Assembly (NCBI GenBank): GCA_009692605.1
Contig: SHYV01000002.1
Span: forward strand, 1-46,616
Origin: Myxococcales bacterium
GTDB taxonomy: Bacteria; Myxococcota_A; UBA796; SXON01
Length of the DNA stretch: 46,616 nucleotides
Direction of reading: 5' to 3'
Notes under the pieces: model-generated
Databases searched by the model: none
What the model was told of the DNA's origin: nothing
What the model saw: the letters and a program-made list of their open reading frames with translations, nothing else
Translations under genes and position numbers: made by a program
Shown: in pieces, positions 1 to 46,616 of the stretch
Layout: every line of letters begins with the position of its first letter
Numbering within the stretch: the stretch's first letter is position 1

Positions 1-1032
1 GTCTACGTCGACATCGTAGGGGTGGAAGCCGGGCGAGGTGACGACAAGGTGATGCGAGCCGACGCGGACACCCGCGAGCACCGCGGGCGTGAACCCGGCG
101 GGGACACCGTCCAGATCGATCTTTGCGCCGCGCTCGGGCGCTTCGACTACGATGCTGCCGGTGAGCCAGGGCAGGTCGACGGGGAGATCGAGCGTCTGTT
201 CGGCCCGTAGCTCCAACGCTACCACGACGGGACGATGGCTGACCGCGGAGATGGACAGCTCGTGCTGGCCCGGCGCAAGATTGACGTTCAGGGGGAGGAT
301 CCCCAGCTGTGCGTCGATCGGGCTCGGGCTCACCCAGGCCTGCTGGGCGTCTGGGCGCGACCCGATCAGGATCACGGAGGCTCCCTCCGACGTGGGGTCC
401 ATCGCGCGGAGGTGCAGGCTGCCGAGGATCGGGGACAGGGCGAAGTGCGCCGGGGTGAGTTGCCCGGTGATCGCGCGGACGGGCTGCCTCGCAGTTGGGT
501 GGTGACCATCGCGGCGGAGGAAAACGGTGTGCGCACCAGCGGGCAGCGCGATCGTAGCGGGCGTTCGGCCGCGCGCACCCAGATCCTCCCGATCGATGAA
601 GATCAGGGCGCCGGGCGGGTCGCTCTGCACGTCCACGAGCGCGACACGGGCCCCGAGCCTATCCCGGGCAGCGACGCCTTCGGCCCGCAGGGCTGGGTCG
701 GGCTCGAGCACCGCGTACTCGTTGTACTGGCGCCACGCCGCGTCGAAGCGTCCGAGCTGCTCATAGGCCCGCGCGAGGTTGTAGACCACGTTTCGGTTGG
801 GGACGAGCCGGTTTGACGCGAGGTAGTGCTCGACGGCGCCAAGGTAGTCCTTGCGTGTGTAGGCCGCTACGCCCAGATCGAACTGCACATCGGCCTCCTC
901 CGCGACGTCCAATGAGGCGCTTCCAGGCTGGGGGGCGGCGGCGTGGGCCGCGCTGGCGTGGGCCGCGCCGGCGGATGCCAGGATGAGCGGGAGCAAGGCG
1001 CTCCACGGGCGGGTGCGGGGGTTGTGGGCCAT
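1..1032 (-). CDS. Secreted TPR + PEGA-domain protein (5' part; C-terminus lies beyond the left edge of the window)
   Basis: This ORF is absent from the track because it runs off the edge. Reading the reverse complement from ATG (1032-1030) stays open to position 1 (344 codons). It begins MAHNPRTRPWSALLPLILASAGAAHA (signal peptide). A TPR-like segment follows (AYTRKDYLGAVEHYLASN...NLARAYEQLGRFDAAWRQYNEY). PEGA-type units follow that (VDVQSDPPGALIFIDREDLGARGRTPATIALPAGAHTVFL; VEAPERGAKIDLDGVPAGFTPAVLAGVRVGSHHLVVTSPGFHPYD). GC3 is high in this frame. Confidence 0.7.
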   Translation of the reverse strand, partial: MAHNPRTRPWSALLPLILASAGAAHASAAHAAAPQPGSASLDVAEEADVQFDLGVAAYTRKDYLGAVEHYLASNRLVPNRNVVYNLARAYEQLGRFDAAWRQYNEYAVLEPDPALRAEGVAARDRLGARVALVDVQSDPPGALIFIDREDLGARGRTPATIALPAGAHTVFLRRDGHHPTARQPVRAITGQLTPAHFALSPILGSLHLRAMDPTSEGASVILIGSRPDAQQAWVSPSPIDAQLGILPLNVNLAPGQHELSISAVSHRPVVVALELRAEQTLDLPVDLPWLTGSIVVEAPERGAKIDLDGVPAGFTPAVLAGVRVGSHHLVVTSPGFHPYDVDVD

Positions 1033-1078
1033 TCGCGTCATGTAGCGCGCGATCGCCTCAACGCCGCAGCCACCGGGC

Positions 1079-2698
1079 TCACCGCACGGTCACCAGCCCC
1101 GTCATGCCGTCCGTGGACGGCATGCTCGGCCACGAGCCCGGAGTGCCGCCGGTCCCCGCGCTGCCGTCCCATCGGGCGCTGCTCGACCCGCCAGGAGTCT
1201 GGCCCAATCCGGCCTCCATCGTCCCGGTGTCGGCCATGCTGGAGCCGCCCCCGCCCCCGCCGCCGAAGTAGGTGTAGACCGAGCCCCCGCCCCCTCCGCC
1301 GTACCAGCCGGAGCCGCCGCCTCCGCCTGCGCCGTTGCTGCCACCTGTCCCCGAGTTGTCGAGGTTCGCGGCTGTGCTGGTGGTGCACGACGACGACCCT
1401 GTCGCCCCGCCCCCGCCCTCTTTCGCCCGGCCCGCGCCCCCGCTGCACGCGGGTCCCGATGCCGCCGCCAGCGACGCGGTGCCTCCCGCTCCGCCCGCCC
1501 CTGCCGTCCCGCCCGCACCGCCGGTGGCCGAGCCCCAGTACGCGTCGAACTGGGTGCCGCCTGTGGCTCCGGAGGCGCCCCCCCCGGCCCCGCCCGCACC
1601 GCTGCCGGACAGGAGTGAACCCCCGTCAGTGGCTCCGCCGCCCCCGCCGCCCGCGGCGATGACGAGCGTGCCGGCGGCGTCCCACACAAAACTGCCGCCC
1701 GCTCCACCGCCGGGCTGGATGCCCCCTTGGCCCGGCCGCACGGTCAGCACGTCGCCCGGGGTCACCGGGAGCGTGGTCGTGGCGTACGCGCCCCCGCCCC
1801 CGGTGCCGGGGTACCCGCCCGTATAGTAGCCAGCGCCTCCGCCCCCGCCCCACGCTTCGAGCGTGATGGAGTGGACCCCGGAAGGCACAGTGTACGTCTG
1901 GGCGGAGCCGGTCCACGTGAACTCCGTGGGACTGGCGGCCTCCGTCCCGGTGCCCGACAGCGTGGCGGTCAGGGTAGGCACGTCCACAATCGACACGTCG
2001 AGCGCGCCGGCGACCACCCCAGCGGCGGTCGGGGTGAACGACACGTCCAACTGTAGCGTGGCGCCCACGTCGAGCGTGGGGGGCGCGGAGGAGGTCAGCA
2101 GGAAGCCTGCTCCGGACACGACCGCCCCGAGCGCAAGGACCGTCTCGCCGGTGTTGGTGAGCGTGAAGCTCGCGGCATCGCTCTCGCCGACGAGCGCGGC
2201 GAAGGTCGCGTCAACCGGGTCCAGCGTCGCCGCCGGGAGGCCGATGGCGGTGTCTGCGCTGTCCCCAGTGTCAGCTCCCGTGTCCGCCCAGGCACCGATG
2301 AGCGCGACGCCGACAAGCGGCGTGTCCGCGTCATTGCTGACGATGTCCAGCCAGTCGCTGGACGCGCTGCCCGACGCCCAAGTCACGATGAGGTCCGCCT
2401 CTGCGCCAGGGGCGATGCTGCCCGGGAGCCCATCGGCGAGGGTGACCGTAAACGGACCGTCGCCGCCGTCTCCGCTGCGCAGCTCGACCGAGGAGACCAA
2501 CAGGGGCTTGCCGCCGGTGTTGGACACCGTCACCGCCTGACTGCCAGCGTTCGCGAACGTCAAGGTCATCGGCGACACCGCGATCGCCGGGTCGTTCGCT
2601 TCCTTGTCGGTGTTCAGGCGGGTGTCGTTGCAGCTGATGAGCAAGGCCAACGACGGGAGGAAGAGGGCGGCAAAACAGGGGGCGAGACGGGCGGGCAT
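1079..2698 (-). CDS. Lipoprotein with two choice-of-anchor-D/ASH-like Ig-fold domains and a C-terminal glycine-rich domain (539 aa)
   Basis: This is the C-terminal 540 codons of ORF 1079..3439. The internal ATG at 2698 gives MPARLAPCFAALFLPSLALLISC (lipobox LISC). Two units of the type ...LTFANAGSQAVTVSNTGGKPLLVSSVEL... / ...FTLTNTGETVLALGAVVSG... follow. Next comes FTWTGSAQTYTVPSGVHSITLEAWGGGGGAG...VTPGDVLTVRPGQGG...LVIAAGGGGGG, typical of Gly_rich-type domains. The upstream 247 codons of the ORF are R-rich and cross the tandem repeat, so I judge them non-coding. Confidence 0.7.
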   Translation of the reverse strand: MPARLAPCFAALFLPSLALLISCNDTRLNTDKEANDPAIAVSPMTLTFANAGSQAVTVSNTGGKPLLVSSVELRSGDGGDGPFTVTLADGLPGSIAPGAEADLIVTWASGSASSDWLDIVSNDADTPLVGVALIGAWADTGADTGDSADTAIGLPAATLDPVDATFAALVGESDAASFTLTNTGETVLALGAVVSGAGFLLTSSAPPTLDVGATLQLDVSFTPTAAGVVAGALDVSIVDVPTLTATLSGTGTEAASPTEFTWTGSAQTYTVPSGVHSITLEAWGGGGGAGYYTGGYPGTGGGGAYATTTLPVTPGDVLTVRPGQGGIQPGGGAGGSFVWDAAGTLVIAAGGGGGGATDGGSLLSGSGAGGAGGGASGATGGTQFDAYWGSATGGAGGTAGAGGAGGTASLAAASGPACSGGAGRAKEGGGGATGSSSCTTSTAANLDNSGTGGSNGAGGGGGSGWYGGGGGGSVYTYFGGGGGGGSSMADTGTMEAGLGQTPGGSSSARWDGSAGTGGTPGSWPSMPSTDGMTGLVTVR

Positions 2699-2796
2699 GG
2701 GATTTTCCGGGTCGAGTGGGCTGAGCGGTAACCAGCCCGGCGGAGGAGAGTCGCTGGGTCGAACCGAGAGCGGGGAGCTAATCCGCTCGATCGAGC

Positions 2797-3045
2797 CTAC
2801 TCGCCGGCGACCGTACGCCAATAGGTTCGCAGCGCGTCTTCGCGCCCTTGAACGGTCTCCCGTGAGAGCACCGCAGTGCGCTTCATGTCCGAGTAGTGCG
2901 TGATCTCGTAGGTCCCGGGCTGCTTCCGGTCGCGCTTGCAGACCCAGATCGACCCATCCGGCATGTCCGCCACGATGAGCCCGAGCCCGCCGTCGACCGC
3001 GTTCGTGACATCCTGAAAGGTGTGGGGAAAAAAGGGACGCGGCAT
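2797..3045 (-). CDS. Hypothetical small protein (82 aa)
   Basis: The ORF is ATG-started with high GC3 and a non-repetitive, balanced composition (MPRPFFPHTFQDVTNAVDGGLGLIVADMPDGSIWVCKRDRKQPGTYEITHYSDMKR...). I recognised no family. Confidence 0.45.
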   Translation of the reverse strand: MPRPFFPHTFQDVTNAVDGGLGLIVADMPDGSIWVCKRDRKQPGTYEITHYSDMKRTAVLSRETVQGREDALRTYWRTVAGE

Positions 3046-3076
3046 GCGGGCGGCGTAACCGGCGAACCCCCGGCCC

Positions 3077-3151
3077 GATCACGTCGCGCCAGATCACGTC
3101 GCGCCCGATCACGTCGCGCCCGATCACGTCGCGCCAGATCACGTCGCGCCC
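3077..3151. repeat. Intergenic tandem array of 5 x 15 bp, GATCACGTCGCGCC(A/C)
   Basis: Counted directly. The units lie at 3077-3091, 3092-3106, 3107-3121, 3122-3136 and 3137-3151 and are identical except for the last base (A,C,C,A,C). Each unit carries one GATC and one ACGT. The array lies 32-106 bp upstream of the ATG of the 82-aa gene on the minus strand. Confidence 0.95.
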
Positions 3152-3215
3152 GTTGTTTGGACGACCTCGGCTGCGCTCGTCGTTGGGTACATGGTGCGAT
3201 GTCCCTGCTTCCTGT

Positions 3216-3245
3216 CTCGACGCCCGGCTCGACGCCCGGCTCGAC
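3216..3245. repeat. Intergenic tandem repeat of 2.5 x 12 bp, CTCGACGCCCGG
   Basis: Counted directly. There are two perfect copies (3216-3227, 3228-3239) plus a partial copy CTCGAC (3240-3245). Confidence 0.85.
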
Positions 3246-3605
3246 CCCCTGCTCCACGGGCGGCTCGCCACGCGCTGGGCGCTGCTCGCGCGTGGAGCGA
3301 TCTGGCGAGCGTCGACGGTGGCCTCCGAGCAATGGGTATCGAGGGGGAGGGCACCCTCTTGCTGCTCACCGGGGACACGGCGGAGCGTGTGTGTATGGAA
3401 TAGGGCCGGCGGCCTGGGCGGTTCACGCTGCAGGTCCACCAGCTTGAACCGAGACCGCTATGATGCCCTAGATCATGCTCACTTCGGTGCATAGAAGGGG
3501 TCGAATCGTGAACTGAAGTCGGGAGGATATGGAGGTTCCTGTCCACTTCGCTTCAGAGTAGTAAACTCAAGTCGGCAGGATGTTCGGGATCCTCTGCACC
3601 CCGGC

Positions 3606-5087
3606 TCATCTCGAGGTCCGAATGTCGCGCTCCGCCCCAGGCTTGGGTGGTTTGGGGAGCGTGGGCTTCGCCTTGAGCCGCGCGGTCTGGGTGGGAGTGC
3701 TCCCGTCCACGATCGTGGTCAGGTCGTCGTAGCCGTTCAGGTGGAGCACGACCTGAGGGGGCTCCCCCAGCGTCACTTGCAAATGCAGCGGCGTCCGCCC
3801 GATCAGGGCGCCAGCCTCGCGCACTTCGGCGCCCGACGGGCTGCTGGTCAGCTCGACATCGACCGTGACCGGGGCTCCGATCTGGGGCTCCCCGAGCGGC
3901 GGGTCCGCGTGCACCACGGGGTTCAGGCCGCTAGGCTCCGGGCCGCCAGGGTCTGGGCGTTCGAGGCCGAACCACAACCCGCCTGCGCACAGCACCGCCA
4001 GCGCCCCGACGCCCAGCACCCCGAGCACGCCCGCAGCGAGCCAGCGGCTGGTCTGGCTTGACCCCGTTCTCGTCCCCCCGCTCGGTTCGGGGCTCGACCC
4101 CCTCGACAACGGGCTGCCCACCCACTGCAAGGTCGGGCCCTGTTCGTCGGGCGCTCGCAGCCAATCCAGTACCGCCTCGGCGTTGGCCGGTCGATCCTCG
4201 GGCCGCTTCTCCAGCAGCGCGTGGATCAGCGTTGCGAGGGAAGGGCTCAAACCGGGAACCTTCTCGGTCAGCGGCGGCGGGGCGTCCCGCACGTGCTGCA
4301 TGAGCATCCGGATGGTGTCGGTGGCCTGAAACGGAGGCACTCCCGCGAGCAGCTCGTACAAGACCACGCCCAATGAGTACAGGTCCGAACGTCCATCGAC
4401 GTCGGCCTCCTGAATCTGCTCCGGAGACGCGTACCTGGGCGAGCCGACGAAGTTGCCCGCGATGGTGAGCGCCTCGGTTTCGCCCATCAGCTTCGCCACG
4501 CCGAAGTCCAGCACCTTCACCGCCTCTGCCCCGTCGTCGCCCAGCTCGGCGGTGAGCATGACGTTGCCGGGCTTCAGGTCGCGGTGGACAACGCCCATCG
4601 CGTGTGCTTCGCGGAGGCTCTTCGCGATCTGCCGGCCAATCCGAGCGACCCGGTCGGAGGGGAAGGGGCCATCCTCCTTGAGGGCGCGCCAGAGCGTGCG
4701 GCCCTCCACGAATTCCATGGCGATGTATAGGCCATCTCCGGGTTCCCGACCGAGCACGGCGGGCAGCGGTAAGGTGCCGTAGTCGTATACGGTGACCGTG
4801 TTCGGGTGCCGGAGCCGGGCGCAGGTCTCGGCCTCGCGCAGGAACCGACGGCGGAGCTCAGTGGCTTCTTCGGTGTGCAGCATCGCGGGGACCAGCACCT
4901 TGAGCGCGACGATGCGACCGAGCGGCACCTGCTCTGCTCGGTAGATGCTGCCCATTCCTCCGCGGGCGATCAGGCGTTCGACGCGGTATCTCCCTGAGAC
5001 CAGCTGCCCCACCAACGGGTCAACTTCTGCCCTGACGGGCGCGCTTTCACCGCGCGGTGGCGGTGCCGGGGGGTCGGGATCAGCCAT
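3606..5087 (-). CDS. Ser/Thr protein kinase with one TM helix and an extracytoplasmic C-terminal PEGA domain (493 aa)
   Basis: The internal ATG at 5087 gives MADPDPP...GRYRVERLIARGGMGSIYRAE..IVALKVL (G-loop and VAIK Lys). HRDLKPGNVM, DFGVAK and SPRYASPEQ follow. A TM helix is present (WLAAGVLGVLGVGALAVLCAGGLWFGL). A PEGA unit follows it (VELTSSPSGAEVREAGALIGRTPLHLQVTLGEPPQVVLHLNGYDD). The upstream part of ORF 3606..5588 overlaps the next gene and is R-rich. Confidence 0.88.
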   Translation of the reverse strand: MADPDPPAPPPRGESAPVRAEVDPLVGQLVSGRYRVERLIARGGMGSIYRAEQVPLGRIVALKVLVPAMLHTEEATELRRRFLREAETCARLRHPNTVTVYDYGTLPLPAVLGREPGDGLYIAMEFVEGRTLWRALKEDGPFPSDRVARIGRQIAKSLREAHAMGVVHRDLKPGNVMLTAELGDDGAEAVKVLDFGVAKLMGETEALTIAGNFVGSPRYASPEQIQEADVDGRSDLYSLGVVLYELLAGVPPFQATDTIRMLMQHVRDAPPPLTEKVPGLSPSLATLIHALLEKRPEDRPANAEAVLDWLRAPDEQGPTLQWVGSPLSRGSSPEPSGGTRTGSSQTSRWLAAGVLGVLGVGALAVLCAGGLWFGLERPDPGGPEPSGLNPVVHADPPLGEPQIGAPVTVDVELTSSPSGAEVREAGALIGRTPLHLQVTLGEPPQVVLHLNGYDDLTTIVDGSTPTQTARLKAKPTLPKPPKPGAERDIRTSR

Positions 5088-5092
5088 CCCGG

Positions 5093-5737
5093 TCAGTTTA
5101 CCCCGGTTCCTCCCAATTGCCCGCCAGCGGTGCCCTCTACCAGCAGCGCCCGCTGCTCGAACGCTCTGGAGAGCTCGGGCAGCGTCCGCGACATCGCCCA
5201 GGCCTGAACCTGAGGGAGCATCGTTTTCGCCTCGGTCCAGAATGCGTAGGAGACGGACACGCCGCCACGCATCGGCAAAAGATCCCAGCCGCCCTGGCCG
5301 TGCAAGACGAATTCGGCTTCGGCTCCTGAGCTGTCCGCGAAGAAGGGCAGCGCCGGCCACCGCTTGGGGTCCTCCACCCACCAGCAGTTGGCGATCTTCG
5401 ATGAGGTCGTGCTCTCCCAGGCGATCGCCACCACGGCCTGCCGGGCGACCCGGATGAGTCCGCCGAGCAGGACGAGGTCGGTCGCCTGGTAGATGTGGCC
5501 GGGGTCGAGGCGATCGACGCGCTTGGTGCCGAGCGAGGCGGGGAGCCAGTCGTCCGTCTGCTCGGGGTGGGCCAGGATGCCGGCCCACGTCGTCATGTTC
5601 GCGCTGGAGAGCCAGACCACCTTTGCGCCGGCCAATTCCACGCCGTACGACGAGGTGCGCCCGCTCACCACGATCGGCCGGCCAGGCTCGGGTTCGGGGG
5701 TCGGAAGCGCGGCGTGGACCGCTATGTCACAGGGCAT
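5093..5737 (-). CDS. Hypothetical cytoplasmic protein (214 aa)
   Basis: The ORF is ATG-started with high GC3 and no export signal. It is wedged between the ASST gene (7-nt gap) and the kinase gene (5-nt gap), so it is probably co-transcribed. I recognised no family. Confidence 0.55.
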   Translation of the reverse strand: MPCDIAVHAALPTPEPEPGRPIVVSGRTSSYGVELAGAKVVWLSSANMTTWAGILAHPEQTDDWLPASLGTKRVDRLDPGHIYQATDLVLLGGLIRVARQAVVAIAWESTTSSKIANCWWVEDPKRWPALPFFADSSGAEAEFVLHGQGGWDLLPMRGGVSVSYAFWTEAKTMLPQVQAWAMSRTLPELSRAFEQRALLVEGTAGGQLGGTGVN

Positions 5738-5744
5738 GGGGTCA

Positions 5745-7100
5745 TCATAGCTCCCACGGCAGCATTGCCAACGGGATCACCTGTCCGAACCCGCTGCCGG
5801 GATCCGAGTCGAGCTCCCAGCGGATCAGCCCGTCTTCGCGGGCGATCTCGGTGATCGACGCGGAGCATCCGTAATTGATCAGCACGTGGCTGCTCGGCAT
5901 CGGGAGGGCTTGACCGAGGCAAAACGCCACGTCGTGGCCCTGATGACGCCAGAGCTCGGTGAGCGTCCCGTCGTCGTCGTCGATGGCGTACTCGAAGGCG
6001 CCGGAGTTTGAGCCGTCGGTCGGCGTGCTGAAGATCATCAAGGTTGACGGGTCGTCGTGCTCGTAGACCGGCGAGTGCTGGTTGCTGAACGGGGTGGAGC
6101 CCTCCGCGTAGCCGTACCCGGGCGGGCCGAGCTGCCGGCTGGGGGTCATCGTGCTGCGATCGATGTCGAACAGCATCTTGAGGTGGGAGAACGAGGTGAG
6201 GTACTGATTGGTGGTGTCGCTGTAGGACAGCATGTTGCCGTGTGACCAGTCCAGCCCGCCATACAGGCTGATGCTGTCCATGTCATCGTTCCAGACCGGA
6301 TCAACCCAGTCCCAGATTGACCAGACCCTCGTGCCCTCGCCTCCGGGGGGGACCTCGACGATGGCGTCGCCAATCCAGCTCTCGGTCACCCCGTCCTCGT
6401 TGACGACGTCGCGCGGGTCGATCTGCTGGTAGGCCAGCGTGCCGTCGGGCAGCTCGGCGAACGTGTGGTGCGCGAGCGTCGTCGTCGTGCGGCTTAGGTC
6501 GGTGCCGTCCCAGTCCACCCTGCGGATGTCGGATTCGTCGGAGGAGAAGTCACGGCTGAGCTGGTTGAACAGGACGCCGCGGCCGTCGCGGGGCAGGTGC
6601 ACATCTACCCCGATGTACCCATCGTCCGTCGCCATGACCCACAGGTAGCGGCCGGTGCGGTCAACCACGAACACGTGTGAAACGGTGCCGGCCATCTCAT
6701 AAAAGACGCCGAGGAAGTAGTTCACCTCGGGGTCCCAGCCGCCGTTGTCGTTGGTGACGTTGAGCGTGGGGACGCGGCTGTTGAGCCGCCCCGTCACGGT
6801 CTCGCCAGCGCAGGTGCGGGTGCTGCCGAGCTCGTCGACCGAATGGCCGGTCCACGAGATGACCTCCTCGGGCCCTGCGCCGTACAGCGTGACCGCGACC
6901 TCGGTCGGGCTCTCCGCGTCCGCGCTGGTGTGCTCGACGCCGTCCGCGGTGGTGAACTCGACCCAGGATCGCGTGGTGGCGGAGGGCGCTGTCCACGCCA
7001 GGTTCAGCAGCATGGGGATGGGGGAGGCGGTGGCGGTGCACTCCAGCCCGGCCGGGTCGGGATGGTTGCAGCCGATCAGCGCGAGGAGCGGGATGAGCAC
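5745..7100 (-). CDS. Arylsulfotransferase (ASST)-family beta-propeller lipoprotein
   Basis: A GTG start gives (M)LIPLLALIGC (lipobox). The body shows ASST-like features: HHTFAELPDGTLAY, LDWSHGNMLSY (D-W-x-H-x-N motif) and FSNQHSPV. The signal peptide is unusually short and lacks charge (see the rejected note on a possible upstream frame). Confidence 0.65.
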   Translation of the reverse strand: MLIPLLALIGCNHPDPAGLECTATASPIPMLLNLAWTAPSATTRSWVEFTTADGVEHTSADAESPTEVAVTLYGAGPEEVISWTGHSVDELGSTRTCAGETVTGRLNSRVPTLNVTNDNGGWDPEVNYFLGVFYEMAGTVSHVFVVDRTGRYLWVMATDDGYIGVDVHLPRDGRGVLFNQLSRDFSSDESDIRRVDWDGTDLSRTTTTLAHHTFAELPDGTLAYQQIDPRDVVNEDGVTESWIGDAIVEVPPGGEGTRVWSIWDWVDPVWNDDMDSISLYGGLDWSHGNMLSYSDTTNQYLTSFSHLKMLFDIDRSTMTPSRQLGPPGYGYAEGSTPFSNQHSPVYEHDDPSTLMIFSTPTDGSNSGAFEYAIDDDDGTLTELWRHQGHDVAFCLGQALPMPSSHVLINYGCSASITEIAREDGLIRWELDSDPGSGFGQVIPLAMLPWEL

Positions 7101-7225
7101 TCAGACCGAGTAACCACTCCGGGTGACGCCCGGTGGCGTCCCCGCGCATCTGGGCAGGTTCCTGCCCTGCCCCGCCAAAAATGCACTTTCCAACCACTGC
7201 TTGCACGCATTGATCGCACGTGACA

Positions 7226-7237
7226 TGATCCGGATCA
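7226..7237. promoter_or_regulatory. Perfect 12-bp palindrome TGATCCGGATCA (operator-like) just upstream of the SD of the small ORF
   Basis: Seen directly. The palindrome lies 4 nt upstream of GGAG (7241-7244). It sits in a GATC-dense stretch (GATC at 7212, 7227, 7233) that also contains CACGTG (7217-7222). A weak sigma70-like pair TTGCAC (7201)/17 bp/CATGAT (7224) overlaps it. The regulatory role is inference only. Confidence 0.3.
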
Positions 7238-7250
7238 ATCGGAGCTTGCG

Positions 7251-7430
7251 ATGATGACGCCGCGCCACGACGTTCTCCTCCTGAGCCTCTCCATCCTGGC
7301 GGCGAGCAGGCCTGCGGAGGCCTCCCGAGTTCGCTGGAACGCATCCTTCTGGGCCGCGCAGGGATCTCCCGGCGCGGTAGCCTGCTTCGAGGACGGCGGC
7401 GGCATCGGGTTCGCCCACCACGTGAACTGA
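7251..7430 (+). CDS. Small secreted peptide (59 aa), below the ORF-track cutoff
   Basis: The product is MMTPRHDVLLLSLSILAASRPAEA/SRVRWNASFWAAQGSPGAVACFEDGGGIGFAHHVN. A GGAG lies 6 nt upstream of the ATG. GC3 is high throughout and the N-terminus is signal-peptide-like. The stop TGA (7428-7430) is 1 nt before the ATG of the next gene (7432). Confidence 0.45.
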   Translation: MMTPRHDVLLLSLSILAASRPAEASRVRWNASFWAAQGSPGAVACFEDGGGIGFAHHVN

Positions 7431-7431
7431 G

Positions 7432-8312
7432 ATGACACTCCTCGTCATGACAATGCTCCTCTCTTCCGCCGCTGCCACCATCTGGGTCGTGGATCCTGAC
7501 GGGGGCGGTGATGCCACCACGCTGGCCGACGGCTTCGCGCTGCTCTCGGACGGCGACACACTCGAGGTTCGGGCGGGGGTGTGCGCGGAGGCGGGCTTGT
7601 CTTCCCAAGCGACGGATATCCGCATCGTCGGCGCTGGGGCCGGACAGACCATCCTTGACGGGACGACGGCCGCGGAGGACGACTATGAAGGCTTTGGGAT
7701 CGAGGCCCGGCCTGCGTTGATGAGCTGCGGAGACCTGACGGTGCAGTCCTGCGAGTTTTCAGAGAATGAGGCAGCATGTCTCCGTCCATGGCAGACAACC
7801 TGTGGGTGTACGAGCGTGGCCCGTATGGCAGGCTCTGGACTGTGGAGCACAACACGTTCGTCGGTGGGGGGGTGAAGTTGGGCTACTCTGATGAGAACGC
7901 CAACGATCTCGCGCTCGACGTGACGAACAACGTGTTCATCGCGGTCGATCCGGACGGCCGCGCGTGCCCCATCGACGGCGATCTCGACGGCGTCGCCCTC
8001 CCCGACGCCGGTGCGTACGAGCTTGACCCCGACTCCGACGGCGACGGTCACATCACGCTCGCGCTCTCCGGCGATGACTGCGACGCCGCCGCCGCCTACC
8101 CCGGCGCTGCGGACACCTGCGGAGACGCCATCGATCAGGACTGCGACGGGTCCGACCTCGTCTGCCCGGAGGACACCGGCACCGAGGCTTCGCCAAAGCG
8201 GCACGGATGCGCGACGGCTGGGGCGAGGCCGCTCGCCTCGTTCGCAGCCTTGGCTTTTCTGCTCACTCGGGTTCGGCGTCGCCCTATAAGGCTGCCGCGC
8301 GTGTGCGGCTGA
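7432..8312 (+). pseudogene. Exported right-handed beta-helix protein with a MopE-like Cys-rich metal-binding motif and a MYXO-CTERM-like tail; the reading frame breaks near 7767-7780
   Basis: ORF 7432..7875 supplies the signal peptide and beta-helix start (MTLLVMTMLLSSAAATIWVVDPDGGGDATTLADGFALLSDGDTLEVRAG...). It turns into R/S/T-rich junk after about 7775. ORF 7776..8312 is in another frame, open from 7770. It continues with beta-helix sequence (WTVEHNTFVGGG...LDVTNNVFIAV), then DDCDAAAAYPGAADTCGDAIDQDCDGSD, then GCATAG + hydrophobic stretch + RVRRR. This second ORF has no signal peptide of its own. The alternative reading is two separate CDS. Confidence 0.55.
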
Positions 8313-8349
8313 GCACCCAGCGCGAAGAACCACGGGCTAAGCGCCCCTC

Positions 8350-10242
8350 ATGACCCCCGGAGCGCTGCGCGACTGGATCCCCGCGTCGCTGCACGGCGAG
8401 CTGGACGCGGTTCGTGTGCTCGTGGACAGGCTGCTCAGCCTGGCGCCGAGCCCGTTCGTCGAGGCCATGCCGACCCATCTTCTCGCCGCGATCGAGGAGC
8501 GCAGCATCGCGCCCTGGCTTGGCGCGGCTCTGTTCCTGTCCAGCGATCCGGTGGGTGAGGTGCGGGTGTGGGGTCGCGGCCCGAGGCTGTACTCCGAGGA
8601 GCGGGACTGGAACCGGCACGCGGTGCTGCTCGGCGACCTGACCCGACGGTTCGGAGAGGGCATGCGGGGGCCCCTTGAGGCGCTGCCGACCGCGCTCCGG
8701 CCGGGGCTGGTCGCGGATTGGCTCGGGCACGGGGCCCGCGGCGCCGAGCGAGGGACACCGTCGCAGCGGGTGGATCGGCGGATCGTGGAGGCCGAGCGTG
8801 CGATCGAAGCGGGGGACAGGGCTGAGGCGCTCGCTTCGCTGCTGCGGTTGTGGCGGGAGACGGGGGATCCGCTGGTGGCTGACGTGATCGACGTGCTGGA
8901 TCCGTTGGTGGGGGAGGCCATGGGGTCGGCCGAGCTGCAGGCATTCTGGGCGCGGCCGGGGTTGGAGCCGGAGATTGGCCGCGCGCTGCGGGGGGGCGCG
9001 CTGTGGGCGAGGCGGGATGGGACGGCCGCCATGGATCGCCTCGCCGCCCTTCCTCGGGACCCCCGAATTGCGACGGCGGTCCGGGTCGCCTTGCTGACTT
9101 CGCCCGATGACCCGGCGTCCGCGCAGGCAGCGGCGCAGGCGCTCGCCCGTATCGGCGATGTCCGGGGCATTCCGCGCCTCGCTTGGGAGCGTTTCCTGCC
9201 CAAGGTGGACGCCAGTGCCATGTGGACCACGCCCGCCGGGCCCGTTGAGCGCTCGCGGCTGCATGCCATCGCTCGAAGCGTAGGGGGGGTGGTTGAGCCG
9301 ATGGATGGGGTCGCCCGGAGCGTGCGGGACGCCGCCTGGCGGAGCCGGTCCGAGGATCGCGCGATGACGGCGGCCGTGCTCGGCGATGCGCTGCGTGAAC
9401 GCGGGGACGCTTGTATTCCAGCGCTGGTCGTCGGGCCGATCGACGCGGCGAGGCTGGCGGCGCTCCCCGGAAGGGCGGCAGAGGCGCTGCTGGCGCGCCC
9501 GTTTGGCTTGGAGAGCGCGACGGCGGTGTACGCGGATGGCCTGCTGGAGCGGGGGGCGACTACGGACACCTGGGGCGGGGACGCGTTCGATCCAGCGTGG
9601 GGCGCTGTCCGTCGCCTGACTGTGACCGGTTTCCGGTCGCAGTTCGTGGCCTCGTTGCCGTGTCTGGTCGGCGTGATGGTGCGAGCAGGCGTGGGGGCGA
9701 CGCTGGATGGGGCGGCTGCCTTTCTGGACGAGGTGCGGCGGCAACGAGCCGCTGCGGACCACCCGGTGCTCACGGAGCTTGGGGACGAATACGGGCTGTT
9801 CGCCCAGATCCCCGGTGAGCATGCGGCGATCGTGCCACGCCATGGCCGGCGTTTCGAGACGATCGGGCCGTTGCAGGGGGCGGTGGCGCGGCACGTGGCG
9901 GTGGTGGGCGCGCTGGAGACACTCGGAGCGGCGCTGGCCGGAATGTCGCCGAGCGTGGAGGTTGTGACGCTGGTGGAGGGCGGAGTGCCGCTCTGGGCGC
10001 CAAAGGGGTGGAGCGTGGAGGTCCATCGGCCCAGCGGACGGATGCGGGCGCGGTGGACCGGAGCGGGCGCAACTGGGCGTGTGCGGACCTCGCTGCTGGC
10101 GTTGCTTCGCCCGATGGACGCCGGGGAGCGTAGAGCGGTGGTGGTGGAGGTGCCTGCTGGGACGGGGGAGTCGGGGGAGGACCGCAGGACCCTCTCGGCG
10201 CTGCGGGAGCTCCGTGTGCGGCTCGTCGAGTACGCTCCATGA
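8350..10242 (+). CDS. Hypothetical protein (630 aa), Ala/Leu/Arg-rich helical, translationally coupled to the UvrA-family gene
   Basis: The ORF is ATG-started with high GC3. Its stop overlaps the next start (ATGA at 10239-10242). The short stretch AVYADGLLERG weakly resembles the VYADWLEERG core of the TIGR02996 repeat-companion domain (from memory, tentative). The two longer antisense ORFs here are shadows. Confidence 0.7.
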   Translation: MTPGALRDWIPASLHGELDAVRVLVDRLLSLAPSPFVEAMPTHLLAAIEERSIAPWLGAALFLSSDPVGEVRVWGRGPRLYSEERDWNRHAVLLGDLTRRFGEGMRGPLEALPTALRPGLVADWLGHGARGAERGTPSQRVDRRIVEAERAIEAGDRAEALASLLRLWRETGDPLVADVIDVLDPLVGEAMGSAELQAFWARPGLEPEIGRALRGGALWARRDGTAAMDRLAALPRDPRIATAVRVALLTSPDDPASAQAAAQALARIGDVRGIPRLAWERFLPKVDASAMWTTPAGPVERSRLHAIARSVGGVVEPMDGVARSVRDAAWRSRSEDRAMTAAVLGDALRERGDACIPALVVGPIDAARLAALPGRAAEALLARPFGLESATAVYADGLLERGATTDTWGGDAFDPAWGAVRRLTVTGFRSQFVASLPCLVGVMVRAGVGATLDGAAAFLDEVRRQRAAADHPVLTELGDEYGLFAQIPGEHAAIVPRHGRRFETIGPLQGAVARHVAVVGALETLGAALAGMSPSVEVVTLVEGGVPLWAPKGWSVEVHRPSGRMRARWTGAGATGRVRTSLLALLRPMDAGERRAVVVEVPAGTGESGEDRRTLSALRELRVRLVEYAP

Positions 10243-12917
10243 TCCGGCTCCGCGGCGCCCGGGAGCACAATCTTCGCGGGATCGATCTCGATCTGCCCAA
10301 GGGGACGCTGATCGCGTTCACGGGGGTCAGCGGCTCGGGCAAGTCCTCTCTGGCGTTCGACACGCTCTACGCAGAGGCCAGCCGGCGATTCGTGGAGGCG
10401 CTCGCGCCGGAGGCTCGTTCCCGGTTCGGGCGTCTGCGCAGGCCAGCCGTGACCTTCGTGGACGGGCTCCCGCCTGCGATCGGCGTGAGCCAACGGGGGC
10501 GTTCAGCGCCGGCTGCTCGGGCGACGGTCGCGAGCGAGGCCGAGATCCACGAACTCCTGCGCGTCGTCTGGGCCACGGTGGGCGTGCTCCACTGTCCCGA
10601 TTGCGGGACCCCCTCACGTCCCGCTACGGTGGACAGCATCGTTCGGGAGCTGGTCTCGCTTGCGCCGGGAACGCGGGTCTCGGTCCTCGCGCCGGTGGTG
10701 AGAGCCGGACGAGTCGCGGCGGTGCTGCGCGAGCTGCCCCGGCAGGGCTTTGTACGCGTTCGGCTCGATGGTGTACAGCACGCGGTGGAGGACGTCGGGC
10801 CGGTGGACGACCGTGTGCCCCACGATCTCGACGTCGTGGTGGATAGGGTCAAGATCGCGGGGGCCGATGAGGCTGACCGGCTGGCTGAGCAGCGCAGCCG
10901 TCTCGGGGAGGCGGTGCGGACCGTCCAGCGCATCGGGCGGTCCGCGGGGCGAGGGGAGGTGGTGGTGCAGGCGGGGGGCCCTGACCGGGTATACGGGGCG
11001 GCGGGCCGGTGCGGTGGGTGCTCAGCTGTGCTTCCCGAGCTTCATGCGAGGTTGTTCTCCACAAGTAGCCCCAAGGGAGCCTGCCGGAGCTGCGATGGGC
11101 TCGGCGCGGTCCGCACGGTGGACGCAGATCGGCTGGTCGTCGACCCGCTGCGCAGCCTCGCCGAGGGAGCCGTGGATGGCGGCAAGGCGGTTCGGGATGC
11201 GGCGCACGCTCACGGGATCCCGATGGACCGGGCGTGGCGGGATTTGGACTGGGCCTCTCAGGACTACGTGCTGAGGGGAGGTCCCGGCTGGGAGGGGGCC
11301 GGGCGTCGGGCCTCGCGCCGAGGCGCCAGCGCGGCTTCTGAGCGCGCGGCCATGGCGACCCTGGAGCGACCCTGCGCAGACTGCGCCAGTTCGGGCCTTG
11401 CCCCTGCTGGCCGCTCCGTACGGGTAGGATCCGCCCTCCGGGGATCCTACCCAGAATGGGTAGGATCCCCGGAGGGCGGATCCTACCCGGTTCTGGGGCG
11501 CACGCTGCCGGAGCTGCTCATGGTGCCGCTGAGTGAGCTGGTGATCGACTGCCCGGCTCCGGAGGTCGCGCCCCTGGTGGACGAGATCAACCGCCGGGTG
11601 GCCTTCCTTGTGCGGGTGGGGTTGGGCCACCTCACGCTCGGCCGCAGCGCGTCCACGCTGTCGACCGGAGAGAGCCAGCGGGTCCGCATCGCCTCGCAGG
11701 CCGGGAGCCAGCTCTCCGGCGTGATGTATGTCTTTGATGAGCCCACGGCGGGACTGCACCCGGCGGACACGGCGCTATTTCTGGACGTGCTGCGGGACCT
11801 GCGAGCTGCGGGCAACACCGTGCTGGTGGTTGAGCACGACCCGGACGTCATCCGCATCGCAGATCTGGTCGTGGACATCGGGCCCGGGGCTGGCCCCGAC
11901 GGGGGGCAGTTGCTCTACTTCGGGCCGCCTTCTGGGCTCGCCGGGCGAGAGAGCCCCACGGCGCGCTGGCTGGACGGGAGGGACAGCGCTGCACCGCCTT
12001 TGCCGCGGCAGGCTGCCGGGGTCCTCACGCTCACCGGCGCGCGCGGCCGCAATCTCACCCGGCGCTCGCCCGCCGGTGTCGATCTGGTGCTCCCCCTCGG
12101 GCAGGTGACCGCCGTGACGGGCCGGAGCGGCGTCGGAAAATCCACGCTTGTATTGGATACGCTGGCGGCTGCGGTGGCGCGACACCTTGGTGCGCTGGCC
12201 GAGCCCCTCCCCTACGACCGGCTTGACGGCCTGGACGCCATCGGCCGGCTGGTCCGCGTTGGCCTCGCCCAGGCGGCGCGCTCCGATCGCAGCTTGCCGG
12301 TCACCCTGCTCAAGCTCTGGGCGGATCTTCGGGGCCTGTACGCCAAGACCGCGCTCGCTCGGCAGCATGGCTGGGGCCCCGACCACTGGAGCCTACACAC
12401 GTCCGGGAGCGGTCGCTGCACGGCGTGCGAAGGGGAGGGCGTCCGCCACGTGGATCTACAGTTCCTCCCCGAGGTGGCGGTCGAGTGTGAGGCGTGTGAG
12501 GGCCAACGTTACGACGAGGCCACGCTCTCGGTCACCTTCCATGGCCTGTCCATGGCTCAGGTCCTGACGCTGCCTGCCCGTGAGGCGCGGGTTTTGTTCG
12601 CGAACCATCAGGCCATCGCTGGGCCGCTCCGCGTGCTGGAGGATCTGGGCCTCGGCTACCTTCCGCTCGGCCAGCCCGCCTCCACCCTCTCAGGCGGGGA
12701 GCAGCAGCGGATCCAGCTCGCGAGGGAGCTCGGAAGGCCGGGCGATGTGGCGGGTACACTGTATGTGTTGGACGAGCCTTCGATTGGGCTACACCCGGCG
12801 GACATCGCGTCGCTGCTCACCGCGCTGCATCGGCTCGCGGATGCTCGGGGAACGGTGATCGTCGTCGACACCGACCCTGCGCTGGTGCTCGGGTGCGACA
12901 ACGTAGTGGAGCTATAG
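10239..12917 (+). CDS. uvrA: UvrA-family double ABC ATPase (divergent, 892 aa, short C-terminus)
   Basis: Motifs seen are IRLRGAREHNLRGIDLDLP, Walker A GVSGSGKSSLAFDTLYAE, CPDCG, GACRSCDGLG, signature LSTGESQRVRIA, Walker B MYVFDEPTAGLHPAD and VVEHD. The second module has TGRSGVGKSTL, CTACEGEG...CEACEGQRY, LSGGEQQRIQLAREL and LYVLDEPSIGLHPAD. The second H-loop reads VVDTD. The protein ends at ...GCDNVVEL, without the usual GPEGG...GTPEE tail. Confidence 0.85.
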   Translation: MIRLRGAREHNLRGIDLDLPKGTLIAFTGVSGSGKSSLAFDTLYAEASRRFVEALAPEARSRFGRLRRPAVTFVDGLPPAIGVSQRGRSAPAARATVASEAEIHELLRVVWATVGVLHCPDCGTPSRPATVDSIVRELVSLAPGTRVSVLAPVVRAGRVAAVLRELPRQGFVRVRLDGVQHAVEDVGPVDDRVPHDLDVVVDRVKIAGADEADRLAEQRSRLGEAVRTVQRIGRSAGRGEVVVQAGGPDRVYGAAGRCGGCSAVLPELHARLFSTSSPKGACRSCDGLGAVRTVDADRLVVDPLRSLAEGAVDGGKAVRDAAHAHGIPMDRAWRDLDWASQDYVLRGGPGWEGAGRRASRRGASAASERAAMATLERPCADCASSGLAPAGRSVRVGSALRGSYPEWVGSPEGGSYPVLGRTLPELLMVPLSELVIDCPAPEVAPLVDEINRRVAFLVRVGLGHLTLGRSASTLSTGESQRVRIASQAGSQLSGVMYVFDEPTAGLHPADTALFLDVLRDLRAAGNTVLVVEHDPDVIRIADLVVDIGPGAGPDGGQLLYFGPPSGLAGRESPTARWLDGRDSAAPPLPRQAAGVLTLTGARGRNLTRRSPAGVDLVLPLGQVTAVTGRSGVGKSTLVLDTLAAAVARHLGALAEPLPYDRLDGLDAIGRLVRVGLAQAARSDRSLPVTLLKLWADLRGLYAKTALARQHGWGPDHWSLHTSGSGRCTACEGEGVRHVDLQFLPEVAVECEACEGQRYDEATLSVTFHGLSMAQVLTLPAREARVLFANHQAIAGPLRVLEDLGLGYLPLGQPASTLSGGEQQRIQLARELGRPGDVAGTLYVLDEPSIGLHPADIASLLTALHRLADARGTVIVVDTDPALVLGCDNVVEL
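11421..11489. repeat. 69-nt perfect nested palindrome (32-bp arms, 5-nt spacer; each arm is itself an 11-bp-stem hairpin) inside the UvrA-family CDS
   Basis: Verified base by base. 11421-11452 (CGGGTAGGATCCGCCCTCCGGGGATCCTACCC) is the exact reverse complement of 11458-11489 (GGGTAGGATCCCCGGAGGGCGGATCCTACCCG), with spacer AGAAT. GGGTAGGATCC/GGATCCTACCC alternate four times. Confidence 0.97.
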
Positions 12918-12952
12918 GGTCGGGTCAGCCCGCTCGGCTCCCGCGGCGGGAG

Positions 12953-13516
12953 TCAGAACGTGCCGCTCACTCCCCCGCCGCTCGGGAAGATGTGGACTCC
13001 CCCGACGTCCAGCCAGACCACGCCAGAGGCGAGCGCGGCGACCCCAGCGACGGCCCCAGCGACCCAGGACAGCGCACGCGGGCGGCTGACCGACGTAGCG
13101 TAGTACTCGTCTGGTGCGTCCGCGTAGGTGAGGCCTGCATAGGTGATGTAGTTCTCGGTCGCGGCCTGCGTGAACAGGACGGTGCCAGTGAAGGCTCCCC
13201 CATCGGCGAGCGCGAGGCTCACCCGGGCCGTCTCGTCCATGCCAAGCGCGACGGGCATCGTCCCGTCTGCGTAGCCGCGCGCCCTCGCGACGACGATGTG
13301 CTGGCCGGCCGGGATCGAGCTCAAGGTGCGTGGGCCGGTGCCCTGCGACTTGCCGTATAGCAGGACCTCCGCGTCGATCAGCATCACGTCCACCGCGATG
13401 TTTCCTACCTGCTCACGCGACAGTGTCAGGCTCACCGTCAAGGTCTCCCCGGCGTGTGTCTCGACGGTCGACTCGGCGCGAGTGTAGCCCGACATCGTGG
13501 CGGCGACGTGGTGCAC
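12953..13516 (-). CDS. PEGA-domain protein with a C-terminal TM helix; 5' end uncertain and possibly frame-disrupted
   Basis: A complete PEGA unit is present (IAVDVMLIDAEVLLYGKSQGTGPRTLSSIPAGQHIVVARARGYADGTMPVALGMDETARVSLAL). It is preceded by only the second half of another unit (GVHHVAATMSGYTRAESTVETHAGETLTVSLTL). A TM helix follows (LSWVAGAVAGVAALASGVVWL). The start is GTG 13516 or ATG 13495. There is no signal peptide in this frame. Confidence 0.6.
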   Translation of the reverse strand: MHHVAATMSGYTRAESTVETHAGETLTVSLTLSREQVGNIAVDVMLIDAEVLLYGKSQGTGPRTLSSIPAGQHIVVARARGYADGTMPVALGMDETARVSLALADGGAFTGTVLFTQAATENYITYAGLTYADAPDEYYATSVSRPRALSWVAGAVAGVAALASGVVWLDVGGVHIFPSGGGVSGTF

Positions 13517-13605
13517 GCCACACGGCGGCCACCACGTTGAGCTCCAGCGTGGCTGGCTGGTACGATGCGGACGGGGACAGCCAGCGGTTGAGCTGCTGCT
13601 GGCTC

Positions 13606-14010
13606 ATGGACGGGACGGAAAGTGGGGCTTCCTCCAGCTGCACGGGGTTGTTGCCCGTCGCCAACGCCGGGACGGATCAGGCTACGAGCGTGGACGGGGC
13701 CTGCTCCACCAGCTCCGGCTATGGGACGACCTGTGTGTCGTGTCCCGTCGTCACCTTTGGGTTGGACGCTGGAGCCTCGACCGACGCGGACGGCGACCCG
13801 CTCGACTACGAGTGGACCATGGCGCCGACCTCGGGTGTGACCCTCACCGGCAGCGACAGCAGCGCGCCGACGTTGACCATCGGCGGGATGATCCCGACCA
13901 CCGATTTCACGACCACGGTCAGCGTCACCCTGATGCTCTCGGCGAGTGATTGTGCTGAGGGGACGGACACCGACTCGATCACCATCACCTACGAGTGTAT
14001 GGGGATTTAG
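13606..14010 (+). CDS. PKD/Ig-like domain protein (134 aa from ATG 13606; N-terminus uncertain)
   Basis: The sequence reads ANAGTDQATSVDG...VTFGLDAGASTDADGDPLDYEWTMAPTSGVTLTGSDSSAPTLTIGG, a classic PKD-type pattern. GC3 is high from about 13560 onward. No signal peptide was found. The upstream part of ORF 13330..14010 is R-rich junk. Confidence 0.5.
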   Translation: MDGTESGASSSCTGLLPVANAGTDQATSVDGACSTSSGYGTTCVSCPVVTFGLDAGASTDADGDPLDYEWTMAPTSGVTLTGSDSSAPTLTIGGMIPTTDFTTTVSVTLMLSASDCAEGTDTDSITITYECMGI

Positions 14011-14713
14011 GGCCACTGCCCGTCCCGTCAGGTCGCCACGCCGCCCAAAGCCCAGCCGCCACCAGTACAAGGTCCAACCCAGCGATGAGCACGCCCCACA
14101 GGATCGCAGGTGGGAACAGCCCTGTCGCGATCCCGACTACGTCGGACGTGTGGGCTACGCCACCGACCACAGCGGTTGCCGAGTACAGGTAGTCGAAGCG
14201 GGCGAGGGTGTCGAGCGCGAACAGCAGCCCCAGCAGTTGGGCGCATACAAGCCGCGCTCTCCCCCCCCACAACCCAAGCGCCCCGAGCAGGATCGCGAGG
14301 GGCAGCATCGTCAGCACACCCACGACGCTGCGAACCCAGAACACCACAGAGATCAGCAGCGCCGCGGCCGTCCCCAGCAGCGCCATCGCTCCTCGTCGCG
14401 GACCGCGCGCGAACGCGAGGATCGCCGCCCCTGCCAGCGGCGGACCAAGCAGGCCGGCCGCGCTCACCAGGGCGGACCGCCAACCGGGCAGGATCCTCGT
14501 GTATGCGACCCCGGACGCGTCGGCGTTGATCTCCAGATGATCGAAGTCGCCTCCCAACGCCATCGCCATGAGTCCGTGGCCCATCTCGTGCACCCACGTC
14601 GCGAGCAGCGTGAACGGGTACAAGGCGAGCTGGCCGCCGGGAACGTGCCGTTCGAGGACCAGCAGGAGGATCGCCGCGAGAACCAATCCGGCGCGCGCGG
14701 TGCCGGGCCTCAC
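13985..14713 (-). CDS. M50B-like integral-membrane metallopeptidase (242 aa)
   Basis: This is the C-terminal part of ORF 13985..15811. A GTG at 14713 gives (M)RPGTARAGLVLAAILLLVLE...TWVHEMGHGLMAMALGG (HExxH in a TM helix). Then comes INADASGVAYT...AAGLLGPPLAG plus further TM helices. The upstream 366 codons are antisense to the methyltransferase gene. Confidence 0.7.
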   Translation of the reverse strand: MRPGTARAGLVLAAILLLVLERHVPGGQLALYPFTLLATWVHEMGHGLMAMALGGDFDHLEINADASGVAYTRILPGWRSALVSAAGLLGPPLAGAAILAFARGPRRGAMALLGTAAALLISVVFWVRSVVGVLTMLPLAILLGALGLWGGRARLVCAQLLGLLFALDTLARFDYLYSATAVVGGVAHTSDVVGIATGLFPPAILWGVLIAGLDLVLVAAGLWAAWRPDGTGSGPKSPYTRR

Positions 14714-14788
14714 GGGGTCACCATCTCGAGGAGAGCATCGGTCCGACGTACCCCATCCCCGCCGGGGTTGCTGTGATATCCGCCGGCC

Positions 14789-16186
14789 ATGTCGCAGCTC
14801 GCCCCAGCGCCCCCCGCAGCGCCCCCCGCAGCGTCCCCCGCAGCGCCCCCCGGCCCCGGTGCACAGTGGGTCAGCGCGCTCGCACACGCGCTGTCCGCCG
14901 GCACCCTCGTGAAGCTCACGTTGAGCAAGTCCCGGCATCGGGGTGACGCGGCCCAGCAGGCGTTCGGCCGGCTGGTCCAGCTGAAGGCGGGGCCCCACTT
15001 GAGCATCCTGTCGCGCCACCCCTCCCGCGACGTGACCGTGAACCATCCGCTCGCGGCCGCCGCCCGGACCGTCGGCTCCCTGCTCGAGACCGCTTTCGAG
15101 AACGCTCACCTTTTCACCACGGTCGGTGACTTTGAGCTGCGCACCAACAAGAAGGGCGTTGCGCGGTTTTCGCGTCACCCCGCCACGTTCACCGAGCCGC
15201 CGGGGGTCGAGCATGACCGTGTGAAGCGCTACGTGCTCGACCCTGCGAAGGCGCCCTATCTGGCAGAGCTTGGCATCGCGACGCCGGATGGGCACATCAA
15301 GAGCGACAAGGCCGACAAGTACCGCCAGATGCAGAGCATCATCAAGATCGTGGACGAGGTGGTCGGGAAGTCGGGGTTGCTGGAGCCTGCGGCTCGTCAG
15401 GACAGGCGACTGCGCCTGATCGACATGGGCTGCGGCAAGGGATACTTGACGTTCGCGCTTCATGATTATTTCAACGGGCATCTGGGGATTCCGACTGACG
15501 TCATCGGTGTGGACCGCAATGTCGAGCTGATGGCGCTGTGCAACGGCGTGGCCGAGCGGCTGGCAGTCCGGCCTGGGCTGCCGGCACCCGCGACAGGTGA
15601 CCTGCGCTTTGTGGTATCGGGTGTCGAGGACTTCGACGTGGGCGATGTGGACGTGCTGGTCGCGCTGCACGCATGCGACACCGCGACGGACATCGCGCTC
15701 TACAAGGGGGTGGCGGGTAATGCCGCTGTCGTCATGGCCGTTCCGTGCTGCCAGAAGGAGCTGCGGCCGCAGTTCAGGGCGCCTCGCGACGAGCTTCCCA
15801 TGCTCAAGCACGACACGTTCAAGGACCGCTACTCTCAGATGTTGACCGACGCGCTGCGGGGCTTGTTGATGGAGTCTCAGGGGTATCGTACCCGGGTGAT
15901 CGAGTTCATCTCAGACGCGCATACGCACCGCAACGTGATGATCGTCGCCACGCGGCGGGCGTGGGGAACCGTTGCGGAGCCCGGAGCGGTCGCGGAGCCC
16001 GGCGCTGTGGCGGAGCCCGGAGCGCCGCGCGGAGAAGCCGCAGCGCGCTACAGGGAGGCCGTGGCGTTGAAGGCACGGTATCGCGTATCGGAGCAGCGTC
16101 TGGAGTCGCTGCTGGTGGGCGCCGGCCGTTTGGCGGCAGGCGAATCGCTGGAGCCGGGCGCGTCGCTCGATCCGGGCGACGCCTGA
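14789..16186 (+). CDS. Class I SAM-dependent methyltransferase (465 aa) with repeat-containing termini
   Basis: Motif I is present (RLIDMGCGKGYLTFAL), followed by VIGVDRN, VLVALHACDTATD and AVPCCQKEL (Methyltransf_32-like pattern). The N-terminus is APPAAPPAASPAAPP and the C-terminal region has AEPGAV x3, both encoded by DNA tandem repeats. Confidence 0.8.
   Translation: MSQLAPAPPAAPPAASPAAPPGPGAQWVSALAHALSAGTLVKLTLSKSRHRGDAAQQAFGRLVQLKAGPHLSILSRHPSRDVTVNHPLAAAARTVGSLLETAFENAHLFTTVGDFELRTNKKGVARFSRHPATFTEPPGVEHDRVKRYVLDPAKAPYLAELGIATPDGHIKSDKADKYRQMQSIIKIVDEVVGKSGLLEPAARQDRRLRLIDMGCGKGYLTFALHDYFNGHLGIPTDVIGVDRNVELMALCNGVAERLAVRPGLPAPATGDLRFVVSGVEDFDVGDVDVLVALHACDTATDIALYKGVAGNAAVVMAVPCCQKELRPQFRAPRDELPMLKHDTFKDRYSQMLTDALRGLLMESQGYRTRVIEFISDAHTHRNVMIVATRRAWGTVAEPGAVAEPGAVAEPGAPRGEAAARYREAVALKARYRVSEQRLESLLVGAGRLAAGESLEPGASLDPGDA
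14809..14852. repeat. In-frame tandem repeat of about 3.5 x 12 bp, G(C/T)CCCCCGCAGC
   Basis: Counted directly. Copies lie at 14809-14820, 14821-14832 and 14833-14844 (one substitution), followed by a partial copy. Confidence 0.85.
15971..16024. repeat. In-frame tandem repeat of 3 x 18 bp (encodes AEPGAV x3)
   Basis: The units are GTTGCGGAGCCCGGAGCG / GTCGCGGAGCCCGGCGCT / GTGGCGGAGCCCGGAGCG. Confidence 0.85.
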
Positions 16187-17584
16187 CTACCTGGACAAGC
16201 CGCACTGGAGGACGATGCTGTTGGTTACTGGCAGATCGGCGTTTTGCGGGATCACCTGCTCGAAGGTGAGGCCGGTGAACGCCGTGGTCGCCGGTGGGCG
16301 GTCCCGCTTGCCGCCACGAGCCGGTGTGGCGCGCTTGCCCTCGGTGTTCCAGTAGAGATTGGCGCCCACGTCGAGGTACCAGTTCTGGTCGAAGGAGGTC
16401 GAGTCGGTCGGGCCGTCCGAGATGAACTTGGGATCGAACCCGGAGTAGCTGGCGACCAGTGAGACGTGATCGGTGACCGCGGTCCGCACCGGGATGTCAC
16501 CCGCCGCTGCGAAGAGCCAGGCGATGCGGTCGTCGTCCACTCCGCCAGCGCTGACCCGGCTCATGACGCCTTCGGTGACGATCCGGGGGCTCACCGAGGG
16601 CAAGTAGCGCCCGGCGTTGAGCTCAAGCGAGAAGGCTCCGTGCGTATGCCCGTCGGTGCTGTTGCCGGCGTGCATGACCGAGCCGCGCACCTCGACCACG
16701 TTGATGGGGGCGAGGGTGAGCCTCGCGACGATGTCCTTGGCCGCCGTTCCGTCCAGCTTGGTTGCGCCGGAGCCGTTGATCAACTGCAAGTCGAGCGCGG
16801 CCATGTCCTTGTACGCCACCCGCCAGCCGAGCCCGATGTCGGTGCCGGGGGAGATCCCGAAGCGCCGCTCGGGCTCCATGTAGGCAAGCTGGCCTCCGAG
16901 GAAGAACTTGTCGTAGTCGCTGTAGTCGTCGCGAAGCCCGAACGCGGTGTGGAGGACGCCCACACGCAGCGACTGGCGCAGGGCCTTGCCGGTGTGGAGC
17001 CTCAGGGTGAGCTCGTCCACCGCGGGGTTCAAGATGGCCTCGTCGCTGCTGACCACGAGCGTGTCTCCCAGCGCCTCGGGGTCAGAGGGCGGGCTCTCGG
17101 GGACCGCCGCGAACTCCATGGAAGCGCGGAGCGCGAGCCAGGGGGTGGCGTCAAAGTCGACGCGGGGGCGAAGGTGGGCGATCGTGAAGGTCGGCCGTGT
17201 GGGGTTGTCCGCGTAGACGGGGTCAGCTCCCCGCTCGAGGTGTTCGGCGACGAAGTTGATCTGGAAGTCGCCGCCGAGACGGAAGAGCTCCTCGGGCCGG
17301 GCGTCCGCTTTGGGGGGGCGCCGGTCACCCTGAGGGGGGCGGTCACCCTGAGGGGGGCGATCACCCTGAGGGGGACGGTCACCCGGGGGGGGGCGGTCAC
17401 CCGGGGGGGGGCGGGCGCCCGGGGGGAGGCGTCGTCCGGCCTGATCGAGCGGCGGGCGGTTGACGGGCTGGGGCTCTGCGCTCGCGGGCTCCGACGGGGC
17501 TGAGGTCGGGGTAGCGTCAGGCACAGTCGGTTCGTCCGACGCGACAGCGAGAGGCGCCAGGAGCAAGGTGTACAGGGTGAACAT
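16187..17584 (-). CDS. Outer-membrane beta-barrel (porin-like) protein with an N-terminal Pro-rich GDRPP(P/Q) repeat
   Basis: A signal peptide is present (MFTLYTLLLAPLAVASD). A Pro-rich linker with PPGDRPPPGDRPPQGDRPPQGDRPPQGDRRPP follows. After that come alternating amphipathic strands (FQINFVAE, LRASMEFAA, LRLHTG, VGVLHTAFG, LGWRVAY, VARLTLAP, FSLELNAG...). Its stop abuts the stop of the convergent methyltransferase gene with 0 nt between them. Confidence 0.7.
   Translation of the reverse strand: MFTLYTLLLAPLAVASDEPTVPDATPTSAPSEPASAEPQPVNRPPLDQAGRRLPPGARPPPGDRPPPGDRPPQGDRPPQGDRPPQGDRRPPKADARPEELFRLGGDFQINFVAEHLERGADPVYADNPTRPTFTIAHLRPRVDFDATPWLALRASMEFAAVPESPPSDPEALGDTLVVSSDEAILNPAVDELTLRLHTGKALRQSLRVGVLHTAFGLRDDYSDYDKFFLGGQLAYMEPERRFGISPGTDIGLGWRVAYKDMAALDLQLINGSGATKLDGTAAKDIVARLTLAPINVVEVRGSVMHAGNSTDGHTHGAFSLELNAGRYLPSVSPRIVTEGVMSRVSAGGVDDDRIAWLFAAAGDIPVRTAVTDHVSLVASYSGFDPKFISDGPTDSTSFDQNWYLDVGANLYWNTEGKRATPARGGKRDRPPATTAFTGLTFEQVIPQNADLPVTNSIVLQCGLSR
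17323..17430. repeat. In-frame tandem repeat of 5-6 x 18 bp with G7-G9 homopolymer runs
   Basis: The units are GGTCACCCTGAGGGGGGC x2, GATCACCCTGAGGGGGAC, GGTCACCCGGGGGGGGGC x2, then a degenerate copy. Confidence 0.9.
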
Positions 17585-17658
17585 CTGGGTAATGTAGCGC
17601 CGATGTAGACCTGGCGCGAGGGAGCGGTGGAGTCGGCCGCCCCGCAGGGATCAACGCC

Positions 17659-18117
17659 TCAGTTGAACTCGCCGGTGTCGGGGTCCGGCTCAAGCTCCGG
17701 CTCGTGGCCGGCGGCGATGACCCCGCCGTGGTGGAGCGTCATCCTCCACCCGTCGTCGGTCCGCAGGAACACGTTCGTGCAGGCTACGCGCGCCTCCTGA
17801 CCGAAGGAGCCGGATGCCGTCGGAGCGCCGCTGACGTTCTCGATCAGGTGGACCTTCGCGGCGCCGCCGTAGAGGTCGACCCGCAGGTCGGAGATGCGAA
17901 TGGAGAGTCGGTCGCCCGAGGCGAACAGCCTCCGCCAAGAATTCTGCACGTTGATGGGACCAATGACCGCCTCCGTCCACGGGTGGATGCAGGTGTCGCC
18001 ATCGTGGCCCGCCCAGACGAGGTCCATGCGGAGCGCGTCGCCGGCGACAAACGCGCGGTAGAAGGCATCATTGGCGGCCAGCACACCCCGGGTGTCGGCG
18101 TCGGAGGGCTCGGACAT
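17659..18117 (-). CDS. SnoaL-like / NTF2-fold (DUF4440-type) protein
   Basis: The protein is 152 aa. ANDAFYRAFVAGDALRMDLVW......IHPW...GP..V..SW......, then RVACTNVFLRTDDGWRMTLHHGG, is a typical NTF2-like cone pattern. Confidence 0.7.
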   Translation of the reverse strand: MSEPSDADTRGVLAANDAFYRAFVAGDALRMDLVWAGHDGDTCIHPWTEAVIGPINVQNSWRRLFASGDRLSIRISDLRVDLYGGAAKVHLIENVSGAPTASGSFGQEARVACTNVFLRTDDGWRMTLHHGGVIAAGHEPELEPDPDTGEFN

Positions 18118-18135
18118 GCCGGCCGCTTATCCGGC

Positions 18136-18159
18136 CGCGGCCCCGACCGCGGCCCCGAC
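18136..18159. repeat. 2 x 12-bp perfect tandem CGCGGCCCCGAC in a 47-bp divergent intergenic region
   Basis: Seen directly (18136-18147, 18148-18159), between the SnoaL-like start (18117, minus) and the GH31 start (18165, plus). Confidence 0.9.
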
Positions 18160-18164
18160 AGCGG

Positions 18165-20513
18165 ATGTTAACGAGGCCGATGCGGCCGTCATCCGTCTCC
18201 CTTCAGCTCACACTTTGGGGAGCGTTGCTGACCGGCTGCTCCAACGCGCGAACCATCGGTCCGTGGGATCTGGTCCCGACCGGGACCGGGTTCGACATCT
18301 CCCGGTCGGATGGCAGCGAGTTTGTCGGGTCCCTCACCATCGAGATTGGGATTGGCGAGGCGAACGTGGAGTTCCAGGCCGGGGCGTACCGATTCGGCGG
18401 CGAGTCCACCGAGTGGAAGGCCCTGATCCCTTCCGGCGGGCCGAGTGGGCGGGACCCCGCGGTCACCTGGAAGCTGGAGGATGAGCACGGTGACGACTAC
18501 GGGCTGGTCTCGGCCGCTGAGCTACGGGACGGCATCCTCGCCGTCGCGGTCGTCGCCAACGATCCAGAGGTGAACCGGACGCGATTTTCGGTGCCTTGCA
18601 CCGGAAATGACCACTTCGCGGGCTTCGGCCAGCACGCGCAGGACGTCGACCACGTCGGGGAAGCCTTCCCGCTATGGGTGAGCGAGCCGGGCATCGGGAA
18701 GACTGGCGACGAGACGCAGGGCGACGACTGGTTCCTGACCGGTACGAAGCACGCATCCAGCTACCCCGACCCGTTCTTCATCAAGCCGGATCCGCTCGGC
18801 GTCGAGATCGTGACCGAGAGCCGCGTAGAGGTCGACCTCTGCACGGGCGATGACTGGTCCGTGGCCGCGTGGTCGGGGGCCACTGAGATCCTGTTCTACG
18901 ACGTGACGACGCCGATGGAGGCCGTGCAGAAGCACGCGCTTCGGAGCGGGTCGCCGGTGCTGCCTCCGGCGTGGGCCTTCGCGCCGTGGAACGACGCGGT
19001 CGGCGGTGAGGATCGCGTCAAGCACGTCGCCAGCGTGCTGCGGGAGGCCGGCGCGACCGCGGGCGTCATCTGGACCGAAGACTGGAAGGGGGGCGAAGAC
19101 AGCGTCTACGGCTACCATCTAATCCCCAGTTGGGACGTCGACGAGACCCTGTACCCGGACGCCGCCGGGCTGGCCTCGGAGCTTCGTGCCAACGGCTTTG
19201 GTTGGTTCGCCTACTTCCAGCCTTTTTTGGTTGAGGGCACAGATGCATGGGAAGAAGCAGGGGAGTTTGCTATTCGCAGGGAGGACGGTTCGACCTACAC
19301 CTTTGTGGGGATGACCTTCGAGACCACCACGGTGCTCGATCTCACGCGGGAGGATGCGCGCGACTGGGCCAGGGGAAAGATGCAGGCCGCGCTGGACCTT
19401 GGCTTCACGGGGTGGATGGCGGACTTCGCAGAGTGGCTCCCCACCGACGCCGTGCTGGCCGGGGCGGACGCGCTGGCCGCTCACAACGCCTACCCGCTGT
19501 GGTGGCAGGAGACCAACGCCGCCGTGCTCAGCGGCCCTGCCGAATCCAGCGGCGGCGAATCCAGCGGCGGCGAGACCACAGGGGTCCAGTTCACCCGCTC
19601 GGGCTGGACCGGCTCGCCTACGTTGTCGCCGATCGGTTGGGCCGGTGATCAACGCACCAGCTTCGACGCCGACGACGGGTTTCCGACGGTGATCCCGATG
19701 GGGATCGGGGCCGGAATCTCCGGGCTTCCGCTCTACACGCACGACATCGGCGGCTACCAGTCGATCGGGAACGAACCGTCTACCAAGGAGCTGTGGTGGC
19801 GGTGGTGCACCCTCGGGGCGATGTCGCCCATCATGCGCACCCACCACGGCGCGTTCATGGCGGAAAACTGGCAGTTCGACAGCGATGCGGAGACCCTCGC
19901 GCTGTACGTGACCTGGTCACGCGTCCACGGGCGGATGGCACCCTACCGGAGGGGTTTGGCGGTTGAGGCGCAGCGTCAGGGCACGCCTCTGGTCCGCGCG
20001 CCGTTCCTGACATGGCCAGACGAGGACTGGGCGAGGACCGATGCCTGGCTCCTCGGGGACCTTCTGGTCGCGCCAGTGATGGAGGAAGGCGCGGTGTCGA
20101 GGCGCGTGGACCTGCCGGCGGCGGTGGGCTGGTTCGATTTCTGGACCGGGGAGGCCGCGCAGACCGGCACGTTTGACGTCCCGCTGGACAGCATCGCCGT
20201 GTTCGCCCCGGTCGGGGCGATCGTCCCGATGTACACGGACATCGCCGATACGCTGTTCGACGGCCCGCTCTCGGGCCTCGTGACCGCGGACGAGGTCGAT
20301 ACTGGCCGCACCGTGCACGTGTTCGCTTCAGGCGGGGCCTCGGTCTCCGGGCGGTTCGAGGAGGCGGACGGGACCACGTACACGGTGACGGGCACAGCCA
20401 CGGGGCCTGCCGAAGCAACGGTGCGGACCGCCTCGGGAGACGTCGTCGTCGCCGGGTTGACGGTGCAGATCCGCGGGCCAGTGGAGCGGACCTACGCGGT
20501 GGTCGTCCGTTGA
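18165..20513 (+). CDS. Glycoside hydrolase family 31 lipoprotein (alpha-glucosidase/xylosidase-like)
   Basis: The signal peptide has a lipobox (LWGALLTGCS). The nucleophile motif is GWMADFAEWLPTD (cf. xDFGE of GH31). The acid/base region is YTHDIGGYQS, followed by MRTHHG. The length and order fit GH31. Confidence 0.85.
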   Translation: MLTRPMRPSSVSLQLTLWGALLTGCSNARTIGPWDLVPTGTGFDISRSDGSEFVGSLTIEIGIGEANVEFQAGAYRFGGESTEWKALIPSGGPSGRDPAVTWKLEDEHGDDYGLVSAAELRDGILAVAVVANDPEVNRTRFSVPCTGNDHFAGFGQHAQDVDHVGEAFPLWVSEPGIGKTGDETQGDDWFLTGTKHASSYPDPFFIKPDPLGVEIVTESRVEVDLCTGDDWSVAAWSGATEILFYDVTTPMEAVQKHALRSGSPVLPPAWAFAPWNDAVGGEDRVKHVASVLREAGATAGVIWTEDWKGGEDSVYGYHLIPSWDVDETLYPDAAGLASELRANGFGWFAYFQPFLVEGTDAWEEAGEFAIRREDGSTYTFVGMTFETTTVLDLTREDARDWARGKMQAALDLGFTGWMADFAEWLPTDAVLAGADALAAHNAYPLWWQETNAAVLSGPAESSGGESSGGETTGVQFTRSGWTGSPTLSPIGWAGDQRTSFDADDGFPTVIPMGIGAGISGLPLYTHDIGGYQSIGNEPSTKELWWRWCTLGAMSPIMRTHHGAFMAENWQFDSDAETLALYVTWSRVHGRMAPYRRGLAVEAQRQGTPLVRAPFLTWPDEDWARTDAWLLGDLLVAPVMEEGAVSRRVDLPAAVGWFDFWTGEAAQTGTFDVPLDSIAVFAPVGAIVPMYTDIADTLFDGPLSGLVTADEVDTGRTVHVFASGGASVSGRFEEADGTTYTVTGTATGPAEATVRTASGDVVVAGLTVQIRGPVERTYAVVVR

Positions 20514-21745
20514 CCGATCGCCGGTCCCCTGAACGCCGCATCGCGGTTCTGCCGGATCTCGGGCTATGTTGGTTGGATTCCCCGGTACCCTGCTTGTTCG
20601 TCGTTCTGGCCATTCTAGGTTGTCATCCTTTCGAAGACTCAAGTTCAAAAGGCGATAGTGGCAGTTCCCCTGTTCCGCCCGGCCCAGCTGCACTTACGCT
20701 GGGGGAAGCCTGCAACCCCGCCGATGACCTCTGCGACCAGGGCACCGCCTGCTGCACCGAGTGCTGCGAGGGCGACAACACCCCGGTCTGCACCACCACG
20801 ATCAACGAGGCGTGCCCGCTGCCCGACCTCTCTGCGGATCCGCCGCGTTTGCAGGACGGGCTCGTCGAGGAGTGGGCCTACTTTGACGCGGATAACTGCG
20901 CGATCATCGAGGGTTGCGTTCTGGCGAGCGGCTGGCGTCGCCTGCTGGAGTTTGACTTGACCACCCCCAACACCGGCACCGCGGACGTCAAGTTCGGCGA
21001 CCCGAGCAACAACCCGCTCTTCCACTACTCGGAGTGCCACGACCACTTCCACTTCGACGGATATGCAAGGTACTCCCTGCTCGATGGAGTGACGGAGGTC
21101 GCGAAGGGTCACAAGCAGGCGTTCTGCCTCCTGGACTTTGAGGCGTGGACCGAGGATGCGAGGCCGCGGCCCCTGTACACCTGTGAGCGGCAGGGGATCT
21201 CGGCGGGGTGGGCGGACACTTACGGCGGCCACCTCGACTGCCAGTGGATCGACATCACCGACGTGCCTGCGGGCAGCTACACGGTGCACGCCACGGTGAA
21301 CGTCGACAGCATCATCCCCGAGCTGGACTACGAAAACAACGTGGCGGACGCTACGTGGACCGTAGTTGACCCCGTTGATCTCCCGGCGGTGACCGACCCC
21401 TGCGATCCGCCTGCCGGTCGTATTGACGTCGGTCAGGGGGAGGTCAGGGACTGCGGCTGGAGCGTGGCCGGGAACTACACCTGCGCGCCCGGTGAGCCGG
21501 TTGATGCCTCCTGCAGTGGCGGCTGCGCCGACAGCTGCGTGGGCGACCCGGTCATGCGGGTCTGCGAGGGCGCCGACAACCCCTGTTATTCATTCCAAGC
21601 GCTGGGCAGCGACGACGATTCCTGCGGGACGTCAGCTTGCCCGGTCGTGAGCGTGACCTGCCCGGCCGGCGGGGTGGTGACCGTGCTCACGGCCTCGTGG
21701 AAGTCCTCCATCGGGCCGGCCACCTGTGATCCGTTAGTGGAGTAG
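20510..21745 (+). CDS. Lysyl oxidase (LOX)-domain copper amine oxidase homologue, probable lipoprotein, with Cys-rich N- and C-terminal extensions
   Basis: [34 protein letters not shown] and [37 protein letters not shown]...PELDYENNV match by eye human LOX [34 protein letters not shown] and [30 protein letters not shown]...PESDYTNNV. The TTG start overlaps the GH31 stop (TTGA). The lipobox is LAILGC. The exact start is uncertain. Confidence 0.85.
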   Translation: [411 protein letters not shown]

Positions 21746-21748
21746 ATC

Positions 21749-23107
21749 ATGGTAATTTCCATGTTACTCAGTCTGTTATCCGCGGTGGGGCCGGCCCTCG
21801 CGGCGACGACCACCGCTGCCGACTGCCTCGAATGCTGCCAGCAAGCCGGGCTGACCTCGTGCGGCACCGACGTCTTCGTCAATGGCGAGGGAAGCAAGGT
21901 TCAAAAGGAGGGTAGCTCCTGGAGGGTGTCGGGGCTGTACGTTTTGTCCTGTGACGGTCGTGGTTTTTTTGACGACGGGCGCACTGCGCTCTTCTCTTCC
22001 CCGCCGTCCGCTGGAGACCTGGCCAAGGCGTATTCCGCGCAGTGGGCGTGCTTTCGGCAATCGTGTCAGCTCCCGGTCGGCCTTTGTCTGGACGCAGGGT
22101 CAGGTCACGTGTCGGTGTGTGACACCGGGGCCGCTCCGTCAGGGGCTGCGTTCCGGGGCGCGCCGGGTCCTCGACCGGGCCGGTCCACCGCGGCGCCGCT
22201 GCCGGTCTCGGCCGCCGGGCCGGTCGGCGCGCGGCCTGGTTCGTCGGGAGGCCTATCGGTGGTGGTCGCGGGGAGGACGCTCACGGTGGAGCGGGCTCCG
22301 GCTCAGGCGGCACCGGCGGGGGCCGCCGTCGCGCTTCCTGCCCCAGCTCCCGCGCTCCCCCCGGCCGCGCCTCCCCGCGCCGCTCCCGCGCTCCCTCCCG
22401 CGCTCCCTCCCGCGCTCCCTCCCGCGCTCCCTCCCGCGAAGCCCAAGAGCACCGTGCTCTTCGATGACCTCGATGACGACGAGATCCTCGCCGAGCTTCG
22501 GGGCGAGACGAAGCCCAGCGCCGTAGCAGCGGCCCCCCCCCCGGCGGCCCCGTCGGTCTGGACCCCTTCCGCCACCGCGACGTATACGCCGACCGGACCC
22601 GCTACCGGGGGCCCGCCCGCGGGGCCCACAGCGGTGTACTCACCGGCACCCTCGTCCGCTGCTGCGTCGAGCGCAGCGGCGATCACCCAGCTCACCGAGG
22701 GCCTGCCCCGGGACCCCCCGGAGCAGTGCCAGCCTCCCCCCGACGCGCTGCGCAGCGAGTCCCGGAAGCAGGTGATGACCGGGGATGATCTCCGGCTCGC
22801 CAAGGATGCTTCGGGTGCCATCCAGAAGTACCGGGCTGCGATCTCGATGGACTCCTGCAACGGGTACGGCTGGATTGGCCTTGGGGAGTCAGCCATCTTG
22901 CTCGGTCGCCCCGATCTGGCGGTGCGAACGCTGCGCAACGCGACCATGCTCATGCCGCAGCACTACGGTGCCTGGCTGGAGCTCGGACAGGCATATGAGT
23001 CGATTAATGAGGTAGAAGCCGCTATTAGCTCCTATCAGCGTGCTTTGGCGGTGAAGCCTGGGCTCGCCGGGGCGGTCGACGGCCTCGCGCGCCTCGGCGT
23101 GCGATGA
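21749..23107 (+). CDS. Secreted protein with a Cys-rich N-domain, a long Pro/Ala-rich linker (ALPP x4) and C-terminal TPR repeats
   Basis: A signal peptide is present (MVISMLLSLLSAVGPALAA), followed by CLECCQQAGLTSCG... A Pro/Ala-rich segment of roughly 200 aa follows. The C-terminus is TPR-like (GWIGLGESAILLGRPDLAVRTLRNATMLMPQHYGAWLELGQAYESINEVEAAISSYQRALAVKP). Confidence 0.7.
   Translation: MVISMLLSLLSAVGPALAATTTAADCLECCQQAGLTSCGTDVFVNGEGSKVQKEGSSWRVSGLYVLSCDGRGFFDDGRTALFSSPPSAGDLAKAYSAQWACFRQSCQLPVGLCLDAGSGHVSVCDTGAAPSGAAFRGAPGPRPGRSTAAPLPVSAAGPVGARPGSSGGLSVVVAGRTLTVERAPAQAAPAGAAVALPAPAPALPPAAPPRAAPALPPALPPALPPALPPAKPKSTVLFDDLDDDEILAELRGETKPSAVAAAPPPAAPSVWTPSATATYTPTGPATGGPPAGPTAVYSPAPSSAAASSAAAITQLTEGLPRDPPEQCQPPPDALRSESRKQVMTGDDLRLAKDASGAIQKYRAAISMDSCNGYGWIGLGESAILLGRPDLAVRTLRNATMLMPQHYGAWLELGQAYESINEVEAAISSYQRALAVKPGLAGAVDGLARLGVR
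22388..22435. repeat. In-frame perfect tandem repeat of 4 x 12 bp, GCGCTCCCTCCC (ALPP x4)
   Basis: Counted directly. The units lie at 22388, 22400, 22412 and 22424. Confidence 0.9.
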
Positions 23108-23730
23108 CTCCAGCCGTCTGGCACATGCTGCTCGGCGGAGCGTTCGTCCCGTCGGGCGTCGGCGCGCTCGCGTGGGATGACGCCGACCAGCTCTCTGGCA
23201 CCCTCGCGGGTGAATTCGACGGCGTCCTTCGCCCGCCGATCACGGTCTACGCCGGTTGGTTCGACGACCGGAACGCGCTGCTGCTGGACTTCGCGATCGT
23301 GCGATTCACAACATCCACCTGGGCCGACACCCACTCGTTCGACGGCGTTGGATCGGCGCGGCTCGGGGCGGACTACCGGCGCTACCTGCCGTCGGCGCCG
23401 GTTGGGGATGGCGCTGGCCACATCGACATGTACGGGGATCTCGGTGTTTACGGCGTGCTGCCCGCCGCCGCCAACTCCTCCGACGCGTACACCGAGGAGG
23501 ATCAGGCGAGCGCAGACGAGGCATCCGGTGAGCTCCGGGCTCGGATTGGCGGGGTTGGGGCACAGTTTGGGCTTGGCGCTGGCTACCGGATCGGAGGCGT
23601 GGCGGGCGTCACGTTGGGGGTCCGGGGGCTGATGGTCATCCACCGCACTCAGGCGACGCTGGAGACAGGCACGACCTTCGGCTACGTGATCCTGCCGGAG
23701 GGTGCGCTCACGCTGGAGTTCAGGCGGTGA
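23104..23730 (+). CDS. Small exported beta-barrel-like protein (208 aa), hypothetical
   Basis: Its start forms an ATGA overlap with the upstream stop. The N-terminus is hydrophobic. The C-terminal half has Gly-rich alternating strands (GAQFGLGAGYRIGGVAGVTLGVRGLMVIH...GALTLEFRR), reminiscent of small OMP barrels. Confidence 0.5.
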   Translation: MTPAVWHMLLGGAFVPSGVGALAWDDADQLSGTLAGEFDGVLRPPITVYAGWFDDRNALLLDFAIVRFTTSTWADTHSFDGVGSARLGADYRRYLPSAPVGDGAGHIDMYGDLGVYGVLPAAANSSDAYTEEDQASADEASGELRARIGGVGAQFGLGAGYRIGGVAGVTLGVRGLMVIHRTQATLETGTTFGYVILPEGALTLEFRR

Positions 23731-24905
23731 GCACCCATGTTGGGTGGCCAGCCCCGGGAGCGCTGATCCTGACGGCGGCGCTGGTGCACCTCGGGTCCCC
23801 GGCCCACGCCGGAGCGCCTTCGGACGCGCTGGCCCAAACGGGGCGCTTCTCACCGGACCACCCGGAGTCCGCGTACCACTTTGCGGACGAGGTTTTTGGC
23901 GTGATTGCGGACGCGGCGGCGGTCGGTCCGGGCGTGATCGACGGGTTCACGTTCGGGCGCTCGCTGGAAGGGCGAGAGCTTCGGGCCTTCGCTGTACGCG
24001 ATCCCGCGTTTCCCGTCTTCCGTCGCCTGCTCCTGATCGCCAATATCCACGCGCTGGAGTGGATCCCGACCGAAGACGCGCTCGCGTTCTTGCTTGAGTA
24101 CGCTGCGCACCCGGTCCCAGGCGTTGAGCTTGTTGTGGTGCCGATCGTGAACCCGGACGGGCGCGCCAGAGTGGAGGCCGACCTGCGCGCTGGGCGCAAC
24201 CTCTATCGGCGCGGGAACTCAGCCTACGTCGATCTCAACCGCGACTGGTTCGTACACCGCGACAGTCCGGCGATCTGGAAGGCCCTGCTCCCTGGCCTGT
24301 ACACCACTTCGGCCTCCCCGACGTCTCAGCCCGAGACCGTGGCTATCGACCAGCTCCTTTGCCCGGATGCGGACGCCCGGAGTCGCGCGCGCGCCCAGAC
24401 TTACGGCTCCGATGGTCGCCCGCTGCCGGCAGTTTATGGTCTCGCCGTCGGAGCCGAATGTTACCCAGGAAGCGGTGAGTACGGCATCGTGCCCTTCTCC
24501 GCCTTCCTCTCGCTCCACAGCTTCGGCGGGTTCATCTACTACCCGTGGGCCGGCCGTTGGAGGCGACCCGACGTGGTCGAGGGCGACTGGCGGCGCTATC
24601 AGGCGGTCGCCGAGGCGATGCAGGCGGCGATGGGGGCCCACGCCTATCGGCCTCGCCAGCTCGCGCGGTGGGGGTTCTTCTTCCGTGGGCTGGGCATGGA
24701 GATCGACCATGCCTACGGGCAGTACGGAATTCCGTCGCTCCTCGTCGAGACCACGCGCTCTGGTCTGGAGCGGCCGGCGGACCTGGCCACCTACTTCCGA
24801 TGGTACAACCCCCGCACGCCGGACCGGCACGTGCGGGCTGACGTGGACATGCTGTGGGCCTGGGTGACCGCGGTCGGTGAGGTCTGGCCGACAGGGGGAC
24901 AATAA
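23727..24905 (+). CDS. M14-family zinc carboxypeptidase (secreted)
   Basis: The GTG start overlaps the upstream stop (GTGA). A signal peptide is present (...ALILTAALVHLGSPAHA). Zinc and catalytic motifs are present: IANIHALEW (HxxE), VVPIVNPDGR, YVDLNRDW and FLSLHSFGGFIYYPW. Confidence 0.8.
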   Translation: MSTHVGWPAPGALILTAALVHLGSPAHAGAPSDALAQTGRFSPDHPESAYHFADEVFGVIADAAAVGPGVIDGFTFGRSLEGRELRAFAVRDPAFPVFRRLLLIANIHALEWIPTEDALAFLLEYAAHPVPGVELVVVPIVNPDGRARVEADLRAGRNLYRRGNSAYVDLNRDWFVHRDSPAIWKALLPGLYTTSASPTSQPETVAIDQLLCPDADARSRARAQTYGSDGRPLPAVYGLAVGAECYPGSGEYGIVPFSAFLSLHSFGGFIYYPWAGRWRRPDVVEGDWRRYQAVAEAMQAAMGAHAYRPRQLARWGFFFRGLGMEIDHAYGQYGIPSLLVETTRSGLERPADLATYFRWYNPRTPDRHVRADVDMLWAWVTAVGEVWPTGGQ

Positions 24906-24992
24906 ACAACCCGTGACAGCCCGCGCCCTTGCGGCTTCGGTCCGTTCGACTAAGTGGGCCGGCGGTGTGTGGTCTGTCCTGTCCCGCCCGAC

Positions 24993-25017
24993 CTGGTTCG
25001 CCGCTCTGGTTCGCCGC
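24993..25017. repeat. Direct repeat of 2 x 12 bp, CTGGTTCGCCGC, separated by 1 nt, upstream of the ABC operon
   Basis: Seen directly (24993-25004, 25006-25017), 63-87 nt upstream of ATG 25080. A regulatory role is not shown. Confidence 0.85.
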
Positions 25018-25079
25018 CCCGCCGCCCGCCCTCGGGTTGGCGGCAAATCCCAACCTTCTTCTGTTACCCCGGAACGCCC

Positions 25080-26021
25080 ATGATCACGGTTGAAGGCCTC
25101 TCGCACTGGTACGGCGACCGCCGCGCCGTCGAGGGCCTCTCGTTCACCATCCAGCAGAACGAGTGCGTCGGCCTGCTCGGCCTCAACGGCGCGGGTAAGT
25201 CCACGACGATGAAGGTGCTCGCCGGCCTGCTCGTGCCCACCGGCGGCACGGTCACCATCGACGGTGCTGACCTCGTCAACGCGGGCGCAGAGTTCCGCGC
25301 CCGGATCGGGTACCTGCCCGAGGACCCGCCGCTCTACAAAGAGATGACCGTTCGCGAGTTCGTTAGCTACTGCGGCCAACTCAAGGGCATGAAGGCTCGG
25401 GATGTGGAGGCTCGGCTCGACGGTGTGCTCGCCCTCGCGCAGCTCACTGCTCGGCAGCATCAGGTCATTGGTGAGCTCTCACACGGCTACCGCAAGCGCT
25501 GCGGCATCGCTCAGGCCATCATCCACAAGCCGAGCGTCGTGATCCTGGACGAGCCGATCTCTGGCCTCGACCCAAAGCAGATCTTCGAGATGCGTCAGGT
25601 CATCCGCGACCTCGCGAAGGACGCGACGGTGATCATCAGCTCGCACATCCTCTCCGAGATCTCCGAGACCTGCGACCGGCTCATCGTGCTGAACGGTGGC
25701 CGCATCGTGGCGGCAGGAACGGAGGCGGAGCTCGCCGCCCGGGCGGGTGGTGCGAGTCGCGTGACATTGGTGGTGCGGGGCAGCGATGCGGCGATCACTG
25801 CCGCTCTCGCTAAGGCGGGTGCGGTTGGCGCCGATCGGCGTGAGGAGGCGGGGGGCCTCACGCGCGTTCATGTGACGCTTCCAACTGTGTCCAACGGCGA
25901 CTCCCGAGAGAATCTGGTGCGCGCCCTCGTCGAGGGCGGAATCGGGCTGCGTCGCATGATTGAAGATGAGGGAGAGCTCGAGCAGATCTTCCTCGGCCTG
26001 ACCAAGGAGAGTGCACAATGA
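25080..26021 (+). CDS. ABC transporter ATP-binding protein (GldA/ABC-2 type, 313 aa)
   Basis: The internal ATG gives MITVEGLSHWYGDRRAVEGLSF. Motifs are Walker A GLNGAGKSTT, Q-loop, signature LSHGYRKRCGIAQA, Walker B VVILDEPISGLD and H-loop SSHIL. Confidence 0.9.
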   Translation: MITVEGLSHWYGDRRAVEGLSFTIQQNECVGLLGLNGAGKSTTMKVLAGLLVPTGGTVTIDGADLVNAGAEFRARIGYLPEDPPLYKEMTVREFVSYCGQLKGMKARDVEARLDGVLALAQLTARQHQVIGELSHGYRKRCGIAQAIIHKPSVVILDEPISGLDPKQIFEMRQVIRDLAKDATVIISSHILSEISETCDRLIVLNGGRIVAAGTEAELAARAGGASRVTLVVRGSDAAITAALAKAGAVGADRREEAGGLTRVHVTLPTVSNGDSRENLVRALVEGGIGLRRMIEDEGELEQIFLGLTKESAQ

Positions 26022-26743
26022 GCGGCATTTGGCTGATCGCGCGCCGCGATTTCTCGGCGTTCATCAACACGTGGTGGGGCTGCGTCATCCTGTCGTTGAC
26101 GCTGCTCATCGACGGTGTTTTGTTTCAGGCCGTCGCGATGACCGCGACTCCCCGGTATTCGGCGGACGTCCTGACCGACTTCTTCTTCCTCACCGGCGGG
26201 GTGGTGCTGATCGCCGGGGTGTTCACGACGATGCGGAGCTTCGCAGAGGAGCGGCAGACCGGCACCATGGTGCTCATCGAGTCCTCGCCGCTGTCGGAGA
26301 CGCAGGCCGTGATGGGCAAGTACCTGTCCGGCTTGATGTTTCTAGCCCTGCTTCTGGGTCTCACCGCCTACATGCCCGGCATGATCTTCGTCAACGGGAA
26401 GATCAGCGAGCAGCAGATCGCGGTGGGGTACCTTGGGGTGTTCCTGATGGGAGCCGCCGGCATCGCCATTGGGACTTGGGCGTCCGCCATCTCGCGCAAC
26501 CAGCTGTTGTCGCTGGTCATCGCGGCGGTCATCACCGTCTTTTTCGTGCTGTGCTGGATGCTCTCGCGGGTGCTCGATCCGCCGTTCAAGGGGTTGTTCG
26601 CCTACATGGCCTTCTTTGACAAGCAGTTCCAACCCTTTCAGGAGGGGCGGATCAACACCGAGGGCATCGTGTTCTTCGTATCGGTCAGCTTCGCCTTCCT
26701 CCTGCTCGCTACCCGCTCGCTGATCGCCCGGAGGTGGGAATGA
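26018..26743 (+). CDS. ABC-2 type transporter permease (GldF-like)
   Basis: Its start forms an ATGA overlap with the ATPase stop. It has six predicted hydrophobic helices. FAEERQTGTMVLIESSPLS is typical of ABC-2/GldF permeases. Confidence 0.8.
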   Translation: MSGIWLIARRDFSAFINTWWGCVILSLTLLIDGVLFQAVAMTATPRYSADVLTDFFFLTGGVVLIAGVFTTMRSFAEERQTGTMVLIESSPLSETQAVMGKYLSGLMFLALLLGLTAYMPGMIFVNGKISEQQIAVGYLGVFLMGAAGIAIGTWASAISRNQLLSLVIAAVITVFFVLCWMLSRVLDPPFKGLFAYMAFFDKQFQPFQEGRINTEGIVFFVSVSFAFLLLATRSLIARRWE

Positions 26744-28584
26744 GCTCCGCTGGCATGCTTTACGTGATCGGGAGCTTCCTGATCTTCCTCGCCGAGCGCA
26801 TGTTCTCGGGCAACGACGCGGTGCGGTGGCCGCTCGATCTGCTCGGCGTTGCGCTGGTGGTGCTCGCCCTCGTTGGTCGCGCACGCAGCTGGTCCCGTCA
26901 TCCGAAGGCGACCCAGCTTTCGCTGGGTTTCTTCGGCCTCTCGATGTCCTCGGTGCTGTTCTGCGTGGCGGCTTCGAAGGACTGCATAGCGATGTGCGGC
27001 CTTGACGCCGAGACTGCCAAGCACGTGGTCGTCGGGCTGCAGGCGATGGTCCCCCTCGTCTGGTTCGTGGGTGCCCTCCCTGCGCTGGCGATCGACGCGA
27101 CGCTGTCAGCGAGCCCGCACAGCGTGCATCCCGGTCGGCTCCGGGCTGCCCTTGAGGGAGGCCTCGCCGTGGCGCTGGGTCTCGCGATGCTCTTCCCGCT
27201 CAACTATCTGGCTTCGGAGTACAACAAGCGGGTCGACTACGGGTTTTTTAAGACCACCTCGGTGGGGACCTCCACCCGCGCTGCCGTGGACAGCCTCACC
27301 GCGCCTATTCGAGTGGTGCTGTTCTTCCCCCCGTCAAGCGAGGTGCTCCGTGAGGTGCGCCCGTACTTCGACGATCTGGCGGGAGCCAATTTGAGCGTCG
27401 AGGTGATGGATCAGACCATGGACCCCGAGCAGGCCAAGGCGTGGAAGGTCAAGGACAACGGGACCATCGTCATCGTGAAGGGCGAGGGCGACGACGAGCA
27501 GACCGAGTCGGTCAAGCTGGAAGACGACATTGACAAGGCCAAGAAGGACCTGCGTAAGCTGGACAGCAAGGTGCAGACCGCGCTGCTCAAGATCTCCCGG
27601 GACAAGCGTACGGTGTACTTCACTGTCGGCCACGAGGAGCTCTACTGGAAGAGCGCGGCGGACGATCTTTCGAACCTCGACTTCGCCAAGAAGATGCTTG
27701 AAGGCCTGAACCTGAAGGTCAAGGAGCTCAGCGTGGCGACCGGTCTCGCGCAGGCCGTGCCCGACGACGCCGCCATGGTGTTCATCGTTGGGCCGAAGCG
27801 GTTGTTCCTCCCCGAGGAGATCAAGGCGCTTTCCGACTATCGCGAGCGTGGGGGCGCGTTGTTCATCGCGATGGAGCCGTCCAGCGGTCCGGATGATCTC
27901 AGCGACCCGGCGGTCGCAGCGCTCGCTGGGGTCGGATTCGGCGATGTCGCCCTGCTCTCCGACAAAGCCTTCCTTCGGGTGACGGGCGGACCGAGCGACC
28001 GGGCGTTTGTCGGGACCAACAAGTACAGCTCCCATGAGTCGGTGACGACGCTCGGCAAGAACTCGGCGCAGGCCACGTTCATCGCGCCGGGTGTCGGTGC
28101 GCTGCTGGAGCTTCAGGAGCACGCTGGTAAGGTCACCAACGTGTTGAAGGGAATGCCTGAGTGGTGGGCGGACGGCAACGGCAACTACGAGTTTGACAAG
28201 GACGCTCCGGCGGCCGGTCTGGACGGGGTCTTGCCGCCGCCAGCCGAGAAACGTGGCGGCTACGAGATCGCCAGCGTGGCGACTGGTCCGGCCGAGGGCG
28301 GTAAAGAGTGGCGGGCGGCCATCATCGGCGACTCGACGTGGATGTCCAACGGCATCCTCAAGAATCAGGCCAACGCCGTCTATCTGGTCTCCACCGTCGG
28401 CTGGCTGACTCAGGATCCCGCGCTCACCGGGGAGACCGAGACGGAAGAGGACATCAAGATCCAGCATACAAAGGAGGGCGAGGCGATGTGGTTCTACGGG
28501 ACCAGCCTGCTGATGCCGACTCTGGTGCTGCTCGCCGGCATGCTTCGCGTTCGGGCGCGCCGCGCCAAGGGAAGTGAGAAATGA
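26740..28584 (+). CDS. GldG-like ABC-transport auxiliary protein with an extra polytopic N-terminal region
   Basis: ATG 26740 is preceded by GGAGG and overlaps the upstream stop (ATGA). GTG 26734 is an alternative start. About five N-terminal TM helices are predicted. An ABC_transp_aux-like body follows (IRVVLFFPPSSEVL...LSVEVMDQTMDPEQAKAWKVKDNGTIVIV...). A C-terminal TM helix is present (MWFYGTSLLMPTLVLLAGML). Confidence 0.8.
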   Translation: MSSAGMLYVIGSFLIFLAERMFSGNDAVRWPLDLLGVALVVLALVGRARSWSRHPKATQLSLGFFGLSMSSVLFCVAASKDCIAMCGLDAETAKHVVVGLQAMVPLVWFVGALPALAIDATLSASPHSVHPGRLRAALEGGLAVALGLAMLFPLNYLASEYNKRVDYGFFKTTSVGTSTRAAVDSLTAPIRVVLFFPPSSEVLREVRPYFDDLAGANLSVEVMDQTMDPEQAKAWKVKDNGTIVIVKGEGDDEQTESVKLEDDIDKAKKDLRKLDSKVQTALLKISRDKRTVYFTVGHEELYWKSAADDLSNLDFAKKMLEGLNLKVKELSVATGLAQAVPDDAAMVFIVGPKRLFLPEEIKALSDYRERGGALFIAMEPSSGPDDLSDPAVAALAGVGFGDVALLSDKAFLRVTGGPSDRAFVGTNKYSSHESVTTLGKNSAQATFIAPGVGALLELQEHAGKVTNVLKGMPEWWADGNGNYEFDKDAPAAGLDGVLPPPAEKRGGYEIASVATGPAEGGKEWRAAIIGDSTWMSNGILKNQANAVYLVSTVGWLTQDPALTGETETEEDIKIQHTKEGEAMWFYGTSLLMPTLVLLAGMLRVRARRAKGSEK

Positions 28585-29795
28585 GGTCAGTCGCGCTGTT
28601 TGGGACGATTCTCGTCGTCTCTCTTGCATTCTCGTGGGTGAGGTACACCGGGGGTGAGGAGAAGGTCAAGGAGGGCACGATCCTCATGGACGGGAAGAAG
28701 GAAGACCTGCAGCGGGCGAAGTACACCTCGCCCGACCTCACCGTGGAGTACGAGGTCCGAAGCGATGGCATCGGCTCCTACGGCTGGCTCACGGTGTCCG
28801 AGAACAAGAAGAAGAAGGTCCCCGATCCGGCCAAGCCCGGCTCGATGATGGACTCGACCGAGCTCAAGCTCTCCAAGTTCAAGGCGGGCAGCGGGAATGA
28901 CAAGCTCGTGGACGGGCTGGCGCCGCTCATGGCAGTACGCGCGCTCGAGGATGTGCCGGCCGACAAGATCGAGTCGTTCGGCCTGACCGCACCCGATACC
29001 ACGCTCTCCGTCACCATCGGCGGCGCCGAGCGCGCCTTCTTGGTCGGCGGCGAGACCTACGGCACGAAGGACCGCTATGTGAAGGACGCCTTGTCTGGGC
29101 GGATCTATGTCGTGGACGACGAGGTGTTCAAGTCCCTCAAGTTCGCAGCGACGCGGCTCCCGGAGCGCGCTCTCAGCGATCGCAAGCCAGAGGAGATCAC
29201 CGGCGTCTCGCTCGGGCAGGGGGCAAGCACCGCCTCCTGGACCCACAAGAACAAGGACGACAAGGCCGCCGCGCACTGGCAGCGTGACGGCGCCCTTCCT
29301 ACAGCTCCGACCGATGGGGCCACCCCCCTGGAAGGTGAGGCTCCGGCGGCGGACCCCGGCAAGGACGTCACGTTCGCCAACTGGGTCGAGGCTGCGCTCA
29401 AGCTGAAGTCCACGGCGTACGTTCAGGATGGCGACGAGCCCGCCACGCTCGAAGCCGCGTTCGATCTCACCCTTCGGGCCGAGGGCAAGCCGGACCAGAC
29501 GATCCACCTTCTCCACGACGGGGATGATTGGTATGCGCGCAGCGAGTTCACACGGGGGCTGGTCAAGATCTCCAAGGGGCCTGCGGAAGACAGCTACTCG
29601 GACGTGGACGACATCCTCGCCGGCAAGACCCCGCCGCCGAAGGCGAAGCCGGCCAAGCCGGCTGGCGCGCCCACGAAGGCTCCTGGGGGCGACAAGCCCG
29701 ATGCTGGGCCGGGCGGTCGCCCCCCCGGCGGGCCCTCCGGGATGATGCCACGGTCTCCGGGGATGATGCCAAAGCCCGGAAAGCCTGCGGGGTAG
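28581..29795 (+). CDS. DUF4340-like protein, N-terminally anchored (usual partner of GldG-type transporters), with a Pro/Lys-rich tail
   Basis: Its start forms an ATGA overlap. It has an N-terminal TM helix (ALFGTILVVSLAFSW). The body has IESFGLTAPDTTLSVTIGGAERAFLVGGETYGTKDRYV....GRIYVVDDEVF. Position and architecture fit DUF4340. Confidence 0.65.
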   Translation: MRSVALFGTILVVSLAFSWVRYTGGEEKVKEGTILMDGKKEDLQRAKYTSPDLTVEYEVRSDGIGSYGWLTVSENKKKKVPDPAKPGSMMDSTELKLSKFKAGSGNDKLVDGLAPLMAVRALEDVPADKIESFGLTAPDTTLSVTIGGAERAFLVGGETYGTKDRYVKDALSGRIYVVDDEVFKSLKFAATRLPERALSDRKPEEITGVSLGQGASTASWTHKNKDDKAAAHWQRDGALPTAPTDGATPLEGEAPAADPGKDVTFANWVEAALKLKSTAYVQDGDEPATLEAAFDLTLRAEGKPDQTIHLLHDGDDWYARSEFTRGLVKISKGPAEDSYSDVDDILAGKTPPPKAKPAKPAGAPTKAPGGDKPDAGPGGRPPGGPSGMMPRSPGMMPKPGKPAG

Positions 29796-29808
29796 CGGTA
29801 CAGGCTAT

Positions 29809-31323
29809 ATGTGCCGGATGGTTACCTTTTTCCGGGCCGGTTGGACGTCCGGAGTGCTGCTGTCCCTTGTCACTTCGGCGGGCTGCGGCGCGATTACCCT
29901 ACGGGAGGGGGAGCGGCCTCCGGGCGGTGGCCCGCCTCCGATCGTCCTGATCTCGATCGACACCTTGCGGCCGGATCGGGTCGGAGCCTACTCGCCGCGT
30001 ACGAGCACGTTGACGCCCAACCTGGATGCCTTCGCTGATGAGGCGGTGGTCTTCGACCACGCGTACAGCCAGGCCATCCAGACCGCGCCCTCGCACGCGA
30101 GCGTCTTCACCAGCGTGTACCCGAGCGAACAGACGGGCGCTGACAACCAGACGGTCCTCGATGCGTCCCATCCCACAATGGCGCAGGTGCTTGAGGCGTA
30201 TGGGTACAAGACCGGCGCGTTCGTCGCGGGTGGCGACCTTTCGCCCCATCGCCGGTTGAACCGAGGCTTTGGGGTGTACGAGTCGCCGAGGGACTTCGGC
30301 AGCTTCTATCACACCACGCCCAGGGCTATGGCGTGGTTGGATCATATCGACCTTTCAAGTCCATATTTCATGTTCGTCCACAGCTACGACGTCCATTCGA
30401 TTTACCTCAAGCCCACGCCCTTCGGGTACCTGCACGCCGATGTGACCTACGACGGGGCGGGTCAGGTCGCGGCGCGTACCGCCACCGAGCGTGTGATCAA
30501 CGGGTTCATGTACCCGGACTTCGACGGTCTCCTTGACGCTCAGGTGAACCTGCTGCGACCATGGGCGGCGGCCAGCAAGGCTGAAGTTGCGTGGAAGTTG
30601 TCCACGGGAGAGGTCCCGATCCCGGTGACTCCACGCGATCTGGAGCACGTGGGCCAGATGTACGACGGCGCCGTCTCCTACGCGGACGCGATGTTCGGGG
30701 CGCTGATGGCGGGCATCGAGCAGCGCGGCCAGCTGGATCGGGCGATCATCATCGTCATGTCGGATCATGGCGAGCAGCTCGGCGAGCAGGGCATCTTCGG
30801 GCACTGCTGCGGGATCGGCGACGAGGAGACGCACGCCGTCATGATGGTACGGCTGCCCCGCGGGGAGCACGGTGGACGACACGTCGGGGGGTTCGTTGAG
30901 CTGCTCGACGTCTTGCCCACGGTGGCTGATCTCGTCGGGGCGCGCGCGCCCGCAGACATCGATGGGCGCAGCTTCGCGGCGGCGGTGCGGGACGAGCCGT
31001 TTCAGGGCCGGCCGTACGCGCACAGCGAGGGCTCGCAGCTCTATAGAGTGGTCAGCGTGCGGGGCCCGGAGGGCAGGCTGACGTACGCCGGCTTGCCGCC
31101 GTCGTCCGCTCACTTGCCTGGCATCGTGGCTGCGGCGCGGTTGGACGGCCCCGGGTTTCTGGCGTCGGCCGGGTTGGCGCCAGAGGGGCGCCGGGCGCTG
31201 CGGGAGGAGATGGTGGGGTGGTTGAAGTCGCTGACGCCACCGCCGGATGCGCGGAGCGCGCCGTTGCCTGACAGCCTGCGAAGGTCGCTGCGGGAGCACG
31301 GGTACTTCGAGGTGGCGGAGTGA
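29809..31323 (+). CDS. Sulfatase-like hydrolase/transferase (alkaline-phosphatase superfamily) lipoprotein
   Basis: The lipobox is LVTSAGC. Motifs are IVLISIDTLRPDRVGAY, AYSQAIQTAPSHASVFTSVYPSE and IIIVMSDHGEQLGEQGIFGH. The position of the usual C/S-x-P-x-R formylglycine motif reads T-A-P-S-H. Confidence 0.8.
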   Translation: MCRMVTFFRAGWTSGVLLSLVTSAGCGAITLREGERPPGGGPPPIVLISIDTLRPDRVGAYSPRTSTLTPNLDAFADEAVVFDHAYSQAIQTAPSHASVFTSVYPSEQTGADNQTVLDASHPTMAQVLEAYGYKTGAFVAGGDLSPHRRLNRGFGVYESPRDFGSFYHTTPRAMAWLDHIDLSSPYFMFVHSYDVHSIYLKPTPFGYLHADVTYDGAGQVAARTATERVINGFMYPDFDGLLDAQVNLLRPWAAASKAEVAWKLSTGEVPIPVTPRDLEHVGQMYDGAVSYADAMFGALMAGIEQRGQLDRAIIIVMSDHGEQLGEQGIFGHCCGIGDEETHAVMMVRLPRGEHGGRHVGGFVELLDVLPTVADLVGARAPADIDGRSFAAAVRDEPFQGRPYAHSEGSQLYRVVSVRGPEGRLTYAGLPPSSAHLPGIVAAARLDGPGFLASAGLAPEGRRALREEMVGWLKSLTPPPDARSAPLPDSLRRSLREHGYFEVAE

Positions 31324-32120
31324 AGCCATGCGCGCGGAGCCCGGTGTTTGCGGGCGTGGTGGGGCTCGCGGGCGTTGCTGGGCTCGCGGGCGTTGCTGGG
31401 CTCGCGGGCGTTGCTGGGCTCGGGCTGGCCGGCTGTCGCGAGCCGGCATGGTCGGTCACCGGCGCGCTCGAGCCCACACGCCTACAGTTGGACATCGATC
31501 ACGACGGCAAGGTGGCGGCGGCTGAGTATGCCAGAGTTGCGTTTTCCGCTCCGCTGTTCGAGGATGTCGACCGGGACGCGAATGGCGATCTGGATCTGAA
31601 GGAGCTGGAGGCGCTGGTGTATTCGACGGACCCATCCAGCTTCTTCGAACGGCCTCACGTCGAGGTGTCCGCATCAGCGGCCGCTCGCCACCCAGGCTCC
31701 GGCCCCAAGCCGGGTGCCGGCCCCAAGCCGGGCGGGAAGGGCCCCCCACCGCCAAGCCAGCACGGCCCGAACCGGCCTCGTGGCGCGACGGCGAATGGCT
31801 CGGGGGCCCGCAGGCCGGTCAGCCGAGCGGCGGAGCTTGTTCCGCCAGATAGTCCGGCTTCGGGGTCTGGAGATCCGGGACGGACCGAGGCGGTGAAGCC
31901 AGACGCCTACTATGTGCTGCTGATCCTGCGGGAGGAGATCGTGACGGTCGCCCCGGATGTGGCTGTTCCAGCGCGTGAGGAGCTCGAACACCTGGGGCGA
32001 AAGGGCTCGCTGGTCAGTCCGGAGGCCGCGGCGATGCTGCAGCGGCTCGAGATCGCCAGCGCTGCGGCGGGCCTGGATTTCCCGGAGGGCCTTCGAGCGC
32101 CGGTGGTTCCTACCCGATGA
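31320..32120 (+). CDS. EF-hand calcium-binding lipoprotein with a repeat-expanded signal peptide
   Basis: The GTG start overlaps the sulfatase-like stop (GTGA). The N-terminus is MKPCARSPVFAGVVGLAGVAGLAGVAGLAGVAGLGLAGC (lipobox). EF-hand loops are DIDHDGKVAAAEY and DVDRDANGDLDLKELE. Confidence 0.7.
   Translation: MKPCARSPVFAGVVGLAGVAGLAGVAGLAGVAGLGLAGCREPAWSVTGALEPTRLQLDIDHDGKVAAAEYARVAFSAPLFEDVDRDANGDLDLKELEALVYSTDPSSFFERPHVEVSASAAARHPGSGPKPGAGPKPGGKGPPPPSQHGPNRPRGATANGSGARRPVSRAAELVPPDSPASGSGDPGRTEAVKPDAYYVLLILREEIVTVAPDVAVPAREELEHLGRKGSLVSPEAAAMLQRLEIASAAAGLDFPEGLRAPVVPTR
31362..31422. repeat. In-frame perfect tandem repeat of 3.4 x 18 bp, GGGCTCGCGGGCGTTGCT (GLAGVA), inside a signal-peptide h-region
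   Basis: Counted directly. Copies lie at 31362-31379, 31380-31397 and 31398-31415, with a partial copy at 31416-31422. Confidence 0.92.
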
Positions 32121-32136
32121 GCCCGACGTCGGCCGG

Positions 32137-33609
32137 TCACTCTGGGCACGCCTCGCCCGACTCCGGCACCCCGTCGCCCGTCACCCAAAGCAGGTCTACG
32201 ACGTAGGGCACCGCGAGCCCGCAGGCGAGCGGTGCGGACGCTGCGACCGCGACGTGGGCTTGCTCCGAATGGTCAGCGTTGAACGCACCGGATTCGTCGC
32301 TGTTAGTGGGGTCGTCCAGATCGAGCGTGATCGTCCGGATGCCCGGGGTGTGCTGGCACGCGTCTTCACCGGCCATGCAGCCTGAATCGGTGAGGATCCA
32401 GTCCGTACCGGCGGGATCTGCGATTCCCGGAACCCCGGCGAGGAAGGGTTGGACCGCCCGCACGAACCCGAGGCCAGCGTCGGTGCCAGTCATGCTGACA
32501 ACAAGGTCGTGCCGGTAGTCGGGCTGGCCGCTGACGTGGTCGCCCGGCCCGGAAACGTCGGGGGGGAACGACGCGATCGTGATGCTCCCGAAGCCATCGG
32601 TGGTGAGCTTCCAGTCATCCTGAAAACCCGCTCCGTAGCCGTTCGAATGGGCGCCGATCAGGTAGTGCCCCCCGGACTCGCTGGTCACGATGCTGGTGTC
32701 ATGGGGTGAGTTGAGGAATCCGGCGGCGGGGAAGGTCCAGGCGTGCTCCCAGCCCGGATCGCCGGGGGTGTAGAACATCACCACCCCGGACCCGTTGCCG
32801 CCCCCCGCGATGCCACCGGTGTCCACGTCGCCGTTGGTGGAGCGAAAGGTGACGAGCACCCCCGCCCCACCGTCGCCGAGCGGGATGGTGTCGACGTCGT
32901 TCGGGACCCGTCCTGCCCAGCTGCCCAACGTGGTCGCTGCCATCACGTCGGTGACCACGCCACACGTGGTGGACCGGTCGAGGTGGACGGTGAGGACCCG
33001 ATCGTTCTCGGAGTCGGCGATCAGCAGATCGACGCTGGCGGCGTCCTCATACAACACGTCGAAGTCGTGCACCTGGGCGAGCCGGCACCGGAGCGCCTCT
33101 TCGAGCGTCGCGAGGTGGTCTTCAGCGCCGGGCTCGCAGGGGTTGGTATTGGCGCAGATGCTGGTTTCACCCGGAAAGTTCGTGGTGAAGTCGAGCGCAT
33201 CGAGGCGCCAGAGCGGCGTCGGGGGCTCGAATACGTTGGAAGGCCCCAGACGGACCCGCTCGATCGTCGTGCGCTCGAACCACGGGTCACCCGCCACGCG
33301 GTCGTAGGCCAGAGTCAGCTCGTCGTGGGCACCGTCCGAGTCGGTGGTGACCTCGGGGTCAACCTGGAACGGCAGGCAGGCGGCGTCCTCCGGGATCCCC
33401 ACGCCGACCGCCGGGTCACAATCCTCGGGGGCGAGCGCCTTCAGATGGAGCGTGAGGAGCAGCTCCTGATCGGCGAGGCGGATGTACTGCACCCGCCGCG
33501 CGTCGGTGTCCGCGACCACGGCGACGGCGTCCGGAAGGGTCAGGACGGTCGGCTCGAGGTCGGGGGTGCATGCGGCGGTCAGGAGGAAGAGCACGGCGCT
33601 CGATATCAA
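32137..33609 (-). CDS. Hypothetical lipoprotein (about 490 aa)
   Basis: This is the C-terminal part of ORF 32137..35652. A TTG at 33609 gives (M)ISSAVLFLLTAAC (lipobox). The body is acidic and Gly/Asp/Thr-rich with high GC3. The upstream 681 codons are antisense to the VWA gene. The start codon is uncertain. Confidence 0.6.
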   Translation of the reverse strand: MISSAVLFLLTAACTPDLEPTVLTLPDAVAVVADTDARRVQYIRLADQELLLTLHLKALAPEDCDPAVGVGIPEDAACLPFQVDPEVTTDSDGAHDELTLAYDRVAGDPWFERTTIERVRLGPSNVFEPPTPLWRLDALDFTTNFPGETSICANTNPCEPGAEDHLATLEEALRCRLAQVHDFDVLYEDAASVDLLIADSENDRVLTVHLDRSTTCGVVTDVMAATTLGSWAGRVPNDVDTIPLGDGGAGVLVTFRSTNGDVDTGGIAGGGNGSGVVMFYTPGDPGWEHAWTFPAAGFLNSPHDTSIVTSESGGHYLIGAHSNGYGAGFQDDWKLTTDGFGSITIASFPPDVSGPGDHVSGQPDYRHDLVVSMTGTDAGLGFVRAVQPFLAGVPGIADPAGTDWILTDSGCMAGEDACQHTPGIRTITLDLDDPTNSDESGAFNADHSEQAHVAVAASAPLACGLAVPYVVDLLWVTGDGVPESGEACPE

Positions 33610-33693
33610 GAATTCGCCGGATGAAATTTCGGCGTCGCGGGTGTAAGGGGACCCTGCGATGGGCGTTCTCCTCGCGAACCCACGGAAGATCCC

Positions 33694-35910
33694 ATGCAAA
33701 CCCCACCGCGCCCCGGAGCGACAATGACCAGCCTCCTCATCCTTCTCGCGTGCACCAGCCTCACTGCGAAGACCACCCCCGTCGCGGCGAAGGACCGTGT
33801 CCCGGAGGCCATGTCCACGAACCCTTCCACAGTGAAGCCCGTGACGCTGCCCACCACGCCGCTCGTTCAGCAGGAGTGCTTCGCGTCCAGTCGCCCGGAG
33901 GTCACGCGCGGTCGTGGCAGCTACCTGACCCCGCCGCCGTCTCCCGCAAAGTCGTCTTCGGGGGCATCCTACGATGGGTCGCCCGCCCCGGTGAGCGCGC
34001 CGATGGCGAAGGCCCCCTCCGGATCCACGAGCCCCGCTTCCCCCGGTGGCTCGGGGGCGATGGGTCCGTCCACGAACAGCGTCGCCAGCACGGCCAGCGC
34101 GCCCGTTGCATCCACCGCTCCACCGGCCGAGCCGGCCGCCGCAATGCCAATGGCCGGCGCTGACAAGAAGGCCTACGACGGGCTCACGGCGCGCGCGAAG
34201 GAGAAGTCGAACGGCGATGCCGGGCCGGCGGACCGGGACAGCGGTGCGAAGGACGAAGGGCGGGCGGCGTCGAAGCCGATGGCGGAGAAGGGTGACGAGG
34301 AGATGTCCACGAAGCCGACTCGCCAGCTGGCTCCCAGCGTCCCCGAGCCCGACTGGGGGGCAACGGTCTACCTCTCCAATGACGACAGCATGAGCCTCGC
34401 CTCCGCGCAGCGCCTGTTGTGGGCGCTCCAGAACCATGGCCCGGTCAAGACCAGCGAGATCCGCCCCCATGAGCTGCTCAACTACTTCAGCTTCGACACC
34501 GCTGACGTGAAGGACGGGCAGATCTTCTCCACCCTCGGCGCCGCTCAGCAGACCGACCCCGACACGCTCACGATGAGCTTCGCCGTCAAGGGGTACACGC
34601 CCGCGCCGAAGCCGCTCGACCTTACGCTTGTGCTCGACCGCTCCGGGTCGATGGCGGCTGAGGGTCGCATGGAGTACCTCAAGCGTGGCCTGCTCAAGCT
34701 CACCGAGGGGCTGCACGCCGGAGACCGGCTGGATCTGGTCCTGTTCGACCACGAGGTCTGCGCCCCTCTCGAGAACTTCGTCGTCGGCCGGGATGACCCG
34801 AGCCTGCTCGCCGCGACCATCGCCCGGCTGGCGCCGCGCGGATCCACCAACCTTGGGATTGGCCTCGGCAAGGGGTACGCTCTGGCGACCGGCCGCGATC
34901 TCGGCGGGGTCGGCGAGCAGGGCCGCAACAAGCGGATGATGCTGGTCACCGACGCGCTGATGAACGAGGGGCAGATCGACCCGAACATCCTCTCGGAGAT
35001 TGGGCGGGGCTACGAGCAGGCTGGCGTGAACCTCACGGCGGTCGGCGTCGGCACCGACTTCAACGACAAGGTGCTCGACCAGCTCTCCGAGAAGGGGCAC
35101 GGCGCGTACGTCTACCTTGGCTCCGAGGCGGTCGTGGACCGCGTCTTCGGGGTTGGCCTTGCCGCGCTGACCCGGACGATCGCTCGGGACGTGCACTTCT
35201 CGGTCGATCTCCCCCCGAGCCTCGCCATGGAGCGGTTCTACGGTGAAGAATCGAGCACCCACAAAGAGGACGTGCAGCCGATCAACTACTTCGCCGGGAA
35301 CTCGCAGCTCTTCCTTCAGGATCTCAAGATCCGGCGCGGCCAGATCGTCCCGAACGACCCAGTGGTCTTCACCGCCGAGTGGGTCGATCCGGAGACCGGC
35401 GCGCCGGGGAACCAGACCTTCCACACAACGGTCGGCACTCTCCTCGCGAGCGACTCGCACAACCTGGTCAAGGGCCGCGCGCTCATGGCGTGGAGCGACC
35501 TGTTGATGAATAAGTCGCTCGGCGGACAAGTCTGTGGCGCTCCCATGGACACGTGGCGCCAGCACGTCTCGGAGCTCGGTCAGGACGCCGAGATCTCCTG
35601 GCTGGACGGCCTCACCAGCCCGCTGTGCGGCCAGACTCCTGTGCCCGTGCAACCGGCGGCCCGCACCGTGGCGTTGAAGATCAAGCTCGACAGCGACATG
35701 CCGATCGCGGAGGTGGGCCTGACCTGCGGCTCCTGGCGCGCCACCGATGCTCTCGCCGCGGGTGATCAGGTCGCGCGCTTTGATGCCCGGCCCGGCGCAT
35801 GCCAGCTCACCCTGCAGGGCAACGTGCCGATGACGACGATGGTCCAGGTCCCCGAGACCGGGGCGGACCTGCGCTGTGTGGTTCGCGGGGGCCGGTTCAG
35901 CTGCTCTTGA
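33694..35910 (+). CDS. YfbK-like von Willebrand factor type A (VWA) lipoprotein
   Basis: The lipobox is LLILLAC (the alternative ATG 33724 gives MTSLLILLAC). A Ser/Pro/Ala-rich linker follows. The N-terminal module is TVYLSNDDSMSLASAQRLL....G.....EIRPHELLNYFSF. The VWA MIDAS motif is LVLDRSGSM...GSTN...LVTDA. A DUF3520-like C-terminal region follows. Confidence 0.8.
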   Translation: MQTPPRPGATMTSLLILLACTSLTAKTTPVAAKDRVPEAMSTNPSTVKPVTLPTTPLVQQECFASSRPEVTRGRGSYLTPPPSPAKSSSGASYDGSPAPVSAPMAKAPSGSTSPASPGGSGAMGPSTNSVASTASAPVASTAPPAEPAAAMPMAGADKKAYDGLTARAKEKSNGDAGPADRDSGAKDEGRAASKPMAEKGDEEMSTKPTRQLAPSVPEPDWGATVYLSNDDSMSLASAQRLLWALQNHGPVKTSEIRPHELLNYFSFDTADVKDGQIFSTLGAAQQTDPDTLTMSFAVKGYTPAPKPLDLTLVLDRSGSMAAEGRMEYLKRGLLKLTEGLHAGDRLDLVLFDHEVCAPLENFVVGRDDPSLLAATIARLAPRGSTNLGIGLGKGYALATGRDLGGVGEQGRNKRMMLVTDALMNEGQIDPNILSEIGRGYEQAGVNLTAVGVGTDFNDKVLDQLSEKGHGAYVYLGSEAVVDRVFGVGLAALTRTIARDVHFSVDLPPSLAMERFYGEESSTHKEDVQPINYFAGNSQLFLQDLKIRRGQIVPNDPVVFTAEWVDPETGAPGNQTFHTTVGTLLASDSHNLVKGRALMAWSDLLMNKSLGGQVCGAPMDTWRQHVSELGQDAEISWLDGLTSPLCGQTPVPVQPAARTVALKIKLDSDMPIAEVGLTCGSWRATDALAAGDQVARFDARPGACQLTLQGNVPMTTMVQVPETGADLRCVVRGGRFSCS

Positions 35911-37852
35911 GCCGAGGGGGCTCCCCGCCCCGCGCCTGCTGGATCAGCCGGTTGATCAGCACCACCAGCCCGTCGCCGTCGATCGGCTTGGTGGCGTAGG
36001 CGTCCGCTCCGGCAGCCAGAGCGGCCTGTTCGTCGCGGACCATAGCCAGCGCGGTCAGCGCGATCACCGGAATGGTCGCGGTGGACGGCTCGGCCTTGAG
36101 GGTGCGGATGGCGGTCATGCCGTCCATGCCGGGCATAGCGAGGTCCATCAGGATCAAGGCTGGCTGCCGCTCGCGAGCGAGATCGATGCCCGTCGGGGCG
36201 TCGATTGCTTCCAACACGAGGAACCCGGCGGCTTGGAGCACCGCCCGCCCGAGGCTACGGTTCATCTCCTGATCATCCACCAGCAGCACGGTCTCGCGGT
36301 TGCTCGCTCTGGCCCCGGCGGACTCGATGGCGTGAGGGCCGCTCCGCGCTGGCTCCTGGGTAACCGCTGCTCCCTCCGGCGCTGCAGGCAACGAGAAGGT
36401 CAACACCAGGCCGCCCCCCTCTCTCGCCGTCGCCTCGATGCGGCCCCCGTGGGCCTCCACGAGTCGCCGCGAGATCGCCAGACCGAGCCCGGTGCCGTCA
36501 TGTCGCTTCACCAGCGGTGACTCAGCCTGTTGGAATGACTGAAATAGCCTGGACCACATCTCGGCGGCCAACCCCGGCCCTCGGTCGCTGACCTTGAAGA
36601 CGACCATGGGGCCTTCATCCGTCACGGCGATCTCCACGGTGGAGCGTTCAGGGCTGAACTTGACCGCGTTCGACAGCAGGTTGAGCAGGATCTGGTGCAG
36701 CCGGGCTGCGTCTGCGTGCACAGCGCGTCGCGTTGCAGTCGTGACGGTCACGGTGATCTGCCGGCGGTGGGCTTGAGGGAGGATGGCGCTGTGGGCGGCT
36801 GCCAGAACGGTGGTGACGCCGATGGTCTCGGGAGAGAGTCGTAGGTGTCCCGCCTCGATCTTGGACAGGTCGAGGATGTCGGTGATCAGCGATAGTTGAT
36901 GACGCCCAGCCTTCCCGATGTTCTCCACGAAGTTCCTCTGGCGCGCCGTGAGATCGTCCACCCCGTTGTCCAGCAGCAGGTCCGAGAACCCAATGACCGA
37001 GCTCAAGGGCGTCCGGAGCTCGTGAGACATGTTCGAGAGAAACTCCGACTTCAACCTATCGGCCCGCTCCACGGCAAGGTTGCGGTGCTCAAGCTCAATA
37101 GCTTGAGCGTGAAGCTCGTCCTTCTGGGTGGCGAGCACGTCGCGTTGGGCGTGAAGCTCGGCCGTCTGGGAGTGTAGTTCGGCGTTCGCCGTAGTCAGGG
37201 CGCTGGTCCGGTCGGCGACCCGCCGTTCGAGGTCGGCCTCCAACGCCGCGCGCCGCGCCGTCTCGGCCAGCAGGCGGGCGTGCTCGGCCGAGAGCCCGTC
37301 GATGACGACGCCCAGATCGGCCACGAGCGTCGAGGTGGCGGCGGAGAGCGCCGCGCCGAGGAGCAGGCTGCCCGACGCCGCGGCGAACCAGCCGAGGCCA
37401 TTGTACGGGAACGTGTACGCGTCAGTCGGGAATCGCATGTACAGCAGGGTGACCGCTCCGATCGTCACCAATTGGGCGGCGAACGCGGTCCTCGCCTCAC
37501 CCGGGCTGAGCAGCAGGGCCGCAGTGACCGTGCACGCTGTCAGCCACGTCAGCCCGGTGCCGACGGGGCCTACGCCGAGCAGCAGGCTGACCCCGGTGAG
37601 GTGCAGCACGACGATCAGGCTCACCGCCTTCACGCGGACGCGGACGTTTGGCCCGAACCGTACGATGCACAGCCAGCCGCAGGTGAGCACGCTCGCCCAT
37701 GCGACCCGCGGGATGCCCCCCCGCACCGCTGCCCAGACCGAGAGCACGCAGACCGGCGCCGCCAGGATCAGCGACACAAACAGCCAGGCATCCACGATTC
37801 GCGCCCGTACGGGCTCCAATCCGGCGGCAGATGTCGGTGTTTCTTCTTTCAT
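35897..37852 (-). CDS. Hybrid sensor histidine kinase / response regulator
   Basis: It has a polytopic N-terminus and a coiled coil. The HisKA motif is FLSNMSHELRTPLSSVIGFSDLL. The HATPase_c boxes are LLNLLSNAVKF, DRGPGL and GTGLGLAISRRLVE. The C-terminal receiver domain is VLLVDDQEMNR...LILMDLAMPGMDG...PVIALTA. Its 3' end overlaps the convergent VWA gene by 14 nt. Confidence 0.9.
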   Translation of the reverse strand: MKEETPTSAAGLEPVRARIVDAWLFVSLILAAPVCVLSVWAAVRGGIPRVAWASVLTCGWLCIVRFGPNVRVRVKAVSLIVVLHLTGVSLLLGVGPVGTGLTWLTACTVTAALLLSPGEARTAFAAQLVTIGAVTLLYMRFPTDAYTFPYNGLGWFAAASGSLLLGAALSAATSTLVADLGVVIDGLSAEHARLLAETARRAALEADLERRVADRTSALTTANAELHSQTAELHAQRDVLATQKDELHAQAIELEHRNLAVERADRLKSEFLSNMSHELRTPLSSVIGFSDLLLDNGVDDLTARQRNFVENIGKAGRHQLSLITDILDLSKIEAGHLRLSPETIGVTTVLAAAHSAILPQAHRRQITVTVTTATRRAVHADAARLHQILLNLLSNAVKFSPERSTVEIAVTDEGPMVVFKVSDRGPGLAAEMWSRLFQSFQQAESPLVKRHDGTGLGLAISRRLVEAHGGRIEATAREGGGLVLTFSLPAAPEGAAVTQEPARSGPHAIESAGARASNRETVLLVDDQEMNRSLGRAVLQAAGFLVLEAIDAPTGIDLARERQPALILMDLAMPGMDGMTAIRTLKAEPSTATIPVIALTALAMVRDEQAALAAGADAYATKPIDGDGLVVLINRLIQQARGGEPPRLKSS

Positions 37853-37923
37853 TACAGGCTGGACTATCGAGTTTCGCCGGGGATGGGTACCCGGTCGGGG
37901 GAGCCCTCGGATAGAGACTCACT

Positions 37924-39204
37924 GTGCTGCTCCTGTCGCTTCTGGTACTGGCTCCCGGCTACGGCTTCGCCGCTCCGGCGTGGTCACCGCTTCGGGTCGC
38001 GCTGGACTGCCAGAGTCAGGAGCGCGTCGATATCTGCACGTACATCCGTGGGTCGCTGGACGCGCTCGCGGTGGTGCGCGTCGTGCCGCTCAGCGAGGCC
38101 CAGGTGGTGCTGCACCTCAACGCGACGTCCGAGACCAACACCGACTTCGTCCAGCTCCGGGCGGTCAGCGACCTCGGGCCCGAGGCCGCAGGCACCCCTC
38201 CGAGTTTTGAGCAGGGCGTGGAGGTGGACTACCGCCTGACGGTGGACGAACAGCGCGCGCTGCTCGATCCCGTGCTCTACCGGGTGCTCTCGCCGTACCT
38301 GTGCGTCCTGGTGCCCGGTGCGGTGAGCGTCTTGATTTCGGAGCCCGAAGGCGCGGTCGACATCGGAAAAAAGACTACCCCGTTTGGATTTTCAATCTGG
38401 GCGGGCGGGTTTGGGTTGTGGTCGCAGGACTACCGTAGCCTGTCCATGTGGACAGGGGTCTCGCTCTACCGGAAGACAAGCACGAACCAGCAAGAGCTCT
38501 GGATCAACTACCAGCAGAGCATCGAGCTGCAGCCATCCCTCGTCGTGGAGAGCACCGAGGTCGATCTGACGTCGAACTCGAGCGCGATCCTCGGAGCGAC
38601 GACGAACTCCTGGAACCTTGGTGAGCACTGGACGATCGGGGGCAATCTGCGAGGCGGGCATGAAGATCCCCAGGGGCAGTACCTCGGCACCGCGCGGCTC
38701 CACGGGGGGCTGGAGTACAACCTCTTTCCGTCGGATGACCCGCGCGGTAATGTGCTCGCGGTCGCCTATCTGGTCGGCGGTCAGGCCGACTGGTACAACC
38801 AGCCCAATACGCTCGGGCAAGAAGCCGCGGTGTTTCCGACCCAGATGCTGATCGGGTCCGGGTCGGTCCGGGTAGACACCGTGTCTCTGGGGCTCGATCT
38901 GTCCGCTCGCTCCCAGATCTATCCGTTCTTCCAACGATACGTGCTGAGCGGGTCGCTGGAGGCCGATCTGACGGTCGGGGATCACATCGACTTCTCGATG
39001 CAGCTGGACGCCACCCAGCAGGCGGTGCCCGGTCCCGCCTCGATCGACTCGTCCAGCTACGAAGAGGTGACCCGGGCCTCGTACGCCCAGCCCCTCGAGG
39101 TTCAGGGCTTCTTCAATTTTAGGTTTCACTGGGATAATACGAACAGCGCTCGGAACAACCGGTTCAACTCAGTCGAAGACATCGACGTCACGGCCGGGCT
39201 CTAG
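37924..39204 (+). CDS. Hypothetical secreted protein (426 aa), possibly outer-membrane associated
   Basis: It has a GTG start and a signal peptide (MLLLSLLVLAPGYGFAAPA). GC3 is high. The C-terminal two thirds are rich in alternating aromatic/polar strands (FGFSIWAGGFGLWS, WTGVSLYRK, LHGGLEYNLF, GFFNFRFHW). I recognised no family. Confidence 0.6.
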   Translation: MLLLSLLVLAPGYGFAAPAWSPLRVALDCQSQERVDICTYIRGSLDALAVVRVVPLSEAQVVLHLNATSETNTDFVQLRAVSDLGPEAAGTPPSFEQGVEVDYRLTVDEQRALLDPVLYRVLSPYLCVLVPGAVSVLISEPEGAVDIGKKTTPFGFSIWAGGFGLWSQDYRSLSMWTGVSLYRKTSTNQQELWINYQQSIELQPSLVVESTEVDLTSNSSAILGATTNSWNLGEHWTIGGNLRGGHEDPQGQYLGTARLHGGLEYNLFPSDDPRGNVLAVAYLVGGQADWYNQPNTLGQEAAVFPTQMLIGSGSVRVDTVSLGLDLSARSQIYPFFQRYVLSGSLEADLTVGDHIDFSMQLDATQQAVPGPASIDSSSYEEVTRASYAQPLEVQGFFNFRFHWDNTNSARNNRFNSVEDIDVTAGL

Positions 39205-39205
39205 T

Positions 39206-39739
39206 ATGCGCGTCCCTATGCTCCCCCCCCGGCTCGCCCTCGTCGTGGTCTCTCTGCTGTCCGCCTGCGTCTCTCGTCCCATCGACGCTGGGTTTCCCGA
39301 TGACTCGGGCCCCCTGGACTCGGGCCCCCTGGACTCGGGCCCCCCGGACTCGGGCCCCCCGGACTCGGGCCCCCCGGACTCGGGCTCCCCGGACTCGGGC
39401 ACGCCGCCGGCGACCCCTGTCTGGATGTGCGCCAACGGCGAGATCATGGGTTTTGACCCGCTCCCCGTCGGTGCTTCGGCGCCGCTGATCTTGTCGATCA
39501 GCGGGGAAGTTGAGCGCGTCGAGGTCGGTCTGTCGTTCACAGGACCGGGAACCGCCACCGTTGACGCGCAGTCGGTGAGCGACGGCGGCCCATTCGTTTG
39601 GACCTATGCGGTCAGTGGGCTGTCCGAGGGACGTTGGTTCGCGACGTTCACCGCAGACTCGGGCGCCACAGCGGTGTGCACCGCCTCGGTGCCCGTGCAC
39701 GGCGACACCCGCGGTGCGCAAGCCGGAGCACGGCGTTGA
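39206..39739 (+). CDS. Lipoprotein with a (P/L)DSGP tandem repeat linker and a small Ig-like C-terminal domain
   Basis: The ATG is 1 nt after the upstream stop. The lipobox is VVSLLSAC. The linker reads DDSGPLDSGPLDSGPPDSGPPDSGPPDSGSPDSGTP. A beta-rich domain of about 100 aa follows. Confidence 0.7.
   Translation: MRVPMLPPRLALVVVSLLSACVSRPIDAGFPDDSGPLDSGPLDSGPPDSGPPDSGPPDSGSPDSGTPPATPVWMCANGEIMGFDPLPVGASAPLILSISGEVERVEVGLSFTGPGTATVDAQSVSDGGPFVWTYAVSGLSEGRWFATFTADSGATAVCTASVPVHGDTRGAQAGARR
39302..39406. repeat. In-frame tandem repeat of 7 x 15 bp, GACTCGGGCCCCC(T/C)G
   Basis: Counted directly. Units start at 39302, 39317, 39332, 39347, 39362, 39377 and 39392. The last two are degenerate. Confidence 0.92.
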
Positions 39740-39771
39740 CGCCCGCTGCGGGCGGGCCCCGGCGGTTCCCC

Positions 39772-41070
39772 ATGTACCTGCGGGTGATCGTTGGGGTCAG
39801 CGTCGGCGTCATCTTCGGTGTGTTGTTCGAGCAGACGCCTTGGTTGTTCGGCCTCAAGAACTCGGACCTCGGGCCGCTGGGGATGTTGGTCATCCGCGCG
39901 CTCAAGGCGCTCGCGACCCCGCTGATCCTGTTCGCCATCCTCGACTCGTTTCTGAAGACCTCGGTGTCTGCCGCGAGCGGCCTCCGACTGATCTTCGTAT
40001 GCGTCGTCAACGTGACGGTCGCGATGTGCATCGGGCTTACCGTGCTGAATACGCTGGACCCCGGTGCCAGCTGGGCGGGACGACTTGAGCTCCTGGGTGA
40101 GGCGGTGGGGGCCGGGTCGGCTGCGGCGGCCCCGGCCGCCACCCTGAGCCCGTTGAAGAACCTCGCGGGGTTTATTCCGGAGAGCGTCGTCGATCCGTTC
40201 TCGAAGAACCTCGTAATCTCGGTCGTGCTGGTGGCCGTGTTGCTTGGGGCAGCGCTGCGGCACGTCCGGGAGTCGGCGCGCGGCAAGGAGGAGCAGCGCT
40301 CTCTTTTCGCCGCCATGGCGACCGTCGAGCGCTTCGTCGAGGGTGGCTTCGCGGTGACGACGACGATGGTCCTGTGGGTCGCCGAGGCCATGCCGTTCGC
40401 CGTCGCGCTGATCATCGCCGACGTGGTCGGCAAGGCTGGGATCGGCGTGTTCAGCGTGCTCTGGACTTTTCTCACCGCGATCCTGGCCGGGCTGCTGCTG
40501 CAGTCGTTGGTCTACTACCCCGTGCTGGGCTGGCTCGTAGGTGGGTACAGCCCGGCTCGGTTCGCGAGGGCGGCGCTGGACCCGGTGGTGACTGGCTTGT
40601 CGTGCAACTCCAGCCTCGCGACGATGCCGGTGACGTTGCGGGCCCTGGAGCGGCTGGGCGTACGGCAGAAGTCCGCGCGGCTATCGGCGTGTGTAGGCAC
40701 GAACTTTAACAATGACGGTGTGATGCTCTACGAGGCGATGGCGACGCTGTTCTTGTGCCAGGCTCTGGGCTACACGCTGTCGGTCTCGCAGCAGATCACC
40801 GTCGTGTTGGCCTCGATCATGGCGGGCGTCGGCATTGCGGGGATCCCAGAGGCGGGGCTGATCGTGCTGCCGCTGGTCCTCGCCGCTGCCGGGATCCCCG
40901 AGGCCGCCATCGCGGTGGTCGTGCCGCTGATCGTACCGGTGGACTGGATCATCGCGCGGGTGCGCTCCGGGGTCAACGTGCTCGCCGACATGGTGGTCGC
41001 GATGGTGCTCGACCGGTTTGAGCCGGCGGACCCTGAGCTGGTCGGTGCGGTTGCGCCCGAGCAGTCCTGA
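39772..41070 (+). CDS. Dicarboxylate/amino acid:cation symporter (DAACS family, 432 aa)
   Basis: The internal ATG gives MYLRVIVGVSVGVIFGVLF. Motifs are LIRALKALATPLILFAILDS, SCNSSLATMPVT, GTNFNNDGVMLYEAMATLF and GIAGIPEAGLIVLPLVL. The 58 upstream codons of the listed ORF overlap the preceding gene. Confidence 0.85.
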   Translation: MYLRVIVGVSVGVIFGVLFEQTPWLFGLKNSDLGPLGMLVIRALKALATPLILFAILDSFLKTSVSAASGLRLIFVCVVNVTVAMCIGLTVLNTLDPGASWAGRLELLGEAVGAGSAAAAPAATLSPLKNLAGFIPESVVDPFSKNLVISVVLVAVLLGAALRHVRESARGKEEQRSLFAAMATVERFVEGGFAVTTTMVLWVAEAMPFAVALIIADVVGKAGIGVFSVLWTFLTAILAGLLLQSLVYYPVLGWLVGGYSPARFARAALDPVVTGLSCNSSLATMPVTLRALERLGVRQKSARLSACVGTNFNNDGVMLYEAMATLFLCQALGYTLSVSQQITVVLASIMAGVGIAGIPEAGLIVLPLVLAAAGIPEAAIAVVVPLIVPVDWIIARVRSGVNVLADMVVAMVLDRFEPADPELVGAVAPEQS

Positions 41071-41091
41071 GCGCCGCGAGCGCGATCCCGG

Positions 41092-42123
41092 TCATCCCCG
41101 CCGGGCACGAAAGTCGGTCACCGCCCGGGCCAACCCGTCGATCAGCGACGTCGCCGCGAACCACCCGGTTTGCGTCCGCATTCGGCCCGAATCCAGCACC
41201 TTTCTCGGCATTCCATCTGGTTTGTCGCCGTCCCATCCAAGCTCGCCCATGAACCCCACCGCGCCGGCCACCGACTCCGCGATCTCGAGCACGGGCGTCT
41301 CCCGTCCGCTCCCAAGGTTGAACGCGCGCGGCCAGGGGCCCATGCCCGGCCCGGCCCCCGTCTCCAGCAGGCGGACGACTCCCTCGGCGCAGTCTCGCAC
41401 GTAGAGCAGATCACGTGTCGCGCGGCCTGTCCCCCAGACGATGACCTGACCGGCGTTGGCGATGCGGGCTGCCTCGAAGCGCCTGATCAGCGCGGCGACG
41501 ACGTGTGAGCTGTGCTCTTCGTAATCATCTCCGGGGCCGTAGAGGTTGGTAGGCACCGCGAACGCGCAGTCGAGCCCGTATTCGTGGGCGTAGCCTTCGC
41601 CCTGCACGAGCATCAGGCGCTTGGCGTGGCCGTATGCGGCGTTGGTCGGCTCGGGTTCTCCGTCGCCGATGTCCGGCTCGCGCATCGGCTGGTTGACCCG
41701 GCCGGGGTAGGCGCACGCGCTGGACACCCCGACATACCGCCGCACCCGGGCGAGTCGCGCTGCCTCGATGGCGCTGGTGTTCACGAGGACGTTGTCGGTG
41801 CAAGACGTGCCCGGGTGGGCTCGCATGAAGCCGATACCGCCCCCTGTGGCGGCGCAGTGGACGAGGTAGTCGGGGCGGAGGTCGGCGAGCGCGTGGGAGG
41901 CGCGCCGGACGTCAGCGAGGTCCACCTCGTCGCGGGCGGGGGCGACGACGTGCGCGCCCCGCCCGCACAGCAATTCGACTACTTGGCGGCCGAGGAACCC
42001 CCTTCCGCCGGTCACGACCACCCGTGCGCCGCGCAGGTCGGCAGCGCCAGGCTCCACGGCGGCGGCTTCGACAGCGCCGTTGCCTGCTGCGGGGGCGGGC
42101 TCGTCAGTCAGCGGGATCCTCAT
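41092..42123 (-). CDS. fcl: GDP-L-fucose synthase-like NAD(P)-dependent epimerase/reductase
   Basis: The Rossmann motif is VVVTGGRGFLGRQV. Other motifs are SSACAYPG, the catalytic YGHAKR (YxxxK), NLYGPGDDYEEHSSHVVAALIRRF and VIVWGTGRATRDLLYVRDCA, the pattern of Fcl/WcaG enzymes. The N-terminal 30 aa may not be translated. Confidence 0.72.
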   Translation of the reverse strand: MRIPLTDEPAPAAGNGAVEAAAVEPGAADLRGARVVVTGGRGFLGRQVVELLCGRGAHVVAPARDEVDLADVRRASHALADLRPDYLVHCAATGGGIGFMRAHPGTSCTDNVLVNTSAIEAARLARVRRYVGVSSACAYPGRVNQPMREPDIGDGEPEPTNAAYGHAKRLMLVQGEGYAHEYGLDCAFAVPTNLYGPGDDYEEHSSHVVAALIRRFEAARIANAGQVIVWGTGRATRDLLYVRDCAEGVVRLLETGAGPGMGPWPRAFNLGSGRETPVLEIAESVAGAVGFMGELGWDGDKPDGMPRKVLDSGRMRTQTGWFAATSLIDGLARAVTDFRARRG

Positions 42124-43486
42124 TGTTGTAGAGCCTGAATTCCACGCGGCGGTTCTGGGCGCGGCCGGCGTCCGTGACGTTGTCCGACACCGGCACGGTC
42201 TCGCCGAAGCCGACGGACCGCATGCGCTCCGTCCCTAGCTCGTTTTGCAGGAACCAGTCCATGACCGCCAGAGCCCGCCGGTCGGACAGGTCCAGGTTGA
42301 ACGCGTCATCGCCGACATCGTCGGTGTGCCCCTGAATCTCGAAGTTCAGCTCCGGGTACTGCTGGAACACCGACAGCGCCTCGTAGAGGGTCGTGAAGCT
42401 GGCTGGCCGGATGATCGCCTTGTTGGTCTCGAACGTGATCCCGGGGATGACGCCCGAGAACTTTCGGACTTCGGTGGGCAGCTCATCCGGGCACCCGTCG
42501 CCGTCGAGGTAGCCGTTCAGCGTCTCCGGCTCATCGGGACACCGGTCGCGCTTGTCCGAGACCCCGTCATCGTCGTTGTCCTTGTCCGGGCAGCCGTCGT
42601 CGTCTGCAAACCCGTCGAAGTCCTCGGCGTTGTCCGGGCAACGGTCGCGCTTGTCCTTGATGCCGTCGCTGTCGTTGTCGGGGTCCGGGCAGCCGTCTTC
42701 GTCATCAAACCCGTCCTTGTCTTCTTTGTCGTCGGGGCACTTGTCCTTCTTGTCCTTGATGCCGTCGCCGTCGTTGTCGGGGTCGGGGCAGCCGTCGTCG
42801 TCCTCGAACCGGTCACGGTCCTCGGGGTCCTCTGGGCAGTCGTCGACGTCGTTCTTGATGCCGTCGTGGTCGAGGTCTGGAGGCGTCTCTTGCCGGAAGT
42901 CGATGCCGATGGTCCACTCGAGGTTCTGGAAGGAGTCGGACTGGTCGAACTGGCTGTCCGGGCCGAACGAGCCGTACCAGCGCAGGTCGGTGCGGATGTG
43001 GAAGGGGCCGACCGCGTGGAGGATCAGGCCGGGCCCGCCGTTCATCACGAAGTCCTGCGAGGGGTTGACGTACAGCGCGCGGTCCTGCGCGTCAGGCTGG
43101 TCGCTCACCGAGTCGCGCTCGACGGTCACGAACTGCTCGCCCGCGCCGAAGCCCAGAAACAGGTCGGCGCGCGCGTTGGGCGTCAGGTGGATCAGCAGGC
43201 TCGCGCGCGGATTGTACGCGTGGTACACGATCCCCAGATCGCGGGTGCGCCCCTCGATCCGGCCGATTTCCCCCTCGATGTCAAAGGTGTCGATGAGCCG
43301 AACGCCGAGCCGGATCACCTCGGTCATGCCGCCTTCCAGCGGGTTGTCTGCGGGTGTGGACAGCAGGCCCACGGCGACGCCGCCGGTGGCGCTCACCGGC
43401 GTCTGGTCAGGCTGTGCTCTTGACCCCGCGGAGGCAGGGGCGGCGAGGGCGAGGACGAGGTTGAGGAGCGGGGACACGTGGACCAA
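42104..43486 (-). CDS. OmpA-family outer-membrane protein with thrombospondin type-3 (TSP3) calcium-binding repeats
   Basis: A signal peptide and N-terminal barrel-like region are present. About eight D-x-D-x-D-G-x-x-D-x-x-D-x-C-P repeats follow (DNDGDGIKDKKDKCPD...). The C-terminal OmpA domain has NFEIQGHTDDVGDDAFNLDLSDRRA...RAQNRRVEF. The start is TTG 43486 or GTG 43477. The 3' end overlaps the fcl-like start by 20 nt. Confidence 0.85.
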   Translation of the reverse strand: MVHVSPLLNLVLALAAPASAGSRAQPDQTPVSATGGVAVGLLSTPADNPLEGGMTEVIRLGVRLIDTFDIEGEIGRIEGRTRDLGIVYHAYNPRASLLIHLTPNARADLFLGFGAGEQFVTVERDSVSDQPDAQDRALYVNPSQDFVMNGGPGLILHAVGPFHIRTDLRWYGSFGPDSQFDQSDSFQNLEWTIGIDFRQETPPDLDHDGIKNDVDDCPEDPEDRDRFEDDDGCPDPDNDGDGIKDKKDKCPDDKEDKDGFDDEDGCPDPDNDSDGIKDKRDRCPDNAEDFDGFADDDGCPDKDNDDDGVSDKRDRCPDEPETLNGYLDGDGCPDELPTEVRKFSGVIPGITFETNKAIIRPASFTTLYEALSVFQQYPELNFEIQGHTDDVGDDAFNLDLSDRRALAVMDWFLQNELGTERMRSVGFGETVPVSDNVTDAGRAQNRRVEFRLYNNEDPAD

Positions 43487-43516
43487 GGGATCCTATCCGG
43501 CATAGACCCGGTCGCC

Positions 43517-45334
43517 ATGCCCACCCTCGAAGAGCAAGCGGACGGCCTTCCGGCCGAGCCCGGCGTGTACCTCTGGAAGGACGCGGACGGCGTGGTGCTC
43601 TACGTGGGCAAGGCTGTCAGCCTGCGCGCGAGGGTGAAGCAGTACCTCGGCGGGCACGACGGTCGCTATATGGTCCCGTTTCTGGTCAATCAGGCGGTGC
43701 GTATCGAGACCATTCAGGTCCGCACGGAGAAGGAGGCCCTTCTTCTGGAAAACTCGCTGATCAAGCAGCACCGGCCCCGCTACAACATCAAGCTCCGCGA
43801 CGACAAGAACTTCCTTCATGTCCGCATCGACCCGCGGTCGGAGTGGCCGCGATTCTCGTTGGTGCGGCGCCCCAAAGATGACGGCGCGAAGTACTTTGGC
43901 CCTTACCACTCCGCCACCACGGCTCGTCGCACGCTGCAGTTCGTCCAGCGCAGCTTCCCGCTTCGAACCTGCACCGACGCGGTGCTGCGGTCTCGCAAGA
44001 AGCCCTGCCTGATGCACCAACTGAAGCGGTGCATCGCCCCTTGTGTCGCCCTTTGCACGATCGAGGAGTACGAGGCGGTCCTGCAAGACGCCGTGCTGTT
44101 CCTCGGCGGCCGGGACCGCGAGCTTCAGGGGCGCTTGACGGTCAAGATGGGGGTGTTGGCGGATGAGGAGCGGTTCGAGGAGGCGGCGCGGGTGCGCGAC
44201 CTGCTGACGGCGGTCCGCGCCAGCCTGGACCGACAGGTCGTCGCCGACGTCCGCATGGGCGACCGGGATGTCTGGGGCTTGCACCGGGAAGGCGACCGGG
44301 GCGCGATCGCGTGCATGCCGGTGCGGGGCGGGCTGGCGCGGGAGCCGATGGTCTTCCCGTTCTCGGGCGAGCTCGCCGAAGACGCTGAGGTGCTGACCGC
44401 GACCTTGAACCGGTGGTACAGCGAGGAGGGGACAGCTCCGCCTGAGGTGCTGGTGCCCGAGGAGCTTCCGGCGGTGATCACGGAGATTTTGAGTGAGCTG
44501 CGGGGTCTGGTGGTCCGGGTGCTGGTCCCCCAGCGCGGCGACAAATCGCGGCTGGTGGAGATCGCGACCAACGCCGCCAGGTCACGCTTCGCGGTGGACC
44601 ACGGCGAGGAAGACCGCATTCAGCGTGCGCTCGACGGCATCGCCGAGATCGCCCAACTTGACGCGCCGCCTTCGCGGATCGAGTGCTTCGACAACTCGAA
44701 CCTGCTCGGGATGGACCCGGTGGCGTCACAGGTCGTGTTCATCGACGGAAAGCCTTCGCGAAAGGACTACCGGCGGTACAAGGTCAAGACGGTCATCGGG
44801 GCCGACGATTACGCGACGATGGAGGAGATCCTGCGCCGCAGGCTCACCCGTGCGATGGAGAGCGGGGAGTTCCCCGACCTCATCGTGGTGGACGGCGGTC
44901 GAGGCCAGCTCAACTCGGCGTTGGCTGTGCTCACCGAGCTCGGGCTCGAACAGCAGCCGGTGATCGGGCTGGCTAAGCCACGAACCGAGCGCAAGCGCGG
45001 CGACCGCGACGCCGTCGACAAGATCGTGCTGCCCTGGGAGCCGGAACCGGTGGTGCTTCGCTACGACGACCCCGCGCTCCGGCTTTTGCAGCACCTTCGG
45101 GATGAGGCCCATGACACCGCGGTGGGTTTCCACCGCAAGACACGGTCAGCGCGCACGGTGCGGAGCGCCTTGGAGGACCTTCCCGGCGTGGGGCCGGCCC
45201 GCCGGAAGGCCCTGCTGCTCCATTTCGGGTCGATGGCGGCGATGCGCGCGGCGGACGTCGCTACGCTGGCGCTCGCCCCCGGCGTGGGGCCGAAGCTGGC
45301 CCAGACGCTCTGGACGGCGTTGCATCCGGGGTAG
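43517..45334 (+). CDS. uvrC: Excinuclease ABC subunit C (605 aa)
   Basis: The GIY-YIG motif is PGVYLWKDADGVVLYVGKAVSLRARVKQY...LENSLIKQHRPRYN. A UVR domain is present (ERFEEAARVRDLL). The endonuclease region is IECFDNSN...PDLIVVDGGRGQL. The C-terminal (HhH)2 is LEDLPGVGPARRKALL. I chose ATG 43517 (MPTLEE...) over the listed GTG 43478. Confidence 0.9.
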   Translation: MPTLEEQADGLPAEPGVYLWKDADGVVLYVGKAVSLRARVKQYLGGHDGRYMVPFLVNQAVRIETIQVRTEKEALLLENSLIKQHRPRYNIKLRDDKNFLHVRIDPRSEWPRFSLVRRPKDDGAKYFGPYHSATTARRTLQFVQRSFPLRTCTDAVLRSRKKPCLMHQLKRCIAPCVALCTIEEYEAVLQDAVLFLGGRDRELQGRLTVKMGVLADEERFEEAARVRDLLTAVRASLDRQVVADVRMGDRDVWGLHREGDRGAIACMPVRGGLAREPMVFPFSGELAEDAEVLTATLNRWYSEEGTAPPEVLVPEELPAVITEILSELRGLVVRVLVPQRGDKSRLVEIATNAARSRFAVDHGEEDRIQRALDGIAEIAQLDAPPSRIECFDNSNLLGMDPVASQVVFIDGKPSRKDYRRYKVKTVIGADDYATMEEILRRRLTRAMESGEFPDLIVVDGGRGQLNSALAVLTELGLEQQPVIGLAKPRTERKRGDRDAVDKIVLPWEPEPVVLRYDDPALRLLQHLRDEAHDTAVGFHRKTRSARTVRSALEDLPGVGPARRKALLLHFGSMAAMRAADVATLALAPGVGPKLAQTLWTALHPG

Positions 45335-45439
45335 GACCTGTCGGGGCTACTCGCCGTTGAACTCAAAGTTGTCGATCGAGATCCACATTGAGCCGTCATT
45401 CGAGCTTGGTGTGGTGTGGTCGTTATCGAGGAGGAAGGC

Positions 45440-46058
45440 TTAGGAGATCCAGGTAATGGAGTCGCCGATGAGCGACTCGTCGAAGTTGTAGGTCAGGTGC
45501 TCGTCCAGGTGCCCTGCTGCGTCGGCCGCGCTCGGGATCTCCTCGCTCTGAGTTTCAACCCACCCATCGGTGTACCAAATTACCTTGACGCTGGCCTCGT
45601 AGTACCCGGCGATGGGGTCGAACTCGCCACGGAGGTCCGTCGACACCGTGGCGTATACACAGAGATCCTGAAGCGGTTCGCTGTACGAGTCGGGGGCGGA
45701 GAGGGTGCAGGATGTGTCGTCCTCTGCGGCGACGGACGCTCCCCATGCGGTCGACCCGTCCACCTCGCCCAGAAAACACCCGGTGAACGACTCTTCGATG
45801 TCGCCTGGCGTGGCCTCGATGTCGACCTCCGGCCGCCAATCTTCGAGATCTCCGTCGAAGTCCTGCCGCATGGTCAGGCTGATGCATTCATCGACGTCAG
45901 AGTCGGTGTCTGTGTCAGCGTCGGTGTCTGTGTCACCGGTGTCGGGTACGCAGGCCCCACCCATCGCGTGCGAGCTGGGGTCGCAATTGCGGTCAGCAGT
46001 GCAGGAGGTGAGGCTGAGGGGGACGGAGCAGCACCAGTACCGAGGTGCGAGCGAGCAT
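45440..46058 (-). pseudogene. Acidic lipoprotein gene with a 5' frameshift (and an in-frame TAA followed by a coding-like 30-codon extension to 45347)
   Basis: ATG 46058 gives MLARTSVLVLL..., then hits a stop after 21 codons. The +1 frame continues SVPLSLTSC (lipobox) TADRNC...MGGACVPDTGDTDTDADTDTDSD... into ORF 45440..45964. That frame has no ATG/GTG/TTG between the TGA at 46058-46060 and 45964. See the findings. Confidence 0.5.
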
Positions 46059-46252
46059 CAGGTCGAGGGCTCCGGGTTGATCTCAAACGGGCTGAGCAGG
46101 GCGTCGGACTCGCTGCGTTCGAGCCAGTCGAAGTCGGTCATCACCGGAGGTTGCGTGCTCGGTGCGGCCGGCAGCGGCGCCTCTGCGGTCAGCTCGACCG
46201 TGGCTTCATCGGGCTGCGGCTCTACGCAAAAAACGGAGGGGTCTACCAGCAT
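46058..46252 (-). CDS. Small hypothetical protein (64 aa from ATG 46252)
   Basis: GC3 is high from the second ATG (MLVDPSVFCVEPQPDEATVELTAEAPLPAAPSTQPPVMTDFDWLERSESDALLSPFEINPEPST). The first 23 codons of the listed 87-aa ORF have low GC3. The stop overlaps the downstream ATG (TGATG). Confidence 0.3.
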   Translation of the reverse strand: MLVDPSVFCVEPQPDEATVELTAEAPLPAAPSTQPPVMTDFDWLERSESDALLSPFEINPEPST

Positions 46253-46418
46253 TTGGACTCTTTGCTGGGCCGGTGCTAACAGAGGTCCGCCAGATAGGCA
46301 AGAAAGCGCACACTTCACCATTCAGCGCACATCCAGTAGCGCGACCGTGACCCCCGCGGGGCGTCAGGTGACGGTGGTGCGGGGGCAGCCAACCCGAAGG
46401 CGCGGGGGAATCGCCCCA

Positions 46419-46616
46419 TCACCCCCCTTTCAGGCCCCCGTGGCGGACCACGACGCCATCGACCAGAAACACCACCATCTCGGCGACGTTGCAGGCATGG
46501 TCTGCCACGCGCTCGAGGTTTCGCGAGACGCTCGACCAGGCGATGGTTCGCTCCAACTGGTCCGGGTGGTCCTTTGCGATCTGGATCATCCGCCGCAGGA
46601 TGTCGCCGTGCAGTTG
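46419..46616 (-). CDS. phoU: Phosphate signalling regulator PhoU, C-terminal 65 codons (the gene starts beyond the right edge)
   Basis: The reverse complement from 46616 reads QLHGDILRRMIQIAKDHPDQLERTIAWSSVSRNLERVADHACNVAEMVVFLVDGVVVRHGGLKGG*. The R-N-L-E-R-x-x-D-H-A-x-N-x-A-E segment is the hallmark PhoU repeat motif. Confidence 0.8.
   Translation of the reverse strand, partial: QLHGDILRRMIQIAKDHPDQLERTIAWSSVSRNLERVADHACNVAEMVVFLVDGVVVRHGGLKGG

Follow-up and report, generated by a model that had tools for sequence, protein, structure and literature searches.

Quasipalindrome-associated mutation by template switching was reportedly described by Ripley in 1982. In E. coli, template switching turns quasipalindromes into 'perfect or more perfect' inverted repeats, and such mutations have been studied by the Lovett laboratory with thyA and lacZ reporters (PMC7202029). 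One template-switch event can create perfect stems, and template switching can also maintain them (PMC8794818; Monttinen and Loytynoja 2022). Products of this process resemble the locus that we describe here, as we read it, in several ways: the newly written stretch matches neighbouring DNA exactly in reverse complement, a hairpin with flawed pairing becomes a perfect one, a clustered multi-base change comes together with a length change in one step, and everything happens in situ, where the replisome suffices and neither an element nor an extra enzyme is needed.

Palindromic elements offer a second point of comparison. In-frame palindromic inserts in conserved proteins, the Rickettsia palindromic elements (RPEs), were reportedly described by Ogata et al. 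in 2000 (see also PMC1779305). RPEs form dispersed multi-copy families of ~100–150 bp with discrete ends. Two inverted REP hairpins form the larger hairpin of a REPIN, which is mobilised by RAYT transposases (PMC3116915, PMC3337134). REPINs are extragenic, occur in tens to hundreds of copies and are accompanied by a RAYT gene. Finally, the 'byp' elements of Magnusiomyces mitochondria and the bypass segment of phage T4 gene 60 are inserts that the ribosome skips and that are not open reading frames.

The window examined here, by which we mean the whole 46.6-kb stretch of DNA, contains a perfect nested palindrome inside a UvrA-family gene. The palindrome arms pair at 33 of 33 positions with 3 nt between them. 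Each arm is itself a hairpin with an 11-bp stem (GGGTAGGATCC, 9 nt, GGATCCTACCC), so that the 11-mer is present four times in alternating orientation, and GGATCC occurs inside the palindrome at 11427, 11442, 11463 and 11478. The relevant features are given below, where L001 is an orthologue 89% identical to the host gene and the sole informative orthologous DNA for comparing the insert, and L002 is an insert-free homologue.

10239..12917, + strand: host gene for a divergent UvrA-family ATPase, intact at 892 aa (ORF, profile searches, dN/dS, Foldseek)
11421..11489, no strand: perfect nested palindrome of 69 nt, host codons 395–417, RVGSALRGSYPEWVGSPEGGSYP (sequence and fold computations)
11421..11453, + strand: palindrome arm 1; its outer 9 nt, CGG GTA GGA, are native conserved R-V-G codons, and its inner 24 nt are without demonstrable homologue in L001 (codon alignment against L001 and L002, shuffle test)
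11422..11452, no strand: arm 1 inner hairpin, GGGTAGGATCC, GCCCTCCGG, GGATCCTACCC (inverted-repeat search)
11454..11456, + strand: central loop of the palindrome, GAA, the codon for E406
11457..11489, + strand: palindrome arm 2, homologous to the L001 insert over the inner 24 nt and poorly conserved over the outer 9 nt, TCC TAC CCG (alignments against L001)
11458..11488, no strand: arm 2 inner hairpin, GGGTAGGATCC, CCGGAGGGC, GGATCCTACCC (inverted-repeat search and fold)
11430..11495, + strand: true lineage-specific indel of 66 nt or 22 codons, SALRGSYPEWVGSPEGGSYPVL, between G397 and G420 (orthologue alignments)

This anatomy largely agrees with the original prediction, made from the letters of the window. 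It had placed an exact palindrome at 11421–11489, and the position and the inverted repeat hold, although the arms are 33 nt around a GAA loop rather than 32 nt around a spacer of AGAAT. The nested hairpins, the fourfold 11-mer and the four GGATCC sites were all recovered, as was the claim that the 69 nt form 23 codons open in the frame of ORF 10239–12917. The peptide it gave was two residues out of register with codons 395–417.

The palindrome is far above chance expectation. Its DNA fold reaches −48.5 kcal/mol (z = −12.9) and was matched by 0 of 200 shuffles, and the RNA fold reaches −86.3 kcal/mol (z = −11.9), which bears out the strong hairpin that had been anticipated. The runner-up among inverted repeats of the window is merely 74% complementary. 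With one mismatch, the 11-mer recurs in the window at 292, 14486, 32105 and 43488, in each case with no inverted partner nearby. Complementarity dictates codon choice within the palindrome: GTA (twice), GGA (four times), CCA (once) and GAA (once) are all rare in the rest of the gene, GC3 falls to 0.65 within it against 0.82, and the outer 9 nt of arm 2 match the native R-V-G codons exactly in reverse complement.

The host gene is a divergent member of the UvrA family, as had been supposed. Its protein scores 719.2 bits on TIGR00630 (cut-off 729.8) and 719 on NF001503 (cut-off 1147), and its predicted fold matches the UvrA structures 3uwx and 2r6f with a TM of 0.80 (Foldseek). The clade to which it belongs gives no PF17755 match, ends early and carries Thr for the H-loop His in the second ATPase site. 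Comparison with L001 yields a dN/dS of 0.08 at a dS of 0.65, which points to strong purifying selection on the gene. The coding signature sits in the + frame (GC3 0.82), and the antisense shadow ORF, to which attention had been drawn, is no more than what a palindrome in high-GC DNA is expected to produce.

The palindrome and the lineage-specific extra DNA are not the same segment. Removing the 69 nt was expected to restore the ancestral junction, but the extra DNA relative to orthologues is 66 nt (11430–11495), offset from the palindrome at both ends. The first 9 nt of the palindrome belong to a conserved VRVG block whose codons read CGG GTA GGA here, CGC GTC GGC in L001 and CGT GTG GCT in L002. 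As predicted, the extra residues are lineage-specific and lie after the C-x2-C zinc module, where they adjoin its second CxxC, and upstream of the first ABC signature. The loop is 7 residues long in 43 of 57 aligned homologues and 29 in the window protein; lengths among aligned UvrA homologues are 7, 11, 12, 15–18, 26 and 29 residues, and the loop is a recurrent indel site across UvrA proteins. Structure prediction gives a pLDDT below 50 at residues 403–413, consistent with a disordered surface loop. Within the insert, dN/dS is 1.13 against 0.08 for the remainder of the gene, as for a peptide that evolves neutrally and is unconstrained.

Comparison with L001 suggests that arm 2 is ancestral and arm 1 is not. 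At this site L001 has a homologous insert of 19 aa. Arm 2 aligns to it without gaps, with 23 of 33 nt identical, and the two share the peptide pattern W.G..EGG..P. In contrast, the L001 stretch corresponding to arm 1 is 9 nt shorter, and arm 1 resembles the first part of the L001 insert no better than shuffles do (p 0.29; 0.09 without the RVG codons). The two halves of the L001 insert show no significant complementarity to each other (p 0.77), its first half is non-palindromic DNA, and the 33-bp palindrome is not present in L001. A homologous segment encoded by non-palindromic DNA had been named in the original prediction as evidence against its reading, and to a large extent it is what L001 carries. 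In searches for further relatives, all matches to a 311-aa query were distant, partial UvrA proteins (≤70% identity) and none was a further insert-bearing orthologue, and a 102-aa protein query around the insert returned no match, not even its own protein.

The perfect pairing is young or maintained. Between arm 2 and L001, 30% of sites differ, and without homogenisation ~11–16 of the 33 pairs should have been lost; for all 66 nt to stay unchanged, the probability is 3e-6 to 5e-10. Given so large a divergence from L001, perfect pairing at all 33 positions has to be of recent date or kept up by active homogenisation.

Combining these observations, we think it on balance probable that replication template switching, through quasipalindrome perfection and inverted duplication, generated the palindrome in situ, within a loop that is indel-prone and free of constraint; judged by the alignments, the palindrome does not look like a discrete inserted element. 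The common ancestor with the 89% relative would already have held ~19–22 extra residues in a variable, disordered surface loop, encoded by a stretch with a moderate hairpin centred on GGAGG. In the window lineage, in one or more events, the nascent strand would have looped back on itself or switched to the opposite strand and used the complementary arm as its template, so that the 5' part of the insert was overwritten by the reverse complement of its 3' part and the 3' end of the insert was made to match the native R-V-G codons. The outcome would be the nested palindrome with its 33 perfect base pairs and four alternately oriented copies of the 11-mer that encodes (R)VGS. The rewrite would have been tolerated because it was in frame (net +9 nt) and the loop peptide was not under selection.

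Several features of the locus fit this account. The segment that we take to be derived is the reverse complement of a nearby segment, at 33/33 positions and 3 nt apart, and on the DNA of one relative one arm looks ancestral and the other like a clustered replacement. The inner 24 nt of arm 1 are probably the copied, derived part. Within arm 2, identity to L001 is 19/24 in the inner part and 4/9 in the outer part (hand counts on the codon alignment), a contrast that is suggestive of copying but only that. The nested architecture requires more than one event, or an outer stem that was already present. We infer the mechanism, and with it the number and direction of copying events; the ancestral state and the copying direction rest on a two-sequence comparison, because L001 is the sole informative orthologue.

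The original prediction had favoured a different origin, a mobile palindromic mini-element of the RPE, REP or MITE kind. As we would frame it, an RPE-like, REP/REPIN-like or MITE-like element would have been inserted in-frame in the ancestor and, in this lineage, refreshed by gene conversion from copies elsewhere in the genome or by re-insertion. The architecture invites that reading. Like a REPIN, the palindrome consists of paired inverted hairpin units within a longer hairpin, is GC-rich and has the tetranucleotide GTAG in each unit; like an RPE, it is an in-frame palindromic insert in a conserved housekeeping-type protein, of the kind known from Rickettsia, at a surface-exposed tolerant position with the host ORF intact. 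The resemblance does not extend to position and boundaries. GTAG is paired inside each stem here, whereas it lies 5' of the stem in a canonical REP, and the palindrome is inside a coding sequence under purifying selection rather than extragenic. Unlike RPE ends, the palindrome ends do not coincide with the ends of an insertion: they miss the indel ends, and 9 nt of the palindrome are native codons. A transposed element would not be offset in this way. The flanks (left ...CTCCGTA, right GTTCTGG...) share no direct repeat or target-site duplication beyond GT, unlike those of a MITE with its terminal inverted repeats and target-site duplication.

Neither did we find a family to which the palindrome could belong. 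As had been noted from the letters, the window holds a single copy; no second one appears even with 9 mismatches in 31 nt, although many intergenic regions are covered, and 32 kb from two related genomes contain no copy besides the orthologous site. The exact arm (GGGTAGGATCC, N9, GGATCCTACCC) has 0 matches in 185,579 representative genomes, and blastn with the element as query found nothing in plasmid and phage records. A looser stem search of JGI metagenomes (loop of 7–11 nt) returned 3 matches, about the number estimated by chance; we rejected them as family members, since each is a solitary, unrelated hairpin in an intergenic region, the loops differ, and the GC contents are 0.51, 0.72 and 0.58. 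Viral contigs had 0 matches. At the protein level, a 30-aa peptide from the translation was compared with 1.84 billion protein representatives, a set that keeps one representative per 50%-identity cluster and is limited in sensitivity accordingly. Besides its own protein, it matched two repeat proteins weakly, and both matches were rejected as chance: one is a lysine-rich tandem-repeat protein (P0122), and the other (P0123) shows one and the same repeat in all three frames, so that its ORF evidently spans a CRISPR array. RPEs would instead place the same peptide in unrelated proteins and form a dispersed multi-copy family, neither of which is seen in the window, the related loci or the collections.

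No transposase was found in the window, and none of 31 window ORFs compared with Pfam is a RAYT. A RAYT gene is present in a single copy and may sit anywhere in a genome; likewise, the count of one copy covers 46.6 kb, and a low-copy repeat family may exist elsewhere in the source genome. A lack of further copies genome-wide had likewise been named in the original prediction as evidence against a mobile family, and their absence from all collections searched largely speaks against one. As a single 69-nt copy with offset ends, the palindrome stands apart from known RPEs. We consider a mobile element quite improbable.

Some other readings were considered and set aside. An integron attC site was rejected for want of a GTTRRRY core, and a LexA box since its sequence hallmarks are absent. 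Translational bypassing of the gene 60 or byp type shares with this locus a short GC-rich hairpin within a coding sequence and flanking GGA codons. It was also rejected: the palindrome is open and in frame, with no in-frame stop at a take-off codon and no sign of bypassing.

Perfect palindromes and clusters of BamHI sites classically raise the suspicion of an artefact, and the source is a metagenome assembly, which raises the prospect of a chimeric amplification read, an assembler error or linker contamination. We judge this very improbable. A second assembly (ENA ERZ1305449, protein P0001) encodes an identical insert and differs by one residue elsewhere (A592V), and the gene is collinear and in frame across both flanks. 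The insert codons GGA ACC and GGA GCC of L001 are one base from GGATCC, so the 'BamHI sites' are ordinary Gly-Ser codons. The lack of any match to plasmid or phage records likewise argues against derivation from a linker or vector. Assemblers normally work with k-mers longer than the 11-bp stem, which makes ambiguity in the assembly graph unlikely.

Another possibility is that the palindrome is a selected nucleic-acid structure carried in frame, either in the mRNA (an RNase III target, translational pause or stability element) or in the DNA (a protein or recombinase site). Selection would then act on pairing rather than on the peptide and keep a hairpin in both lineages, while template switching might still supply the mutations. 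The arm 2 hairpin with its flanks folds at −34.1 kcal/mol (z −6.2), and about the same axis the second half of the L001 insert forms an imperfect hairpin (−27.4 kcal/mol, z −4.6); the hairpin has thus persisted despite 30% sequence divergence and a neutral peptide. GC3 is lowered in the insert of both lineages (0.65 against 0.82 for the gene in the window, 0.63 against 0.86 in L001), which suggests a constraint at the nucleotide level. Two stem pairs have changed on both sides and are still paired in both sequences, an observation that template switching can explain too.

Against selection on structure, these signals come from two sequences only, and 4 stem positions changed on both sides where our own arithmetic expects 2.6 by chance, so there is no real excess of paired changes. 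The structure is dispensable for the gene, because a 77% identical relative (P0003) has an insert of just 5 aa and all more distant clade members have none, and the large 33-bp palindrome is missing from L001. A terminator and promoter scan of 10900–12000 gave no signal, and Rfam returned only generic hairpin matches, all below threshold (miRNA precursors; P35, which scores 39.8 bits where the cut-off is 70). A selected structure is in our view unlikely.

It is also quite doubtful, though conceivable, that the loop hosts a self-perpetuating or selected hairpin module: a cis-regulatory mRNA structure (RNase III site, ribosome pause) of a uvrA-like operon, or the first copy of a hairpin-targeted mobile element in an uncultured high-GC lineage. 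That reading leans on the same-axis hairpin having been kept in both lineages while the peptide drifted, and on its doubling here to a 33-bp nested palindrome.

Under template switching, no function need be invoked for the palindrome. Even so, it might have consequences: through its very stable mRNA hairpin it could slow translation or recruit RNase III, and the DNA site would be expected to be prone to more template switching or to deletion. Compared with described template-switch products, this palindrome is unusually long, with 33-bp arms, and nested, and it lies in-frame in a gene under purifying selection, with ~9–12 loop codons rewritten. The event also differs in being read from a single orthologue comparison, rather than observed or reconstructed on a tree.

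The palindrome is an instructive curiosity and opens no new class of system. For annotation it carries a caution, namely that a perfect in-frame palindrome does not by itself prove a mobile element; what tests for one is the match of its ends to those of an indel and the existence of other copies. Should the template-switch reading hold, the locus would be a clean natural case in which new translated protein sequence was written in one or a few steps, with ~9–12 codons rewritten in an intact bacterial gene under purifying selection and a perfect nested palindrome built out of the gene's own codons.

A perfect palindrome of 69 nt lies in frame within a uvrA-like gene, as originally noted from sequence, although its arms measure 33 nt, not 32, and the encoded peptide is in a different register from the one first given.

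10239-12917, + strand: uvrA-like host gene, an intact ORF of 892 aa in the UvrA family
11421-11489, inside ORF 10239-12917: the palindrome
11421-11453 and 11457-11489: its two arms, 33/33 complementary, with central loop GAA
11430-11495: extra DNA of 66 nt (22 codons), delimited by codon comparison with the orthologous loci L001 (89% identical) and L002 (an insert-free relative)

The palindrome corresponds to codons 395-417, is open in the host frame and encodes RVGSALRGSYPEWVGSPEGGSYP. Either arm also folds into a hairpin of its own (11-bp stem, GGGTAGGATCC / GGATCCTACCC; 9-nt loop), so the 11-mer is present four times in alternating orientation; four GGATCC sites also fall within the element. 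Folding of the region as single-stranded DNA gives -48.5 kcal/mol (z = -12.9) and as RNA -86.3 kcal/mol (z = -11.9), with all shuffles far weaker. The second-best local inverted repeat of the 46.6-kb window is 74% complementary, and nothing resembling the palindrome occurs elsewhere in the window. Within the palindrome, complementarity dictates codon usage: GTA (twice), GGA (four times), CCA and GAA (once each) are all rare in the remainder of the gene, and GC3 is 0.65 versus 0.82 for the gene.

The host protein contains a UvrA interaction domain and two ABC cassettes, and its AlphaFold2 model (mean pLDDT 88.6) superposes on UvrA structures 3uwx and 2r6f with TM 0.77-0.80. It scores 719 bits against TIGR00630, narrowly missing the cut-off of 729.8. 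Its small clade (P0001-P0008; in the window 10239-12917, especially 12840-12917) is divergent and UvrA paralogue-like, scoring narrowly under the UvrA equivalog cut-off. Clade members have no match to PF17755, the UvrA DNA-binding/insertion domain, and stop ~25-40 residues before the canonical UvrA end. They also carry VVDTD in place of the VVEHD/VIEHN H-loop, which therefore replaces the catalytic His of the second ATPase site with Thr. Because of these four features, a role for the clade in excision repair is uncertain. Two further loci and a gene cluster are of note on the same contig:

8350-10242, + strand: 630-aa ORF without a Pfam family, overlapping the uvrA-like gene start by 4 nt (ATGA)
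24954-29795, + strand: four-gene cluster of ABC ATPase, ABC-2 permease, ABC_transp_aux and DUF4340
43478-45334, + strand: full-length uvrC with GIY-YIG, UvrC RNase H and HhH domains

L001 keeps the first ORF next to the uvrA-like gene (644 aa, 4142-6076), as does the contig of P0003, a 77% identical relative (619 aa), which suggests a conserved two-gene operon. uvrC sits 30 kb downstream of the uvrA-like gene, and the four-gene cluster is arranged like ABC systems of the gliding-motility (GldA/F/G-like) type.

The contig is metagenome-derived and belongs to an uncultured high-GC lineage; L002, an 'uncultured proteobacterium' bin at 72% identity, is the sole close relative in a set of 185,579 representative genomes. 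An artefact is nevertheless highly improbable. The identical insert peptide is encoded in a second assembly (ENA ERZ1305449), whose protein departs from the window's at a single residue elsewhere, A592V; the flanks are collinear and in frame; and L001 carries a homologous insert, where GGA ACC and GGA GCC codons mark the apparent BamHI sites as ordinary Gly-Ser codons.

The palindrome occupies a loop of variable length. Of 57 UvrA homologues aligned, 43 have 7 residues between the conserved Val394 and the L-P motif (consensus V-R-V-G-G-x-T-L-P); several unrelated lineages have 11-18 there, P0003 has 12, the L001 protein P0002 has 26 and the window has 29, so this loop has tolerated indels repeatedly. 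The codons run GTT CGT GTG GCT / GGG (V R V A / G) in insert-free L002, GTC CGC GTC GGC + 57 nt + GGG in L001, and GTA CGG GTA GGA + 66 nt + GGG in the window. The palindrome begins 9 nt upstream of the extra DNA, within native R-V-G codons, and ends 6 nt short of its end. Were it a transposed element, palindrome and indel should share their ends, which they do not.

In its architecture and in having a GTAG motif, the palindrome recalls REP/REPIN/RPE/MITE-like elements, but as far as these could be tested it shows neither their copy number nor their extragenic location, discrete ends or target-site duplication, and a mobile origin is improbable. Allowing up to 9 mismatches per 31 nt, arm copies in the window, L001 and L002 were confined to the orthologous site. 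Representative genomes, viral contigs, plasmids and phages yielded no copy; three matches in JGI metagenomes were single unrelated intergenic hairpins, about the number estimated by chance. We found no transposase among 31 scanned window ORFs, no direct repeat flanking the palindrome, no Rfam family above threshold, and no terminator or promoter signal at the region. With its ends offset from the indel and no second copy found in these searches, the inserted mobile mini-element first proposed is not borne out.

One-mismatch copies of GGGTAGGATCC occur at window positions 292, 14486, 32105 and 43488 (~0.6 expected in total from dinucleotide shuffles, shuffle maximum 4), none with an inverted partner nearby; they probably reflect the codon composition of GGATCC-containing Gly-Ser and Asp-Pro codons. 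The insert peptide was not found in other protein families among 1.84 billion representatives. Two weak matches were rejected as family members: a lysine-rich repeat protein, and P0123, an ORF called across a CRISPR array. In P0123, GSIPAWAGKP, VHPRVGGET and GPSPRGRGN recur every ~20 residues as the array is read in three rotating frames, so the ORF is spurious and its weak match arises from translated array.

Comparison with L001 indicates how the palindrome may have arisen. Arm 2 aligns without gaps to the L001 insert (23/33 nt identical) and the peptides share W-x-G-[ST]-[PA]-E-G-G-[SA]-x-P; on this alignment, the two inserts are homologous. The L001 counterpart of arm 1 is 9 nt shorter, shows no significant similarity to arm 1 (p = 0.29) and lacks complementarity to the arm 2 region of L001 itself (p = 0.77). 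Only the window's lineage therefore has the large palindrome. By hand count on aligned codons, the inner 24 nt of arm 2 match L001 at 19/24 positions and the outer 9 nt (TCC TAC CCG) at 4/9. The native RVG codons, when reverse-complemented, give exactly these outer 9 nt, and 4 of the 5 inner differences bring the arm 2 11-mer into full agreement with the native (R)VGS one. Compared with this one orthologue, arm 2 looks ancestral and inner arm 1 derived.

Comparing the host gene in the window with L001 gives dS = 0.65 and dN/dS = 0.08, so it is functional. The 19 alignable insert codons have dN/dS = 1.13, and residues 403-413 are modelled with pLDDT < 50 and no secondary structure between confidently modelled flanks; the insert peptide thus evolves without constraint and is predicted to form a disordered loop. 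If the palindrome had come down from the common ancestor, then at 0.19-0.33 substitutions per neutral site in each lineage ~11-16 of its 33 pairs should by now be broken, and zero change in 66 nt has a probability of 3e-6 to 5e-10. That all 33 pairs are intact despite such divergence means that perfection is recent or actively maintained.

The L001 insert has its own hairpin at 7290-7335 (AAAGTGGCACGG..CCGTTCCACTTT; RNA -27.4 kcal/mol), which shares its axis with the arm 2 hairpin of the window. Significant hairpins on this axis in both orthologues (z = -6.2 in the window, -4.6 in L001) and two stem pairs altered on both sides would fit a hairpin kept by selection. This reading is nonetheless unlikely, given that it draws on two sequences only, that paired changes are not in excess, and that clade members with an identity of 77% or less do not have the structure at all.

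The explanation we lean towards, at somewhat better than even, is replication template switching, for which a mobile element is not required. In template switching the nascent strand copies itself or the opposite strand, and imperfect inverted repeats are mutational hotspots that it can turn 'perfect or more perfect' (PMC7202029); it can also build perfect stems in one event and then keep them over time (PMC8794818). Here, it would have acted in a loop tolerating any in-frame sequence, the arm 1 interior being copied from arm 2 and the arm 2 outer end from native codons, and a net +9 nt product would have survived. The sequence pattern suggests, rather than proves, copying in both directions, and the nested form needs more than one such event.

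Palindromes are inviable in E. coli only above some size, and 69 nt falls below it. In the transcript, a 33-bp perfect stem within the coding region would be long enough to serve as an RNase III cleavage substrate and to slow ribosomes, and in the DNA, deletion or renewed template switching would be expected at the site. A known mutational mechanism, acting in a loop that permits such change, most likely made the palindrome on the spot, and it is then no mobile mini-element; its value would be to show, in nature, how template switching can write translated sequence.

Follow-up and report, generated by a model that had tools for sequence, protein, structure and literature searches.

Results

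Organization of the locus

The window, which is the whole stretch of 46,616 nucleotides of Myxococcales contig SHYV01000002.1 that was analyzed, carries a co-directional gene string with a divergent SnoaL_3-domain gene at its upstream end (Table 1). A preliminary description of this DNA had presented five of the genes, from GH31 to M14, as a tightly coupled operon built around a lysyl oxidase (LOX). The ORF list and the sequence bore out the five plus strand reading frames at the coordinates claimed, as well as their common direction and close packing, and Pfam matches and motif residues confirmed the identities of the GH31, LOX, TPR, and M14 products. The ATGA (23104-23107) and GTGA (23727-23730) overlaps were read as described, and so was the 3-nt gap at the LOX-TPR junction (21746-21751), where a TAG stop is followed by "atc" and then ATG. 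The ABC ATPase gene starts with ATG at 25080, 175 nt past the M14 stop, which also agreed with the claim. The string TTGA is present at 20510-20513, but the overlap of GH31 and LOX that it was taken to mark may not be real, because LOX has two candidate starts (TTG 20510, the one farthest upstream, and the in-frame TTG 20573) and the corresponding gap in relatives is 41-76 nt. Depending on the LOX start, the GH31-LOX junction in the window measures 0 to about 60 nt. Similar overlaps were present in the downstream ABC operon (26018/26021, 26734/26743, and 28581/28584), and starts that overlap the preceding stop by four bases are common where operons are compact and GC-rich. The coupling of the five genes is real but not unusual.

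Table 1. Genes of the conserved string and the evidence for their assignment.
Feature	Position	Strand	Evidence
SnoaL_3-domain gene	17659..18117	-	Pfam SnoaL_3 8.9e-19; divergent from GH31
GH31 glycosidase lipoprotein, YihQ-like clade	18165..20513	+	Pfam, NCBIfam, PDB matches
Lysyl oxidase (LOX) lipoprotein	20510..21745	+	Pfam PF01186, LOXL2 alignment, homologue alignment
Cys-domain/Pro-Ala-linker/TPR secreted protein	21749..23107	+	Pfam TPR, AF2, Foldseek
Small outer-membrane beta-barrel protein	23104..23730	+	AF2 and Foldseek; no Pfam family
M14 zinc carboxypeptidase	23727..24905	+	Pfam PF00246, homologue alignment, PDB matches
GldA-like ABC ATPase	25080..26021	+	TIGR03522
GldF-like ABC-2 permease	26018..26743	+	TIGR03518 and Pfam ABC2_membrane families
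GldG-like ABC auxiliary protein	26734..28584	+	Pfam ABC_transp_aux, sub-cut-off
DUF4340 protein, closes the conserved block	28581..29795	+	Pfam DUF4340 1.4e-11

The region 17400-30200 was scanned for consensus promoters and terminators. No plus strand sigma-70-like site was found by the promoter scan, which is weak for such an organism, and the terminator scan, which was uninformative, gave matches only within genes and none in the intergenic spacers. The genes of the block are presumably co-transcribed, and LOX is very probably co-transcribed with its neighbors. The claim that all five products are extracytoplasmic was supported by the appearance of their N-termini, with signal peptides and lipoboxes assessed by eye only; the cellular locations of the block products are predicted ones.

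The lysyl oxidase

The LOX protein is composed of a lipobox, a Cys-rich N-terminal stretch, the LOX catalytic domain, and a Cys-rich C-terminal domain. The LOX domain was clearly significant in the HMM search (PF01186, 8.8e-34; 117.4 bits against a gathering score of 20.4), and the NCBIfam search returned no family for the protein. The catalytic core aligned to LOXL2 (PDB 5ZE3) at 4.5e-23, and every Cu and LTQ residue was kept. The His triad C-H177-D-H179-F-H181 aligned with C-H-R-H-Y-H of LOXL2, and K202 (GHKQAFC) and Y238 (DTY) aligned with GHKASFC and DMY, the Lys and Tyr of which form the LTQ of LOXL2. All these residues were invariant in 22 homologues, as were ten Cys of the C-terminal domain (C298, C315, C325, C335, C343, C352, C359, C377, C384, and C406) in a set that included Sorangium, and the lipobox Cys was kept in at least 90% of the 22.

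The window LOX was 44-46% identical to Sorangium proteins named "lysyl oxidase family protein". Like the LOX of Sorangium cellulosum (WP_012233967.1), it has a PF01186 domain with the His triad and the LTQ Lys and Tyr, a Cys-rich non-catalytic C-terminal domain, and a secretion or lipoprotein signal, but the Sorangium paralogues are longer and have an extra N-terminal domain. Unlike the Sorangium genes, the window LOX gene has its place in a co-directional string of envelope genes, an arrangement confined to this lineage. Unlike animal LOX and LOXL2, the protein has no SRCR domains or propeptide and is a predicted lipoprotein. Judged from these sequence features, it is typical of a known family, the Myxococcota-type LOX proteins with a Cys-rich C-terminal domain. 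The protein would most likely be an envelope-tethered copper/LTQ amine oxidase, which would convert primary amines (peptidyl lysine or free amines) to aldehydes and H2O2; we know of no collagen or elastin substrate in bacteria. Bacterial LOX proteins, including those of "Deltaproteobacteria", have already been described, and their native function is unknown (Grau-Bove et al. 2015, PMC4448552; Pestov et al. 2019, PMC6452851). A Sorangium LOX with the Cys-rich C-terminal domain has been described, and an archaeal homologue showed amine oxidase activity sensitive to beta-aminopropionitrile (PMC6452851).

The GH31, TPR, and barrel proteins

The GH31 protein matched the Pfam TIM barrel (8e-40) and C-terminal domain (1.5e-13) and scored 380 bits against NCBIfam PRK10426, under the cut-off of 553. 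Its lipobox, L-T-G-C, was kept in four relatives. The top PDB matches were 8R56, 5OHS, and 5AED, and the catalytic motifs WMADF and W(A/G)GDQ of YihQ-type sulfoquinovosidases (5AED, 5OHS) were conserved. However, five solved relatives (5AED, 5OHS, 5OHY, 8R56, and 6PNR) have FG(k/a)R-xxW-xW where the window protein has YGyH-liP-sW, with His and Pro in place of the Arg and Trp of FGkR-xxW. This Arg and Trp are the sulfonate-binding residues of YihQ. A sulfatase and an arylsulfotransferase also lie within the window. A sulfoquinovosidase had been considered in view of the nearest structures and these two enzymes, but the idea was dropped given the loss of the Arg-Trp pair from the sulfonate pocket; by its motif residues the GH31 protein is probably not one.

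In the TPR protein, a Cys-rich N-terminal domain (about aa 20-140) is joined by a Pro/Ala-rich linker to three to four TPR repeats (about aa 304-448; Pfam TPR families, 1e-9 to 3e-4). The two end domains exceeded a pLDDT of 90 in the AF2 model, and the disordered linker, within which a K-P-K motif was invariant in four relatives, stayed below 60. By eye, A-L-A was a plausible signal. TPR proteins swamped the Foldseek matches of the full model, none of which assigned a fold to the Cys-rich N-domain. The Cys/TPR family had 69 representatives below 1e-30, and the N-domain was common to 68 of 70 matches of 250-500 aa. The family is thus far broader than the block, which was found in a handful of closely related lineages only.

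The fourth protein, described earlier as barrel-like, was modelled as a small outer-membrane beta-barrel of long antiparallel strands and one helix (AF2; pLDDT 83, pTM 0.77). The top Foldseek matches were OpcA, Ail, OmpW, OmpX, and the OmpA transmembrane domain (probability 1.00, TM 0.3-0.46), and the model appeared to match these 8- to 10-stranded barrels in fold and size. It differed from all of these in an amphipathic helix (aa 131-148) between strands. The N-terminus, MTPAVWHMLLGGAFVPSGVGALA, is hydrophobic and by eye has no charged n-region, and the C-terminus, LEFRR, has Phe at position -3 and not at the end. Neither a Pfam nor an NCBIfam family was found for the protein, and none of its 71 homologues had a Pfam domain. 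At 54% identity or below, its homologues are solitary genes that have ATP synthase and TRAP transporter genes next to them.

The M14 carboxypeptidase and the downstream ABC operon

The M14 protein matched PF00246 (Peptidase_M14) at 6.8e-18 (65.7 bits; cut-off 21.6), no NCBIfam family was found for it, and its PDB matches were carboxypeptidases B, A, and T. H108-A-L-E111, N171-R172, H264, and E341 were invariant in 22 homologues. By analogy to carboxypeptidase A, these are the zinc ligands (HxxE and distal His), the substrate-binding Asn-Arg pair, and the catalytic Glu, and the set is intact. The protein also bears a private insert of about 45 aa, and its N-terminus is hydrophobic, by eye without a charged n-region.

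The preliminary description had treated the ABC/GldG genes as a separate operon that follows the five genes. In 39 of the 56 metagenomic loci with downstream room, M14 homologues of 39-51% identity were followed by an ABC ATPase gene on the same strand, within 600 nt in 32 of the 39, and ABC2, GldG-like, and DUF4340 genes usually came next. GH31, LOX, TPR, and barrel genes were absent from the M14 loci at this identity. M14 thus belongs evolutionarily with the downstream genes, and by these gene neighborhoods its long-standing partner is the GldA/GldF/GldG-like ABC and DUF4340 operon. The nearest known system to the ATPase and permease is the gliding ABC transporter GldA/GldF/GldG of Bacteroidota, with a weak GldG-type protein next to them. 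The ATPase scored 259 bits against GldA (TIGR03522, 4.9e-77) and the permease 95.5 bits against GldF (TIGR03518, 4.9e-27), below the equivalog cut-offs of 402 and 288.5, respectively. The GldG-like protein, which sits after ABC2 in the M14 loci, gave a sub-cut-off Pfam match (ABC_transp_aux, 2.4e-7) and no NCBIfam match. Unlike the Bacteroidota genes, the window unit is coupled to DUF4340, with an M14 peptidase ahead. A limited literature search found no described association of M14 with a GldG-type ABC transporter.

Conservation of the neighborhood

The neighborhoods of LOX genes were surveyed at 79 loci below 60% identity, with one genome per species; at least 3 kb were available upstream in 63 of the 79 and at least 4 kb downstream in 64. 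The Cys/TPR N-domain, the barrel, and M14 were found near LOX at none of the 79 loci by tblastn or profile HMM, and GH31 at one, on the opposite strand and about 3 kb off. Clustering of all LOX-neighbor ORFs revealed no family shared beyond lineage-specific blocks. In the MAG CAYWGD01, LOX and a barrel homologue are on separate contigs. The neighborhood test set beforehand therefore went against the earlier proposal: outside the closest relatives, the neighbors of LOX were unrelated.

The full arrangement was present only where LOX was at least 64% identical (loci L001/L007 and L002 and an ERZ1426856 contig). The block that is collinear in close relatives comprises ten genes, from SnoaL to DUF4340. 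It takes in the SnoaL gene and the four ABC/GldG-like genes in addition to the five, which do not form a natural unit by themselves. The SnoaL gene adjoins GH31 in L001/L007, L002, L090, and the ERZ1426856 contig. The LOX-TPR spacer, 3 nt in the window, was 6-9 nt in relatives, in which the ATGA/GTGA overlaps were kept, and the TPR, barrel, and M14 genes overlap or abut in all block members. The gene past DUF4340 varies: the window has a sulfatase, the L001 type has MoxR, L002 and L090 have GST, and the ERZ1426856 contig encodes a 740-aa protein there; upstream, cytochromes and ZnuA were found in L002 and a methyltransferase in the window and L090. There is some evidence, in a block that stays intact while its flanks differ, that the linkage has been selected within this narrow clade, and there could be a local functional tie between LOX and the block.

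In three loci (L090, L173, and L174), the order SnoaL-GH31-TPR-barrel-M14-ABC-ABC2-GldG-DUF4340 was kept with LOX missing from the block and a GH31-TPR spacer of 41 nt. This block was recovered in assemblies of two different samples; only one such lineage was found, and the absence of LOX was scored at the block only. For all nine shared proteins, L090 was closer to the LOX-bearing L002 than L002 was to the window or L007, which nests the LOX-less lineage within the LOX-bearing group. When the L090 spacer was locally aligned with LOX regions (from L002, from L007, and from the window), scores were no higher than those of shuffles; the spacer itself therefore cannot tell deletion from insertion.

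Discussion

An operon built around LOX is contradicted by the absence of the partners at the 79 distant LOX loci and by the persistence of the block without LOX. On balance, the locus is probably a lineage-restricted, co-directional envelope gene string that accreted upstream of an older operon, and not a LOX-centered machine. The old core would consist of M14, the GldA/GldF-like ABC-2 transporter, the GldG-like auxiliary protein, and DUF4340. The GH31, Cys-domain/TPR, and barrel genes would have been placed directly upstream later, in one narrow, probably Myxococcota, freshwater lineage, with most of its members, not all, carrying LOX between the GH31 and TPR genes. The order of the genes, the identities of their domains, the residues of the catalytic sites, and the distribution of the arrangement were observed directly; we infer that LOX lacks a dedicated partnership. 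The earlier statement that no characterized bacterial system combines a LOX with such partners holds, chiefly because the juxtaposition of these genes is specific to one lineage.

Alternatively, one envelope-remodeling module might extend from GH31 to M14 (or DUF4340) in this clade, with LOX working but accessory; for example, LOX would oxidize lysines of the Pro/Ala/Lys-rich linker in the adjacent TPR protein, M14 would trim C-termini, and the barrel would be an outer-membrane anchor or conduit. The common strand, the short LOX-TPR spacer and conserved overlaps, the retention of the block while flanks vary, the extracytoplasmic look of all products, the invariant K-P-K of the linker, and intergenic spacers without an intrinsic-terminator-like site are consistent with such a module. 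We consider it rather unlikely, since the partners do not co-occur outside close relatives, an intact block is kept where LOX is missing from it, the Cys/TPR family extends far beyond the block, and the partnership of M14 points downstream and not to LOX. For the LOX-centered protein cross-linking module of the preliminary description no evidence was found, as LOX is optional in a lineage-specific string. We give very little credence to the specific proposal that LOX was recruited into an envelope operon and oxidizes the K-P-K linker lysines of the TPR protein, thereby cross-linking a surface or matrix scaffold; if true, a prokaryotic LOX would for the first time have a native protein substrate assigned to it.

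A recent horizontal insertion of LOX at a pre-existing GH31-TPR junction, with L090 as the ancestral state, would fit the clean 41-nt spacer without detectable LOX remnant, and horizontal movement of LOX genes between prokaryotes has been proposed (PMC4448552). However, L090 groups with the LOX-bearing L002 in all nine shared proteins, so that insertion would need at least two independent gains at one junction, and the divergence of LOX among block members (68-75%) matches that of the neighboring GH31 (68-71%). Insertion is therefore improbable, and loss of LOX in L090 is the parsimonious reading because of the same grouping. It is about equally doubtful that the five genes are not one transcription unit, and that internal promoters drive LOX or TPR-barrel-M14 so that adjacency has no regulatory meaning. 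The spacers ahead of LOX in relatives (41-76 nt) and ahead of the ABC genes (175 nt) would leave room for this, but the scan, weak as it is for such an organism, gave no plus strand sigma-70-like site, and the stop/start overlaps from TPR to M14 make separate transcription unlikely for those three genes.

For prokaryotic LOX, whose native role the literature leaves undefined (PMC4448552, PMC6452851), a conserved operon would have been a clue to substrates; the neighborhood here gives no such lead, and the LOX genes of about 80 related species had no common partners. As by-products, the survey yielded a widely conserved, uncharacterized link of M14 with a GldA/F/G-like ABC transporter and DUF4340, and two family definitions, the Cys-domain/linker/TPR secreted protein and the small outer-membrane barrel. 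It also yielded a natural pair of LOX-plus and LOX-minus loci, otherwise collinear, that is open to comparison.

Gene layout and junctions

Open reading frames and the sequence read-out confirmed the five plus-strand genes, with the coordinates and junction strings assigned to them in the preliminary description, and Pfam bore out the domain identities proposed there for the GH31, LOX (lysyl oxidase), TPR and M14 products. The LOX domain, for which HMM significance had been named as a check, scored above the cut-off, and the ABC operon was located 175 nt beyond M14 as described, with the ATPase starting at ATG 25080.

Coordinates, domain matches and downstream junctions of the five genes
Gene	Position	Strand	Evidence	Junction with next gene
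GH31	18165-20513	+	ORF; Pfam GH31, 8.4e-40	TTGA, 20510-20513
LOX	20510-21745	+	ORF; Pfam Lysyl_oxidase, 8.8e-34, 117 bits (cut-off 20.4)	3-nt gap, 21746-21748
Third protein (Cys-domain/TPR)	21749-23107	+	ORF; Pfam TPR families	ATGA, 23104-23107
Fourth protein (barrel)	23104-23730	+	ORF; no Pfam match	GTGA, 23727-23730
M14	23727-24905	+	ORF; Pfam Peptidase_M14, 6.8e-18	

The G+C content was about 68% across the whole window, and the composition showed no break at the five-gene region. The LOX start is ambiguous: TTG 20510 is the most upstream candidate, and TTG 20573 is likewise in frame; the GH31-LOX spacer in relatives was 41-76 nt. Four-base overlaps also ran all through the neighbouring ABC operon, which makes close packing of genes ordinary in this genome.

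The LOX protein

The catalytic core of LOX aligned to human LOXL2 (PDB 5ZE3, 4.5e-23). Conserved between the two were the copper site (C-H-x-H-x-H) as well as the lysine (G-H-K) and the tyrosine (D-x-Y) of LTQ. In an alignment of 22 homologues, H177, H179, H181, K202, Y238 and ten cysteines of the C-terminal domain were invariant, and the lipobox Cys was nearly so. LOX genes in bacteria have been on record since Grau-Bove et al. (PMC4448552), and a Cys-rich C-terminal domain has been described for a Sorangium LOX (PMC6452851). The window LOX belongs to an already known kind. Among the proteins P0055, P0056, P0057 and P0101 of alignment A1, Sorangium/Polyangiaceae LOX paralogues had an additional N-terminal domain of about 100 aa, and the Cys-rich C-terminal domain was present twice in the Myxococcota LOX P0055. 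About 12 kb upstream of this copper enzyme, a small ORF (7776-8312) contained a putative copper-binding MopE-type motif (Pfam 6.5e-5, below cut-off).

The other four proteins

The YihQ type was the closest match of the GH31 protein, which scored 380 bits against NCBIfam PRK10426, short of the cut-off of 553; its closest PDB structures were 8R56, 5OHS and 5AED. Among solved structures it is nearest to YihQ-type sulfoquinovosidases. The sulfonate-pocket Arg and Trp of the FGkR-xxW motif, found in 5/5 solved relatives, are His and Pro in the window protein, which is probably an active glycosidase with a different specificity. A sulfatase gene (29809-31323) and an arylsulfotransferase-like gene (5745-7100) also lie within the window.

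The third protein is a member of a real family, which comprised 69 representative clusters below 1e-30; its N-domain was common to 68 of 70 hits between 250 and 500 aa long. In the predicted model the Cys-rich N-domain is folded with confidence, the Pro/Ala linker is disordered, and three to four TPR repeats follow. Within the linker, a K-P-K motif and an acidic LFDDLDDDEILAELRG segment (aa 224-250) were kept in four relatives, and the rest was variable. The fourth protein was confidently modelled (pLDDT 83, pTM 0.77) as long antiparallel strands forming a barrel, and the nearest solved folds were OpcA, Ail, OmpW, OmpX and the OmpA membrane domain. M14 retained HxxE, N-R, the distal His and the catalytic Glu. 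About 45 residues with two Cys (aa ~213-257, window ~24363-24497) form an insert private to the window M14, which was not found in any of 21 aligned homologues, the closest relatives included.

LOX neighbourhoods in relatives

From a collection with one genome per species (titles: Sorangium, Sandaracinaceae, Polyangiales, Kofleriaceae, Haliangiales and Bradymonadia), 80 LOX loci were retrieved together with flanks of at most 10 kb, and metagenomes supplied additional ones. The neighbour genes accompanied LOX in only two lineages of this set, being present at L001/L007 (LOX 68% identical) and L002/L008 (72%); a contig found later, ERZ1426856, was the third. In all of these the collinearity exceeded the five genes described as a unit, and the block ran from a divergent SnoaL gene to the four downstream ABC/GldG-like genes. 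An unannotated gene of 433-465 aa lay beyond SnoaL in most neighbour-bearing loci.

The operon had been described as built around LOX, but among 79 LOX loci below 60% identity (at least 3 kb upstream in 63, at least 4 kb downstream in 64) neither tblastn nor profile HMMs from the family alignments detected the Cys/TPR N-domain, the barrel or M14 at any locus, and GH31 was near LOX at one, on the opposite strand. When all neighbouring ORFs were clustered, no LOX partner family emerged except lineage-specific blocks, for example in Sorangium genomes. In the next-closest LOX lineage (L005 10001-14048, 55% identity), a DnaE2-like polymerase gene preceded LOX, which was followed by a 490-aa protein without Pfam match and a DAO-family FAD oxidoreductase. 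Four LOX-bearing MAG contigs (L008, L010, L011, L025) had implausible public titles (Bifidobacterium breve, Enterobacteriaceae, Klebsiella), so the taxon labels of these records are not trustworthy.

A block without LOX

Locus L090, reached via its M14 gene, had the order SnoaL-GH31-TPR-barrel-M14-ABC-ABC2-GldG-DUF4340 without LOX, and the assembly of a second sample gave scaffolds with the same arrangement (L174). The L090-type barrel protein occurred on 11 contigs. The GH31 stop and TPR start of L090 were 41 nt apart, and no LOX remnant was detectable in this spacer. LOX is thus dispensable to the block arrangement. For all nine shared proteins, identity between L090 and the LOX-bearing L002 was higher than that of L002 to the window or to L007; for instance, ABC2 of L002 shared 95% identity with L090, 79% with L007 and 82% with the window, and for GldG the values were 91%, 79% and 80%, respectively. 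This places the LOX-less lineage within the LOX-bearing ones, and the parsimonious reading is that LOX was lost.

The M14-ABC/GldG-like association

At two loci, L091 and L092, M14 homologues (46-51% identity) lay immediately upstream of ABC-ABC2-GldG-DUF4340, and the GH31, LOX, TPR and barrel genes were not present. A scan of metagenomes with an M14 alignment gave 80 further loci, 82 in all, of which 56 had at least 1.5 kb downstream and 42 at least 2.5 kb upstream. At 39 of the 56 loci M14 had the ABC ATPase on its own strand no more than 5 kb downstream, at 32 of those 39 within 600 nt, usually with the remaining operon genes next; at one additional locus the ATPase overlapped the end of the match. 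The barrel and Cys/TPR proteins were found at 0 of the 42 loci with upstream room. The ATPase and permease of the window are similar to GldA and GldF, respectively, with scores below the equivalog cut-offs. M14, the GldA/GldF-like ABC-2 transporter, the GldG-like gene and DUF4340 (window 23727-29795; L091-L172) thus look like a widely conserved five-gene unit, and a narrow literature search found no description of this combination. Barrel homologues of up to 54% identity from several lineages (L087-L089) stood alone, adjoining the F-type ATP synthase operon and TRAP or sulfate transporter genes; in MAG CAYWGD01, LOX and a barrel homologue were on separate contigs.

Discussion

What stood of the earlier interpretation was that the genes are exported and co-directional; the cluster is not centred on LOX, its natural unit is not the set of five genes, and we found no evidence for a cross-linking module. 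The genes are probably co-transcribed in this lineage, given the shared strand, the spacers and a consensus scan that found no terminator-like sites in the block's intergenic spacers. The block would most likely have arisen by accretion, with the old M14, GldA/F/G-like and DUF4340 operon as the starting core. In one narrow lineage the GH31, Cys/TPR and barrel envelope genes would have been gained upstream of it, and LOX would be a variable member of the accreted gene string. LOX may also have a functional tie to the block that is specific to this clade: the block is retained while its flanks vary, and the K-P-K motif is kept in the linker of the protein adjoining LOX. The comparative evidence gave no positive support for such a tie. 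The main interest lies in the unexplained association of M14 with the ABC/GldG-like genes and in the natural pair of LOX-plus and LOX-minus loci.

Follow-up and report, generated by a model that had tools for sequence, protein, structure and literature searches.

The only prokaryotic LOX with a biochemical characterization that we found in the searched literature is HTU-LOX from the archaeon Haloterrigena turkmenica, an active, Cu-dependent and BAPN-sensitive amine oxidase of broad specificity (PMC6452851). Papers from 2015, 2018 and 2019 (PMC4448552, PMC6508830, PMC6452851) reported intact Cu and LTQ residues in LOX from myxobacteria, as well as a Cys-rich C-terminal domain in the Sorangium LOX; no biochemically studied myxobacterial LOX appeared in the same literature. 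The myxobacterial proteins conserve the Lys, Tyr and His residues, six of ten Cys and the Cys-rich C-terminal domain (PMC6452851, PMC6508830), and archaeal LOX retain only two of the ten animal Cys (PMC6508830). Among animal enzymes, the closest reference is human LOXL2 (5ZE3), for which the metal ligands and the Ca2+ ligands (D549, L550, E722, D724, N727, and N728) have been listed (PMC5899467).

The window analysed here, a stretch of 46,616 nt from a Myxococcales bacterium (contig SHYV01000002.1), contains a gene whose product is very probably a native myxobacterial extracytoplasmic amine oxidase of the LOX family, made as a lipoprotein. The ORF was found exactly where the preliminary description had placed it, and the five peptide strings quoted there were all located in its translation: strings of 21 and 13 residues at aa 172–192 and 197–209, a third one ending in SY at aa 228–257, PELDYENNV at aa 270–278, and CNPADDLC...TPVC at aa 68–94. 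A sequence search found 367 homologues, named "lysyl oxidase family protein" at NCBI. The features of the gene and its immediate neighbours are as follows.

18165..20513, + strand: GH31 glycosidase gene, directly upstream, with lipobox LLTGC (Pfam GH31 domains, N-terminal sequence).
20510..21745, + strand: complete gene for the LOX-family lipoprotein, 411 aa and a stop codon (ORF with TTG start).
20510..20623, + strand: putative signal peptide up to the lipobox I-L-G-C (aa 35–38, nt 20612–20623).
20624..20710, + strand: low-complexity Ser/Gly/Asp/Pro-rich tether, aa 39–67, variable in length and sequence among relatives.
20711..20815, + strand: N-terminal Cys-rich mini-domain, aa 68–102, 8 Cys (conserved Cys, AF2 model).
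20816..21358, + strand: lysyl oxidase catalytic domain, aa ~103–283 (Pfam PF01186, LOXL2 profile alignment, Foldseek).
21038..21052, + strand: putative copper-binding H-x-H-x-H (H177, H179, H181), aligned to LOXL2 H626/H628/H630.
21113..21115, + strand: K202, predicted LTQ lysine, aligned to LOXL2 K653 and invariant in 80 of 80 relatives.
21221..21223, + strand: Y238, predicted LTQ tyrosine that would also act as fourth metal ligand in the precursor, aligned to LOXL2 Y689 and invariant in 80 of 80 relatives.
21320..21340, + strand: putative Ca2+-site segment with E271, D273, N276, and N277, aligned pairwise to LOXL2 E722/D724/N727/N728.
21359..21742, + strand: C-terminal Cys-rich beta-sandwich module, aa 284–411, 12 Cys (AF2, module searches).
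21749..23107, + strand: downstream gene, starting 3 nt past the LOX stop (Pfam TPR matches).

The Pfam check proposed in the preliminary description returned PF01186 (Lysyl_oxidase) over aa 140–281 with 117.4 bits (E 8.8e-34; cut-off 20.4 bits), a profile that also matched all 80 relatives scanned. Human LOXL2 was the sole sequence match in the PDB, with an E of 4.5e-23 for the single sequence and of 3.8e-46 for the family profile, whose alignment runs from the PDL motif through NNV. Likewise, 5ZE3 was the top Foldseek match (E 3.8e-14, 217 columns, 31% identity) of the AF2 model of the whole protein (pLDDT 88.2, pTM 0.80), and the product of 20510..21745 is thus predicted to adopt the fold of the LOX catalytic domain. 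Residues were mapped to LOXL2 with HMMER and pairwise alignment; the misalignment of cofactor residues that had been named as a refuting outcome was not seen in either, and the residues claimed from reading by eye, three His for Cu and a Lys and a Tyr for LTQ, all fell exactly on their LOXL2 counterparts. In the profile alignment, D106/L107 (nt 20825–20830), within the PDL motif, match D549/L550 and are likely the remaining Ca2+ ligands. Every residue for Cu(II) binding and for the predicted self-processing of K202 and Y238 to LTQ is present in the alignments, and profile, pairwise and structure-prediction evidence agree in that this is a LOX homologue with intact cofactor residues.

The core of the window protein is 41.7% identical to LOXL2 over 144 aa, belongs to the same Pfam family, and has the HxHxH motif, the LTQ Lys/Tyr pair and the Ca2+-site residues at identical positions. 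It retains three of the five LOXL2 disulfides (573–625, 579–695, and 657–673), whereas the pair 663–685 is replaced by A212/W234 and the pair 732–746 is missing; additionally, Ser174 takes the place of the first His in the animal WxWHxCHxHYH motif. The SRCR domains, propeptide and ES3 C-terminal segment of animal LOX/LOXL are also missing, the Pfam scan returning PF01186 and no SRCR or other domain. Where animal enzymes have a eukaryotic secretion signal, this protein has that of a bacterial lipoprotein, and its N-terminal Cys-rich segment, of 35 aa, and C-terminal beta-sandwich module further set it apart. We therefore rejected its assignment to the animal-type LOX/LOXL1-4, considering the three of five disulfides, S174 and the lack of propeptide and SRCR. 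Conversely, a partial disulfide set without the first His is the known pattern of myxobacterial LOX (PMC6508830, PMC4448552), and the protein can be aligned end to end with myxobacterial lysyl oxidase family proteins at 40–81% identity. It shares with those of Sorangium (P0056/P0057; S. cellulosum WP_012233967.1, cited in PMC6452851) the same plan of lipobox, linker, Cys-rich segment, LOX domain and Cys-rich C-terminal domain, but it comes from an uncultured lineage, its N-terminal segment contains four additional Cys, and the ~120-aa N-terminal insert of the Sorangium LOX is absent from it. HTU-LOX, which we compare by description and not by alignment, likewise has a prokaryotic LOX domain, with the same catalytic residues and an N-terminal hydrophobic signal, and its activity is the one predicted for the window protein; however, it is archaeal and of simple architecture, without Cys-rich accessory domains.

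The lipobox noted in the preliminary description is present as ILGC and, as judged from the N-terminal sequence, the mature protein is predicted to begin with a lipidated C38. The signal has a hydrophobic core and then the lipobox, which closes a 13-residue stretch ending at position 38, with Ile at −3, Leu at −2 (non-canonical but hydrophobic) and Gly at −1; judged against [LVI][ASTVI][GAS]C, we took it as a lipoprotein signal. C38 is invariant in a 20-sequence alignment, and when 80 relatives were aligned, 74 kept the Cys and the other six had a gap at that column; a lipobox pattern was matched by 62 of the 80 and the remainder mostly have xAC or xGC. Model confidence is low in the signal region (pLDDT <50), as expected for a signal peptide, and reaches ~48–76 in the tether, which has a low GC3 of 0.37–0.57. 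The mini-domain that follows is modelled with a pLDDT of ~96 and has no Pfam or NCBIfam match at E <= 10; of its Cys (C68, C75, C81, C82, C85, C86, C94, and C102), C75, C85, C94, and C102 are invariant across 80 relatives. The mature protein has 26 Cys, with an even count in each of its three parts, which the conservation and the AF2 model show as a small, Cys-knot-like segment, the catalytic domain and the C-terminal module of a predicted LOX body. The Cys-rich segments that had been described on both sides of the catalytic domain thus hold up, with 8 and 12 Cys, and are conserved in the family, the second of them corresponding to the Cys-rich C-terminal region estimated at about 120 aa.

In the C-terminal module, predicted as all-beta with a pLDDT of 92.3, nine of the 12 Cys are invariant and two near-invariant among 80 relatives. 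It produced no Pfam or NCBIfam match at E <= 10 or E <= 1. The module is carried by 201 representative proteins, in one to three tandem copies; of 145 representative proteins, 35 have two or three. A duplicated module is found in the relative P0055, and elsewhere the module occurs fused to ADYC domains and to an M1 peptidase. From this distribution the module reads as an autonomous, mobile accessory domain, and what is new here is its confident prediction as a mobile beta-sandwich without a Pfam or NCBIfam model. Foldseek comparison to the PDB retrieved weak matches to the collagen-binding domain of ColH, the C-terminal domain of KP-43 and CBM6, none at E <= 0.001 and all non-significant (best E 0.03, TM <0.5), so that a binding function is argued here by analogy. 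Like the ColH/PPC superfamily and CBM6 domains, the module is an all-beta sandwich, about 110 aa long, that is attached to secreted enzymes; these domains and 1wmd show a weak likeness in fold to it, without sequence relationship, and the ColH/PPC and CBM6 domains lack the up to six disulfides that would staple the module. Assignment to PPC (PF04151) by sequence was discarded for lack of a Pfam match at E <= 10, and a weak PPC match in P0130 falls outside the two module copies of that protein.

Together, sequence and model make a lipid-anchored, disulfide-rich Cu/LTQ amine oxidase, with the C-terminal module positioning it on its substrate, the most likely function. After export, signal peptidase II would cut the precursor in front of C38, this residue would become lipidated, and the flexible Ser/Gly/Asp/Pro tether would hold the body, made of three parts and disulfide-bonded throughout, at the surface of the membrane. 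By the established chemistry of the family, the enzyme may convert primary amines, from peptidyl-lysine or others, into aldehydes with H2O2 and NH3, and the mobility of the module among secreted enzymes, along with its weak likeness to binding beta-sandwiches, suggests a substrate- or matrix-binding domain that would position the enzyme. Our best guess for the substrate is lysine-containing extracellular or envelope proteins or polymers rather than a dedicated small molecule.

A broad-specificity oxidase of small amines, devoted to nitrogen scavenging or to H2O2 production or inactivation of amine antibiotics in predation and competition, and with no role in protein cross-linking, is a possible but rather unlikely alternative. 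The specificity of HTU-LOX is relaxed and extends to taurine, histamine, aminoglycosides and polymyxin (PMC6452851), and in the window the LOX gene lies in a tightly packed run with genes for degradative exo-enzymes (GH31, M14 carboxypeptidase, and sulfatase); this context, however, is not conserved in more distant members of the family. Against it, the active site of LOXL2 is exposed on the surface, which suits peptidyl lysine over small amines (PMC5899467), and we argue that an appended module of binding type points to a polymeric target.

We consider it unlikely that the protein cross-links the matrix or spore coat, oxidising lysines as animal LOX does in proteins of the myxobacterial extracellular matrix, fruiting body or spore coat, with the module recognising the matrix. 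The full LOX catalytic signature and the predicted surface tethering would suit this role, and the collagen-binding domain 3jqw is among the best-probability fold matches of the module (probability 0.99, TM 0.45–0.48, rmsd 3.2 Å, 94 columns), although this likeness is non-significant (E 0.059). The family is also concentrated in Myxococcota, a phylum known for protein-rich matrices and multicellular development. A role in cross-linking a proteinaceous cell wall was proposed for algal LOXL (PMC6508830), whereas the cross-linking of bacterial collagen-like proteins was judged unlikely by Grau-Bove et al. (PMC4448552). We found no conserved neighbouring gene for a candidate substrate: the downstream gene, whose product combines a signal peptide and a Cys-rich N-terminal part with a Pro/Ala-rich repeat and, at the C-terminus, TPR repeats, is linked to the LOX gene in close relatives only, and since no partner was found conserved beyond these, genome context gives no clue to the substrate. 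It appears quite improbable that surface-tethered myxobacterial LOX covalently cross-link either their own matrix or spore-coat proteins or the envelope proteins of prey through lysine-derived aldehydes, targeted by the hitherto undescribed disulfide-stapled module that also occurs in ADYC proteins and M1 peptidases. If true, such cross-linking would parallel, in bacteria, that of the matrix in animals, and might even be its evolutionary origin.

A catalytically dead LOX-fold protein, with no function beyond that of a structural or binding lipoprotein, is very unlikely. Non-Cu variants of the fold exist, since all three His are gone from three of the 80 family members, in which the Lys and Tyr remain, and no activity of native HTU-LOX could be detected in the host (PMC6452851); the window protein, however, keeps all the catalytic, Ca-site and core disulfide residues. 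Within the family these positions vary little or not at all (each of the three His is kept in 77 of 80), indicating purifying selection on catalysis.

Species-representative genomes contain at least 578 relatives; the best 80 of them are essentially all from Myxococcota/Bradymonadia, often with several paralogues per genome, and the family extends down to about 40% identity. The closest representatives, at 68–72% identity, come from lake and other environmental MAGs. Prokaryotic LOX, which the preliminary description deemed sporadic, are therefore common within one phylum. A recent transfer of the gene from an animal or other eukaryote, or a contaminated assembly, which the fame of LOX as animal enzymes and the identity of the core to LOXL2 might evoke, is effectively refuted by the depth of this family, the synteny common to the window and its relatives at 68–72% identity, the lipoprotein signal, the 4-nt start/stop overlaps, which fit a bacterial operon, and a GC3 of 0.81, within the 0.78–0.90 of neighbouring genes. 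The comparison of composition with the flanks, which had been suggested with horizontal acquisition in mind, hence gave no sign of recent transfer, and the gene is a native, ordinary member of a large, already reported myxobacterial family, neither rare nor recently imported. As this family was reported between 2015 and 2019 and we add one member to it, the genomic observation alone changes little.

LOX chemistry underlies the mechanics of connective tissue, fibrosis and metastasis in animals, recombinant animal LOX is difficult to produce and, to our knowledge, no structure of a LOX in its active state exists. A compact bacterial LOX, with a core 42% identical to LOXL2 and with three disulfides and the sites for Cu, LTQ and Ca preserved, could be a tractable model for LTQ biogenesis and could also serve as a cross-linking biocatalyst. 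Additionally, the C-terminal module is a practical starting point in looking for what LOX acts on in a phylum with multicellular behaviour and predation.

The downstream gene contains a 12-nt tandem repeat at 22347–22438. Upstream, the GH31 stop and the TTG start at 20510 overlap by 4 nt, as TTGA. The choice of start codon for the LOX gene is uncertain among three in-frame TTGs, at codons 1, 22, and 29; the mature protein, following cleavage before C38, would be identical whichever is used.

The preliminary description, made by a model from the sequence alone, had read the following open reading frame as a LOX homologue with the full copper and LTQ (lysine tyrosylquinone) signature, and all the peptide strings that it quoted were located at the expected places in the translation:

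20510-21745, + strand, LOX open reading frame, TTG start, 411 aa
aa 172-192, His-rich motif
aa 197-209, GHKQAFC motif
aa 228-257, DTY...DCQWIDITD motif
aa 270-278, PELDYENNV
aa 68-94, CC-rich string

The match of the Pfam Lysyl_oxidase model to aa 140-281 of this protein scored 117.4 bits, over a cut-off of 20.4, and its E value of 8.8e-34 puts it far above chance. The only sequence match in the PDB was human LOXL2 (5ZE3), with an E value of 4.5e-23 for the single sequence and of 3.8e-46 for the profile of the 80-sequence family alignment. Residues were mapped by pairwise alignment, with LOXL2 numbering set according to the start of the 5ZE3 construct at residue 318, and the roles of the LOXL2 residues were taken from the crystal-structure paper (PMC5899467).

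Correspondence between the LOX protein and human LOXL2
H177, H179, H181: LOXL2 H626, H628, H630; metal ligands
K202: LOXL2 K653; LTQ precursor
Y238: LOXL2 Y689; LTQ precursor
E271, D273, N276, N277: LOXL2 E722, D724, N727, N728; Ca2+ site
D106, L107: LOXL2 D549, L550; Ca2+ site (profile alignment)

K202 and Y238 were invariant across the 80 relatives, and each of the copper-binding histidines was kept in 77 of them. An AlphaFold2 model computed from the same alignment (mean pLDDT 88.2, pTM 0.80) was confident from around residue 60, and its best structural neighbor was again 5ZE3 (Foldseek E 3.8e-14, 217 columns, 31% identity). Since pairwise mapping, conservation and model all agree with LOXL2, the copper and LTQ residues had been correctly assigned by eye. 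In the remaining three relatives all three histidines were changed (T-Q-R in two and V-S-L in one, at the columns of residues 177, 179, and 181), with retention of the LTQ Lys and Tyr; to judge from their sequences, these three may represent forms of the fold that bind no copper or are inactive.

Compared with the catalytic domain of LOXL2, the protein keeps three of the five disulfides (C130-C176, C136-C244, and C206-C225), whereas the LOXL2 pair 663-685 is replaced by A212 and W234 and the pair 732-746 is missing. LOX proteins were previously described in Bacteria and Archaea, with conservation of a three-His core and of the LTQ residues and absence of the first animal His (Grau-Bove et al., 2015; PMC4448552), and myxobacterial LOX were reported to retain, besides the K, the Y and the three His, six of the ten Cys found in animals (Enami-lab authors, 2018; PMC6508830), which is exactly the pattern that we measured here. 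The name “lysyl oxidase family protein” has already been given to some relatives. The preliminary observation is confirmed and its interpretation supported; the protein is an ordinary addition to a known and already annotated family.

The Cys-rich segments noticed on both sides of the catalytic domain are real features of the family alignment, in which the LOX domain starts with a conserved CPLPDL motif. The N-terminal segment contains four Cys that are invariant family-wide, and eight in the clade of this protein; the mature product has 26 Cys, distributed as 8 + 6 + 12 over its three parts. These counts are compatible with full disulfide bonding and would fit an extracytoplasmic location; in LOXL2, all 22 Cys are paired (PMC5899467). 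Neither of the flanking regions had a Pfam match at E ≤ 10. A reading of the N-terminal segment as a “CysRRep” (bioRxiv 10.64898/2026.06.07.730663) was discarded, because by eye the Cys spacing C-x6-C-x5-CC-x2-CC-x7-C-x7-C departs from the pattern Cx6-9Cx5-7Cx8-11Cx7-8CC. The family profile also aligned positions 20700-20830 (aa ~65-107) with residues 191-233 of the 5ZE3 chain, the last ~40 residues of the SRCR4 domain of LOXL2, and both segments directly precede the PDL motif common to the two proteins, at corresponding places next to the catalytic domain; the aligned stretch is probably a Cys-driven extension and not homology.

The C-terminal Cys-rich module (aa 284-411, nt 21359-21742) spans about 110-125 aa in the family alignment, with nine invariant and two nearly invariant Cys, and had no NCBIfam match at E ≤ 1. 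Modeled alone, it was all-beta (pLDDT 92.3, pTM 0.87), and a Foldseek search of this model against the PDB retrieved nothing at E ≤ 0.001. The weak top matches were beta-sandwich or binding modules, namely the DeCLIC N-terminal domain, the KP-43 C-terminal domain, CBM6 and a GOLD domain, as well as the collagen-binding domain of ColH (3jqw; probability 0.99, TM 0.45-0.48). An initial guess that it was a PPC domain, based on the pattern GDPxLRVC...DD...G.Y.VL, found no support in sequence searches; in the comparison of folds it had the weak match to 3jqw. In scans of the 80 LOX relatives, weak matches to WAP, CARDB and X25 in two or three proteins (E about 0.005) were dismissed as noise. A Cys-rich C-terminal domain had already been published for a Sorangium LOX.

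HMMER, run exhaustively over 1.84 billion representative proteins, found the module in 201 of them. Pfam scans of these hits, together with a multi-context alignment and a local profile search, revealed the following arrangements:

one to three tandem copies behind LOX domains
N-terminal to ADYC domains (PF20032), e.g., WP_204484365.1 from Archangium primigenium
behind an M1 aminopeptidase
within a 1263-aa protein with LTD and LOX domains
as nearly the whole protein, in three copies

Arrangements with ADYC domains, with an M1 aminopeptidase or with two or three tandem copies were noted in proteins P0155, P0164, P0192, P0208, P0216, P0229, P0132, P0145, P0123, P0127, and P0150, and two or three copies of the module occurred in 35 of 145 representatives. 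The motif C...CGW...C.PG...C.GDP.LRVC.G...C...DD.CG..CP...CP.SG.Y.VL was kept in every context. The copies associated with ADYC domains have jointly lost C335 and C406, which suggests that these two residues form a disulfide pair. From its multiple contexts and tandem copies we conclude, therefore, that the module is an accessory domain, autonomous and mobile, that secreted proteins of myxobacteria carry, and by analogy with its weak structural neighbors we infer a putative role in binding or targeting. It constitutes the modest new element of this analysis: a mobile beta-sandwich without a Pfam model, common to LOX, ADYC-domain proteins and M1 peptidases.

The preliminary description was also right about the lipobox, because ILGC ends the predicted signal peptide and C38 is a Cys in 74 of the 80 relatives, the other six being gapped at this column. 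It is followed by a Ser/Gly/Asp/Pro-rich tether that is variable across the family. The start codon is ambiguous, and the mature product is identical whichever TTG is used: the TTG of codon 1 shares nucleotides with the stop codon of the upstream gene (TTGA), whereas starting from the in-frame TTG of codon 22 or 29 would shorten the signal peptide to the length seen in the relatives. The true start may be codon 22 (nt 20573), because the relatives lack the N-terminal extension and have signal peptides of 13-25 aa. This extension (aa 1-11, nt 20510-20540) contains two Arg-Arg pairs (aa 4-5 and 9-10) that raised the idea of Tat export, which we dropped because the extension is not conserved among relatives; a protein with 26 disulfide-forming Cys would more plausibly be handled by Sec/SPII. 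Across the part that codes for signal peptide and linker (20555-20690, codons ~16-60), GC3 falls to 0.37-0.57, from 0.8-1.0 elsewhere in the gene, and codons that are rare in this genome of 68% G+C appear, among them cta, tca, agt, and aaa.

The LOX gene lies in a tightly packed run of eleven genes, many of them with 4-nt start/stop overlaps (intergenic distances of -4, 3, -4, -4, 48, -4, -10, -4, 13, and -4 nt):

18165-32120, + strand, the whole run
genes 1-5: GH31 lipoprotein, LOX, TPR/Pro-rich protein, unknown 208-aa protein, M14 carboxypeptidase
genes 6-9, Gld-type ABC transporter set: ABC ATPase, ABC-2 permease, ABC_transp_aux/DUF4350, DUF4340
genes 10-11: sulfatase, EF-hand protein
21749-23107, + strand, TPR gene, 3 nt 3′ of LOX: signal peptide, Cys-rich N-terminal part, Pro/Ala-rich region, C-terminal TPR repeats

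The run looks like a single operon in which genes for secreted or envelope enzymes are joined by those for a Gld-type ABC transporter. The order GH31-LOX-TPR-unknown-M14 was kept around relatives with 68-72% identity, whereas it was absent, with unrelated contexts, around those with 46-55% identity; a conserved partner or substrate gene beside LOX was thus rejected, since the order holds only at ≥68% identity. Likewise, the TPR gene, which has a 12-nt tandem repeat (22347-22438, 7.7 copies, (PPAL)n and then PPAKPK) within its Pro/Ala-rich region, occurs with LOX only in close relatives (loci L001 and L003). Around a distant relative (P0016; locus L004/L005, 9017-11518), a gene 2 kb downstream of LOX encodes an FG-GAP protein that includes a Cu-binding MopE domain, which could be a copper-handling link.

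The best-supported account has four steps. The protein would be exported and lipidated at C38, and would then fold oxidatively into a three-domain, disulfide-stapled body, as the Cys counts and the model suggest. H177, H179, and H181 would bind Cu(II), and Y238 and K202 would self-process to LTQ, in keeping with their strict conservation and the established chemistry of the family. The enzyme would finally oxidize primary amines, yielding aldehydes, H2O2 and NH3, and the module would position it on a polymeric target.

Rival accounts diverge mainly over the physiological substrate: LOX could be a dedicated cross-linker of matrix or spore coat, or a small-amine oxidase for scavenging or defense. 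In the library that we searched, neither the ADYC domain nor any bacterial LOX, myxobacterial ones included, was the subject of a functional study; the archaeal LOX from Haloterrigena turkmenica is a Cu-dependent, BAPN-sensitive amine oxidase of broad specificity (2019; PMC6452851). A dead enzyme is a third rival.

Recent horizontal transfer, a question raised in the preliminary description, is effectively excluded by our data. The GC3 of LOX (0.81) is inside the range of its neighbors (0.78-0.90), in a window with 65-73% G+C throughout, and the gene belongs to an operon-like series with 4-nt overlaps and has synteny in common with relatives. A scan with one genome per species retrieved at least 578 LOX relatives; the best 80 of these are all from Myxococcota or Bradymonadia, including many Sorangium as well as Sandaracinaceae, Kofleriaceae, Haliangiales and Polyangiales, with more than one copy in several genomes. 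Composition, operon-like setting, synteny and depth of this multi-paralogue family likewise rule out a recent import from animals, and we conclude that LOX is a long-resident family of the phylum Myxococcota. Contigs carrying close LOX relatives with 47-72% identity (loci L011, L013, L014, and L029) are entitled, for example, “Bifidobacterium breve,” “Klebsiella pneumoniae,” or “uncultured Enterobacteriaceae”; these MAG records look mislabeled, because all other matches are myxobacterial.
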